Source of the DNA: Stegostoma tigrinum | Taxonomy: Eukaryota | Reading direction: 5' to 3' | Assembly (NCBI RefSeq): GCF_030684315.1 | Contig: NC_081387.1 | Coordinates: 6,366,497 to 6,430,496, forward strand | Length of the DNA stretch: 64,000 bases | Shown: positions 1-64,000 of the stretch, in pieces | Position numbering within the stretch: the stretch's first letter is position 1 | Layout: every line of letters starts with the position of its first letter | Notes under the pieces: model-generated | Seen by the model: only the letters and a program-made list of their open reading frames with translations | Databases searched by the model: none | What the model was told of the DNA's origin: nothing | Program-made: the position numbers and the translations under genes

Positions 1-404
1 GAACATCAGAGGCTGAGAAAATAAAAACAACAGAGTGTAAATAAAATGTAAAATTAGACAGTGTGAAATATTCTCGACCATTCACTGGACCCCGAAGTCA
101 GTCACCCTCAGTGTAAAAAAAGCAGGCACTGACATCTCAGCGCAGAGGGAGTCAAGGATGAAGTAGTGGCAGAGTTTGGGGGGGATGGGGTAGATAGGGG
201 ATGAGGGAAAGGCGGGTGATGACTGGAAGGAGAGCTGCTGGGGATATAGAATGGCATTAGAGGAGGAGGAGGAGAAGAGAGTGGTGACTGAGGAACTACA
301 TCATGAGGATACTGACGTGTGCCACACTGAGTCACAGCCTGGAGAATGTAACTCTACAACTTCCAATCCCTTGTCTGCAACAATCTTTCCCCTCAGCCAC
401 TTAC

Positions 405-437
405 TGCGAGCTGTTGTGTAGGTCCCACTTTGAGAAT
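405..437 (-). CDS. Cytoplasmic-tail mini-exon (DSQSGTYTTAR)
   Basis: tttctgcag|AT TCT...CGC A|gtaagt; 33 nt, phase 1-1. A further acceptor ttttctcag|CC TCT GAT GTT at position 12 continues as T-S-D-V, typical of class I tails. Confidence 0.7.
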
Positions 438-825
438 CTGCAGAAATGAAATATTTGTCCATTAGGGTGAGGAATAATCCGTTCTCACAGAGTGAGAACG
501 CAATGTGAGGGAATGGAGATTGTGTAAGAAACCCTGAATCCCACAATCCCCTCCATCCTTACACTTTATGGAGAATCCGGAAATCTCTCCCATTCCACCA
601 ATATTCAGCCAGCGAGGATGTGAGTGTGTGTGGTGGTGTTTAATGTTCGATGTTGAACATGGGCTGAGCCATTCAGGCAGAAAACAAGACATGTTTATAG
701 ATGTGTACCTGTGTGTAAGAATTCAATCAGTTTCATTCAACAGTGCTCTGTACTCCCAGCACTGGAGATTCTCCCACAGTCACACTGTCCCCTAAGTTCT
801 ACATTCCCCTCTCCCAGAATTTTAC

Positions 826-934
826 CTTTCCCTGGCTTTTTCCAAGTGATAAATCTGAGTATTACAGCCATTTCAGTGAGTAACCTAATCATCATTACAA
901 GATCGGAGCGTTCCATACTGTTTTCCAGGATCTC
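826..934 (-). pseudogene. Degenerate connecting-peptide/TM exon
   Basis: taatag|GAG ATC CTG...AAA G|gtaaaa. One frame reads EILENSMERSDLVMMIRLLTEMAVILRFITWKKPGK (TM-like but with R/E/R inside). 109 nt, so out of frame with the phase-1 alpha3 donor. Confidence 0.6.
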
Positions 935-1983
935 CTATTACATTGAAATAATATCAGCATTGTTGCTTTCCTGAGTTTCATTCCCACTTCTGCATTGTTT
1001 AGGACAATTCCGACTCATCCCGCTGATAGGAATTGATGGAATTGGGTAAAACACTGACTTGACCTTCACTTGATTTCACTTTCCAGTGTACGTTCCCATT
1101 GATAAGATCAGGGAGATGGGGAAAAAGATCTTCAACGTTATGTGAATCACTGCCTCAAGTCTAATCAGGGACCTGGAATAACACACACCCAGTCCAACAG
1201 CTTCTACTTACAGACTGGAACAAAACAGCGGAACAACAATCTTTGGGTTTGTTGAGAACTTTAATCCATTCTTTGGTCTTTAGCCACAGAACCAGAAAGA
1301 TAGAACATGTGATAAGCGATCGCCTGGTCCCGGTGACATGGAAGCTACTACACAGGCAGGTTGAGTTTTCAGGCTCTGAGCCAGTAAGGCTGGGTGCGAG
1401 AAGAGGACTCCCCTTTCAGCTCAGGAGCATAAAGAGAGCACTAGGACTCTGGATGCCATCTCCCCCATCACAGTAAGCATATTGGCTCAGATCTTCCAAC
1501 TGGGAGAGGCAAAGGTACTTCAGGATTGTCTCTAGAGCAGGAATCCAGCGACCCAAGTATCATTCCAGAACATGGAGCGTTTTCCTCCAGTGAGTTGCTC
1601 CGTTGTCATGTCTGGGCATGGCAGGACAGCCAATCTGTTGGTTGTGGGATCACTTAGCTCTGTCTCTGCTCCCTCTGCCGTTTGCTACAGAGGCAGTCTT
1701 AATCTGTCACTTTACCGAGCAACACCATCGCTTACAAGTTCCCCTCCCAAGCACTCACCATCCTGACTTGGAAATATATCGCTGTTCTTTTGGGGTAGTT
1801 TGGTTAAAATTCTGGAATACTGTCCCGGAAGACATTGTGGGTTGACAACCACAACATGAACTGCTGCAGTTCAGGAAGGCAGTTCACTACCACCTTCTCA
1901 AGGGCAGTTAGGAATCGGAAATAAATATCAACAGCCAGCAATGTCCATGTCCCGGCAGTGAATAAAAAACACCACTTTTTACT

Positions 1984-2595
1984 TCAAGATAACAAAGTGT
2001 GGAGCTGGATGTACACAGGAGGCCAAGCAGCATCTCAGGAGCACAAAAGCTGACCTTTCGGGCCTAGACCCTTCATCAGAAAAGGGGGATGGGGAGAGGG
2101 TTCTGAAAAAAATAGGGAGAGGGGGAGGTGGATTGAAGTTGGATAGAGGAGAAGATAGGTGGAGAGGAGACAGACAAGTTAAAGGGTCCGGGATGGAGCC
2201 AGTAGAGGTGAGCAGTTGTGGGGAGTTAGGTAGGGGACAGGTCAGTCCAGGGAGGATGGACAGGTCAAGGGGGCAGGATGAGATTAGTAGGTAGGAAACG
2301 GAGGTGCGACTTGACGTGGGTGGAGGGGATATGTGAGAGGAAGAACAGGTTAGGGAGGCGGGGATGAGCTCGGCTGGTTTTGGGATGCAGTGGGGGGAGG
2401 GGAGAGTTTGAAGCTTGTTAAACCCACATTGATACCATTGCAGGGTTCCCAAGCGGAATATGAGTTGCTGTTCCTGCAACCTTCGGGTGGCATCATTGTG
2501 GCACTGCAGGAGGCCCATGATGGACATGTCATCTAAAGAATGGGAGGGGGAGTGGAAATGGCTCGCGGCTGGGAGGTGCAGTTGCTTGCTGCCAA
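1984..2595 (-). mobile_element. PLE family A, 3' fragment (GIY-YIG end + pLTR)
   Basis: ORF HFHSPSHSLDDMSIMGLLQCHNDATRRLQEQQLIFRLGTLQ is homologous to 8055-8498; pLTR with a hammerhead-like motif at 2052-2079. Confidence 0.85.
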
Positions 2596-2659
2596 ACCTG
2601 CTGATTTTCACCAGTTGTTTGATTCAAAAAAAGGACCGGTGACATCAACTTTATTCATA

Positions 2660-3590
2660 GGGGTCATAGGGTCACGGAAGTCTACAGCACAGAAAATGGC
2701 CCTTTGACCCATTGTGTCTGTGCTGGTCAAAAGTAACCAGCGAACTATTCTAATCCCATTTTCCAGCCCTTAGTCCATAGCCTTATATGTCCCAATTGCA
2801 CGTATAAATACTTATTAAATGCTGTGAGGGCTTCGGCCCTTACCGCACTTACAGGCAGTCAGTTCCAGATTCCCACTATGCTCTGGGTGAACACGTTTTT
2901 CCTGACATGTCCTTGAAATCTCCTGTCTCCTATGTTAAATCTATCCCTCCCGGTCATTGATTTCCCCCATCAAAGGGGAAATGTTTCTTCCTGTCTCCCT
3001 TATCAACGCCCCTCAAAGTTGTATACATCTCAGTCATGTCCCCTCTCGATTTCCTCTGCCCTCAGGAAAACAACCCCAGTCTGCCCAATCTTTCTTCATA
3101 ACTGAAACTCTCCAGCCCATTCAACATCCTGGTATCTCGCCCGTGCACCCTCTCCAGTGCTATTACATCCATCCGATCATGTGGATTCCATAACTGCACA
3201 CGAATTGAGCTGTGGCCTCAGCAAAATTTAATACAGTTTGCCTTGGCTAATAAAGACAAGTGTCCCAGATACCTTCTGAACCACTTTATCCATCTGTCCT
3301 GATCTGTTAAGGGACTAGTGTACATGCACACCACGCTCGCTTTGATCCTCAGTACTTCCCAGGGCTCTACCATTCATCATGTACTCCCTTGGCTTGTTTG
3401 CCCTGTCTAAGTGCATTACCTCACATTTATCCGATTGAACTCCATTTGCCACTGATCAGCCCATCCAACCATCGTCCTGTAATCTGAGGCTGCCCTCCTC
3501 ACCAGTTACCGTCCTACTCATTTTTGTATTATCTGTCAGCTTACTGATCAACCCTTCTATACTCAAAGCCAAATCATTTCTATAAGCCAA
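2660..3590 (-). mobile_element. Decayed CR1-type LINE 3' fragment
   Basis: Similar to the other CR1-type 3' ends in the window; approximate boundaries. Confidence 0.55.
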
Positions 3591-3619
3591 ATGTCAACTG
3601 GTGAGCCCGGCATTTAATG

Positions 3620-4200
3620 CCCAATCTTAATTTCAAGTATTATTGCTGGGCTGCTAATCCCGAAACCGTGGGAATGCTCTGAGGACCCAGGCTCAAATCC
3701 TGACAAGGCAGGTGGTGGAATTTGAATTCAATTAAAATGTGAAATTAAGAGTCTACTGACAACCATGAAACCGTTGCTGATTGTCAGAAAAAACCATCTG
3801 GTTCACCAATGTTCTTGTGAGAAGCAAACTGCTGTCTTTACCTGATCTGGCCTACTAATGACTCCAGACCTCATAGCAATGTGGTTAACAATGTGGGGAT
3901 GAGCAATAAATGCCAGCGATGCCCACATCCCATAAATGAATAAAAGAAGTTGAGATTGACCTATATTGCTGTGCTTCAGGAGTCACCTGGAGACAAGAAC
4001 TGCTGAAAGGAATTTGTGAACCAAATGGGATTTTACAACAACCAACAATGGTTTCACGGTCATTGTTAGACTCTTAATTCCAGATTTTTATGGAATTCAA
4101 CTTCTGCCATCTGCCGTGGAAGGATTTAAACTCAGATCCCCAGAGCATGATACAGGTCTCTGGATTCATAGTCTAGTGATAATACAACTGGGTTACCTCC
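3620..4200. mobile_element. Shark SINE-like interspersed repeat fragments (also about 5270-5480, 49190-49545, 55710-55910, 59930-60275)
   Basis: Recurrent shared motifs such as cagcatttattgcccatccc, gtgaaccagatgg, tagactcttaattccaga and gaattcaaattccaccatctgcc in both orientations. Confidence 0.6.
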
Positions 4201-4433
4201 TCACTAAATGAGTGAATTCTATTGGCCATGAATCTTCACAATGCAGGGGAAGTTGGAATTTAAGAAACTCTAAGGTCGACCTCAGAATGACCAATCAAAA
4301 TTTTCTCATAACGTTGAGAGCCTAGGGATTGTAAAACAAAAGAGACTTGAGTGGCTGTGCACAGTTTACTAAAAGCCATGATGCTACAGGCTTCAGAAGC
4401 TCATGCACACAGAGATCCTGTGCAGTTCCTTAC

Positions 4434-4712
4434 CCCACTGATACAGCTTGGTCTCTGCCAGGCTGCTGTGTTCAATTCGACAGGAATATTGATCCTCATC
4501 CCCAGCACTGATTTCAATCTCTTTCAGGATTTGATGAGTTCCATCGTGGTTCGGTCGAATCGCCAAGGATTGTGTCTCAGACATGACCTCTCCATTCCTT
4601 AGCCAGATCACCTCGATGCCTACAGGATAAAATCCAGTGACCAGGCAGGAGAGAGTGAGCAGCTTGTCCTGACGATTGGGTTCACTCCTGGAGATGAACA
4701 CTTCGGGCTGAA
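4434..4712 (-). CDS. MHC class I alpha3 (Ig C1) exon (minus-strand gene)
   Basis: cttcacag|TT CAG CCC...TGG G|gtaag; 279 nt; LSCLVTGFYP, WLRNG, RPNHDGTHQ, YSCRIEHSSL. Confidence 0.92.
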
Positions 4713-4803
4713 CTGTGAAGGAACAGGGTGAGAACACAAACAATAGACAGACTCTGACTGGTATGGCGGAATAGTTTCATGGATCAGTGACTCAAATGCA
4801 TAC

Positions 4804-5079
4804 ATTTCCTTTCAAAATATTCCTTTCCAGCTTGAAAGTAACTTTTAAAATGCTGAACAAACGCTTCTTCCAAATTTGCCTTCCAAAATTTGTTCCAGGA
4901 TTTATCAGAATTCCATTTCTCGGTAGTCTTCACTGCAAAGTGATTTGATGCAACCCATCTCATTCTGTCTGGCTGTAAACTAATGCAGTCCTTTCCATCA
5001 AATCCAAATCTCATCGATCTTTTCACGGAGCTGTCATTGGTGAGCTCAACAGTCCGCATCCACTGGAATGTGTTAATTC
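4804..5079 (-). CDS. MHC class I alpha2 exon (minus-strand gene)
   Basis: ctgctag|GA ATT AAC...AGG AAA T|gtatgc; 276 nt; GINTFQWMRTVEL...FDGKDCISL...KTTEKWN...YFQAGKEYFERK; both canonical Cys missing. Confidence 0.9.
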
Positions 5080-5889
5080 CTAGCAGTGACAAAACAGTGA
5101 TCAATGATCAATAGTCACTCAGAAATTAGTCATTTTATCAGGTAGAATTGGGGGATCAGAGTCACAATCAGGTCAGAGGGAAAGGGGGTCTAGAATTAGT
5201 TATAAATTTTAGAAATTTTCCCATTCGTGGTGATTGCTGCAATTTTCGATTGATCTTCTCGATACGCATTCCAGAAACCTCAATAATGTTCTGGGGACCT
5301 AGGCTCAAATCGAGCCAAGGCTGGTGGCGGAATTTGAATTCAATTAAAATATGAAATTAAGTGTCTCATGATAGCCATGAATTCATTGCTGATTGTCAGA
5401 AAAATCCATCTGGTTCATGAATGTCTGTGAGGGAAGAAAACTATGGTACTTACCTGATCTGGCCAACAAGTGCCTCCAGACCATGTAGCAATTGCTGAAC
5501 AGGTTGATGAGAAAATATCTACCCTGAGGAATTCATATAGAGATGTCCTGGAGCTGCAATTATTGCAACCACAACCATTTTCTTTGTGTTAGATAGAACA
5601 CAAACCACTGAAATTTTCCCCTTGATTTCTGTTAACTCCTGTTTTGTAACACTTGATGCCACACTCAGTCAAATACAGTCCATCTCACTTCACCACCTAT
5701 GTCCTGCTCTTTTGTCCATATTTCAAACATGACTGCAATGGGGGTTGGGAGTCAACTCAATGAGCTGTGTACTATGTTCAGAAGGGCTGGTATCTCCCAA
5801 TGGTGTAACATACTCTCACAGTCGGTGGTGTAGCTAGGTTGGTTACTTGCTTAATGCTCATTGGAAGATTCTGCATTGCTGTAGCTTGC

Positions 5890-6144
5890 CGGATGTCTGG
5901 TTCATAATCTTCGTGATCAGATCCTGATTCTCCTTTGCCATGTCTGACCATGCATTCACCAGGCTTGTGCGATGCTCCTTGTATTTCACATCACAGGATT
6001 CTGCCATGAACTGCTGTCTGGGAATCATCTGGCAAATGTCGTAATAATCAACCTGGACTCCAATGATCAGTGCTACATTTGTAATATCAGGAAAATGATT
6101 GATTCCAGATATTGCTGTGATAACCACAGTGACTGAATTTATCT
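5890..6144 (-). CDS. MHC class I alpha1 exon (minus-strand gene)
   Basis: ttacag|AG ATA AAT TCA...; EINSVTVVITAISGINHFPDITNVALIIGVQVDYYD...KIMNQTS; 255 nt; N86 sequon NQT; donor G|GCAAG (non-canonical GC). Confidence 0.85.
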
Positions 6145-6431
6145 CTGTAATTTAACAATTAAATAGTTAATTTGCACACACTACCACCTCCTCAAAGTAA
6201 GCCCCATCCACAATCTCCAATAATCCATCACTTTACCACACTCTCAGAGTCTGATATTATAAACAGAATCATATACTATTGGTTCAGAATTAGATGCTGC
6301 AGCCCCTCAGAATGGATGGAGTCAGTGTGGAAACAGGGGAGAGTCTGGAACACAATCCAAAGTTTGGAATGGTAAACAGAAGACCATTAATCTGGAATAG
6401 TGACTGGAGAAACACCCGGTCAATCACTAAC

Positions 6432-6762
6432 CTGGAACTGTAACCCAGGACCCTGGATTACTCAACGTGATGCATAAATTGGTGCTTCGTGTGTCTCTCA
6501 TTTTAGTGCCGTACCCCAAGCAACACCAAGTTGATCTCAAACAAGAACATGGAATGAAGTCAATGTGAGCGTAAACAGTGAACATCTGCAGAGAGATACT
6601 GAGGAGACCCTCCGACACAGGGAATATTTGGAGTCCGGAATTCAGGATAACCCAAGGGTAGGTCTGCGGTTTATTGTCATAGCCAGGAAAGATGTGGAGA
6701 GGGTGAATCCGGATTGAAATGAGGAGACACAGGAATATTGGGAGGATGAAGTATGAGACCAT
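6432..6762 (-). CDS. Candidate leader exon of the minus-strand class I gene
   Basis: ATG 6762 starts a signal-peptide-like MVSYFILPIFLCLLISIRIHPLHIFP. There is no canonical donor right after it, but the frame stays open to a phase-1 donor CCAG|GTTAGT at 6432. Boundaries uncertain. Confidence 0.35.
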
Positions 6763-7179
6763 GGAGGACAGTCAGTATATGAACAGTCTCTGTCAAACAG
6801 TGGGATGAACAATCCAGAGCAGGATCTCCATTGTCCCTCACTGAGCTTTTTAATCTATCCTTCATACATGACCAGAAGGATGTTGGTAAAAACTGAAAGA
6901 ACAGTGAATGCTGTAAATCTGGAGCAAAAACAGAAGTTGCTGGAAAAGCTCAGCAGATCTGGCATCCTCTGGGAATAACGGAAATTAGAATTCATGTTTC
7001 GGGTATGGTGACCCTTCCTCCAACCCTTCTGATGAAGGATCATTAGGTGAGAGAAATTAACTCATTTTTTTCTTCACAGATGCTGCCAGATCTGCTGAGC
7101 TTTTGCAACAACTTCTGTTTTTGCAGGATGTTGGTGTCTGCGATAACACGACCTCTTCAACCATGAGAGCATCACAGCT

Positions 7180-8897
7180 GATCCTGGGCTGGGTTAAACA
7201 CGGGCTATCTTCTCTTCCCCGCAGTGTTTACAGACTTTAGACCAGAAATGATGAAGCTGTTTGACTACAGTCCACGTTCAAGCCTTCCCAATTTGGCCCC
7301 AACCAAGACATTATCTGCATTCAAAACATTGAGACTCTTGAGAAGCATTTCTCCCTGCGACACCTGAAACACAGACTTGCAGCAATGTGCCGGCATCTCC
7401 TGGCACTGCAATCCAGCCTACCCCAGCTCAGAGCCTTCCTCTCCCAAGCCTGCAAAGGTCCTCTTCTGATTTTTATTCTTCATAGGATCCACAACCTGAT
7501 CTCACAATTCTACTCAGCTTTATTGGGCACTGAAAACTGTAAGTACAGTAAAACGATATCCATTTCAAGCCCACCAACTCCCACAGCTACCTAGAATACA
7601 CCTTCTCCCAGCCACCTTCCTGCAAAAATTCCATCCCCTATTCCCAATTCTTTCGCCTCCGCTGCATCTGTTCCTAGGATGAAGCATTCCTCTCCCGTAC
7701 ATCTCAGATGTCTTCGTTTTTCAAGGATTGCAACTTCCCCCATGCAGTGGTCGAGATTGCCCTCGACCATGTCTCCTGCATTTCCCGCAACTCATCCCTC
7801 ACGCCCCGTCCCCGCAATAACCACCAAAAGAGAATCCCCCTAGTCGTCACATACCACCCCACCAACCTCCGGATACAACGCATCATCCTCCGACACTTCC
7901 GCCATCTACAATCCGACCCCACCACCAAAGACATTTTTCCATCCCCACCCTTGTCTGCTTTCCGGAGAGACTACTCTCTCCGTGACTCCCTTGTCCGCTC
8001 CATACTCCTAACCAGTCCCACCACACCCGGCACCTTCCCCTGCAACCGCAGGAAGTGCTACACTTGCCCCCACACCTCCTCCCTCGCCCCATCCCAGGCC
8101 CCAAGATGACTTTCCACATCAAGCAGATGATCACCTGCACATCTGCCAATGTGGTATACTGTATCCACTGTAGCCGGTGTGGCTTCCTCTACATTGGGGA
8201 AACCAAGCAGAGGCTTGGGGATGGATTTGCAGAACACCTCCACTTGGCCCGCAATAAACAACTGCACCTCACAGTCATGAACCATTTCAACTCCCCCTCC
8301 CATTCCTCAGATGACATGTCCATCCTGGGCCTCCTCCAGTGCCACAATGAATCCACCCGAAAGTTGCAGGAACAGCAACTCATATTCCGCTTGGGAACCC
8401 TGCAGCCCAATGGTATCAATGTGGACTTCACAAGCTTCAAAATCTCCCCTACCCCTAGTGCACCCCAATACCAGTCAAGCTTGTCCCTGCCTCTCTAACC
8501 TGTTCTTCCTCTCAACTATCCCCTCCTCCCACCTCAAGCCGCACCTCCATTTCCTTCCTACTAGCCTCATCCCTCCCCCTTGACCTGTCCGTCCTCCCTG
8601 TACTGACCTATCTCCTCCCTACCTCCCCACCTACACTCATCTTTACTGGCTCCATCCCCGCCCCCTTAACTTGTCAGTCTCCTCTCCAACTATCTTCTCC
8701 TCTATCCATCTTCGATCCTTCTTCCCTTTCTCCCTATTTATTTCAGAACCGTCTTCCCCTCCCCCATTTCTGATGAAAGGTCTAGGCCCGAACCGTCACC
8801 TTTCCTGCTCCTATGATGCTGCTTGTCCTGCTGTGTTCATCCAGCTCCACACCTTGTTATCTCGGATTCTCCAGCATCTGCAGTTCCCATTATCTCA
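7180..8897 (+). mobile_element. PLE family A, internally deleted copy with GIY-YIG endonuclease
   Basis: ORFs 7708-8109 (RIPLVVTYHP...CNRRKCYTC) and 8055-8498 (NVVYCIHCSRCGFLYIGET...RL...EH) give the PLE C-terminus and GIY-YIG; pLTR ends in gttcccattatctc; RT core absent. Confidence 0.85.
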
Positions 8898-9389
8898 GTT
8901 AAATCCTGGTGTCCAGTTATGATTCCAGCTGGGATCCAGTCAAAACTGAATCATCAAATCACAGACTGGAAAGTGTTTGGGGCCAGGAATCTGCCTCCAG
9001 GGGAAAGGGATTCTGGTTCAGAGCTTCACAAGCCTAAGTTTTAAATTGATGTGACACAGGGTTCCTGTTCGCTTACACTCTGTGGGGGCAGGGAGAGAGG
9101 TGGCTCAGATGTAATGTGAGACTGCTTTCTGCTGCTCACAGCAGCCACTCCTGCTCGCTGCCCCCAGGGAGATGGTGCGGACTGTCCCTCAGCTTTCGCA
9201 CCACGGGAGAGAAGTGAGCTGGCACAGGAGGGGAAGACTTGGTACCTGGGACAGGACTGTTGCCTCACTTCTTCGGTGCCAAAGGGATGTAACTGCAATA
9301 GAAGTGAGGGAGAGGACCGTGGTACATTTTCCAGAGGGTGGCAGGAAGGAAAGAGCACAGTGTCATACAGAGCATTCAGGGGCTCGCTG

Positions 9390-12300
9390 GGGAGGGAGGG
9401 AGTGACACTAACAGGAGACGAGTGAGGGGAGGGAGTCACACTAACAGAAGGCGAGTGAGGGGAGTGAGTCATATTAATAGGAGGAGCGTGAGGGAAGGGA
9501 GTCACACTGACAGGAAAAGAGTGAGGAGAGGGAGATACATTCACAGCAGGAGAGTGAAGAGAGGAGTCACAATACCAGGAGGAGAGTGAGATGAGGAACT
9601 CACACCAGTTGGAGGAGAGTGGGGGAGGGAGTGACATTAACAGGAGGAGAGTGGGGAAAGAGTCAAACTGACAGGAGGGAAGTGAGGGAAGGGTGTCACA
9701 CTACCAGGAGGAGAGTGACGGGAGGCAGCTACAATGGGAGGAGACTGGAGGAGGGAGTCGCACTGACAGGAGGAGAGTGAGGGGGAGGGAATCACACTAA
9801 CGGAGAGTGAAGGGAGGGAGTCGCACAGACAGAAGGAAACTGAGGGGAGGGAGACACAGTGACAGGAGAGTGAGGGGGAGGGAATCACACTAACGGAGAG
9901 TGAAGGGAGGGAGTCGCACAGACAGAAGGAAACTGAGAGGAGGGAGACGCAGTGACAGGAGAGTGAGGGGAGGGACTCACAATAACAGGGGCAGCATGGA
10001 GGAGCGAGTCACACTGACAGGATGACAGTGAAACATAGAAGATCAGAGCAGGAGGAGACCATTCGGCTCTTTGAGTCCGCTCAACCATTCTTCATGATCA
10101 TGGCTGATCGTCCAACTCAATAGACTACTCTGACTTTCTCCCCATAACTTTTGATCCCATTCACCCCAAGTGTTGGAGCTAGCCACTTCTTGAATACATT
10201 CAATATTTTGGCACCAACTACTTCCTGTGGTAATGAAGTCTACAGGCTCACCACTCCATTGGTGAAGAAATGTCTCTTCATCTCCGTCCTAAATCATCTA
10301 TCCCGAATCCTCACTCAGTGACCCCTGGATCTGGGTACACCCACCATCGGGGACATCCTCCCTGCACCTGCCCTTGTCCAGTCCTGTTAGGATTTTATAC
10401 GTCTCAGTAAGATCCTCCCCATATTTGCCTGAACTCCAGCAAAAACAATCCTAATCTAGCCATTCTCTCCTCATACATCAGACCCAGCATCCCTGGAGTC
10501 AGCCTGGTCAGGAGTCGCTATGACAAAACTGTGTGGGGAGGGAGTCACACTGACAGGAGGCAAATGAGGGAAGGGAGACACACTCACAAAGAGTGAGAGG
10601 ACAGAGTTACACTGACAGAAGATGAGTGAGGGAGGGAGTCACATTAACAGAGACAGAAGGGAGGGAGTCACGCTGACAGAAGATGAGTGAGGGGAGAGAG
10701 TCACGTTAACAGAGATTGAAGCGAAGGAGTCACACTAATAGGACGAGATTAAAGAGGGGGGTCACGCCAATAAGACAATGAGGAGATAGAGTCACAAAAC
10801 CAGAGGAGAATGAAGGAGGGAGATAAAATAATAGAGAATGAAGTGACAAAGCGTGGGGCTGGATGAACACAGCAGGCCAAGCGGCATTTTAGGAGCACAA
10901 AAGCTGACGTTTCGGGCCTTGACCCTTCATCAGAAATTTTTTCCAGCTCCACACTTTGTTATCTTGGATTCTCCAGCATCTGCAGTTCTCATTATCACTG
11001 AGAGAATGAGGTGAGTTAGTCACACTTACAGGAGACAAGTGAGGGGAGGGAGTCACACCAACAGGGGAGGGGATTGAGAGGATTTAGTCACACTAACACG
11101 AGGAGAGTGGGGCACAGAGTCACACTAACAGGGTGAAATTGAGGTGAGGGACTCACTCTAACAGGATAGTGAGGGTAGGGAGTCACATTAAAAGGAGGAG
11201 AGTTGAGGAGGCAGTTACACTAACAGAGAGAGGGGGAGGGAGTCAAACAGAGAGAGAGAGAGGGTAGGGAGCCACACTGACAGAGAGAGAGGGGAGGGAG
11301 CCACACTGACAGAGAGAGAGGGGAGGGAGTCACACTGACAGACAGAGGGGGAGGGAGTCACACTGACAGAGAGCGAGGGGAGGGATTCTTACTGACAGAG
11401 AGAGGGGAGGGAGTCACACTGATAAAAGTAGAGTGGAGGGAGCAAATTACACTCACAGGACGAAATTGTGGGAATGAAGTGATAAGAGCAGGTGAGTAAG
11501 GTGAGGGAGTCACACTAAGGAGAGGAGGGGGAGGGTACAAAGTCACACTAACAGGAGAGTGAGGTGTGGGAATCACGTTAACATAATGAGAGAGAGGAGA
11601 GGGAGCCACACTAAGAAAGTGAGGGGAGAGTGTCACATGAATAGAAGAGTGAGGAGAGAGAGTTGCACTAACAGGAGAGTGAGGTGAGGGAGTCACGTTA
11701 ACATAATGAGAGAGAGGAGAGGGAGCCACACTAAGAAAGCGAGGAGAGGGAGTCATGTTAATAGGAGAGTGAGGAGTGGGAGTCATGTTAATAGGAGAGT
11801 GAGGAGAGGGAGTCATGTTAATAGGAGAGTGAGGAGTGGGAGTCATGTTAATAGGAGAGTGAGGAGAGGGAGTCATGTTAACAGGATGAGAGACTGGGGA
11901 GGGAGTCACATGAACAGCAGAGTGAGGGAAGGGAGTCACACGAGCAGGAGATTGAGGAGAGGGAGTCACATGAACAAGAGAGTGAGGGGAGGGAGTCACA
12001 CAAACAGGAGGTTGAGGGGCGGGCGTCATGAAAACAGGAGGAGATTTGAGGAGGCAGTTAAAGTGACATAGAGTGAGGGAAAGGAGCCACACTAACACGA
12101 GGAGAGTGAGGGGAGGGGCTCACGCAGGCAGAGGGAGAGTGAGGCGAAGGAGTCACATTAACAGGAGGAGAATGAAGGAAGGAAGTCACACTGACTGGAG
12201 ATGAGTCGGGGAGGGAGTAACACAAAATGAGAATGAGGGAATGGAGTTACACTAACAGGAGAGGAGGAAGTCACATCGACTGGAGCAGTGTGTTGGGAGG

Positions 12301-12575
12301 GAGTCACACAAACAGAGGTCGAGGGGAGAGAGCCACACGGACAGGAAGAGGGTGAGGGAAATGTGTCACACAAACAGGAGAGCGAAGGGAAGAAGTCACA
12401 CTGACAGGAAGAGTGTTGAGGTGGGAGTTACACTAAAACAGTGAGTGAAAGGAATCATATTAACAGCAGGGAAGGGAGTCACACTAACAGAAAGTGAGGG
12501 GAGGGGGATATGCTGACAGGTGAGGAATAAGCGGAGGGAATCACACTAACAGGTGGAGAGTGAGGAAATGTGTCA
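9390..12575 (+). repeat. Degenerate purine-rich ~30-bp minisatellite (GGGAGTCACACTAACAGGAGAGTGAGGGGA-like); resumes at 16725-18014 and 31221-31660
   Basis: GTCACACTAACAG core recurs about every 29-33 nt; interrupted by CR1 (about 10030-10510) and PLE (10847-11000) fragments. Confidence 0.9.
10847..11000. mobile_element. Short inverted PLE family A insertion
   Basis: Minus-strand pLTR piece joined to a plus-strand pLTR end; flanked by agagaatga(a/g)gtga at 10833-10846 and 11001-11014. Confidence 0.75.
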
Positions 12576-15500
12576 CACGAACAGGAGATTTGAGGTTGGG
12601 GGGTCACACTAACAGGGGCAGAGGGAGAGAAGGGTCCCACACCGACAGAGATTTGAGGTGAGGGGGGTCACACTAACAGGGGGAGAGGGAGAGAAGGGTG
12701 CCACACCGACAGGGATTTGAGGTGAGGGGGGTCACACTAACAGGGGGAGAGGGAGAGAAGGGTGCCACACCGACAGAGATTTGAGGTGAGGGGGGTCACA
12801 CTAACAGGGGCAGAGGGAGAGAAGGGTCCCACACCGACAGAGATTTGAGGTGAGGGGGGTCACACTGACAGGGGGAGAGGGAGAGAAGGGTCCCACACCG
12901 ACAGAGATTTGAGGTGAGGGGGGTCACACTGACAGGGGCAGAGGGAGAGAAGGGTCCCACACCGACAGAGATTTGAGGTGAGGGGGGTCACACTAACAGG
13001 GGCAGAGGGAGAGAAGGGTCCCACACCGACAGAGATTTGAGGTGAGGGGGGTCACACTGACAGGGGGAGAGGGAGAGAAGGGTGCCACACCGACAGAGAT
13101 TTGAGGTGAGGGGGGTCACACTAACAGGGGCAGAGGGAGAGAAGGGTGCCACACCGACAGAGATTTGAGGTGAGGGGGGTCACACTAACAGGGGGAGAGG
13201 GAGAGAAGGGTGCCACACCGACAGAGATTTGAGGTGAGGGGGGTCACACTAACAGGGGGAGAGGGAGAGAAGGGTGCCACACCGACAGAGATTTGAGGTG
13301 AGGGGGGTCACACTAACAGGGGGAGAGGGAGAGAAGGGTGCCACACCGACAGAGATTTGAGGTGAGGGGGGTCACACTAACAGGGGGAGAGGGAGAGAAG
13401 GGTGCCACACCGACAGAGATTTGAGGTGAGGGGGGTCACACTGACAGGGGCAGAGGGAGAGAAGGGTCCCACACCGACAGAGATTTGAGGTGAGGGGGGT
13501 CACACTAACAGGGGGAGAGGGAGAGAAGGGTCCCACACCGACAGAGATTTGAGGTGAGGGGGGTCACACTAACAGGGGGAGAGGGAGAGAAGGGTCCCAC
13601 ACTGACAGAGATTTGAGGTGAGGGGGGTCACACTAACAGGGGCAGAGGGAGAGAAGGGTGCCACACCGACAGGGATTTGAGGTGAGGGGGGTCACACTAA
13701 CAGGGGGAGAGGGAGAGAAGGGTCCCACACCGACAGAGATTTGAGGTGAGGGGGGTCACACTAACAGGGGGAGAGGGAGAGAAGGGTGCCACACCGACAG
13801 AGATTTGAGGTGAGGGGGGTCACACTGACAGGGGGAGAGGGAGAGAAGGGTCCCACACCGACAGAGATTTGAGGTGAGGGGGGTGACACTAACAGGGGGA
13901 GAGGGAGAGAAGGGTGCCACACCGACAGAGATTTGAGGTGAGGGGGGTCACACTAACAGGGGGAGAGGGAGAGAAGGGTGCCACACCGACAGAGATTTGA
14001 GGTGAGGGGGGTCACACTAACAGGGGGAGAGGGAGAGAAGGGTGCCACACCGACAGAGATTTGAGGTGAGGGGGGTCACACTGACAGGGGGAGAGGGAGA
14101 GAAGGGTGCCACACCGACAGAGATTTGAGGTGAGGGGGGTCACACTGACAGGGGCAGAGGGAGAGAAGGGTCCCACACCGACAGAGATTTGAGGTGAGGG
14201 GGGTCACACTAACAGGGGCAGAGGGAGAGAAGGGTCCCACACCGACAGAGATTTGAGGTGAGGGGGGTCACACTGACAGGGGGAGAGGGAGAGAAGGGTG
14301 CCACACCGACAGAGATTTGAGGTGAGGGGGGTCACACTAACAGGGGCAGAGGGAGAGAAGGGTGCCACACCGACAGAGATTTGAGGTGAGGGGGGTCACA
14401 CTAACAGGGGGAGAGGGAGAGAAGGGTGCCACACCGACAGAGATTTGAGGTGAGGGGGGTCACACTAACAGGGGGAGAGGGAGAGAAGGGTGCCACACCG
14501 ACAGAGATTTGAGGTGAGGGGGGTCACACTAACAGGGGGAGAGGGAGAGAAGGGTGCCACACCGACAGAGATTTGAGGTGAGGGGGGTCACACTGACAGG
14601 GGCAGAGGGAGAGAAGGGTCCCACACCGACAGAGATTTGAGGTGAGGGGGGTCACACTAACAGGGGGAGAGGGAGAGAAGGGTCCCACACCGACAGAGAT
14701 TTGAGGTGAGGGGGTTCACACTGACAGGGGCACAGGGAGAGAAGGGTCCCACACCGACAGAGATTTGAGGTGAGGGGGGTCACACTAACAGGGGGAGAGG
14801 GAGAGAAGGGTGCCACACCGACAGAGATTTGAGGTGAGGGGGGTGACACTAACAGGGGGAGAGGGAGAGAAGGGTGCCACACCGACAGAGATTTGAGGTG
14901 AGGGGGGTCACACTAACAGGGGGAGAGGGAGAGAAGGGTGCCACACCGACAGAGATTTGAGGTGAGGGGGGTCACACTAACAGGGGGAGAGGGAGAGAAG
15001 GGTGCCACACCGACAGAGATTTGAGGTGAGGGGGGTGACACTAACAGGGGGAGAGGGAGAGAAGGGTGCCACACCGACAGAGATTTGAGGTGAGGGGGGT
15101 CACACTAACAGGGGGAGAGGGAGAGAAGGGTGCCACACCGACAGAGATTTGAGGTGAGGGGGGTCACACTAACAGGGGGAGAGGGAGAGAAGGGTCCCAC
15201 ACCGACAGAGATTTGAGGTGAGGGGGGTCACACTAACAGGGGCAGAGGGAGAGAAGGGTGCCACACCGACAGGGATTTGAGGTGAGGGGGGTCACACTAA
15301 CAGGGGGAGAGGGAGAGAAGGGTCCCACACCGACAGAGATTTGAGGTGAGGGGGGTCACACTAACAGGGGGAGAGGGAGAGAAGGGTGCCACACCGACAG
15401 AGATTTGAGGTGAGGGGGGTCACACTGACAGGGGGAGAGGGAGAGAAGGGTCCCACACCGACAGAGATTTGAGGTGAGGGGGGTGACACTAACAGGGGGA

Positions 15501-16724
15501 GAGGGAGAGAAGGGTGCCACACCGACAGAGATTTGAGGTGAGGGGGGTCACACTAACAGGGGGAGAGGGAGAGAAGGGTGCCACACCGACAGAGATTTGA
15601 GGTGAGGGGGGTCACACTAACAGGGGGAGAGGGAGAGAAGGGTGCCACACCGACAGAGATTTGAGGTGAGGGGGGTCACACTGACAGGGGGAGAGGGAGA
15701 GAAGGGTGCCACACCGACAGAGATTTGAGGTGAGGGGGGTCACACTAACAGGGGCAGAGGGAGAGAAGGGTGCCACACCGACAGAGATTTGAGGTGAGGG
15801 GGGTCACACTAACAGGGGGAGAGGGAGAGAAGGGTGCCACACCGACAGAGATTTGAGGTGAGGGGGGTCACACTGACAGGGGCAGAGGGAGAGAAGGGTC
15901 CCACACCGACAGAGATTTGAGGTGAGGGGGGTCACACTAACAGGGGGAGAGGGAGAGAAGGGTGCCACACCGACAGAGATTTGAGGTGAGGGGGGTCACA
16001 CTAACAGGGGCAGAGGGAGAGAAGGGTGCCACACCGACAGAGATTTGAGGTGAGGGGGGTCACACTAACAGGGGGAGAGGGAGAGAAGGGTGCCACACCG
16101 ACAGAGATTTGAGGTGAGGGGGGTCACACTGACAGGGGCAGAGGGAGAGAAGGGTCCCACACCGACAGAGATTTGAGGTGAGGGGGGTCACACTAACAGG
16201 GGCAGAGGGAGAGAAGGGTGCCACACCGACAGAGATTTGAGGTGAGGGGGGTCACACTAACAGGGGCAGAGGGAGAGAAGGGTGCCACACCGACAGAGAT
16301 TTGAGGTGAGGGGGGTCACACTAACAGGGGCAGAGGGAGAGAAGGGTCCCACACCGACAGAGATTTGAGGTGAGGGGGGTCACACTAACAGGGGCAGAGG
16401 GAGAGAAGGGTGCCACACCGACAGAGATTTGAGGTGAGGGGGGTCACACTGACAGGGGCAGAGGGAGAGAAGGGTCCCACACCGACAGAGATTTGAGGTG
16501 AGGGGGGTCACACTAACAGGGGCAGAGGGAGAGAAGGGTCCCACACCGACAGAGATTTGAGGTGAGGGGGGTCACACTAACAGGGGCAGAGGGAGAGAAG
16601 GGTCCCACACCGACAGAGATTTGAGGTGAGGGGGGTCACACTAACAGGGGCAGAGGGAGAGAAGGGTGCCACACCGACAGAGATTTGAGGTGAGGGGGGT
16701 GACACTAACAGGGGCAGAGGGAGA
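12575..16724 (+). repeat. Homogeneous 64-bp tandem repeat, about 65 copies (dimer of two 32-bp subunits)
   Basis: Unit GTCACACTAACAGGGGGAGAGGGAGAGAAGGG-TGCCACACCGACAGAGATTTGAGGTGAGGGGG; period read from 12671 to 12735. Confidence 0.97.
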
Positions 16725-17681
16725 GGATTGAGTCACACTGACAGGGTGAGATTGAGGGGAGGGCCTCACTCTAACAGGATTGTGAGGGTAGGCCGTTACC
16801 TTAGCAGGAGGAGAGCTGAGCAGGGAGCCACATTAACAGAGAGTGAGGGAGGGAGTCTCACTAACATGTAGAGAGTGAGAGAAGAGAGTCACACTAACTA
16901 GAGGAGTACAGGGAGGGAGTCACGCTCATAGGAGGACATCGAGGGGAGGGAGTTTCCCATCTACTGATAGTGAGGGGAAGGAGTTACCCTGACAGGAGAC
17001 GAGTGACAGGAGGGAGTTGCACTGACAGGAGAGTGAAGGGAGGGAGTCACGATACTCAGAGGAGAGTGAGGGGACGAATCACACTAACACAAGGAGAGTG
17101 GCGCAGGCAGCCACACTAAAAGGGTGAGATTAAGGAGACGAAGTCATACTACCAGGAGGGCTAAGGTAGGGAGTCACATTAACAGGAGGAGAGCTGAGGA
17201 GGGAGTTACACTTAGAGGGAGTGAGGGGAGAAAGTCACTCTAACACACATTGTGTGGAGCGAGGGAGTAACACTGATAGGATCAGATTCAGGGGGAGGGA
17301 AAGTCATATACACAGGAGGATTGAGGGAGGGAGAGTCACGTTAACAGCAGGAGATTTGAGGAGGGAGTCACATTAACAGAGATTCAGGTGAGGAAGTTTC
17401 ACTAACAGGAGGAGAGTGAAGGGAGGGAGTCACACTGACAGGAGGAGAGTGAGGGGAGGGAGTCACATAATCACAAGGAGTGAAGGGGAGGGAGTCAGAC
17501 TGACAAGCAGTTAGTAAGGGAAGTGAGTCACAGTCATAGAAGCAGAAAGCAAAAGGAAGAGTGTCACAATGACGGAGAGAGGGGAAGGAGTGACACTACC
17601 AGGAGGATAGTGAAGGCAGGAAGTGACACTAACAGAGAGTGTGGGGCCGATGTCACACTAATAGAGGAGATTGGGGCAGTG

Positions 17682-18014
17682 AGTCACACTAACGGAGAGT
17701 GAGGGGAGAGTGTCACACTAACGGAGAGTGAGGGGAGAGTGTCACACTAACGGAGAGTGTTACACTAACGGAGAGTGAGGGGAGAGTGTCACACTAACGG
17801 AGAGTGAAGGGAGAGTGTTACACTAACGGAGAGTGAGGGGAGAGTGTCACACTAACGGAGAGTGAGGGGAGAGTGTCACACTAACGGAGAGTGAAGGGAG
17901 AGTGTTACACTAACGGAGAGTGAAGGGAGAGTGTCACACTAACGGAGAGTGAGGGGAGAGTGTCACACTAACGGAGAGTGAGGGGAGAGTGTCACACTAA
18001 TGGAGAGTGAGGGG
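17682..18014 (+). repeat. 29-bp tandem repeat (GAGGGGAGAGTGTCACACTAACGGAGAGT)
   Basis: Near-identical units, period 17701 to 17730. Confidence 0.92.
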
Positions 18015-18359
18015 TGGGTCTGGATGTGAGTTTGCTCACTGAGCTGGAAGGTTAGTTTTCAGACGTTTTGTCACTTTTTTTTTATTTGAAAAAAATATAC
18101 TTTATTCATAGAATGTACAAAAAATAAAACATTTATACACCTACCCAGTCATGCAAACCGCTCCGGGTTACCCAGGGGGTACGTACACCAACTAAAGGGA
18201 AAAAACAAAACAGAGAAAAAAAAAAAAAACAAAGCAAAGAAACCGCCCCGGCAGTCGTCACCCCGCACAGTCCCAGTTGGCCCCCTGACCAGTTGGGGAA
18301 GGCGCCAGCTGGGCCCAGTTACCAGATAGGATTCTTTTCCCTTGTCTGGACGAGGGGGC

Positions 18360-21300
18360 TCATACGGTGGTCTTTCCCCACCGCGCCTTGGCGGCGGCTG
18401 CCCCAAGCTTTAGCGCGTCCCTCAGCACGTAGCCCTGGACCTTGGAGTGCGCCAGTCTGCAACACTCGGTCGGGGTCAGTTCTTTCAGCTGGCAGACCAG
18501 CAAGTTGCGGGCAGACCAAAGAGCGTCTTTCACCGCATTGATGGTCCTCCAGGCACAGTTGATGTTGGTCTCGGTGTGCGTCCCCGGAAACAGCCCGTAG
18601 AGCACGGAGTCCCGCGTCACGGAGCTGCTCGGGACGAACCTCGACAAATACCACTGCATCCCCCTCCAGACCTCCTGCGCATAGGCACACTCCAGAAGGA
18701 GGTGATCGACAGTCTCGTCCCCCCCGCAGCCACCTCGAGGGCAGCGTGCGGTGGTGCAGAGATTCCGGGCATGCATAAAGGATCTCACTGGCAGAGCCCC
18801 TCTCACCGCCAGCCAAGCAATGTCCTTGTGCTTGTTTGAAAGTTCTGGCGATGAGGCATTCTGCCAAACGACTTTGGCAGTCTGCATGGGGAACCACACG
18901 ACGGGATCCACCCTCTCCTTTTCCCGAAGGGTCCTGAGGATACTACGTGCTGACCACTGCCTGACGGCCTTGTGGTCAAAGGTGTTTCCTTTCAAAAATT
19001 TCTCCACGAAGGACAGGTGGTACGGAACGGTCCAACTACTCGGAGCGTTCCGCGGCAACGAGGCCAGGCCCATCCTTCGCAACACCGGGGACAGGTAGAA
19101 CCTCAGTAAGTAGTGACACTTGGTGTTTGCGTACTGAGGATCTACGCACAGCTTGATGCAGCCACACACAAAGGTAGCCGTCAGGGCGAGGGTGGCGTTC
19201 GGTACGCCCTTTCCCCCATTTCCCAGGTCTTTGTACATGGTATCTCTGCGGACCCGGTCCATCCTCGACCCCCAAATGAAGTGGAAGATGGCCCGGGTGA
19301 CGGCAGCAGCGCAGGTCCAGGTAATAGGCCAGGCCTGCGCCACATACAACAGTACCGAAAGCCCCTCGCACCTGACAACCAGGTTCTTACCCGCGATGGA
19401 GAGGGACCGGAGCGTCCACCTGCCCAGCTTCTGCTTAAATTTGGAGATACGCTCCTCCCAAGTCTTAGTGCATGCCCCAGCTCCACCAAACCAAACACCC
19501 AGCACCTTCAGGTAGTCTGTCCTGACGGTGAAGGGGATGAAGGAGCGGTCGTCCCAGTTCCCGAAGAACATGACCTCGCTCTTACCCCTATTGACTTTGG
19601 CACCCGAGGCCAGTTCAAACTGGCCGCAGATGTCCAACAGCCTACTCACCGACCGACGATCGGTGCAGAAGACGGCGACATCATCCATGTACAGGGAGGT
19701 CTTGACCTGAAGGCCTCCGCTGCCTGGGATAGTCACGCCCCTCAGGCTCACGTCCTTCCTGATGGAGGCGGCGAAGGGCTCCACACAGCACACGAACAAG
19801 GCAGGAGAGAGCGGGCAGCCCTGCCTGACTCCAGATCTAACAGGAAAACTGTCTGATTCCCACCCGTTGATCGAGACTGCGCTAACGATGTTGGCGTAGA
19901 GCAGCCGGATCCAATTGCGGATGCCCTCCCCAAACCCCAATTTGGAGAGGACGTCCCTCATGTAAGCATGAGAGACCCTGTCGAAGGCCTTCTCCTTGTC
20001 CAGGCTGACGAGGCAGGTGTCCACCCGCCTGTCCTGTACGTAGGCGATCATATCCCTGATGAGCGCGAGGCTCTCAGCGATCTTCCTGCCCGGCACAGCA
20101 CAGGTGTGGTCAGGGTGAATCACCGACTCCAGGACAGACCTGACCCGGTTGGCAATGACCTTGGCCAGGATTTTGTAGTCCACGTTCAAAAGTGAAATGG
20201 GACGCCAATTCTTAATTTCTTCCCTCTCCCCCTTCCTCTTGTAAATGAGGTTGATGATGCCCTTCCTCATGGACTTGCACATTTCCCCTGCCCGAAGCGC
20301 ACTATCGTACACCTCCAGCAGGTCCTGGCCGACCAGGCCCCACAGAGCAGAATACAGCTCGACCGGTAAGCCATCACTTCCGGGAGTCCTATTCCTCTGC
20401 AAGGACTTGAGGGCTCTGGCCAGCTCGTCCAGGGATATCGGCCGGTCCAGCCACTCCCTCGTGCCGTCGTCTAAGACCTCCGTGATAGACGACAGGAACG
20501 ACTCGGAGGCCGTGCTATCCGTGGGCTTCGTGTCGTACAGTCCGGCATAGAAGGATCTGCTGATCCTCAAAACGTCGGGCCGAGACGACGTCACCGAGCC
20601 GTCGTCCTCCTTCAGCCGGCTAAGCACAGAGCTCTCTTTGTGCACCTTCTGAAAGAAGAAACGCGAGCACGTCTCGTCCTACTCCACGGAGCGGACCCTG
20701 GACCGGAAGATTATCCTGGAGGCCTCCGCGGCGAAGAGCGAGGCTTGCTGGCCCCTCACCTTGCGGAGGTCCTCCGTGACATCGACCCCCATCAACTGCA
20801 GAAGGAGCAGGTTCTGCACCCTTTTCTGGAGTCGCGACAGCTTTCCCCGCCTCTCTCTTGCCTTCTGAACACCCTTGAGGACAAAGAACCTCTTGATGTT
20901 CTCCTTCACCGTCTCCCACCAGTCGCCTGGAGACTTAAAGAGGGGTTTCACGGTTCTCCAACCGGTGTACTCCCTCTTAAGCTCCTCGACGTTCTCTGGG
21001 GTCAACAGAGTCGTGTTGAGCTTCCACGTCCCCTTGCCGGCCGGCTGGTCGTCCTGTAAGTGACAGTCGGCCAACAGGAGGCAGTGGTCAGAGAAGAACA
21101 CCGGCTCGACACCGGTGGATCTGACCGAGAACGTCCGCGACACAAACAGGAAGTCTATCCTTGAGCGGATAGACCCGTCTGGCCGCGACCAGGTGTACCT
21201 CTGCTGCGCTCCGTCTGCAGGGGTGCTGAAGACGTCGAGCAGCTTGGCGTCCTTCACCGTGCCCATCAGGAATCTGGACGTGACGTCCAGTTGAATCCCC

Positions 21301-21779
21301 CCACCCGCTGTCCCCACGCCGGATCTTCCATCTGCATCAATGATGCAGTTGAAGTCTCCGCCTAGGATGACCGGCCTGGACGTAGCCAGCAGGGGTGGAA
21401 GCCGCTGCAGGACGTCCAACCGCTCACTCCGTACCACTGGGGCGTACACGTTGATCAGCCTCAGGGGAGCATTCCTGTAGGTGATGTCAGCCACTAGGAG
21501 GCGCCCCCCCACCACCTCCTGAACTTGAGAGATGGTGAAGTTGTGCCCCCACAGCAGAATAGCCAGGCCCGAGGAGCGACAGTCGTTACCCCCCGACCAG
21601 ATCGAAGGCCCACAGGTCCAGGCGCCGGACCATTTCCCGTACCTGCCGAGGTGCGGTATCCCGCACTCCTGCAGAAACAGGAGGTCCGCCTTGATGGTGG
21701 TCAGGTAGGCCAACGTGGACACACATCTCGCGGTTGACTTGACGCTGCGCACATTAATGCTCGCAACTCGTACCCCCAT
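18360..21779 (-). pseudogene. Tx1 copy L ORF2 (APE endonuclease + reverse transcriptase), one premature stop
   Basis: ATG 21779. TAG at 20679-20681 where copy R has CAG. ORFs 20679-21809 and 18360-20645 are in the same frame. Confidence 0.92.
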
Positions 21780-23217
21780 TGTGGGCAGTGACCGCAGTAC
21801 CCTCCCCAAGTCTAAGGTCCAGCCCCTCCATCTGTCCCTTCATGCCCATTGCCCGGGCTAACTGCTGGACGCTCTCTGGGCTCAGGAAACCGTCTGTGCT
21901 GCCTTCCGGGTGGCATTCCCCCGCCAGGGGTGCGGAGGCAGGAGGGTCCGGCTCCGGATCAGGCTGGGGACGTGCTGTTTCCTCCTTCCCGCCTGGAAGT
22001 TCCGGGGGGCCCTCCAGTGCTCCAGCGGCACTTGACTGGGTGTCGGAGTGAGCCTCAGGGCGCCTCCCGTCACCTGGAAGCGGGGTGCTGCTTTCCTTCC
22101 CCCTCGAGACCTTTAACTTCTGCTTCGGGTGGGCCCTCACTGAATCCTCCTCGTCAGAGGAGCTCTTATAGCCCCCCTGTAGCTGCCTCTTCCCTCCTGA
22201 TTGTTGCGGTTCCTGGGCCCGTCGACGCACCTTCCTCCTCGCTTTCCGGACTGTAGTCCACTCCCCTGGGTTGCCTGCCGCCGCCTCCATTGGCTCCGGG
22301 TTGTCGGGGGGGATCGGAGCCTGCAGGGGTGCTTTGCTGGCCTCGGGCCCATCCTGCAGGGCTGGGCCCTCCTGCACGGCCTGGCCCTCCTGCACATTAG
22401 TGGGGTCCTTGCTGGGCCCTGGTGCCTTCCTCTCCTCCGGGGGGGCTGGCCCCGCATTACCCCTGCCGGCGACCTGGGCGTAGGTGGTACCCCGCCGCGG
22501 GCATGCCCTATAGAAGTGGCCCGCTTCCCTGCAAAGGTTGCAGCTTCTCTCTCGTGGGCAATCCTTTGCAAGGTGTCCCTCCTCCCTGCAGTTCCTGCAG
22601 ATGGTGGCTTTGCAGTCGGCCGCCATGTGACCTGACCTACCACAGGCATGGCAGACTTTAGGTTGCCCTGCATAGGTCAGGTAGCCCCTGCTCCCGCCGA
22701 TCGCGAAGCTGGACGGTGGGTGTGCGACATTCCCGTCTGCGCCCATCCTCAGCGTCACCTTGACCTACCTCTTACTCGTCCAGATGCCAAAGGGGTCCAT
22801 GATGTCAGTTAGGTCCCCTTCCACCTTCACATACCTTCCGAGGAAGGTCAGGACATCAACTGCTGGCACATGCGGGTTGTACATGTGTACAGTCACCATA
22901 CGGCTCCTCTGCGCTGGCATCACAAACAGTGGGACAGCGGTCAATACCGAGACGGGGCCCTCACCTCCTTTCTCCTTGAAAACCTCCAGGAAGCGCTCGC
23001 AAAGCTTGGCACTCCGGAAGGTCACATCGTAAAAACCCCCTCCGGGGAAATCCTGCAGGCAGTAAATGTCCGCAGCAGCGAACCCACAACAGTCCAACAG
23101 GACCCTCTTCACGAAGAAGGTGCGGTCCACAGGTGCACCTTCATCTACCTTCTTTACAGAAACACGGATGGTGTTCCGGACCCCCTGACCTGGGGCACGA
23201 GCACTTGCCGCAGCCAT
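21754..23217 (-). pseudogene. Tx1 copy L ORF1 (gag-like zinc-knuckle protein), one premature stop
   Basis: ATG 23217 (MAAASARAPG). TAG at 22765-22767 where copy R has CAG. Knuckles CHACGRSGHMAADC, CRNCREEGHLAKDC, CNLCREAGHFYRAC. Confidence 0.88.
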
Positions 23218-23644
23218 CGTTGCAGGTTGGCTGCTCCCCTGAACCAGCGTTAGGCCGAAGCCAGCATTAAGATCCACTGGTCGCAAGGGTGCACAGCCAA
23301 CCCGACGTCCTCCTTTCACCTCCAAGACTGCACTCTCGTCCTCTCAGTCCACAAGAGAGTGAGTCTTTATTGTGTTCAAGATGTAAGCTGGTTCACTGAG
23401 CTGTAAGGTTTGTTCCCAGATGCTTTGTCACCATTCTAGGTAACATCATCAGTGAGCCTCCGACGAAGCACTGGTGTTATGTCCCGCTTTATATTTATTT
23501 GGTTAGGTTTCCTTGGGTTGGTGATGTCATTTCCTGTGTCAGTGATGTCATTTCCTGTTCTTTTTCTCAAAGGATGGTAGATTGGCTCCAATTCAGGTTG
23601 ATGTTGATGGATGTGAACAGAGCTGTTCCGTCAAGGTTAAAATA

Positions 23645-24007
23645 GTATCAGAGATAATGGGAACTGCAGATGCTGGAGATTCCAAGATAATAAAATGTGA
23701 GGCTGGATGAACACAGCAGGCCAAGCAGCATCTCAGGAGCACAAAAGCTGACGTTTCGGGCCTAGACCCTTCATCAGAGAGGGGGATGGGGGGAGGGAAC
23801 TGGAATAAATAGGGAGAGAGGGGGAGGCGGACCGAAGATGGAGACTCTCCATCTTCGGTCCGCCTCCCCCTCTCTCCCTATTTATTCCAGTTCCCTCCCC
23901 CCATCCCCCTCTCTGATGAAGGGTCTAGGCCCGAAACGTCAGCTTTTGTGCTCCTGAGATGCTGCTTGGCCTGCTGTGTTCATCCAGCCTCACATTTTAT
24001 TATCTTG
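23645..24007. mobile_element. Palindromic PLE family A pLTR insertion nested in the family B element
   Basis: Inverted repeat 23683-24007 centred on 23845; 14-bp direct repeat tgttccgtcaaggt at 23624-23637 and 24006-24019. Confidence 0.88.
23913..23940 (+). ncRNA. Minimal hammerhead ribozyme motif, PLE family A (intact copies also on - strand at 10906-10933, 23750-23777, 46909-46936)
   Basis: CUGAUGA-A-GGGUC(UA)GGCCC-GAAAC-GUC: conserved core boxes, stem II and the palindromic ACGU in place of stem III, as known for PLE hammerheads. Stem I is weak. Confidence 0.75.
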
Positions 24008-24019
24008 TTCCGTCAAGGT

Positions 24020-25560
24020 GTTGCTTGCAGATACCGACACTTACCAACAGGTGGCGATAGACCCAACCCCACAACGAGAGAACCGAATCACAGCCTTACT
24101 CAAAAAACTTCAAAAATCTGGAGAATTAAACAAGAGAGAGTTCCAAAAAATGAAACCAGATGGATCCAACACACCACGCTTCCACGGACTACCAAATATT
24201 CACAAACCAGAAGCCCCCCTCAGACCCATAGCCTCGCTACTTGGAACACCAACGTACAGATTAGCCAAGGAACTCCACCAAAGACTAAAACACCTAGTAG
24301 AAGACTCCCGCCACTCCATTCACTCCACCCAAGAATTCCTGAACACCATCAAAGACACCAAGATAGAAGAGGATGAAATAATGGTCTCCTTTGACGTAAC
24401 AGCCCTGTTCACATCCATCAACATCAACCTGGCCAAAGAAACACTGATGACACTATTAGAAGAACCGAAGACACATACTCCAGACACCACCAACCTCATC
24501 AGCAAGGACAACATCATCAAGCTAGTGGACCTATGCCTCACCATCCACTTCACTTTCAATAACAAATCCTACAGAGAAACCAACGGTACACCCATGGGAT
24601 CTCCGATATCAGGGTTCTTAGCAGAGGCAGTAATGCAGAGACTCGAACAAACAGCTCTGCCAATCATCCAACCCAAACTTTGGGTCCGCTACGTGGATGA
24701 CACCTTTGTCATCACTAAACAAAACAAATTAGAGGAAACCTTCAAGACCATCAATAATACCCTTACTGGCATAACATTCACAAAAGAGGAGGAAAACAAC
24801 AGCAAACTGCCATTCCTAGATGTCACAGTAGAGCGAACAGTCAATGGGGAACTTCAAACCAGCGTCTACAGGAAAACAACACATACGGACCAAATACTGA
24901 ACTACAGGAGCAACCATCCCAACATCCACAAACGAAGCTGCATTAGAACATTATTCCAATGAGCCACCACACACTGCAGCACAGAGGAACTACGAAGAGC
25001 AGAGGAAAATCACCTATACAGCGTATTCAAAAAGAATGGGTACCCAATGAACTCAGTCCGCCGATTCCTCAGCAACAAACCCAAACAAACAGACAAAACG
25101 GGCCCAGAAACCATAACCACTCTCCCCTACATCAAAGACATTTCTGAAAAGACTGCCAGACTACTCAGACCTCTGGGCATCAGGGTAGCCCACAAACCCA
25201 CCAACACACTAAAACAGCAGCTAATGAACTTAAAAGGCCCTATTTAGACAACAAGCAAAACGAACGTCATCTACAAAACACCTTGCAAAAACTGTGACAA
25301 ACACTACATTGGACAAACAGGCAGAAAGCTAGCCACCAGAATACATGAACATCAAGCCACAAAACGACATGACCCACTATCACTCGTATCCTTACATACA
25401 GATGAGGAAGGACACCACTTTGATTGGGACAACACATCCATCCTAGGACAAGCCAAACAGAGACAGGCACGAGAATTCCTTGAAGCATGGCATTCCAACC
25501 GGAACTCCATCAACAAACACATTGACTTGGAGCCAATCTACCATCCCCTGAGAAAAAGAA
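24020..25560 (+). pseudogene. PLE family B reverse transcriptase + GIY-YIG ORF, disrupted
   Basis: ORF 23976-24962 has LPNIHK, LRPI, SFDVTALFT, GTPMGSPIS, RYVDD, LPFLD, VYRK. After TGA 24960-24962 and further lesions it reads NVIYKTPCKNCDKHYIGQTGRKLATRIHEH. Confidence 0.92.
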
Positions 25561-25665
25561 CAGGAAATGACATCACCAATGCAGGAAATGACATTGCCAA
25601 CCCAAGGAAACCTAACCAGATCAATAGAAATTGGGACATAACACCAGCGCTTCACCGGAGGCTCA

Positions 25666-25699
25666 CTGATGATGTTACCTAGAATGGTGACGAAACATC
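25666..25699 (+). ncRNA. Hammerhead-like motif spanning the PLE/Tx1 5' junction
   Basis: CUGAUGA-U-GUUACC(UAGAAU)GGUGAC-GAAAC-AUC; the triplet is AUC rather than the GUC of the empty site. Confidence 0.6.
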
Positions 25700-25900
25700 T
25701 GGGAACAAACCGGCAAGCTCAGTGAACTAGCTTACATCTCGAACACAATAAAGACCCACTCTCTTGTGGACCGAGAGGAGGAGAGTGCTGTCTTGGAGGT
25801 GAAAGGAGGACGTCGGGTTGGCTGTGCACCCTTGCGACCAGTGGATCTTAATGCTGGCTTCGGCCTAACGCTGGTTCAGGGGAGCAGCCAACCTGCAACG

Positions 25901-27364
25901 ATGGCTGCGGCAAGTGCTCGTGCCCCAGGTCAGGGGGTCCGGAACACCATCCGCGTTTCTGTAAAGAAGGTGGATGAAGGTGCACCTGTGGACCGCACCT
26001 TCTTCGTGAAGAGGGTCCTGTTGGACTGTTGTGGGTTCGCTGCTGTGGACATTTACTGCCTGCAGGATTTCCCCGGAGGGGGTTTTTACGACATGACCTT
26101 CCGGAGTGCCAAGCTTTGCGAGCGCTTCCTGGAGGTTTTCAAGGAGAAAGGAGGTGAGGGCCCCCTCTCTGTATTGACCGCTGTCCCGCTGTTTGTGATG
26201 CCAGCACAGAGGAGCCATATGGTGACTGTACATATGTACAACCCGCATGTGCCAGCAGTTGATGTCCTGACCTTCCTCGGAAGGTATGTGAAGGTGGAAG
26301 GGGACCTAACTGACATCGTGGACCCCTTTGGCATCTGGACGAGTAAGAGGCAGGTCAAGGTGACGCTGAGGATGGGCGCGGACAGGAATGTCGCACACCC
26401 ACTGTCCAGCTTCGTGATCGGCGGGAGCAGGGGCTACCTGACCTATGCAGGGCAACCTAAAGTCTGCCATGCCCGTGGTAGGTCAGGTCACATGGCGGCC
26501 GACTGCAAAGCCACCATCTGCAGGAACTGCAGGAAGGAGGGACACCTTGCAAAGGATTGCCCACGAGAGAGAAGCTGCAACCTTTGCGGGGAAGCGGGCC
26601 ACTTCTATAGGGCATGCCCGCGGCGGGGTACCACCTACGCCCAGGTCGCCGGCAGGGGAAATGCGGGGCCAGCCCCCCCCGGAGGAGAGGAAGGCACCAG
26701 GGCCCAGCAAGGACCCCACTAATGTGCAGGAGGGCCAGGCCGTGCAGGAGGGTCCAGCCCTGCAGGATGGGCCCGAGGCCAGCAAAGTGCCCCTGCAGGC
26801 TCCGCCCCCCCCGACAACCCGGAGCCAATGGAGGTGGCGACAGGCGACCCAGGGGAGTGCACAACAGTCCGGAAAGCGAGGAGGAAGGTGCGTCGACGGG
26901 CCCAGGAACCGCAACAATCAGGCGGGAAGAGGCAGCTACAGGGGGGCTATAAGAGCTCCTCTGACGAGGGGGATTCGGAGAGGGCCCACCCAAAGCAGAA
27001 GTTAAAGGTCTCGAGGGGGAAGGAAAGCAGCACCCCGCTTCCAGGTGACGGGAGGCGTCCTGAGGCTCACTCCAACACCCAGTCAAGTGCCGCTGGAGCA
27101 CTGGAGGGCCCCCCGGAACTTCCAGGCGGGAAGGAGGAAACAGCGCGTCCCCAGCCTGACCCGGAGCCGGACCCTCCTGCCTCCGCACCCCTGACGGGGG
27201 GATGCCACCCGGAAGGCAGCACGGACGGTTTCCTGAGCCCGGAGAGCGTCCAGCAGTTAGCCCGGGCAATGGGCATGAAGGGACAGATGGAGGGGCTGGA
27301 CCTTGGACTTGGGGAGGGTACTGCGGTCACTGCCCACAATGGGGGTACGAATTGCGAGCATTAA
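25901..27364 (+). pseudogene. Tx1 copy R ORF1, frameshifted in poly-C runs
   Basis: The copy-L protein sequence is split over ORFs 25766-26722, 26445-27005 and 26828-27364. Confidence 0.85.
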
Positions 27365-30300
27365 TGTGCGCAGCGTCAAGTCAACCGCGAGATGTGTGTC
27401 CACGTTGGCCTACCTGACCACCATCAAGGCGGACTTCCTGTTTCTGCAGGAGTGCGGGATACCGCACCTCGGCAGGTACGGGAAATGGTCCGGCGCCTGG
27501 ACCTGTGGGCCTTCGATCTGGTCGGGGGGTAACGACTGTCGCTCCTCGGGCCTGGCTATTCTGCTGCGGGGGCGCGACTTCACCATCTCTCAAGTTCAGG
27601 AGGTGGTGGGGGGGCGCCTCCTAGTGGCTGACATCACCTACAGGAATGCTCCCCTGAGGCTGATCAATGTGTACGCCCCAGCGGTACGGAGTGAGCGGTT
27701 GGCCGTCCTGCAGCGGCTTCCACCCCTGCTGGCTACATCCAGGCCGGTCATCCTAGGCGGAGACTTCAACTGCATCATTGATGCAGATGGAAGATCCGGC
27801 GTGCGGACAGTGGGTGGGGGGATTCAACTGGACGTCACGTCCAGATTCCTGATGGGCACGGTGAAGGACGCCAAGCTGCTCGACGTCTTCAGCACCCCTG
27901 CAGACGGAGCGCAGCAGAGGTACACCTGGTCGCGGCCAGACGGGTCTATCCGCTCAAGGATAGACTTCCTGTTTGTGTCACGGGTGTTCTCGGTCAGGTC
28001 CATCGGCGTCGAGCCGGTGTTCTTCTCTGACCACTGCCTCCTGCTGGCCGACTGTCACTTACAGGATGATCAGCCGGCCGGCAAGGGGACGTGGAAGCTC
28101 AACACGACTCTGTTGACCCCAGAGAACGTCGAGGAGCTTAAGAGGGAGTACACCGGTTGGAGGACCGTGAAACCCCTCTTTGAGTCTCCAGGCGACTGGT
28201 GGGAGACGGTGAAGGAGAACATCAAGAGGTTCTTTGTCCTCAAGGGTGTTCAGAAGGCGAGAGAGAGGCGGGGAAAGCTGTCGCGACTCCAGAAAAGGGT
28301 GCAGAACCTGCTCCTTCTGCAGTTGATGGGGGTCGATGTCACGGAGGACCTCCGCGAGGTGAGGGGCCAGCAAGCCTCGCTCTTCACCGCGGAGGCCTCC
28401 AGGATAATCTTCCGGTCCAGGGTCCGCTCCGTGGAGCAGGACGAGACGTGCTCGCGTTTCTTCTTTCAGAAGGTGCACAAAGAGAGCTCTGTGCTTAGCC
28501 GGCTGAAGGAGGACGACGGCTCGGTGACGTCGTCTCGGCCCGACGTTTTGAGGATCAGCAGATCCTTCTATGCCGGACTGTATGACACGAAGCCCACGGA
28601 CAGCACGGCCTCCGAGTCGTTCCTGTCGTCTATCACGGAGGTCTTAGACGACGGCACGAGGGAGTGGCTGGACTGGCTGATATCCCTGGACGAGCTGGCC
28701 AGAGCCCTCAAGTCCTTGCAGAGGAATAGGACTTCCGGAAGCGACGGCTTACCGGTCGAGCTGTATTCCGCTCTGTGGGGCCTGGTCGGCCAGGACCTGC
28801 TGGAGGTGTACGATAGTGCGCTTCGGGCAGGGGAAATGTGCAAGTCCATGAGGAAGGGCATCATCACCCTTATTTACAAGAGGAAGGGGGAGAGGGAAGA
28901 AATTAAGAATTGGTGTCCCATTTCACTTTTGAACGTGGACTACAAAATCCTGGCCAAGGTCATTGCCAACCGGGTCAGGTCTGTCCTGGAGTCAGTGATT
29001 CACCCTGACCAAACCTGTGCTGTGCCGGGCAGGAAGATCACTGAGAGCCTCGCGCTCATCAGGGATACGATCGCCTACGTACAGGACAGGCGGGTGGACA
29101 CCAGCCTCGTCAGCCTGGACCAGGAGAAGGCCTTCGACAGGATCTCTCATGCTTACATGAGGGACGTCCTCTCCAAATTGGGGTTTGGGGAGGGCATCCG
29201 CAATTGGATCCGGCTGCTCTACGCCAACATCGTTAGCGCAGTCTCGATCAACGGGTGGGAATCAGACAGTTTTCCTGTTAGATCTGGAGTCAGGCAGGGC
29301 TGCCCGCTGTCTCCTGCCTTGTTCGTGTGCTGTGTGGAGCCCTTCGCCGCCTCCATCAGGAAGGACGTGAGCCTGAAGGGCGTGACTATCCCAGGCAGCG
29401 GAGGCCTTCAGGTCAAGGCCTCCCTGTACATGGACGATGTCGCTGTCTTCTGCACCGATCGTCGGTCGGTGACTAGGCTGTTGGACATCTGCGGCCAGGG
29501 TGCGTCCCCGGAAACAGCCCGTAGAGCACGGAGTCCCGCGTCACGGAGCTGCTCGGGACAAACCTCGACAAATACCACTGCATCCCCCTTGCCCTTTGGC
29601 CTCGGGTGCCAAAGTCAATAGGGGTAAGAGCGAGGTCATGTTCTTCGGGAACTCGGACGACCGCTCTTTCATCCCCTTCACCCTCAGGACTGACTACCTG
29701 AAGGTGCTGGGTGTTTGGTTTGGTGGAGCTGGGGCATGCACGAAGACTTGGGAGGAGCGTATCGCCAAACTGAAGCAGAAGCTGGGCAGGTGGACGCTCC
29801 GGTCCCTCTCCATCGCGGGTAAGAACCTGGTTGTCAGGTGCGAGGGGCTTTCGATACGGTTGTATGTGACGCAGGCCTGGCCTATTCCCTGGGCCTGCGC
29901 CGCTGCAGTCACCCGGGCCATCTTCCACTTCATTTGGGGGTCGAGGATGGACCGGGTCCGCAGGGACATCATGCACAAAGATCTGGGAAATGGGGGAAAG
30001 GGCGTACCGAACGCCACCCTCGCCCTGACGGCTACCTTTGTGTGCGGCTGCATCAAGCTGTGCGTAGATCCTCAGTACGCAAACACCAAGTGTCACTACT
30101 TACTGAGGTTCTACCTGTTCCCGGTGTTGCGAAGGATGGGCCTGGCCTCGTTGCCGCGGAACGCTCTGAGTAGTTGGACCGTCCCGTACCACCTGTCCTT
30201 CGTGGAGAAATTTTTGAAGGGAAGCCCCTTTGACCACAAGGCCGTCAGGCAGTGGTCAGCACGTAGTATTCTTGAGACCCTTTGGGACAAGGAGAGGGTG

Positions 30301-30849
30301 GATCCCGTCGTGTGGTTCCCCACGCAGACTGCCAAAGTCGTTTGGCAGAATGCCTCATCGCCAGAACTTTCAAACAAGCACAAGGACATTGCTTGGCTGG
30401 CGGTGAGAGGGGCTCTGCCAGTGAGATCCTTTACGCATGCCCGGAATCTCTGTGCCACCGCACGCTGCCCTCGAGGCGGCTGCGGGGGGGACGAGACTGT
30501 TGATCACCTCCTTCTGGAGTGTGCCTATGCGCAGGAGGTCTGGAGGGGGATGCAGTGGTATTTGTCGAGGTTCGTCCCGAGCAGCTCCGTGACGTGGGAC
30601 TCCGTGCTCTCCGGGCTGTTTCCCGGGACGCACACCGAGACCAACATCAACTGCGCCTGGAGGACCATCAATGCGGTGAAAGACGCTCTTTGGTCTGCCC
30701 GCAACTTGCTGGTCTGCCAGCTGAAAGAACTGACCCCGACCGAGTGTTGCAGACTGGCGCACTCCAAGGTCCAGGACTACGTGCTGCGGGACGCGCTAAA
30801 GCTTGGGGCAGCCGCCGCCAAGGCGCGGTGGGGAAAGACCACCGTATGA
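27339..30849 (+). pseudogene. Tx1 copy R ORF2 (APE + RT), broken by an inverted insert at 29499-29596
   Basis: ORFs 27303-29621 and 29500-30849; ATG 27339 overlaps the ORF1 end by 26 nt. Confidence 0.92.
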
Positions 30850-31659
30850 AACCGCTCGTCCAGAATAGAAAGAAAGGGCCTTATCTAGTAATTGTCCCAG
30901 CTGGCGCCTTCCCCAACTGATCTGGGGGTCAACGGGGACTGTGCGGGGTGACGACTTCCAGGGTATTTTCTTTGCTTTTTTTTTCTTCTTTGTTTTTTTT
31001 TCCTTTAGTTGGTGTACATACCCCCTGGGTAACCCGGAGCGGCTTGCATGACTGGGTGTGTGTGTAAATATGTTTTATTTTTTGTACATCTTATGAATAA
31101 AGTATATTTTATCAAATTAAAAAAAGGTGACGAAACGTCTGAAAACTAACCTTCCAGCTCAGTGAGCAATCTCACTTCCAGAACCTCAACCTGAGCTACA
31201 AATCTTCTCAAAACTCACTCGTGAGGGGAGGGTGTCACACTAATGGAGAGTGAGGGGACGAGGTCACACCAACACATAGAGAGCCCAGGGTGGTTATCGC
31301 ACTCAGGAGGGGATTGGTGGAGTGCGTCATACTAACAAGAAGAGAGTGAAGAGGGGGAGTCACACGGACAAGAGGAGAGTGAGGTGTGGAAGTGGCACTG
31401 GCAGGGGGACAATGATGGAAGGGAGTCACACTAAGACGTGGAGGCCAGGCAGGGAATAATACTAACAGTACCAGAATGAGGGGAGGGATTCACATAAACA
31501 GGAGGGTGAGAGGAGGGAGTCACTTAACCGGAGGAGATTTGAGGAGGTAGATACACTAACAGAGAGTGAGGTGTGGGAGTCACAGTAACTGGAGGAGAAA
31601 GAGAGGAAGGAGTCACACTAAAGGAAAGTGAGAAGAGGGAGTCACACTGGCAGGAGAAT

Positions 31660-33445
31660 ACGGGGCCCTCTGTACATGACCTACTGCATTAACACCCACG
31701 CATGGCTCTCTGTACATGACCCACTGCATTAACACCCACATAGGGGTCTCTGTACACAACCAGCTCCATTAACACCCACACAGGGGTCTCTGTACACAAC
31801 CAGCTCCATTAACACCCACACAGGGGTCTCTGTACACAACCAGCTCCATTAACACCCACACAGGGGTCTCTGTACACAACCAGCTCCATTAACACCCACA
31901 CAGGGGTCTCTGTACACAACCAGCTCCATTAACACCCACACAGGGGTCTCTGTACACAACCAGCTCCATTAACACCCACACAGGGGTGTCTGTACATGAC
32001 CCACTGCATTAACCCACACGCTGGGCCCTCTGTACATGACCCACTGCAATAAAACCCACACAGGGCTCTCTGTACACAACCAGCTCCATTAACACCCACA
32101 CAGGGGTGTCTGTAAATGACCCACTGCATTAACCCTCACACTGGGCTCTCTGTACATGACCCACTGCATTAAACCTCACACAGCGGTCTCTGTACACAAC
32201 CAGCTCCATTAACACCCACTCAGGGTGTCTGTCAATGGCCCACTGCATTAACCCTCACACTGGGCTCTCTGTACATGACCCACTGCATTAGCCCTCACAC
32301 AGGGCTCTCTGCACATGACCCACTGCATTAACACCCACACTGGGCTCTCTGTACATGACCCACTGCATTAAACCTCACACAGCGGTCTCTGTACACAACC
32401 AGCTCCATTAACACCCACACAGGGGTCTCTGTACACAACCAGCTCCATTAACACCCACACAGGGGTGTCTGTACATGACCCACTGCATTAACCCACACGC
32501 TGGGCCCTCTGTACATGACCCACTGCAATAAAACCCACACAGGGCTCTCTGTACACAACCAGCTCCATTAACACCCACACAGGGGTGTCTGTAAATGACC
32601 CACTGCATTAACCCTCACACTGGGCTCTCTGTACATGACCCACTGCATTAAACCTCACACAGCAGTCTCTGTACACAACCAGCTCCATTAACACCCACAC
32701 AGGGTGTCTGTCAATGACCCACTGCATTAACCCTCACACTGGGCTCTCTGTACATGACCCACTGCATTAGCCCTCACACAGGGCTCTCTGCACATGACCC
32801 ACTGCATTAACACCCACACTGGGCTCTCTGTACATGACCCACTGCATTAAACCTCACACAGCGGTCTCTGTACACAACCAGCTCCATTAACACCCACACA
32901 GGGGTGCCTGTAAATGACCCACTGCATTAACCCTCACACTGGGCTCTCTGTACATGACCCACTGCATTAACACCCACACTGGGCTCTCTGTACATGACCC
33001 ACTAAATTAACACCCACACAGGTCTCTCTGTACACAACCAGCTCCATTAACACCCACACAGGGGTATCTGTACATGACCCACTGCATTAACCCTCACACT
33101 GGGCTCTCTGTTTTCTATCCACTGCTTAACGCTCACACTGGGCTCTCTGCGCACAACCAGCTTCATTAACCCTGCACTGGGCTCTCTGTACATGACCCAC
33201 TGCATTAGCCCTCACACAGGGCTCTCTGTACATGACACACTGCATTAACACCCACACTGGGCTCTCTGTGCATGACCCACTGCATTAACACCCACACATG
33301 GCTCTCTGTACATGACACACTGCATTAACCCTCACACAGGGCTCTCTGTTTTCTATCCACTGCATTAACGCTCACACTGGGCTCTCTGGGCACAACCAGC
33401 TTCATTAACCCTGCACTGGGCTCTCTGTACATGACCCACTCCACT
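31660..33445 (+). repeat. ~40-bp minisatellite (CTCTGTACACAACCAGCTCCATTAACACCCACACAGGGGT and variants) with a 479-bp higher-order duplication
   Basis: Direct periodicity; identical translated blocks at 31929-32129 and 32408-32608. Confidence 0.95.
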
Positions 33446-34851
33446 AATTCACACCTACTGAATTATCTAATTTTGAGACATGTTGCTAAGTTTGGCTCCT
33501 CACTCATCCCATTAATACATTGGTTCCCAGTAAACAACATCCAGATTATAAACATCTCGTCCTGGGTTTCAAATCCTTCCACACCTTTACCTGGCAGTTC
33601 CTGTGATCCTCTCTGGGTCCGAAACCCTCTGAGATTTGTGCCCCCATCTCATTCTGGCATCTCAATCATCCCACATTAAAATCAACCCACACTGAGGGCT
33701 GTACCTTCAGTTAGCTGGGCTCTAACTCCCCCACCCATACCTTTCCATCTCTCTTCAGAAAGCTCCTTGTCACTAAGCCAGTTCTGAAAAAGGGTGACTG
33801 GATATTGTCAGACCTACTGAGTTTCTCCAGCAATTTCTGTTTTTTTGCTTGTTCTGCTCCAGGACTTGCTGCCACGAGGTCATAATCTGACCAAACGGGG
33901 TGTTTATCAGCCTGTAGATCTTTCGAATCCACCTGGTGGCATTCACTGAGAGCATGGTAAGGAAATCCTGCAGAAGGCAATGTCGGAGCATTTCAGTATT
34001 TTACCTGGAATTATCAGAGACCCCAGTCGCCCTGTGGAATACCCTTGGGTACAGGGAGGATTGAAATTGAGAAAATGTAGTTTGGTACTTCCCCTGAAAA
34101 GACATGAGGTGGGATAGAGGGATACAGTCTTTAGAAGGGTTGGGGGTTTTAGTTGTGATGGGCAGCGTGTCAGTGCTGGTTCGGAGGTCCAAAGGGCCTG
34201 TTCCTGTGCTGTAATTGTTTTTTGTTCTTTATTCTTTGTTTATCACTGCTTGAAAGAAACGCAATGTGTACGTGCTGGTGATGGACTGGGGTGGCCGAAA
34301 TCAGAAATCATACAACACTAGGTTATTGTCCAACAAGTTCATTTGAAGACACAAGCTTTTGGAGCGTAGCCCCATTGCCAGGTGAAGAGAGAAAGAAGTA
34401 CACAGAACACAGACTTCATAAGTAAAAGATCAAATGGTCAGACAATTGTGATGAGGATGTAGTAAACAAATCTAGGATGCTGTTAAATCTTTAATCAGTA
34501 AGAATTAATTGTTTAATTGATTAATAGGTCTATGTTAATCCCTAAATTTTTTTCAAGTCACTGTACTGAGAGAACTATAGGTTTTATCAGTATAAAGAAG
34601 AGATGATATTAAGTCAGGCAATGCATGTTAGGTGCGAGACCTTGTCTAGAATTTGTTTGTGTTTTGTGTTTTTGTGTTTTGGCATGGAGTCAGGCTGGTT
34701 TTATTTCTGAAATAGGAATTTATAACATGCCACATTGACCGTCTATAACTTGTGTGTTTTTTGAAGAAAATAGAATGTATCTGCAAATATAGATTCACCC
34801 CGTAGTTTTCACCTTTGTGTGTGTGTGAAGAGGCGATGCGTGAGTAATTCT

Positions 34852-34912
34852 GTTTCGCTTTCCGAACACAAACTGTGTCCCAGTAACTGGTGACGAGCAA
34901 CTGGCTGATTGG
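34852..34912 (+). promoter_or_regulatory. MHC class I promoter module: ISRE, X1, X2, Y box
   Basis: GTTTCGCTTTC (34852-34862), X1-like TCCCAGTAACTGG (to 34890), CRE-like TGACGA (34891-34896), CTGATTGG (34905-34912); canonical order, about 185-245 nt upstream of the ATG. Confidence 0.75.
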
Positions 34913-35095
34913 ATTTTTTTTGAGTTGCGACGGCTACTCATACTGCAATCAGGAAATGATCGATGTCGCGGCACGGAATGGTGCTTCGATAAACTCTGCT
35001 GTTGTTTTCAAGTTTATGAACCGCACTTGTTTTGTTCGCCTTCAGGGTGTTTTATTCCCAGTCCCTGATTGAAAGAGGGACAGTGGATTCCCAGA

Positions 35096-35147
35096 ATGTT
35101 GCTGATCCTTTTCTCCATCTCCCTGTGTTTTTCGTGGGTCTCTCCTG
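35096..35147 (+). CDS. UDA: Exon 1, signal peptide MLLILFSISLCFSWVSP
   Basis: Hydrophobic leader; donor G|gtaagt; directly downstream of the promoter module. Confidence 0.88.
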
Positions 35148-38100
35148 GTAAGTACAGAATTAATTTCCATTCTCTTCTCCCCTCTCTGTCTCTGGGGTGA
35201 ATGTGAATCTCTTGGTGAGAGTTTGAAATGGGGGCTGTTTGACCAGCCGCCTGTTATCCAGCCAGCCTGATATTTTACACACTGAAGGAAGCGCAGTCTG
35301 AGAGACTCATTTGAGTCCTGGTCATCTGACAGCAGGATGTAGAAACCCCGAGATCAGAAAAGCTCGGAGCAAGTGGGAAATGGTTCGAATGGACAATTTT
35401 AATTTCACTTCGATTGGGAGAAGCCAAACAGCTACACCTATCCTGGTCTAAAATCTTGTAAATACTGCTGGGAGGAGGAGGATATTTTGTTTAAACCAAT
35501 GCATTGATGTGGTGAATTAAAGGAAAAATCATGCTGTGGGAGAATTTCTGAACTTTTGGAATCTTTCTTGGTCCGTCTTTCAATGTGTTTTGCACATGAC
35601 AAGGGAGCAGATTGTGGCCATGATCTGACGAAACAGAAATAGCTTACACCATGCCCTTAAGGGGAGAATTTGTAAACTGGAAATGTGGTGGCGCATTGAA
35701 TTTATGTAGACGAGCGGATTTGCCACAAAAACTGAACTGCTTCAACTTCTCTGAGGTGTCAGGGATGGATCGATGGGTCGGGGGTGGTAAAGCAAGGGGA
35801 GAAGTCTTGAGGACTGCAAGATTGAAATAATTCCAGTAAAGGATAAGAATTCCACTTGTAGAGCCAAAGTTCACATATTGGGCAAGGCCTAGTCCAAAGT
35901 CGAAGATTGTATCTGCAAATGCAAAATGCATGTGATAATGGGAGAAATAAATGAAACAATAAAGACACAGAAGGATTTTTCTGGGAAAATTCAGGTACTA
36001 AAAAAGGCCAAAAGAAAACTGCGTGTAGGAACATGTTTGACAGTGTGCATGAGGCTGTTATTGGACGCTGCGGGAAATGCTGCAGATGAGCATATTTCAA
36101 CAGGCCCGAACCACTGCTCCTTATGGTCAAGGAAGTGTTTATGTAAATGAGCTGCCAGAGGAAGTGGTGGAGGCTCGTCCAATGAAAACATTTAAAAGGC
36201 TTCTCGATGAGTACAGTCACTGTTGTCATGTGAAGGACCACATCTCCAATGGTGCCAACCCCGTCCAAGTGCACCACTTAACAGTTTTGCTTTGACAGTG
36301 TAACTTCCCACAGTACTGACCCTTCAACAGTATAGCACATACTCAGTACTGTCACTCTGACACTGCAGCATTCCTACATGAGTTGACACTCCTGCAGTGT
36401 AACTGTTTACTTTGACAGTGCAGTATTCCCACAGTTTTGTCTCTCTGCCACTGTAGCATCCCCACAATACTGACCGTCCAACAATGCAGTGTTCCTTCAG
36501 TACTGAGCCTCTGCCAGCATCGCACTTTGTCAATGTTGTTCCTTTGACACTGTAACATTTCCACTGTTGCAGGTCTGGCAGCATTCGAGGCTCTGAAGTA
36601 GGGTCGCTGGACCCGAAAAGTTAACTCTGCTTCCTGTCCAGACCTACTGAGTTTTATCGGCAATCTGGGATTTGATTTTTTTTTGGTTTAACATTCCCAC
36701 TGTACTGATAGTATAACAATGCGTTGTTCCCTCTGTACTGCTCCTCTGAGAGTGTAGCATTCCTGTAGTAGTGACTCTTGAACACCAACGTATTCAGTAC
36801 CAACCTTCCGCATCCCTCCTTTCTTATGTTCCTAACTTTGTGTAGAAACATCCTTTTTTCTCTGGCAGTGTCCAGCTGAAACTGCAAGATTGCTGTAGGA
36901 TAGTCCTGAAATTTTAAGACCGAAGTGCTGCCGACAAAGAGACCTTAGAGGACAGGTTCATTGTTCCTTGAAAGTGGAATTGGAGGTAGACAGAACAGTG
37001 AAGAAGGTGTTTGGTAAACTTGCTATTATTGGTCTGTGCATTGAGTATAAGAGTTGGGAGGTCATCCTGTGTCTGTACGGGACATTAGTTAGGCCACTTT
37101 AGGAATACTGTGTTCAATTCCTGTCTCCCTGCTATAGGAAAGGTATTGTGAAATTTCAAAGGGCTCAGAAAACATACAAAATGTTGCCAGAGTTGGAGGA
37201 TTTGAGCTATAGGGAGAGGCTGAAATAGACTGGGGCTATTTTCCCTGGAACATCAGATAGTGAGATTATAGACGTTTATAAAAACATGAGGGACATGGAT
37301 TTGGTGTCTAGTCAGGTTCTTTTCATAAGTGTCAGCAAGTCCAAAACCAGAGGGCATATGTTTAAGATGAGAGGGGAAAGATTTAAAACGGACCTAAAGG
37401 GCAACTTTTTCACACAGAGGGTGGTGTGTGTCAGGAATGAGCTGCCAGAGGAAGTGGTGGAGGTTGGTACAGTTACCATGTTTAAAAGGCATCTGGATAG
37501 GTATAAGAATAGGAAAGATTTAGAGGGATATGGGCTAGCAAATGGGATTAGATTACTTGAGGATATCTGGTCAGCATGGATGAGTTGGACTGATGGTCTG
37601 TTTCTGTGCTGTAGAACTCTCTGACTGTCTGACACTGTGATTTTGTCTTCCCATGTCTGTTACCTTCTCTCACCTCAGCCTGCTCCATTCTCATCTCCAA
37701 CAATTTTTGAGGGGGCCTTCGCCATTTTATCATGAATACTTAGGCTGCCTGATCAAACACAGTATATTTGTACCCTATGACCCTCTTTCCACATCCCTCA
37801 CTCAGTCCTTTTATTACATCTTGACTTGACTGTTCCAACACCTTCCTGGTCAGCTCCATCCCCATCCCTCCAGGATTGTTAGCTGTGAGTGGGGACTGCA
37901 GGGAGGATAAGCAAACCCACCAGTACACCATGCTACAGGGAGCCATTCAGTTGAGGAGAGGACATACAATTGTAGTCGTAATACTGAACAGGATAATTAC
38001 TGCAACATGGCCAAAACTGCACAGGCAAGAGGAAGCGCGCCTATAGAAAATCGTCGCTATGAACAGGTATCCCCACAACTTGAAATAAACATTGACAAAG

Positions 38101-41100
38101 GGATACAGTACACCCTAATGCGCTGGCCACACTGCCCGATATCATGGACATAACAGAATTGACAATGAGACTCCTAATACCTCTAGGAATTATGATGGCA
38201 CACAAGCCCACAGCCACTCTATGACAAACACTCACAAGGATTAAAGACCCCATTCCCACAACATGCAGAGCCAACGTAGTTTAAAAAATACCACACGATG
38301 ACTGCCACAAATATTACATTGGGCAGACAGGGAGGAAACTAACCATCAGAATGCACAAACATCTGCTAGCAGCAAAACAACACAACTAACCTTTCCTAAT
38401 ATTGGTACACTTGTACAATGAAGGCCATCAGTTTAACTGGGACAATGTAACCATCGTAGCCCAAGCCAAATGTACACATGCACGGGAATTCCTGGAGGCT
38501 AATCTTGAGGCTGGATCCGGTAATGTTGAGGGAGGCAGGTTTAATAAATGCTGTTAGTGTCAAAATAAGTAGAATTTAACATTCAGTTTAAGAGGGAGGT
38601 ACTTGGGCCAGAAACAACTGTAAATAAGGGTAGTTAGAAAGAAATAAGGGTGGAGTTGGCTGGATTGAGCTGGGAAAGAAATTTGGTGCAAGGTTTGTTG
38701 AGGGAAAATGGCCGATATTTCGGAAAATGGTTTAGATCCTTACAGCGAAGATACATCCCAATGGGTAGCAATGGATTTTAGGAAGAGGATAAACCAACCA
38801 TGGTTAACCAGGGAAGGTAAGGAAGGCATCAAAATGAAAATAAATGTAAGTTAAATGTAGCAACGGTAAGTGGCAAGCCAGAGGAATATTTTAAAAACCA
38901 ACAAAAGATGACCAAGAAATTAATAAAGAGGGAGAAGATAAAATTTGAGAGTAAACTTGAAAGTAATAGGAAAACAGACAGCAAGAGCTAATTTAAATAT
39001 CTGAAAAGGAAAAGAAAGTGATCGTAAGTCCCTAGGAGAAGGAGGTTAGGGAAATAAGACAGGGGAACCAGGAAATGATAGAGGAACTGAATAAATACTT
39101 TCCACCCATATTGACAGTAGACGATACTAATAACATTCCAAAATTACAAAATAATCAAGTGACAAAAGGAGAAGAGGACATAAATGCCTTTCAAGGGATG
39201 AAAAAATTGGTGGGAAATATAATGGGGCTAAATATCATTAAGCCCCATGGTCCTGATGGGATGCATCTGAGGATACTGAAGGAAGTAGCTACGGAGATAG
39301 TCAAAGCACTGGCCAGAATCTTCTGTGACTCCTTTGATTTGAAAATGTTCCAGTGGATGGGAAAACTGCCAAACACTTCTATTTAAGAAGGAAAGAGAGG
39401 AAAAAGACGATATATGTAGGCCAGTTAGCTTTAATATTTGTTATTAGGGAAATATTAGAGTCTATTTGAAAGGATGTAATAGCAGAGTATTTCAAAACAC
39501 ATGATATGATTGGGCAGAGTCAGGGAAATCATGTCTGATAAATTTATACAGATTCATTGAAGAAGTAATAAGCAGGATAGATAAAAGTGAAATAGTCAAT
39601 GTAATAAACTTGGATTTTCAGAAGACACTTGACTAAGTGCCACGAGCTATGTGACATAACAAGATGAATGTCTTTGATGTTGGAGGTAGTACATTTGCAT
39701 GGATATAGGATTGACTAACTGATAGAAGTCAGAGAGTTGGGGTAAAAGGGGGTATTTTCTGGATGGCTACCTATAACCAGTGGAGCGCATCAGGGATCTG
39801 TGCTGGGGCCACAGTTACTTACAATATATGTTCGTGAATTGGATGAGGGAAATGAATATATGTAGTCAAGTGTGTGGATGGCACAAAAATAAGTGGGAAG
39901 GCAAGTGCGAAGGCTGACACAAAAAGCCAATAAGTGATATAAACAGGTTAACAGAGCAGGCAGAAGCATGGCAGATAGAATGTATTGTGGGAAAATATGA
40001 ATTCACTTTGGCAGGAAGAATCGAGGAGCTGAATATTATTTAAATGGAGAATGACTGCAGAAAATTACAGCACAGTGAGATTTGAGAGCCCTTGTGTATA
40101 AAGCACAAAAATGGCTTGTGAGTTCAGCTGGTATTAGAGAAAGCAAATAAAATGTTGGCTTTTATGTCAATGATAATGAAGTATAAAATGCAAGAGATTT
40201 TGGTAAAACAATACAAGGCACTAGTCAGACCACTGTTGGAATACTGTGAACGGCTTTGGGCCCTTAATGTGAGGACAGGTGTGCTGGCGTTGGAGGTAGT
40301 CTAGAAAAGGTCCGCAAGGCTGGTAGCGGGATTGAAGAGAATGGGTTACGAAGAGATGTCGAATAAGTAGGGCCTGCACTCATTGAAGTTGAGGAGGATG
40401 AAAGCTGATCTTATTAAAACATACAAAACTTTTCAGGGCTTTGACAGGGGAGATGCAGAAAGGTTGTTTCCTCTTGGAGGGAATAATCTCAAAATGAGGG
40501 ATCGTACATTTAGAGTTGAAGTTTCCTGTCAGCGGGTGGTGAGTCTGTGGGATGTAGTGGCTGGCTTGTCAAGAATTTTCAAGGCTGAGGTAAACATACT
40601 TTGAATCAGTCGGGGCATCAAGTGTAATGGGGAATAGGTAGGAAAGAGGATTTGAGGACTATCGGATCAGCCATGACCTCAATGAATGGCAAAGCAGACT
40701 CGATGGGCTGAATGGATCACCTCTGCTCCTAAGTCTCGAGGTCTTATTGTCTTCACTGATATAGATTTGGTTTTTATATTTGACAGAGTCACACTCTCTG
40801 AGGTATTACTACACCTCGATGCTGAACAGTGGGGATTTTCCTGAATTTATTCATGTTGGAGTTTTGGATGGTGTCCAGATAACCTACTATGACAGCATTA
40901 GAAAGAAGGATATCCCTCGGCAGCCATGGATGCGGACATCACTGGACGATCAGTATTGGGAACAGGAGACACAGAGATTGATCGACCGAGAGAGACTGTC
41001 TCTCGCCAATGTGCAGATAGCAACAAGGAGAACAAACAGCAGCGAAACAGGTTAGTGCACACATGGGTTACAGAGTGGCACGTGTTCACAGAGAGTTGGG

Positions 41101-44100
41101 GTGGCACAGTGGCTCTGTGAGCCTCGCAGCACCACGGACCCGGGTTCGTTTTCACCCTCGGGCGACTGTCTGTATCGTGTTTGCACATTCTCCCTGTGTC
41201 TGTGTGGGTTTCCTCCGGGTGCTCCGGTTTCCTCCCACAGTCCAAAGACATGCAGGTTAGGTGGATTGACCATGCTGAATTGTCCCATAGTGTTCAGGGA
41301 TGTGTAGGTTAGGGGGATGGGTCCGGGTAGGATGCTGCGAGGGGCTGCGTGGACTTGTTGGGCCGAAGAGCCTGTTTCCACACTGCAGGGATTCTATGAT
41401 TTATTCTACGATCTACGAAATACTCATGTTAGAGTGTGACCCAGGTTTATGGGAGGGTTGTAATGGTGAGCACATGTTTGCGTTAGAGTATAATCCAGGT
41501 TCACAGGAGGGCTGCAATGGGTAGATATATTCTTGCGTAAGGTGTCACCCAGGCCACAAGAAATTTGACATGTTGAACACATTTTCGTGTTAGTGTGAAA
41601 CCCAGGCCACAAGAGATCTTTACTGGTGAATATACACTCCTGTCATTTTGTAACTCAGGTCTGTAGTGAAACCTGTGATGGGTTTTATGTACTCCGGTCA
41701 GGGTGTGACCCAGGTCCTCAGAGAGATCTGTAATGGTGAACATATAATCATGTGAGTGCAATGAGTATAACAGGTAAGGTAGATGAGCTTGGAACCTGGA
41801 TTAGTACATGGTTCTGTGATATTACAGTCATCACAAAAACTTGGTTCAGCGAAGGACGGGACTCGCAGCTCAACATTCCAGGGTTTAAATGTTTCCGTCA
41901 TGACAGAGAGGAATGTAACACCAGCTCCGCAAGCCAACAAATCACAACCCGAGCTACGAATTTACTCTAAATCCTCAGGAATGTAAAAGGGATGAGGTTG
42001 TTGCATTACTGATTAGGGACAAGGTACAACTGCACTGAGAGAGGGCATCTTGGAGGCTTCATCCAGCGAGGCTATATGGGCAGGACTCAGGAATGGAAAA
42101 GGTAAATTGACTATGATGGGGTTATACTACATGCCTCCCAATGGCTGGTGGGAAACAGATATTTAAGCAGATCATGGAAAGATATTTAAAAAAACAGCAG
42201 TTCAGAAAAGGTGGGTGATTTTATCTGCCCCAGTATTGACTGGGACTCCCTTACATCCAGCATGGCTTTATGCAGTGGCAGTCTTGTCTCACAAATTCGA
42301 TTGGGTTTTTTGAGGAAGAAATAAAAATGGTTGTTGAGGGTAGAGCAGTGGATATTGTCTGCATAGACTTCACAAAAGCATTTGACAAGATCACAAGTGG
42401 TAGACTGGTCCAAAAGATTTTAACACTTGGGATCCATGGTGAGGCAGGGGTTGAATGAGACAAAATTTGATTGATTGATTTATTGCTGTCACATGTACTA
42501 AGATACAGTGAACAATGTTGTTTTGCAGGAAGTCAACAGATGGAAGGCTGGTTTGCATCATGAACTGGGCTGTGTTCATGACATTCTGTGATTTCTTGTG
42601 ATCTTGGGCAGAGCAGTTGCCATACCAAGCTGTTATGCATCCAGATTAGATGCTTTCTATGGTACATCCATAAAAATTTCCTTAGCCTCACCGAGGAAGC
42701 AGAGATGTTGTGCTTTCATGACCGTCCTATCGATATGTGTGGACCAGGACAGGTTGTTAGTGACCATCACTCCTAGGAACATGACACTGTCGACCATCTC
42801 TACCTCAGTGCCATTGATGTAGACAGGGGTGTGCCCTCCACTCTGCTTCTTGGAGTCAGTGACCAGCTCTTTCGTTTTGCTGATGTTGATGAAGAGTTTA
42901 TTGTCTTTACATCATTCCTCTAAACACTCCAATCTCTTTCCCATATTCAGTCTCATCATTGTTTGTGATCTGACCTACAACAGTGGTGTTGTCAGCAAAC
43001 CTGTAAATGGAGTTGCATCAGAAGTATAAGGACTATCATAGGGGGCCGAGTACCCAGCCTTGCAGGGCGCCTGTGTTGAGGATGATGGTGGAGGAAGTGT
43101 TATCCCTTATTCTTATTGATTGCAGTTCATGTATTAGGAAGTTGAGGATCCAGTTATAGAGAGGTGGGACAAGACCTAGGTCTCACAGTTTAGAGATGTG
43201 TTTGTTAGGAATTGTGACATTGAAGGTGGAATTGTAGTCAATAAATAGGAGCCTGATATAGGTATCCTTGTTATCCGATGTTCCAGGGATGAGTGTAGGG
43301 ACAAGGAGATGGCATTTGCTGTGGGCCTGTTGCATCGAAAGGTGAATTACAAATGAACAAGTCAGTTTGGGAGTCTGGAGATAATGTGAACCATGTCTAA
43401 CCTCTTGTAGTACTTCATAATCACGGAGGTCAGTGCTGGTGGGCAGTAGTCATTGCGGCATGTTGCATGATTTTTTTTTGACACCGGCACATTTGTTCGA
43501 TACATCCAGGAGGGTTTCTTGAAATGATATGTAGGTAGTCCAACTGGGAAAGGCTGTGCTAAATTTTTTATTGAGGAGTGGGCTGAGATAAGTGATCACA
43601 TTCTTTGTGGTGAAGCATTTTAGGAACAGTGTTCACAATTCCATAAGTTTTAAGATCGTTTTAGATAAGGGTAAAACTGGTCCTCGGATGAAATATATTG
43701 AGGGAGGTTAGGCAGGAACTAGAGAAATTAAATTGGGTGTGGCTGTTGAACGATAAATTCCCATCTGAAATGAGGGAGCCTTTTAAAGGCAAGTTGATCA
43801 GCGTTTAGGACGAGCTTGTACCTGTGACATTGAAAGATAAGGATGGCACGATTCAGGAACCCTAGATGACAAGAGATATTAGAAGTTTTGTGAGAAAGAA
43901 ATAAGAAGCATAGGTAAGGCTTAGGAATATAAAAGAAGCAGGAAAGAACTTAAACAAGAAATTAGGAGGGCTAGAAGGGGCCAAGAAAGGTCCTTGAGAA
44001 GTAGGATTAAGGACTGACCCAAGGCACACATAAAGATGCATCAAGAGCGTAACTATGGAAAGAGTAGGTTCACTGACAGACAAAGAGAGAATCTCTGCAT

Positions 44101-47100
44101 GGAGCCAGGGCAAGTGGATGAGGTCCTTACAGAGTACTGTTTAAATGTATTTGCCAAGGAGAAGGGCTAATGGATGATGCTAAGTTTAGGGAGGCGTATA
44201 TGATTGAGGAGGGTTAGGTTGATATTCTGAGTCATATCGATATCAAGAAGGAGGAGGTGTTGGGTGGCTTGAAAAACATTAATGTACATAGGTTCCCAGA
44301 GCCTGATGGGATCTACCCATGGAATACTGAGGGAGGCAAGGGAGGAGATTGCTGGGGCCTTGACAGAGATCTTTGTATGCTCTTTAGCCACGGGCAAGGT
44401 CCCAGAAGACTGGAAGAGACAGTGTCTTTTTTGTTAAGAAGGGCAAAGGAATTGCCCAGGAAATTATAGGCTGCTGAGCTTTACGTCAGTGATAGCGAAA
44501 TCATTGGAGAAGATTCTAAGGGGTCAGAATAGGAATGGACTTAGAAGGGATAGTCAACATGGCTTTGTGTGTGGGAGGTCTTGTCTCACAAATTCAACTG
44601 AAGTCTCAAGAAAGTGACAGAGATGATTGTTGAGGGTAGGGCAGTGGATATTGTTTGCATGGACTTCACTAAAGAATGTGACAAGGTTGCACGTGATCCA
44701 GAATTATGATCCAGAAGATTAAGTTGCTTGGGATCCATAGTGTGTTGGCAAGTAGCGTGCAAAATTGACTTAACCATAGAGAACAGAGAGTTGTTATGGA
44801 GCAGTATTTTTCTGACCGTAGACCTGTGACCAGTGCTGCTCTGCAAGGATCCATGCTGAGACCTGTTTCTAGTATTGGATGAAGGATAGGTCGTCTGATT
44901 AGTAACTCCTCAGATGACTCAAAACTTGGTGGAGTTATGGATAATGAGGAAGGTTGTCATGGGATACAGTTAGGATATAGATCGTTTGGAAAGTTGGACA
45001 GAGAAATGGCAGATGGAGTGTAATCTGGACAAGTATGAGGTGATACATTTTAGGAGGTCAAGTGCAAGAGAAAAGTGTACAGTAAAAGCTTGGGAGCATT
45101 GATATCCAAAGGATCTTGGGGTGCAAGCCCTTAGCTTCCTGAAGGTGGAACGCAAGTGGATGAGGTGGTAAGGAAGATACAAGGCATGCTTGCTTTCATC
45201 TGTCAGGACATTGAGTATAAAAGTTGGCAGTCCATGTTGCAGCTGTTTAAGCCTTTGGTCAGACGGCATTTGGAGTATTGCATGCATTTCTGGTGACCAC
45301 ACTGCAGGAAGGATATGAAAGCTTTGGAGAGGGTATAAAAGAGGTTTTACCAAGATGTTGCCTGGATTAGAGTGTGTTAGCAATAAGAAGTTGGATAAAC
45401 AGATTGCTTTTGCTAGAGCATCAGAGGCTTGTGACAATCTGACAGAAGTATATAAATGTATGAGAGGTGTGGATAGTTGCAATCTCTTTCCCATGGTGAA
45501 AATGCCAAATACTAGGGGACATAGAGTTAAGGTGAGAGGGAATAAGTTTAAAGAAGGTGAACGAGGCTAGTTTTTTAATGCCAAGGATGGTAGGTGTCGG
45601 GGTTGGGGAAGGGGGGAACGGGGTGAGGGAGGTGGAGTGTTGGTAGAAGCAGATACAACAACAAAATTTAAGAGGCTTTTACACAGACATAGGGAAGGAA
45701 TAGAGGAATATAGACCATATGCATGCATATGGGTTTAGTTTAGAATGGCATCGTAGAATCCCTACAGTGCAGATCGCAGCCATTTGATCCACTGAGTCTA
45801 CACCAACCCTCTGAAAAGCATCCTTCCCCAGCCCCACCCCAGCCCCCCTAACCGTACAATTCCCACGGCTAATCCAATTAGCGTGCACGGCTGGGGACTC
45901 TGCAGGACAATTTAACATGACCAATCTGTCAAACCTGCACGTCTTTGGACTGTGGGAGGAAACCAGAGCGCCCAGCGGAAACCCACACAGGCATGTCAGC
46001 CAAGGCTGGAATCAAAACAGAGTCGCTGGTGCTGTGGAGCCACTGAGCTACTGTGTCACCCTATTGGCTCTCATCTGTGACAGTGGTTAGCACATTCAAT
46101 TGATAGCCCTTATGGTCAGCACCAAAAGGGTAGACCAAAGGGCTTGTTCCTGTGCTCTACTGTTTTTACAATCTGACTGTAATGGTGAATGAATATTTGT
46201 GTTAGAATATCAATCAGGGTTTGAGGTATGGTCGCGCATGATAGAGAAAATGTGTTTAACCTTGTGTCCATCATCTCCGTTGGGTTCTGGCTGTGGTTAG
46301 GTTTGAACTACCTGCAGTACACCTCGGGCTGTGAGCTGCTGGAGGATGGGACTGTCACTGGAAAACGGCATTACGCCTTCAACGGGCGAGAGCTGATCAG
46401 CTTCGACCTTGAGCACAGCACCTGGGTTGCCATCTCACCTTATGCGGAGTCCACCCAGAGGAAGTGGAACAGCAATGCAGGTGACAATGAGTACAAGCGA
46501 TACTACACAAAGAAGATTTGCATCGAGTGGTTAAACACATACCTTCGTAACGGTGCTGCAGTACTGAATCGCAAAGGTAGGTCAGACTCGAACTATGCTG
46601 TCACAAGGCAGCCATAAAATCCATGAAAATCACTCTCCTGCATGTGCACGCCTTGCAAAGACAAACCTTGCTCAGGCACAGTGCAGACATCGTTGCAACT
46701 GGGTCAATACAATATCCACACACACAGGGCAGAGAGTTCAGGGAACAGAGGCCATCCCCCCAGGTCAAAATACAGCGCATGACACATAACAGTGTACACA
46801 GTGCACAGCACAAAACAGTCTACACAGGGCACAATAAATGTGTAGATAATAAAATGTGAGGCTGGATGAACACAGCAGGGCAAGCAGCATCTCAGGAGCA
46901 CAAAAGCTGACGTTTCGGGCCTAGACCCTTCATCAGAGAGGGGGATGGGGGGAGGGAACTGGAATAAATAGGGAGAGAGGGGGAGGCGGACCGAAGATGG
47001 AGAGTAAAGAAGATAGGTGGAGAGAGTGTAGGTGGGGAGGTAGGGAGGGGATAGGTCAGTCCAGGGAAGACGGACAGGTCAAGGAGGTGGGATGAGTTTA

Positions 47101-48501
47101 GTAGGTAGCTGGGGGTGCGGCTTGGGGTGGGAGGAAGGGATGGGTGAGAGGAAGAACCGGTTAGGGAGGCAGAGACAGGTTGGACTGGTTTTGGGATGCA
47201 GTGGGTGGGGGGGAAGAGCTGGGCTGGTTGTGTGGTGCAGTGGGGGGAGGGGATGAACTGGGCTGGTTTAGGGATGCAGTAGGGGAAGGGGAGATTTTGA
47301 AACTGGTGAAAATCTCCCCTTCCCCTACTGCATCCCTAAACCAGCCCAGTTCATCCCCTCCCCCCACTGCACCACACAACCAGCCCAGCTCTTCCCCCCC
47401 ACCCACTGCATCCCAAAACCAGTCCAACCTGTCTCTGCCTCCCTAACCGGTTCTTCCTCTCACCCATCCCTTCTTCCCACCCCAAGCCGCACCCCCAGCT
47501 ACCTACTAACCTCATCCCACCTCCTTGACCTGTCCGTCTTCCCTGGACTGACCTATCCCCTCCCTACCTCCCCACCTACACTCTCTCCACCTATCTTCTT
47601 TACTCTCCATCTTCGGTCCGCCTCCCCCTCTCTCCCTATTTATTCCAGTTCCCTCCCCCCATTCCCCCTCTCTGATGAAGGATCTAGGCCCAAAACGTCA
47701 GTTTTTGTGCTCCTGAGATGCTGCTTGGCCTGCTGTGTTCATCCAGCCTCACATTTTATTATCTTGGAATCTCCAGCATCTGCAGTTCCCATTATCTCTG
47801 ACAATAAATGTGTACATGGCATAGAGCACAGTAAATGTGTACAGAGGGCATGGAGCACTGGACACAGCACAGTACACAGGCTATGGTGCACAGTGCACAA
47901 TACACAGCACAGTATATAGGGCACGGTGCACAATACATGGGACACAGGACACAGGGCAACAAGATCTGTGCACGGCACAATACACAGGGCATGATGCACA
48001 ATACACAGCCCAGTACACAGAGCACAGTACACGGGCTACTGTGCAAAATACACAGGGCATGGAGTGCAATACACAGCACAGTACACAAAGTATGGAGCAC
48101 TGCACACAGCACAGTACACATGTCACATCGCACAATACTGTACACAGGTCACAGAAAATGAGACACAGGCAACAGTGTACCATGCACAGCCCATAGCACA
48201 GTACACTGAGCTTAACTCAGGTTTCTCTCAAGGCTGGCTTCGTCAGGGAGGAGCATGAATATCCCGAAGCTGTTAGTAAGCTCGAAACAGGCAAACACTG
48301 CCAAATTGCATCAAGGTGAAACCAGCACTGAGGATGGCTACAGGTCTGGTGGTAAATTTACTGATTTGCCAAGAGTACGGGACTTGATTAAGGCTCTCAC
48401 GTAGACTGATCCCCGAGACTGTACTCTTCATTACACCATAGTTGCAGGGAATACTAGAAATTAAAACCAGTCAGAGGGAGCCATGACAGTTAAAGTGAAT
48501 G

Positions 48502-48537
<36 letters not shown>

Positions 48538-51500
48538 CCTCTCTCATTCTCTGCCTCCTCCTCTCTTCTTCAGATGTCCCGGAGGCAAACGTCTACTACA
48601 CGAATGGACATAATGTCAACCTGCACTGCCTGGTCACTGGATTTTACCCACAATCAATCAATGTGACCTGGCTTGCAGATGGAAAGCCAGTCCCTGACAC
48701 CCATAGCACAGGCATTCTACCCAACCACGATGGCACCTACCAAATAAGGGTAGCTTTCCAGATGAAACATGACGATGGCCGTAACTACGTGTGCCATATT
48801 GAACACAGCAGCCTGCCTGCACCGAAGGAGATATTGTGGGGTAAGAGATGGGACTGATCCGTGGGCTCCGAATGGGAATACACTGGGGAGCAGATGGGGA
48901 TAACCCAGTATCAAAAACGAGAATGAAGTCAGGATCAGAAATTGGTGCAAGTGGATGTAAAGCATGAGAGTAAGTTGGAATAAGTGATCAGAATGCGATT
49001 GGGTGAAGAATGGTGGGATTCCGGGGAAGGAATGGGAATGTAATAGAATAGGAACGTAGATCATCAAGAATAAAAAATGGAGTGATGTAGCGGATAGTCT
49101 CCCTGTCTTTGAACCAGAAACCCCAGGTTTAATTCTCACTCTGGGAGATGACAGTCCTGGAAGATGTTCATTTTTAAACAATTATTTATTCATTTACATG
49201 ATGTGGGCATCACTGGCTAGTGTCACAGCATTTACTGTCCATTTCTGGTTGTCCAAACCCATCTCCGATTGTCCAAATGGGTAGATAAGAGTCATTGCTG
49301 CGGCTCTGGAGTCGTATGTAGGCCAGACTGGAATAGGATGACATTTTCTCTCCCTCAAGGAGCATTGTTGAACCAGATGGCTTTTCCCCTGACAACAGTT
49401 TCATGGTCATCATTAGACTCTTCATGCCAGATATATATTGAATTCAAAGTCCACCGTCTGCCATAGTGGAATTCAAACCTGGGTTCTCTGGTCATTAGTT
49501 GAGTGTCCTGGACTAACAACCTAGCAATAATACCACTAAGCCCTTGCCTCCTCTCATGACTCAGTGTGCAGCCTTTGTGAGGAACACTTTGGTGCCAACA
49601 ATGTAGAGTTTGGTCTTTGTCCCAGCTCAGCAATCTCCTTGGAAGGATATGGACAGGCTGCAGGCAGGTGGGACTAGTTTAGCTTGGGATGATGTTCAGC
49701 ATGGACTAGTAGAAGTGAAGGGTTTGTTCCTGTGCTGTGCGACTCTATGACTCGAACAAGGAATGGGAATAGCTCAGGAGGAGAAGAATTAGAAATAGCC
49801 AGGGATTAGGAATGCCAGGATGCAATGGGAGTAAGATTGCATTAGGAGCAACCTGAATGGAAAGATTGGTTTCCATGATGAGGAGATTAGGAGTGATGTT
49901 CCTGGCTCATAGTCAGATTAAACTGAAGGGATCCTTGCATGCGCTGGGAGAAGAAAAACATAGCTTTATTGTTCACTTTTCCTGCAGTTTTCTGACTGCT
50001 AAGAGTCTGAACGTTCTCAGCAGTTAATGTCCTTGTCGTTGTCTGAACTGCAGAAATATTTACCCGCTGTGGACACACCCCTGCCTCAGCTGCCCTTTGA
50101 TCTCTCTGTAACTCTCCCACTCTTTTGCATCGGGACGCTGATCCTTCTGCATCACTGTCCCATTCAGTGTCATCCCCATCCCTTGGAATAGCCTTAGGCT
50201 CCCTCAGAGCCTACTCCTGGTGTGTGCTGGGTGACTTTGAGGACTCCTATGGCTCAAGAACATTTGACCCATCACTTCTCTCCTGGATAGCTGCGATGAT
50301 GACGAGAGCTGCGAAGGCCAGAGGGAGAAGAGAGTTTAGCCATTCCATTGGGTTGGGACATTTCAGGCTGGGATGAGGGCATCAGGGGCTCAGACTCAAT
50401 GTGTTCCTTTGTTATTTCAGAGAAAGATGGCAGTGTGGTAGCAGTGATGATTGGCTGTATCATTCTACTTTTGCTGTTAATTTTATGCATCGGAGCTGGC
50501 GTTTACTGCTGGAAGCACAAGGATGAAGTGAATAAAAGAATCACAAGCTGCTTGGGTCGTGGTGAGAGTTATGATTTAGTGATCTTCATTCATCCATCAC
50601 AGTCATCACACAGCATTTTGCAATTGGTTGAACGGGATCCAGTTTACAGCAAAGCCTCGCTGTTTCAGGACACTTTTAAAACCCTTTCCAATGGGAATAA
50701 TGTGGTTACGCAGAAATCAGAGCAGTGAGTTGATACACAGCAAGATCCAATTAACAACAATTGACCAAACAATCAGCTGTCATACGCACTGTTGTGGTAT
50801 CAATACTACCCACAATGCATAGTGACATGTGCCCGCTCTCCCTATTTGGAGTGCACCTCAGGCTAATGACTCATCCAAAAAATGGCCTCTTTCGAAAATA
50901 TACCTCTATCTTGCTGTGGCCGTACAAATACTCCTCCACTGCCACAGTTCGACACATCTAGCAAAGAAGCGTTCCCTCAGCACTGACCCTCCCACAGTGC
51001 GGCACTCCCTCCGCACAGGCCCTCCGACAGCGCGGCACTCCCTCCGCACTGGCCCTCCAACAGCGCGGCACTCCCTCTGCACTGGCCCTCCGATAACGTG
51101 GCACTCCCTCCGCACTGACCCTCCGACAGCGCGGCACTCCCTCTGCACTGGCCCTCCGACAGCGCGGCACTCCCTCCGCACTGGCCCTCCGACAGCGCGG
51201 CACTTCCTCCACACTGGCCCTCCGACAGCGCAGCACTCCCTTTGCACTGGCCCTCCGACAGCGCAACACTCCCTCCGCACTGGCCCTCCGATAACGTGGC
51301 ACTCCCTCCGCACTGGCCCTCCGACAGCGCAGCACTCCCTCCACACTGGCCCTCCGATAACGTGGCACTCCCTCCGCACTGGCCCTCCGACAGCGCGGCA
51401 CTCCCTCCGCACTGGCCCTCCGACAGCGCGGCACTCCCTCTGCACTGGCCCTCCGACAGTGCGGCACTCCCTCCGCACTGGCCCTCCGACAGCGCGGCAC

Positions 51501-54500
51501 TCCCTCTGCACTGGCCTTCCGATAACGTGGCACTCCCTCCGCACTGGCCCTCCGACAGCGCGGCACTCCCTCCGCACTGGCCCTCCGACAGCGCGGCACT
51601 CCCTCTGCACTGGCCCTCCGATAACGTGGCACTCCCTCCGTACTGGCCCTCCGACAGCATGGCACTCCCTCCGCACTGGCCCTCTGTCAGCGCGGCACTC
51701 CCTCCGCACTGGCCCTCCGATAATGTGGCACTCCCTCCGCACTGGCCCTCCGATAACGTGGCACTCCCTACGCACTGGCCCTCCGACAGCGCGGCACTCC
51801 CTCTGCACTGGCCCTCCGACAGCGCGGCACTCCCCCCGCTCTGGCCCTCCGACAGCGCAGCACTCCCTCCGCACTGGCCCTCCGACAGCGCGGCACTCCC
51901 CCCGCACTGGTCCTCCGACAGCGCAGCACTCCCACTGCACTGGCCCTCTGATAACGTGGCACTCCCTCTGCACTGGCCCTCCGATAACCTGGCACTCCCT
52001 CCGCACTGGCCCTCCGACAGCGCGGCACTCCCTCCGCACTGGCCATCCGACAGCGCGGCACTCCCTCTGCACTGGCCCTCCGACAGTGCGGCACTCCCTC
52101 CGCACTGGCCCTCCGACAGCGCGGCACTCCCTCTGCACTGGCCCTCCGATAACGTGGCACTCCCTCCGCTCTGGCCCTCCGACAGCGCGGCACTCCCTCC
52201 GCACTGGCCCTCCGACAGCGCGGCACTCCCTCCGCACTGGCCCTCCGACAGCGCGGCACTCCCTCCGCACTGGCCCTCCGATAACGTGGCACTCCCTCCG
52301 TACTGGCCCTCCGACAGCATGGCACTCCCTCCGCACTGGCCCTCTGTCAGCGCGGCACTCCCTCCGCACTGGTCCTCCGACAGCGCAGCACTCCCACTGC
52401 ACTGGCCCTCTGATAACGTGGCACTCCCTCTGCACTGGCCCTCCGATAACTTGGCACTCCCTCCGCACTGGCCCTCCGACAGCGCGGCACTCCCTCCGCA
52501 CTGGCCATCCGACAGCGCGGCACTCCCTCTGCACTGGCCCTCCGACAGTGCGGCACTCCCTCCGCACTGGCCCTCCGACAGCGCGGCACTCCCTCTGCAT
52601 TAGCCCTCCGATAACGTGGCACTCCCTCCGCACTGGCCCTCCGACAGCGCGGCACTCCCTCCGCACTGGCCCTCCGACAGCGCGGCACTCCCTCCGCACT
52701 GGCCCTCCGACAGCGCGGCACTCCCTCCGCACTGGCCCTCCGATAACGTGGCACTCCCTCCGTACTGGCCCTCCGACAGCATGGCACTCCCTCCGCACTG
52801 GCCCTCTGTCAGCGCGGCACTCCCTCCGCACTGGCCCTCCGACAGCGCGGCACTCCCTCCGCACTGGTCCTCCGACAGCGCAGCACTCCCACTGCACTGG
52901 CCCTCTGATAACATGGCACTCCCTCTGCACTGGCCCTCCGATAACGTGGCACTCCCTCCGCACTGGCCCTCCGACAGCGCGGCACTCCCTCCGCACTGGC
53001 CATCCGACAGCGCGGCACTCCCTCTGCACTGGCCCTCCGACAGTGCGGCACTCCCTCCGCACTGGCCCTCCGACAGCGCGGCACTCCCTCTGCACTGGCC
53101 CTCCGATAACGTGGCACTCCCTCCGCACTGGCCCTCCGACAGCGCGGCACTCCCTCCGCACTGGCCCTCCGACAGCGCGGCACTCCCTCCGCACTGGCCC
53201 TCCGACAGCACGGCACTCCCTCCGCACTGGCCCTCCGACAGCGCGGCACTCCCTCCGCACTGGCCCTCCGATAACGTGGCACTCCCTCCGTACTGGCCCT
53301 CCGACAGCATGGCACTCCCTCCGCACTGGCCCTCTGTCAGTGCGGCATTCCCTCCGCACTGGATATCCTCACTCTCCAAATCCCTGTTTGTTTCAGTCAT
53401 TTCCATTGCCTGTGTTCGCAACTCCGACGAAAGCAATCCCTAAACAATTTCCTCCAGTCATTTGAAAACAAAGAATTCTGGAAATCACAGTGGGTCAGGC
53501 AGCAAGCTGATGTGTCGATTCGAGATGACTCGGATGAAGAGCTATTTAGCCTCGAAATGTTCACTTTCTCTCTCTTCATGGATACTGCCAGACCTGCTGT
53601 GATTTCCAGCGTTTTTTTGTTTTTAGTAAGTTGCAGCATCTGCAGTAATTTGCTTCTTCACCCAGCCGTTACTCTGACTTAGCACATGACAAATCTAATT
53701 GCTCATGAAGCTTGTCAATGATTGCATGAACCATGCACAAATATCTTGATGACTGAGGCTATGTGTTTTTTATTTCTGTAGGATACATGGCAAGTAACTC
53801 TTCAGCAAACAGTGAGTACATTTGGAATGGATTGAATTCTAGTTCCGTTATTTGTAAAGTCTGTTCTGGGGAATGATGGCAATGCCAGTCTGATTCATCG
53901 TGGTACATCTCAAATCTAAGGGAGCATTAGGAAGTTTCTGGGGATTGCTGGAAGAGAAGTGACTGAGAAGAGACAGACAGATAAGAGAATGAGGAGCTTT
54001 TGCCATGTCCAGTTTGCTGACTGAAGATGCACTGACAGTGAATGCAGAATTCCACAATGAGTTTCTGTGTTGCTCAGGGAATGTACTGAGTTGGTTGGCT
54101 TTCTCCCAAAATCACTGCAATGGCAGGATGGTGGTTGGGACACCTTCCCCGTGATGGACAAGTATCTTTTCTCAATGCTTTGGTGTGGCCTGAAGAGCTT
54201 CCCATGGTGGACAGATATCTGCACATTGCCTAGATCAATGGACTGGCATGGTCTACACAGCTCCCTATGCCAGACAGATATCTGGACCGGGTTTAAAGAT
54301 CAATGCACGAGTGTGGTCTGCACAGCTTCCCACAGTGCCTAGAGATCTTAGAAACACAGAAACAGCAAAATGAGATGCAGGAGTTGGGCATTTGGCCCTT
54401 TGAGCCTGCATCACCATTCAATATGCCTTCTCACTATATCCGCTGATCCCCATAGCCACAAGGGTCCTGTCCAGCTCCCTCTTGCATTTATCTAATAAAC

Positions 54501-55600
54501 TAACCTCAACAGCTTTCTGTTGCAGAGCATTCCACAGGTTCACAACTCTCTGAGTGAAGAAATTCTTCCTCCTCTCAGTCTTGAATGGCTTATCCCTTAT
54601 TTTTAGACTGTGACCCGTGGTTCTGGACTTCCCCAATATCAGAAACATTCCTCCTGCTTGTAGCCTGTCCAGTCCCATGAGGATTTCATATGTTACCATG
54701 AGATACACCCTCATTCTTCTAAATTTCAGTGAATACAAGCACAGTGGATCCAGTCTTTCCTCATGTGTTTCTAGATCAGTGCAGTGTTGTGGTCCTCAGA
54801 GCTTCCAGCCATGGAAGGTGTGTGGATGTGAGTTTGCTCGCTGAGCTGGAAGATTAGTTTTCAGACGTTTCGTCACCATTCTAGGTAACATCATCAGTGA
54901 GCCTCCGTCAAAGCGCTGGTGTTATGTCCCGCTTTCTATTTATCTGGTTAGGTTTCCTTGGGTTGGTGATGTCATTTCCTGTTCTTTTTCTCAGGGGATG
55001 GTAGGTGTGTATTCCAGGCTTACGGATCAATATAATGTTATGGTCTTCACAACTCCTCATGCTGGACAGATATCCCAGAGATTCTCAGCTGCTGATGCTT
55101 TTGAGAATGATCTGGGAGAAGGCCATCTTGGAATTCCTGTTTTTCTCTCCCCATTGTTCTGTTGCCTGGTTATTGGAGCACAGGCAAGCAACTGGAGAAA
55201 GTGTGGCCTCCATAGGGGTCACATGACTCAGCACGGGTCACCTCGACCCATCGCTGGCCACAGTGACATGGCAGAGACTGTGAACCATGTAGCCATCACT
55301 GGGGGCTGTGCACCGAGCACAGTAAGACAGCTGGTTATAAATGACTCTCCGTCAACTTGACTCACTGACATTTCGCCATTTCTCTCTTCATTAGGTACTG
55401 ACGGCAGCCAGACACTGAATGGCAACAATTCAGACAGCAGTGATGGTGAAAAGCCCCTTATCTCAGGTCCGCTAAGCAACCCCAGTATGCAAGGCAATAA
55501 GCAAAGTGTGCAAACACCACTGGTTCAAAACCCAGATGGCCCACCCCAAACACATGCTGAAACTTCACTCGAACAAATGACAGTGGAAATTGAAACATAG
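35096..55600 (+). CDS. UDA: MHC class I heavy chain, UDA-like nonclassical lineage; join(35096-35147, 40787-41050, 46301-46576, 48574-48840, 50421-50561, 53782-53811, 55395-55600), 411 aa
   Basis: All introns are GT-AG and phase 1, and the frame is open throughout. Y7, Y59, R84, T143, K146, W147, Y159, Y171 conserved; position 123 is L. Class I identity is secure; the UDA name is inferred from the 8-of-9 pattern and dissimilarity to shark UAA as I recall it. Confidence 0.85.
36935..37625 (+). mobile_element. CR1-type LINE 3' fragment
   Basis: ORF 37286-37624 (TRGH..K...FFTQRVV..RNELP) is the typical CR1 ORF2 C-terminus. Confidence 0.8.
38040..38500 (+). mobile_element. Old decayed PLE GIY-YIG fragment
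   Basis: Reads AHKPT...KDPIP...NVV.KIP..DC.KYYIGQTGR, homologous to 25190-25490. Confidence 0.7.
38540..40745 (+). mobile_element. Decayed CR1-type LINE ORF2
   Basis: Remnants of PGPDG.H.RILKE, LDF.K, QGS.LGP, LEYC...W, ADLI.TYK with many stops. Confidence 0.8.
40787..41050 (+). CDS. UDA: Exon 2, alpha1 domain
   Basis: tgacag|AG TCA CAC TCT CTG AGG TAT; ESHSLRYYYT...QYWEQETQ...RRTNSSET; donor G|gttagt; 264 nt. Confidence 0.95.
41097..41402 (+). mobile_element. tRNA-derived SINE (HE1-like); a related minus-strand copy lies at about 45750-46060
   Basis: Box A-like gtggcacagtgg, box B-like gggttcg, core tttgcacattctcc...gggtttcctccggg, CR1-like tail ctgtttccacactg..ggattctatga. Confidence 0.75.
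41740..45740. mobile_element. Fragmented CR1-type LINE (+) interrupted by a different minus-strand LINE (about 42455-43470)
   Basis: Endonuclease remnant (ITKTW..GFKCFRHDR) and RT remnants (SCLTN..FFEE, DFTKAFDK, PEPDGIYP); approximate boundaries. Confidence 0.65.
46301..46576 (+). CDS. UDA: Exon 3, alpha2 domain
   Basis: ggttag|GT TTG AAC; LQYTSGCEL...STQRKWN...ICIEWLNTY; donor G|gtaggt; 276 nt. Confidence 0.95.
46845..47800. mobile_element. Palindromic PLE family A insertion in intron 3 of the UDA-like gene
   Basis: Arms 46844-47298 and 47309-47764 with a 10-nt spacer; 14-bp TSD acaataaatgtgta at 46831-46844 and 47801-47814. Confidence 0.9.
47801..48210 (+). repeat. Degenerate ACACAGCACAGTACACAGGG-type low-complexity repeat (also about 46720-46844)
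   Basis: Direct reading; split by the PLE hairpin insertion. Confidence 0.75.
48574..48840 (+). CDS. UDA: Exon 4, alpha3 Ig C1 domain
   Basis: Long CT tract then cag|AT GTC CCG; LHCLVTGFYP, LPNHDGTYQ, YVCHIEHSSL; donor G|gtaaga; 267 nt. Confidence 0.95.
50421..50561 (+). CDS. UDA: Exon 5, transmembrane
   Basis: tttcag|AG AAA GAT; VVAVMIGCIILLLLLILCIGAGVYCW then KHK; donor G|gtgaga; 141 nt. Confidence 0.92.
50975..53361 (+). repeat. 33-bp CpG-rich minisatellite (GCACTCCCTCCGCACTGGCCCTCCGACAGCGCG), about 72 copies, in intron 5
   Basis: 11-residue periodicity in all translated frames; degenerate relatives at about 36290-36810. Confidence 0.97.
53782..53811 (+). CDS. UDA: Exon 6, cytoplasmic mini-exon GYMASNSSAN
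   Basis: tttctgtag|GA TAC ATG...AAC A|gtgagt; 30 nt, phase 1-1. Confidence 0.75.
54823..55003 (-). mobile_element. PLE family B pLTR fragment (empty Tx1 target site)
   Basis: Colinear with 18021-18074 joined to 23432-23580, with no Tx1 between them. Confidence 0.9.
54864..54897 (-). ncRNA. Minimal hammerhead ribozyme motif, PLE family B, intact
   Basis: CUGAUGA-U-GUUACC(UAGAAU)GGUGAC-GAAAC-GUC with a 3-bp stem I (UCA/UGA) and the ACGU palindrome. Confidence 0.8.
55395..55600 (+). CDS. UDA: Exon 7, terminal cytoplasmic exon
   Basis: ttcattag|GT ACT GAC; STDGSQTLNGNNSDSSDGEKPLI...MTVEIET, then TAG 55598-55600. A weak internal donor after 55445 is possible. Confidence 0.65.
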
Positions 55601-56426
55601 CCTTTTGCACTTCTTCTACATCCTCCTTGATTCTCTGTGACATTTTCTCAGCTCTGTTTTCATGATTTAAATTGGATATTAATCCTTTTAAATGTGAACT
55701 TTCAGCTCTCAGACCGGGTAAGGATGGCAGTTTGCTTCCCTAAAGGGCATTAGTGAACCAGATGGGATTTTCCTGACCATTAATGGTGGATTCATGGTCA
55801 TCATTAGATTCTTAATTCCAGATTTTTTTTATTGAATTCAAATTCCACCATCTGTCGTTATCTGGGTCTCTGATTTAACAGTCCAACTATAATCCTACTG
55901 GGCTATTGCCTCCCCTTTGTCTGATAATTACTACGAATTGTTGTTCTGAACCGTTTTGGTTGACTTCTGCCAATTCAGCATGGAATTCTGTCATCTTTTC
56001 CCCTACATGTGACTCCAGACCCATAGCCGTATGGTTGATTCTTGGGACCGGTCTATCCAGTCACACCCAAAAAGAGACCTCATACAAGCTCTGTGATCAG
56101 CTGATCCACTCAATGCTCTTTCATGAGTCTTATCGGACTAGCCAAAGGTGCCCCCTGAGCCTTTCAGGATCCAGTGGATGGGTAAGTCCTGTCCATACTC
56201 TCCCAGCCCTGTGTATTCTTGCTTCATTGGCTGCAGATGCTCAAGAGCTGTGAGAAGAAGCAATAAAGAGCGAGAGAACCCAACATCAACAGAGTGGGTG
56301 GGCACTGCTCTCTCAGCTGGGTCTGACATGGGTCAGTAACATGCCATTGAATACAAGTCCTGTCTCATGCCTCATGTAAAACTGAGATACCAAACACAAG
56401 TGGGAAATTGGCACAGAATGGCCTTA

Positions 56427-57232
56427 TAAGAACATAAGAACTAGGAGCAGGAGTAGGCCATCTGGCCCGTCAAGCCTGCCCCGCCATTTAATAAGATCAT
56501 GGCTGATCTTTTGAGATTCAGCTCCACTTACCCACCCACTCACCATAACCCTTAATTCCTTCACTGTTCAAAAATTTATCTAGCCTTGCCTTAAAAACAT
56601 TCCACAAGGTAATTTCAACCGCTTCACTGGGCAAGGAATTCCACAGATTCACAACCCCTTGGGTGAAGAAGTTCCTCCCGACCTCAGTCCTACATCTGCT
56701 TCCCTTTATTTTGAGGTGATGCCCTCTAGTCCTAGTTTCACCTGCTACTGGAAACAACCAGCCTGCCTCCACCTTATCTATTCCCTTCATAATCTTATAT
56801 GTTTCTATAAGATCTGCCCTCATTCTTCTGAATTCCAATGAGTATAATCCCAGTCTACTCAGTCTCTCCTCATAATCCAACCTCTCTCAACTCTGGAATC
56901 AACCGAGTGATTCTCCTCTGCACCCCCTCCAGTGCTAGTATATCTCTTCTCAAGTAAGGAGACCAAAACTGCACACAGTACTCCATGCGTAGCCTCACCA
57001 GGGCCCGATACAGCTGCAGCATAGCCTCCCTGTTTTTAAACTCCATCCCTCTAGCAATGGCAGACAAAATTCCTTTTGCCTTTTGAATTAACTGCTGCAC
57101 CTGCAATCCTACTTTTGGCGATTCATGCACAAGGGCACCCAAGTTCCTCTGCACAGCAGCATGTTGCAATTTTTTACCATTTAAAATGTAGCCCATTTTG
57201 CTGTTTTTCCAACCGAAATGGATGACCTCCCA
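56427..57232 (-). mobile_element. CR1-type LINE 3' end (related fragments at about 54345-54765, 57915-58280, 58900-59915)
   Basis: ORFs 56870-57196 and 56518-56880 (LYRALVR..MEYCVQFWSPY, GLYSLE.RR.R.DLIETYKI, TRGH, FFTQ.VVNLWNSLP); short ATAAGAAC tail repeat. Confidence 0.88.
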
Positions 57233-60200
57233 CTTATTATGCTCTTATAACAGAATCGGGACTGTTCATGAGGCTTTCAACATAATTATCAATAATATAT
57301 TTGTAAATCGATATTGTACTTTAATCTATAAAGTAGTCTGAGGCACGTTAGTCTACTCCCAAAGGCTGATGCTGTTTGTTCAAGGTTGGCAGAATGTGTT
57401 AGTGCTTGAGCATGTGAGGATAGGTGGGCTTTTAATGCTCAGAACAAGATAATCCTCAGTGGAGTTGGGATGGGGGGATAAGATTAATGCTCCAGATGCA
57501 TTAATCCTCTGAAGGATAAAGCTCAAAAAGAGGATTTAATACTCTGAGGAAGCTTCCTAAGCCTACAGTGTATTAAGGCTTAGACTGGTTGTTGCTTAGC
57601 GGGAGTTAATGATCAAGAGTGAGGGTTAATACTTGGTGAATTTTAATGCTTGTGTGGGCATCTTTGAAGTGGACCTTAATGCTCATGGAGATTAATAATC
57701 GGAGGGACATTTAATTCTTGGATGATGGGAGATTTGATGGGAGAATTAACATTCCAAATTGATTAATTCTTGGAAGCAGATTAATGCTTGCCTGGGAGGG
57801 TTATTGCTGTAGTTAGATTAATCCTTGGAAGGGAATTAATGCTCAGATGCAAGAGTTAAGGCTCTGGTAAGAAGGATAGAGGTGAGGTGTTAAGACTTGT
57901 TTGACATATGAAGAAAGAAACATAGATAATAGGTGCAAGTATAGGCCGTTCAGCTGTTCGATGCTTCACCATCATTCAATATGGTCCAGGTTGATTGTGC
58001 AATCTCAGTATCCCATCCCTTCCTTCTCCCCATATCCCTTCATCCCTTTAGCCATAAGGGTCACATCCAGTTTCCTCTCAAATATATCTAATAAATTGGC
58101 CTCAACGGTTTCCTGTGGGAGAGAATTCCATAGGTTCATAACTCATTGAGTGAAATTTTTTTTCCTCACCTCAATCCTGAATGGTTTGCCCCTTATTGTT
58201 AGACTGTGAGTCCTAGTTCTGGACTTCCCCAACAGCAGGAGCATTTTCCAGCATCTCATCAGGGTTTTAAGTACTTCTGTGAGATCCCCTGCCATTCTTG
58301 GAAGAGATGTGGAAGATTTAATGATTGAGTGGGTTAATGAACTGAGGGCATAATTGCTTGAAGCTGAAAATTACAATATGTTAAGATTTGTCAAGAATGT
58401 CAGTCATAATTTTCAGTTTTATGCTCACCTCTGTACATTGCCTCTTTTGTGTAAATTCTCTTTGCTAGTTTTTTTTGACTTGTGATTTTGCAACATCAAA
58501 TAAAGAATAAAGAAACCATGTGTGCAGGTGTGTCTGACACCAAATTCTCATCCTCCACTTCAACAGAGAACCTCTGTTATCCCTGGGAACACTGCCACTC
58601 TCTGGAATGAGAGCAAAGCCCTGTGGGAAATCCATCAGTGTCTTCATTCTGATCCCATTGTATGTGCAGCTGGGAAGGACATAGGAGAGAATGGGGAGGG
58701 GAGATTAGGTGTGGGTAGCAGATGGAGGGAGTGTAGAGTGAGAGGGACCAGGGAGGAAAATTGAGCGTGAGAATGATATGAGGGGAAAGGAGGAGGTGGG
58801 AGAGGACACCTTTCCCAGATTGCTTTACTGTGATGCCAACTGCGAGGTCACAATTCCCAGAAATGGCTACTTCCTATCCCACATTTCTTATATGAGCAGA
58901 AGTAGTTTATTTGATTGCCTGAGCCTGATCTACCATTTAATGAAGCCATGGCTGATTTGCCTGTATTACAAATTCCATGCCCCCATCTATGCCCAATCAC
59001 TTTTCATTCTTCTATCTGTCAGGAAACTTATCTGCCTCTGTCTTAAAAATATTCAATAACCCCACCTTTTGCACCTTCTGAGACACAGAATGCCAAAGTC
59101 ACAAAACCACTGAATAGAAAGACAAGACTTAATCTCTTATCCAAAGGGTGGCCCTAATTTTAAAACCGGACCCTGGTTTTGACTGATCCACACTGTCAAG
59201 AGCATTCAGGATCTTATGAACCTCAAGAAATTCACTCTGATTTCTTCTAAGCTCCATTAGAACAAGCAAAACCTTGTCCAATGCCACCTCAAAAGACAAT
59301 CCACTCATCCCAGGTATCAAGCTGGTTCTTTGAATGAGCCTCCAATACATTGACATCTTTCCTTAAAAGTGGGGACCAAACCTGCACACAAAATTCAAGA
59401 TGTGGTCTCACCAGTTCCTTTTACAGTTAAAGAACAACATCATTACTTTTATGTTCAATTGTTTTTGTAATAGAGACAGTATTCCATTAGACTTCTCAAT
59501 TGCCTGCTGTGACTGCATGCTAAGGTTTTGTGACTTGTGCACTAGACCACTTAAATCTCCCTGCCCCTCAGAACTCTACAGTACTTCACCATTTAAGCAA
59601 TATTTTGCTTTTTAATTCTTCCTATCAAAGCGAACCACATCACACTTTTCGACATTACTCCATCTGCCAGATTTTTGCCCATTCCTTCATTCCATCTATA
59701 TTCATCTGCAACTTCTTGACATCTCAACTTAACTATCCTCAGTGCCATCTGCAAATTTAGCTGCCATACCTTTGTGTATGGTTTGTAGGATATTGATGTA
59801 GAATGTACAATGTTGACGCCCCAGCACAGGCCTCTGCACCATCCATCCACTCTATACTCAGGCAATGATTCATTGTGGGTACTCTCCAGTTTCTGTTAGC
59901 CAATCTTCTCTCCATGCTAATAGTTTTTTTTATATTCATTAATGGGATGTGGGCAAGACTGGCTAGGCAGCATTTATTGCCCATCCCTAATTCCCCAGAG
60001 GGCAATTCAGAGTCAACATTGCTGTGGGCCTGGAGTCACATGTAGGCCAGGCCAGGTAAGGATGGCAGTTCCCTTCCCTAAAGGTCATTGGTGAACCAGA
60101 TTAGTTTTTTCCCAACAATCAACAATGGATTCACAGTCACCATTAGATTCTTAATTCCAGATATTTTTATTTAATTCATATTCCACCATCTGCCAATATG

Positions 60201-61863
60201 GGATTTGAACCTGGGTCCCCAGAATATTGTCGGGTTTCTGGATTAACGGTCTGGCAATAATATTACCAGGCTATTACCTTCAACGGGAGCTTTTATTTTC
60301 TGAAGATACCTTCAGTGTGGCACTTATTCAAATTCCTTCTGGAAATCAAATACAGTACATCTGCAGGTTCCCCTTTATCTACAGTACACATTATGCCTTC
60401 AAAGAACTCCAATCAAGTAGGTAAGCATGATTTCCTTTTAATAAACTATGCCAACTTTTCCTGACGATCACAAGATTTTCTTCTGCGTATAGCTGTGATC
60501 TCTTTAATGTTTGATTCTAACATCTAATTTTTTTTAGTGGAAGTGACTGATGATGCTACAAACTTTCTACATTGGCCCACAATAAATACAATGTGGAAAT
60601 TTCCCCTCTCCCTCTCTACATTATAGCTTACACTTCCTTTGCATCCTTCTTGAACTGCACCATCCCACTATCCCCTCCCCCCTTCCAAATCACCACTATA
60701 GTGCTACACATTAGACATGAGACCCCGCTTTCTCTCCATCCCTCAGTTCAGGGTTTATGGTGTAAACTTTAGGACTTTAATAACCGTTCATAGATCAAAA
60801 GAAGCAGCATTAACTTCATCTGGAATAAACCGTTAAGGGGCAAAGAAAGGCTGTTATCTAGGAATTGGAAGCGATTAGCCATGTCTGGGTGTAGCAGGAG
60901 TCAAAGCTAGATAAACAAAGCTGTTTTTCTCATCTGCTTGATGGCTGGTTGCTTTATACCACAAGGACAACTGACTGCCCTGCAGAAGAATTTGAGAAGT
61001 TAATGATAGGAAAGCTGTGTTTTCAAACAGACAATCAATGCTAAATGTAACAAGGAACAAAGATGTCACTTCTGATAAGATGGCAAGCTGGAGACTCGAT
61101 GGTTTCATAGGAGTGGCCAATATTGTGGATAAAAGAACTGAAAGGATCATTAATAATGTCGCACCAGAAACTTGAAGTATGGAAAATTGTATAAGAATTT
61201 ATCTCCCGGACTCCTCAGGAGTAGAACTCCAGAGAACAACACTGCACAAAGTTTGAGACCTGGATACATCCAGAGGTAGGCACTGTTGATTAGAATTGTA
61301 ACTGAACTCCACCATTAATTGGGTAAAACCAAGTTGGGTTGTGAGCTTAAGGTATCTTATTTTGGTTACTAAGTTGAAATAATGTCTAAATAATTGTTTC
61401 AGTATTTTGAGAATTCCTGATAAATCGCCTGCTTAAAGATAACCTATGATGATTTACTCTCAACCAGGGGTACAAATTAGAGGTGTAATGAAATGAAGCA
61501 GATAGGCATGAGAGGTCTCACTCAGATGGCAGTAAAGTGAAAGCTGCATAGGAACAGAAGTAGGCCATTCAGCTGTTCAAGCCTGCTCTACCATTCAATA
61601 CACCCACAGCTGATCTTGCTCTTAAATCTTTCATGGGATATGAGTTAGACCAGCATTTCTGGCTCATCCCAGGTGCCCAGTGGACAGTTAAGAGTTGAAC
61701 ACATTGCTTTGGGGTCAGATACAAAGGGGCCAGACGACCTGGGTTGGTAGATTTCCTTCCTTAGAGAGGTTTTAGTGAACCAGATGAATGCGGGAATCAT
61801 TGTCTCATCATCTACTATGACAAGACCTGGGTTTTGGAAATACCACTTCTTAAGATGGTGTAT

Positions 61864-62286
61864 GCAACCAGTTCTGCTATAAGGTAAGAGTTGTGTTCCT
61901 GTGCAACGTCGCCTTATAGAAAATTGTGCTATAGAAATACCAGGCCCTATGGGAATAGTGGGGTTAGGGGCAGACCACCAAGAAAACACTGCTCAAAATT
62001 GCTCAAAAATCACTCAGAAGTCCAACACAAAGGATGGCACAATTTGAATAAAGGTTTAATTCATATCTAATAATGAAATAAAAGTAAATTTAACACTTTA
62101 CCCTAAAAAATTGTCAAGATGACTTGATGGGGGAGGACCACCACAGCAAGCACTTCATGACAAAGCCCGTGAAACAATCATGTGATCCACTCCTCTGTGC
62201 ACCAATGGAATTGCATTTCCCTATTCGCCAATGGCGTTACAGCCAATTTGGGTTGCTGGAACACACATTTTAGCAAAACCAACTGT
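61864..62286. mobile_element. Possible decayed MITE (Tc1/mariner-Tigger-like)
   Basis: Imperfect terminal inverted similarity: gttctgctataa...tgtgttcc versus ggaacaca...ttttagcaaaac. Confidence 0.35.
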
Positions 62287-64000
62287 GGAATAAATGCATA
62301 AATTGCTGAAGGTGATGGTGCATTTTGAAATGCCTTCTAGGATCCTGGAGTTTTAAGAGGAGGATTAGTGTGTAAAAACAGTGAAGTTATAATAGAGGTA
62401 AAATCGCTACAGTTTTAGAAGACAATAGGGCTGCTCTCTCATCAGAGATAGATGATTGGTCGTGGTTTAACCTAAAGATCACCACATCTCAAGTGAGGAG
62501 ACGGATTGAGAAGGAGAGTCTTTTATGGTCACCTCAGCCAGCGCAGGAATTCAGTGCATTATATTGGCATCATCTGCATCACAGACCAGCCATATAGCCA
62601 ACTGAGCTAACCAGATCCCTTCCATAAAGCACTATTGTGATCTGAACTGAAGCAATAAGTACAATTCTGGATATCACACTCCAGGCCAGCTGTGAAGGTT
62701 TGAAAGAAGGTACAGAAAAGATTTAGTCAGGGTGGTGTTGGGACTGAGTGATTCAGTTATGTAGACAGTATGGTGAAGGAAGGGCTGATAACCTGAGAGG
62801 AGATAGAATGGAAGGGTTCAGAACCAAGAGGGGCTTGGACAGAGCAGTGTAAAAGAAGCCTGATGAACTGGGAACCAGAGGACACCGAGTCAAGGTAATT
62901 GATAGATAAGCAAAAGGCAGCATGAGCAGTGAGGGTCTGGAATGCAGTGCCTCAAACTGTGATAGGGGAGTTTTCAGTCACAGCTTTCAAAAGGTTAAGC
63001 ATTTGTAGAGCAAACATTTGCAGGGCTAGAGCACAGGCAAGTGGGACAAAGAGCCGGTCTCCTATGATGTAACCACTCTATCATTTTACGTCTTGATCAA
63101 TCCCACCAAGATTGAACAGGATGGAAATTGGGAAGCCAGCATTGGTACTTCTTATATGTTATGGATAGAAGAGAAACTTAACACTGGCAGACCACTGTAA
63201 TTTATGCATCTAGCCTGTTATGACACAAATGTGATTTCAACTTCGATCCAATGTAATGATGTGAGAGTAATTAACCACAAGACCGCAAAATTGCAAATGT
63301 ATTTATTTCATTCCCATCTGAAGATGTGCGTTACTGCTCAGTGCAGACTGTCAGCCAGGATGTGAAAGCATTGCACAACAGGCCACAGTTTAACCTCAGA
63401 AGGGAGCACCATTCTACTGCGGGACCACTTTGAAGAAGCCCTATTGTGCCCTCAGCTTAGTCCCATGTGTTTGTTGCCCAGAACACAAAGCTTCGCTTCA
63501 TTTAGTCTTCAGTCTATCCTGCAGCTCAGAACCTTATTGCAGTGATCCTACTCCTGATCCATGCTAAGGTCAGCTTTTGACATTTTTATCAATAAAGAAA
63601 GAATTAACATTATTTATGTGACATCTTTCACAGCCTCTGGATGTGTTCGAGTATTTTGCACTTAACAAAATGCTTTTTTGAAGAGTAGTTAGTTGCAGGG
63701 AACCACAGGAGCCAATTTAGACACAGCAAGATCATACATCCAGCAGTCTGGTGAATAACTAGATCTGTTTCAACAGTCATAAACAGGATTGTGCATTAAA
63801 AGATCCAATCTGAAAGGTTGGGATAAAATATGGAACCGGTATTGGGTTTTTGGAAGCAGCATCTGGTTTCTGGACTGTTCACATTGTAGTTCCAGGAGCA
63901 TCTATCTTTGGTCAGTTCCTATTTCTCAACTACATGCTGTCCCTTGGCAACATCATCTGAAAATACAATATTCCATAATGTCTGCTGATAAGTCCCAACT

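Follow-up and report, generated by a model that had tools for sequence, protein, structure and literature searches.

R2 is a site-specific LINE that inserts into 28S rDNA, uses a restriction-like endonuclease and carries its own HDV-like ribozyme at the 5' end; it is co-transcribed with its target and trimmed by the self-cleaving ribozyme. Elements of the Tx1 clade are also documented as target-specific, with other transposons among their targets: Xenopus Tx1L inserts into the piggyBac-type transposon Tx1D, the crocodilian Tx1-Mar into Mariner-N4_AMi, and Tx1-8_Crp and Tx1-4_AMi into particular LTR retrotransposons (PMC4494074). Keno, a member of the same clade, targets U2 snRNA genes, and SINEU elements have snRNA-derived heads. 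For Tx1 relatives with target-derived 5' sequence, co-transcription with the target has been discussed both as a route of expression and as a reinforcement of targeting (PMC4494074).

Penelope-like elements (PLEs) carry minimal hammerheads, which have a CUGAUGA...GAAA...UC core, an extra nucleotide after A9, a G10.1-C11.1 pair, a 6-bp helix II, a palindromic 15.2-16.2 pair and no real helix III; the published examples self-cleave weakly, as dimers (PMC4209133). Here we describe two LINE copies from a shark, each of which interrupts such a predicted hammerhead.

Results

Layout of the locus

The window, meaning the whole 64,000-nt stretch of Stegostoma tigrinum DNA that was analysed, contains an inverted structure with arms at 18019-23611 and 25506-31182 and one LINE copy per arm, referred to in the following as L and R. 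A 29-bp satellite hosts this head-to-head pair of 5'-truncated PLE copies and lies beside both outward-facing PLE 3' ends, in the same orientation on either side. The parts are listed below (TSD, target-site duplication).

18019-18074, minus strand: L arm Penelope tail downstream of the insertion, GTGACAAAACGTC/TGAAAAC...CACATCCAGA; carries the 3' TSD copy GTGACAAA at 18067-18074
18075-23418, minus strand: L copy, Tx1-type LINE, with poly(A) (18075-18083), 3' UTR, ORF2, ORF1, 5' UTR and a 39-nt Penelope-like leader (23380-23418)
23419-23432, minus strand: 5' TSD region of the L copy, GGTGACAAAGCATC; 5' copy of the duplicated target with variant A at position 7, then CATC, apparently element-borne
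23433-23611, minus strand: L arm, 5'-truncated Penelope 3' part, terminating in the hammerhead 5' half CTGATGATGTTACCTAGAAT (23433-23452)
24009-25685, plus strand: R arm, 5'-truncated Penelope-like element body with RT and GIY-YIG motif and two stops; hammerhead 5' half at 25666-25685
25686-25699, plus strand: 5' TSD region of the R copy, GGTGACGAAACATC, i.e., GGTGACGAAAC (variant G) plus ATC; predicted ribozyme cut site after 25699
25700-25738, plus strand: R copy leader, TGGGAACAAACC...GCTTACATC, 39 nt; diverged copy of the Penelope sequence 3' of the cut site
25739-31125, plus strand: R copy, Tx1-type LINE body, with ORF1, ORF2, 3' UTR with AATAAA, and poly(A) (31119-31125)
31126-31216, plus strand: R arm Penelope tail, with the 3' TSD copy GGTGACGAAAC (31126-31136), then GTC/TGAAAACTAACC...
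54825-54982, minus strand: unoccupied target, a Penelope 3' fragment with an intact minimal hammerhead (54864-54897)

Both copies sit in the arms of one inverted structure, and some shared history is possible. Duplication during assembly was rejected because the arms differ by 3-15%, and L1-style twin priming because the arms share the same 3' end rather than adjoining parts.

The Penelope host and its hammerhead

In the R arm, the Penelope open reading frame matched RVT_1 (E = 3.6e-11), followed in the same frame by GIY-YIG. The GIY-YIG profile match (E = 0.0024, 18.6 bits) lies below the Pfam cut-off of 22.6, and the motif itself, YIGQTGRKLATRIHEH (YIGQTGR...EH), was read directly. The frame ends at a TAG (25680-25682) inside loop 2 of the hammerhead. 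The LINEs thus sit in the 3' end of a PLE that has an RT, a GIY-YIG motif and a minimal hammerhead. Many genomic contigs track the R arm Penelope tail as far as 31216 and then scatter; the L arm tail is about 30 nt shorter.

The uninterrupted target at 54864-54897, on the minus strand, reads CTGATGATGTTACCTAGAATGGTGACGAAACGTC. It consists of the core CUGAUGA, an extra U, helix II (GUUACC/GGUGAC) with loop UAGAAU, GAAA, ACGU and C17, and thus has every published feature of a PLE minimal hammerhead, as far as sequence can tell. A preliminary description of this DNA had already called this stretch a hammerhead motif, and a strict minimal-hammerhead descriptor agreed, matching it while 200 windows simulated under a Markov-1 model gave 0.0 hits per window. 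The Rfam hammerhead models gave no match, whether the whole window was scanned at the gathering score or 54780-54960 at E ≤ 10. This was expected, because the motif has no helix III, and the identification therefore rests on the published descriptor. When the native site and the two insertion junctions were folded as single strands, helix II was predicted in all three, with z-scores of -1.2 to -2.2 and an ambiguous helix I.

Identity of the LINE

Both copies, L on the minus and R on the plus strand, are nearly full-length, encode an APE endonuclease and an RT, and end in a short poly(A). ORF1 matched RBD_ZCCHC3_1st, RBD_ZCCHC3_2nd and zf-CCHC, corresponding to two RNA-binding domains and CCHC knuckles. 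ORF2 has an N-terminal APE (Exo_endo_phos, E = 2e-13 in R and 3.6e-15 in L), then RT (RVT_1, E = 2e-31) and a C-terminal zf-RVT (E = 1.9e-10), and its best match among solved structures was human L1 ORF2p (E = 2e-59). Poly(A) tails of A7 and A9 follow an AATAAA, and the TSDs are 8-11 nt long. With this ORF1 and ORF2 domain content, poly(A) and TSDs, the element is an L1/Tx1-type non-LTR retrotransposon.

The best protein matches were from sharks (81% and 77% identity), followed by amphibians (46-49%) and teleosts (37-39%); the relatives include proteins of the sharks Hemiscyllium ocellatum and Cetorhinus maximus and the fish proteins BAD04856 and BAC82621. The amphibian and teleost proteins scored 550-890 bits, versus 205 bits for human L1 ORF2p. 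The domain content, like the best hits, is consistent with a place in the Tx1 clade.

Coding defects are few. The L copy has one stop in ORF1 and one in ORF2. In the R copy, ORF1 runs from a first ATG near 25901 to 27361 with a single stop at 26720, and ORF2 (27303-30849) has its frame broken by a private 90-nt inverted internal duplication (29500-29589). The family is young, with one or two ORF defects in each copy and numerous public contigs of at least 99% identity.

Insertion junctions

At the 5' junction of the R copy, the 20-mer CTGATGATGTTACCTAGAAT (25666-25685) is followed by GGTGACGAAACATC (25686-25699), the leader (25700-25738) and the LINE body; at its 3' junction, the poly(A) (31119-31125) is joined to GGTGACGAAACGTCTGAAAACTAACC, starting at 31126. 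The L copy has the same order on the minus strand, with the 20-mer at 23433-23452, GGTGACAAAGCATC at 23419-23432, the leader at 23380-23418 and then the body, and its poly(A) (18075-18083) is joined to GTGACAAAACGTCTGAAAACTAACC, running from 18074 downward. Direct reading of these junctions bears out the preliminary description, according to which both poly(A) tails are joined to (G)GTGACRAAACGTCTGAAAAC and the insertion point is the same in L and R to within 1 nt. Each copy likewise has its own local variant on both sides, as had been claimed (GTGACAAA in L, GGTGACGAAAC in R). The statement that CTGATGATGTTACCTAGAAT precedes both copies needs to be amended: the 20-mer does lie upstream of each, but it does not abut the LINE body. 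The 53 nt in between consist of the 8-11-nt TSD and what appears to be an element-borne, Penelope-like leader.

Divergence and origin of the two copies

The ORFs of L and R differ at 2.9% of positions (142/4974), versus 10.8% for the Penelope flanks (24 of 223 nt, a small comparison; Fisher p = 1e-7 against the ORFs), 12.8% for the leader and 15.0% for the 3' UTR. Coding sequence is thus about four times better conserved than flanks, leader and UTR, and identity falls abruptly at the ORF2 stop codon. The differences at codon positions 1, 2 and 3 number 48, 31 and 63 (p = 0.004), and dN/dS is 0.41, versus 0.76 and 1.17 in the wrong (shifted) frames. The codon-position bias and dN/dS mean that coding selection acted on the lineages of the two copies as they diverged. 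The dS of 5% is below the divergence of the UTR and flanks, which requires fast-evolving or exchanged UTRs. The duplicated target has variant A on both sides of L and variant G on both sides of R; with about 21% of CpGs differing between L and R, the chance of two parallel CpG hits in L is roughly 0.3%.

The preliminary description had based its case for two independent insertions on 3' UTRs being more diverged than the Penelope flanks. That difference is not significant (15.0% versus 10.8%, Fisher p = 0.18); the informative contrast is between the ORFs and all of the non-coding parts. The case itself is supported by this unequal divergence, by the dN/dS and by the duplicated variants proper to each copy, and L and R are apparently separate insertions rather than one duplicated insertion.

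Two independent, site-specific Tx1 insertions could also have taken place elsewhere, the arms arriving here as ready-made composites of PLE 3' part, Tx1 and PLE tail that the PLE machinery had reverse-transcribed from two different Tx1-bearing PLE sources. On the outer side of each arm a PLE 3' end meets satellite, as if PLE reverse transcription had been primed on both target strands, and flank, leader and UTR have similar divergences (11-15%). However, PLE templates of more than 7 kb would be needed, twice, the L tail ends about 30 nt before the R tail, and insertion in situ into a pre-existing inverted PLE pair is simpler. We consider this route unlikely; true or not, it leaves the conclusion on targeting unchanged.

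Less probable still is a single ancient Tx1 insertion in a PLE that was later copied in a larger unit, either by inverted duplication at the DNA level or by PLE reverse transcription of a LINE-bearing PLE RNA, in which case the copies would be non-independent and silent on targeting. Neutral decay of such copies should be uniform, whereas the divergence changes from 2.9% to 11-15% exactly at the stop codon, a border that gene conversion would not respect. The dN/dS with its codon-position bias and the own variant on both sides of each insert also count against it. In its favour, each copy occupies one arm of the same inverted structure, the PLE 3' ends point outward into satellite of the same orientation, and the leader and a CATC (CGTC in the targets) are common to both 5' junctions; the last two features are, however, explained if they belong to the element.

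That an ordinary L1-like endonuclease cut the same place twice without sequence recognition, by chance or at a regional hot spot, is hardly credible: nothing specific favours it beyond the short poly(A) tails and the A-rich TAGAAT adjoining the nick, the nick context GTCACC/ATTCTA is unlike the TTTT/AA that the L1 endonuclease prefers, and hitting the same bond in the same orientation twice, with three such sites in 64 kb, has a chance of about 1e-4.

Target specificity and proposed mechanism

The sites read directly in the window are two insertions, which share bond and orientation (2/2 copies), and one empty site. Public contigs from the same organism join 25685 to 31126, corresponding to an empty site, with 11 letters fitting both sides, and CTGATGATGTTACCTAGAAT stands directly before 31126 in 105 contigs, 8 of them in a second organism. 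No foreign flank, either beyond the poly(A) or ahead of the LINE 5' end, was found among the best-supported loose ends listed for the public contigs, which are short and collapse repeats, so that this evidence bounds the off-target share rather than measuring it. Bisulfite raw-read runs were left out because converted reads would not match. Indels of the L-type 3' UTR recur in other public contigs. A metagenome scan for the 3' junction AAAAARGTGACRAAACRTCTGAAAAC gave no match, which was expected and is uninformative.

A second hammerhead family, with four strict descriptor matches in the window, had no insertions, so that what is targeted is a sequence of one Penelope family and not hammerheads in general. 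The proposal that the LINE uses the ribozyme of a multicopy PLE as its target is supported as to site-specific use, given the shared bond and the separate TSD variants, but does not extend to hammerheads as a class. Most probably, the two copies belong to a target-specific L1/Tx1-type LINE family with an endonuclease that recognises a single PLE family by the sequence at its minimal hammerhead.

We infer the nick positions, the specificity of the endonuclease and the origin of the leader from these sequences. The bottom strand would be nicked at 5'-GTCACC/ATTCTA-3'. The corresponding point on the top strand separates loop 2 (UAGAAU) from the 3' strand of helix II (GGUGAC) and is 3 nt past the PLE stop codon. 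The poly(A) tail would prime reverse transcription, and a top-strand cut 8-11 nt downstream would produce the GGTGACRAAAC duplication. The LINE would insert in the PLE's own orientation, and the two PLE copies of the head-to-head pair would each have been hit separately, by active lineages that differed slightly.

The Penelope-like leader

Over its first 39-42 nt, the LINE repeats in diverged form the Penelope sequence that lies 3' of the insertion point. In R, the leader is roughly 70% identical, counted by eye, to the Penelope sequence after the cut site, and L has the same leader; Penelope-only public contigs diverge from the R stretch at 25701. The CATC found at both 5' junctions in place of the CGTC of the targets would, like the leader, be explained by both belonging to the element. 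A 53-nt TSD was rejected, as the 5' and 3' copies are only about 70-75% alike in both elements, yet alike between elements. A 5' end set by the ribozyme cut was also rejected as the simplest reading, since the CATC upstream of the cut is common to both copies and unlike both targets; the 5' end of the LINE seems to lie 3 nt or more before the cut site.

The LINE would thus begin with about 42 nt of diverged PLE sequence from downstream of its insertion point, and with this leader the 5' junction again resembles an almost complete PLE 3' end. One might speculate that this leader restores the ribozyme, and with it the PLE 3' end, at the junction: the LINE would be transcribed from the PLE promoter, a half-host, half-LINE ribozyme would free it from the co-transcript, as in R2, and the rebuilt site would serve as a fresh target. 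We regard this as doubtful: at the junctions, the 15.2-16.2 palindrome is lost in both R and L (CAUC), and G12 is lost in L.

Discussion

With the Penelope hammerhead, the group of LINEs known for sequence-specific insertion gains a new target; no described case of LINE insertion into a Penelope hammerhead was found in the full-text literature searched, Repbase and Dfam lying outside that search. Target-specific LINEs illustrate the retuning of an APE endonuclease to a long, unique sequence as well as the ways in which mobile elements reach safe havens, and a LINE aimed at the conserved ribozyme motif of another retroelement would be a parasite of a parasite. Since entry 3 nt past the Penelope stop splits the hammerhead, it should disable the ribozyme's role for Penelope, and this disruption could help to reveal the purpose of PLE minimal hammerheads. 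Being young and having a well-defined target of about 30 nt, the family also lends itself in practice to work on sequence-specific retrotransposition in a vertebrate, or to its borrowing.

The target shares the published features of the PLE minimal hammerheads (Cervera and de la Pena 2014, PMC4209133), but here the Rfam models miss the motif, and the PLE stop codon sits in loop 2. Tx1L, Tx1-Mar, Tx1-8_Crp, Tx1-4_AMi and the shark LINE all belong to the APE-type L1/Tx1 group, have the same domain set and use one defined sequence in a multicopy transposable element; the shark LINE differs in that its host is a Penelope-like retroelement and the bond lies inside the predicted hammerhead. It resembles Keno and SINEU in the target specificity of Tx1 elements and in having target-like sequence at the 5' end, which in Keno relatives is target-derived. 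In the shark, however, the target-like head is on the autonomous LINE itself, and it copies the part downstream of the insertion rather than an upstream gene.

R2 is the model for our reading of a rebuilt hammerhead, a putative ribozyme, at the 5' junction. Whereas R2 carries its own ribozyme, the putative ribozyme at the shark junction would be half host and half LINE and, if real, would represent an R2-like strategy that borrows the ribozyme of another retroelement. Unlike R2, the junction copies have a CAUC that breaks the 15.2-16.2 palindrome, and the element apparently starts at least 3 nt before the cut site.

Inverted structure and host element

Self-comparison of the window revealed one large inverted repeat, in which the left arm (18019-23611) matches the right arm (31182-25506) at 94-97% identity, and a 158-nt internal piece of each arm matches 54825-54982. 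Each arm carries an L1/Tx1-type LINE inserted in a Penelope-like element (PLE). The left LINE copy, on the minus strand, is referred to in the following as L, and the right copy, on the plus strand, as R. From the outside inwards, both arms consist of:

Short PLE tail
Poly(A)
5.4-kb LINE
39-nt leader, at the LINE 5' end
14 nt, GGTGAC[G/A]AA[A/G]CATC, between the leader and the 20-mer
20-mer, CTGATGATGTTACCTAGAAT
Further PLE sequence

The right arm runs inward into a 5'-truncated PLE body (24009-25685); in the left arm, the PLE is reduced to its last ~180 nt. Both arms are bordered on the outside by the same 29-bp satellite, in identical orientation on the two sides; it follows that two truncated PLE copies, placed head to head within satellite and with one LINE each, make up the structure as a whole. 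The window holds four satellite arrays:

9390-12500 and 16700-18018, 29-bp unit AGAGTGTCACACTAACGGAGAGTGAGGGG, on both sides of the whole PLE/Tx1 structure
12541-16778, 64-bp unit, ~97% identity
31660-33450, 40-bp unit
50973-53362, 33-bp unit

In the PLE body at 24009-25685, RVT_1 marks a reverse transcriptase domain (E=3.6e-11); a GIY-YIG motif was also matched (E=0.0024), and its YIGQTGR...EH could be read directly in the sequence. The PLE reading frame (...RRLTDDVT-stop) terminates at the TAG at 25680-25682, and the equivalent stop codons are at 23436-23438 and 54881-54883 on the minus strand.

The target is a minimal hammerhead

The uninterrupted target at 54864-54897 (minus strand), referred to as the empty site, shows every feature of the PLE minimal hammerhead listed by Cervera and de la Pena (PMC4209133):

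54864-54897, minus strand: CUGAUGA core; extra U after A9; G10.1-C11.1 pair
Same site: 6-bp helix II, GUUACC/GGUGAC; loop UAGAAU
Same site: GAAA; palindromic ACGU replacing helix III; C17

A strict minimal-hammerhead descriptor detected this site and gave 0.0 hits per window in 200 Markov-1 simulated windows, and helix II was present in every predicted fold. Rfam gave no hammerhead match, either for the window at the gathering score or for 54780-54960 at E<=10. The PLE coding frame crosses helix I, the catalytic core and the 5' strand of helix II before reaching its TAG in loop 2, so that the last part of the coding sequence lies within the hammerhead. The LINE insertion point lies 3 nt past this stop codon, and the junctions agree with the preliminary description, which had placed it between loop 2 and the 3' strand of helix II.

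With the same descriptor, four sites in the window were assigned to a second hammerhead family (CTGATGAAGGGTCTAGGCCCGAAACGTC), and none of these (0/4) holds a LINE insertion. The recognized target is therefore the sequence of one PLE family, not hammerheads as such.

The two PLE copies are separated by an inserted near-perfect palindrome of ~370 nt (23638-24007, centre 23844), with a 13-nt direct repeat, GTTCCGTCAAGGT, on either side (23625-23637 and 24008-24020). Its two halves bear minimal hammerheads of the second type, one each and on opposite strands, and related copies occur at 46844-47024, 47583-47801, 1985-2166, 8682-8896 and 10906-10933. The palindrome has the appearance of a small element, PLE-derived or retrozyme-like; Tx1 was never found in its copies in the window.

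One insertion or two

The main risk to our reading is that L and R, being arms of one inverted structure, represent a single insertion that was later duplicated. Against this, the two arms have diverged to very different degrees from region to region:

Divergence between arms
ORFs: 2.9% (142/4974)
PLE flanks: 10.8% (24/223)
Leader: 12.8%
3' UTR: 15.0%

The difference between PLE flanks and ORFs is significant (Fisher p=1e-7; p=2e-5 without CpG changes), and identity drops sharply exactly at the ORF2 stop codon. Gene conversion would not halt at ORF borders. Coding differences number 48, 31 and 63 at codon positions 1, 2 and 3 (p=0.004), and dN/dS is 0.41 in the true frame versus 0.76 and 1.17 when the frame is shifted; most of the divergence of the LINEs therefore arose in active lineages, and not after a duplication had left them as dead DNA. 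It had previously been noted that the 3' UTRs are more diverged than the PLE flanks; the direction is right (15.0% vs. 10.8%), but the difference is not significant (p=0.18). The further claim that each copy duplicates its own local target variant was borne out, with GTGACAAA on both sides of L and GGTGACGAAAC on both sides of R. With some 21% of CpGs differing between L and R, the chance that L acquired two parallel hits is ~0.3%. The uneven divergence, the signature of selection and the separately duplicated variants speak for two insertion events.

The leader and the 5' junction

Both 5' junctions read GGTGAC-AA-CATC TGGGAACAAACC...GCTTACATC; at both 3' junctions and in the empty site, the sequence is ...CGTC TGAAAACTAACC...CTCACATCC. 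L and R share the 39 nt that follow the would-be cut site, a diverged version of the PLE tail, so the leader belongs to the element. CATC is found at both 5' junctions (25697, 23421), unlike the CGTC of both targets, which suggests that the element starts upstream of the cut site. It most likely begins at least 3 nt upstream, with a duplication of 8-11 nt. Such a start weighs against the alternative that a ribozyme rebuilt at the 5' junction would trim the LINE RNA, as does CAUC, which breaks the 15.2-16.2 palindrome needed by a dimeric minimal hammerhead; the L junction additionally lacks G12.

Contigs of four public runs were aligned to 25400-31300; counts are from the organism that best covers the stretch unless stated. 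Three contigs join 25685 straight to 31126, and 11 nt at the joint fit either side; these are the empty site, and the overlap sizes the duplication. The sequence ...CTGATGATGTTACCTAGAAT stands immediately before 31126 in 105 contigs, and in 8 from a second organism. Across the public contigs, ~59% of the depth at 25697 is A and 41% G. At 25701, 255 contigs switch to the downstream sequence of the PLE itself, marking the point at which leader and PLE begin to diverge. Among the best-supported loose ends listed (the weakest with 19 contigs), none lay after the poly(A) or before the LINE 5' end; with short contigs and the best-supported ends alone, this bounds off-target copies and does not measure their share. 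The L-type 3' UTR indels were found again in other contigs and are thus lineage variants.

Two other organisms yielded a few low-depth contigs (depth 2-7) nearly identical to the LINE, e.g., 1 difference in 171-210 nt; in one of them, most of its many contigs were <90% alike. The near-identical pieces could be sample carry-over or very recent sharing.

The LINE and its relatives

ORF1 of the LINE encodes two ZCCHC3-type RNA-binding domains and CCHC knuckles, and ORF2 encodes APE, RT and zf-RVT. Both copies have few defects: L has one stop per ORF; R has one ORF1 stop, and its ORF2 frame is shifted by a 90-nt inverted internal duplication. This insert (29500-29589), found only in R, is an inverted copy of R's own downstream segment (30544-30633), 95.6% identical to that segment and 98.9% to the L version, and takes the place of 7 nt, which read TTTGAAC in most genomic contigs. 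A template switch during reverse transcription may have left this scar. The nearest proteins are from sharks (Hemiscyllium ocellatum, 81%; Cetorhinus maximus, 77%), followed by amphibian (46-49%) and teleost (37-39%) proteins, with human L1 ORF2p far weaker, a pattern that fits the L1/Tx1 group.

We consider it likely that this LINE family targets the PLE sequence site-specifically. Among APE elements, LINEs of the Tx1 clade are the classic case of target specificity, with known targets that include the Tx1D piggyBac element, Mariner-N4_AMi, particular LTR retrotransposons, U2 snRNA genes and microsatellites (PMC4494074). The preliminary description knew of no case like the present one, and a full-text literature search likewise found no paper that combines Tx1, as the element, with a Penelope hammerhead as its target. 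The PLE hammerhead sequence is a real target, probably not described before, of an element of a known kind. The LINE also has an unusual target-like leader; target-derived heads are known from SINEU (PMC4494074).
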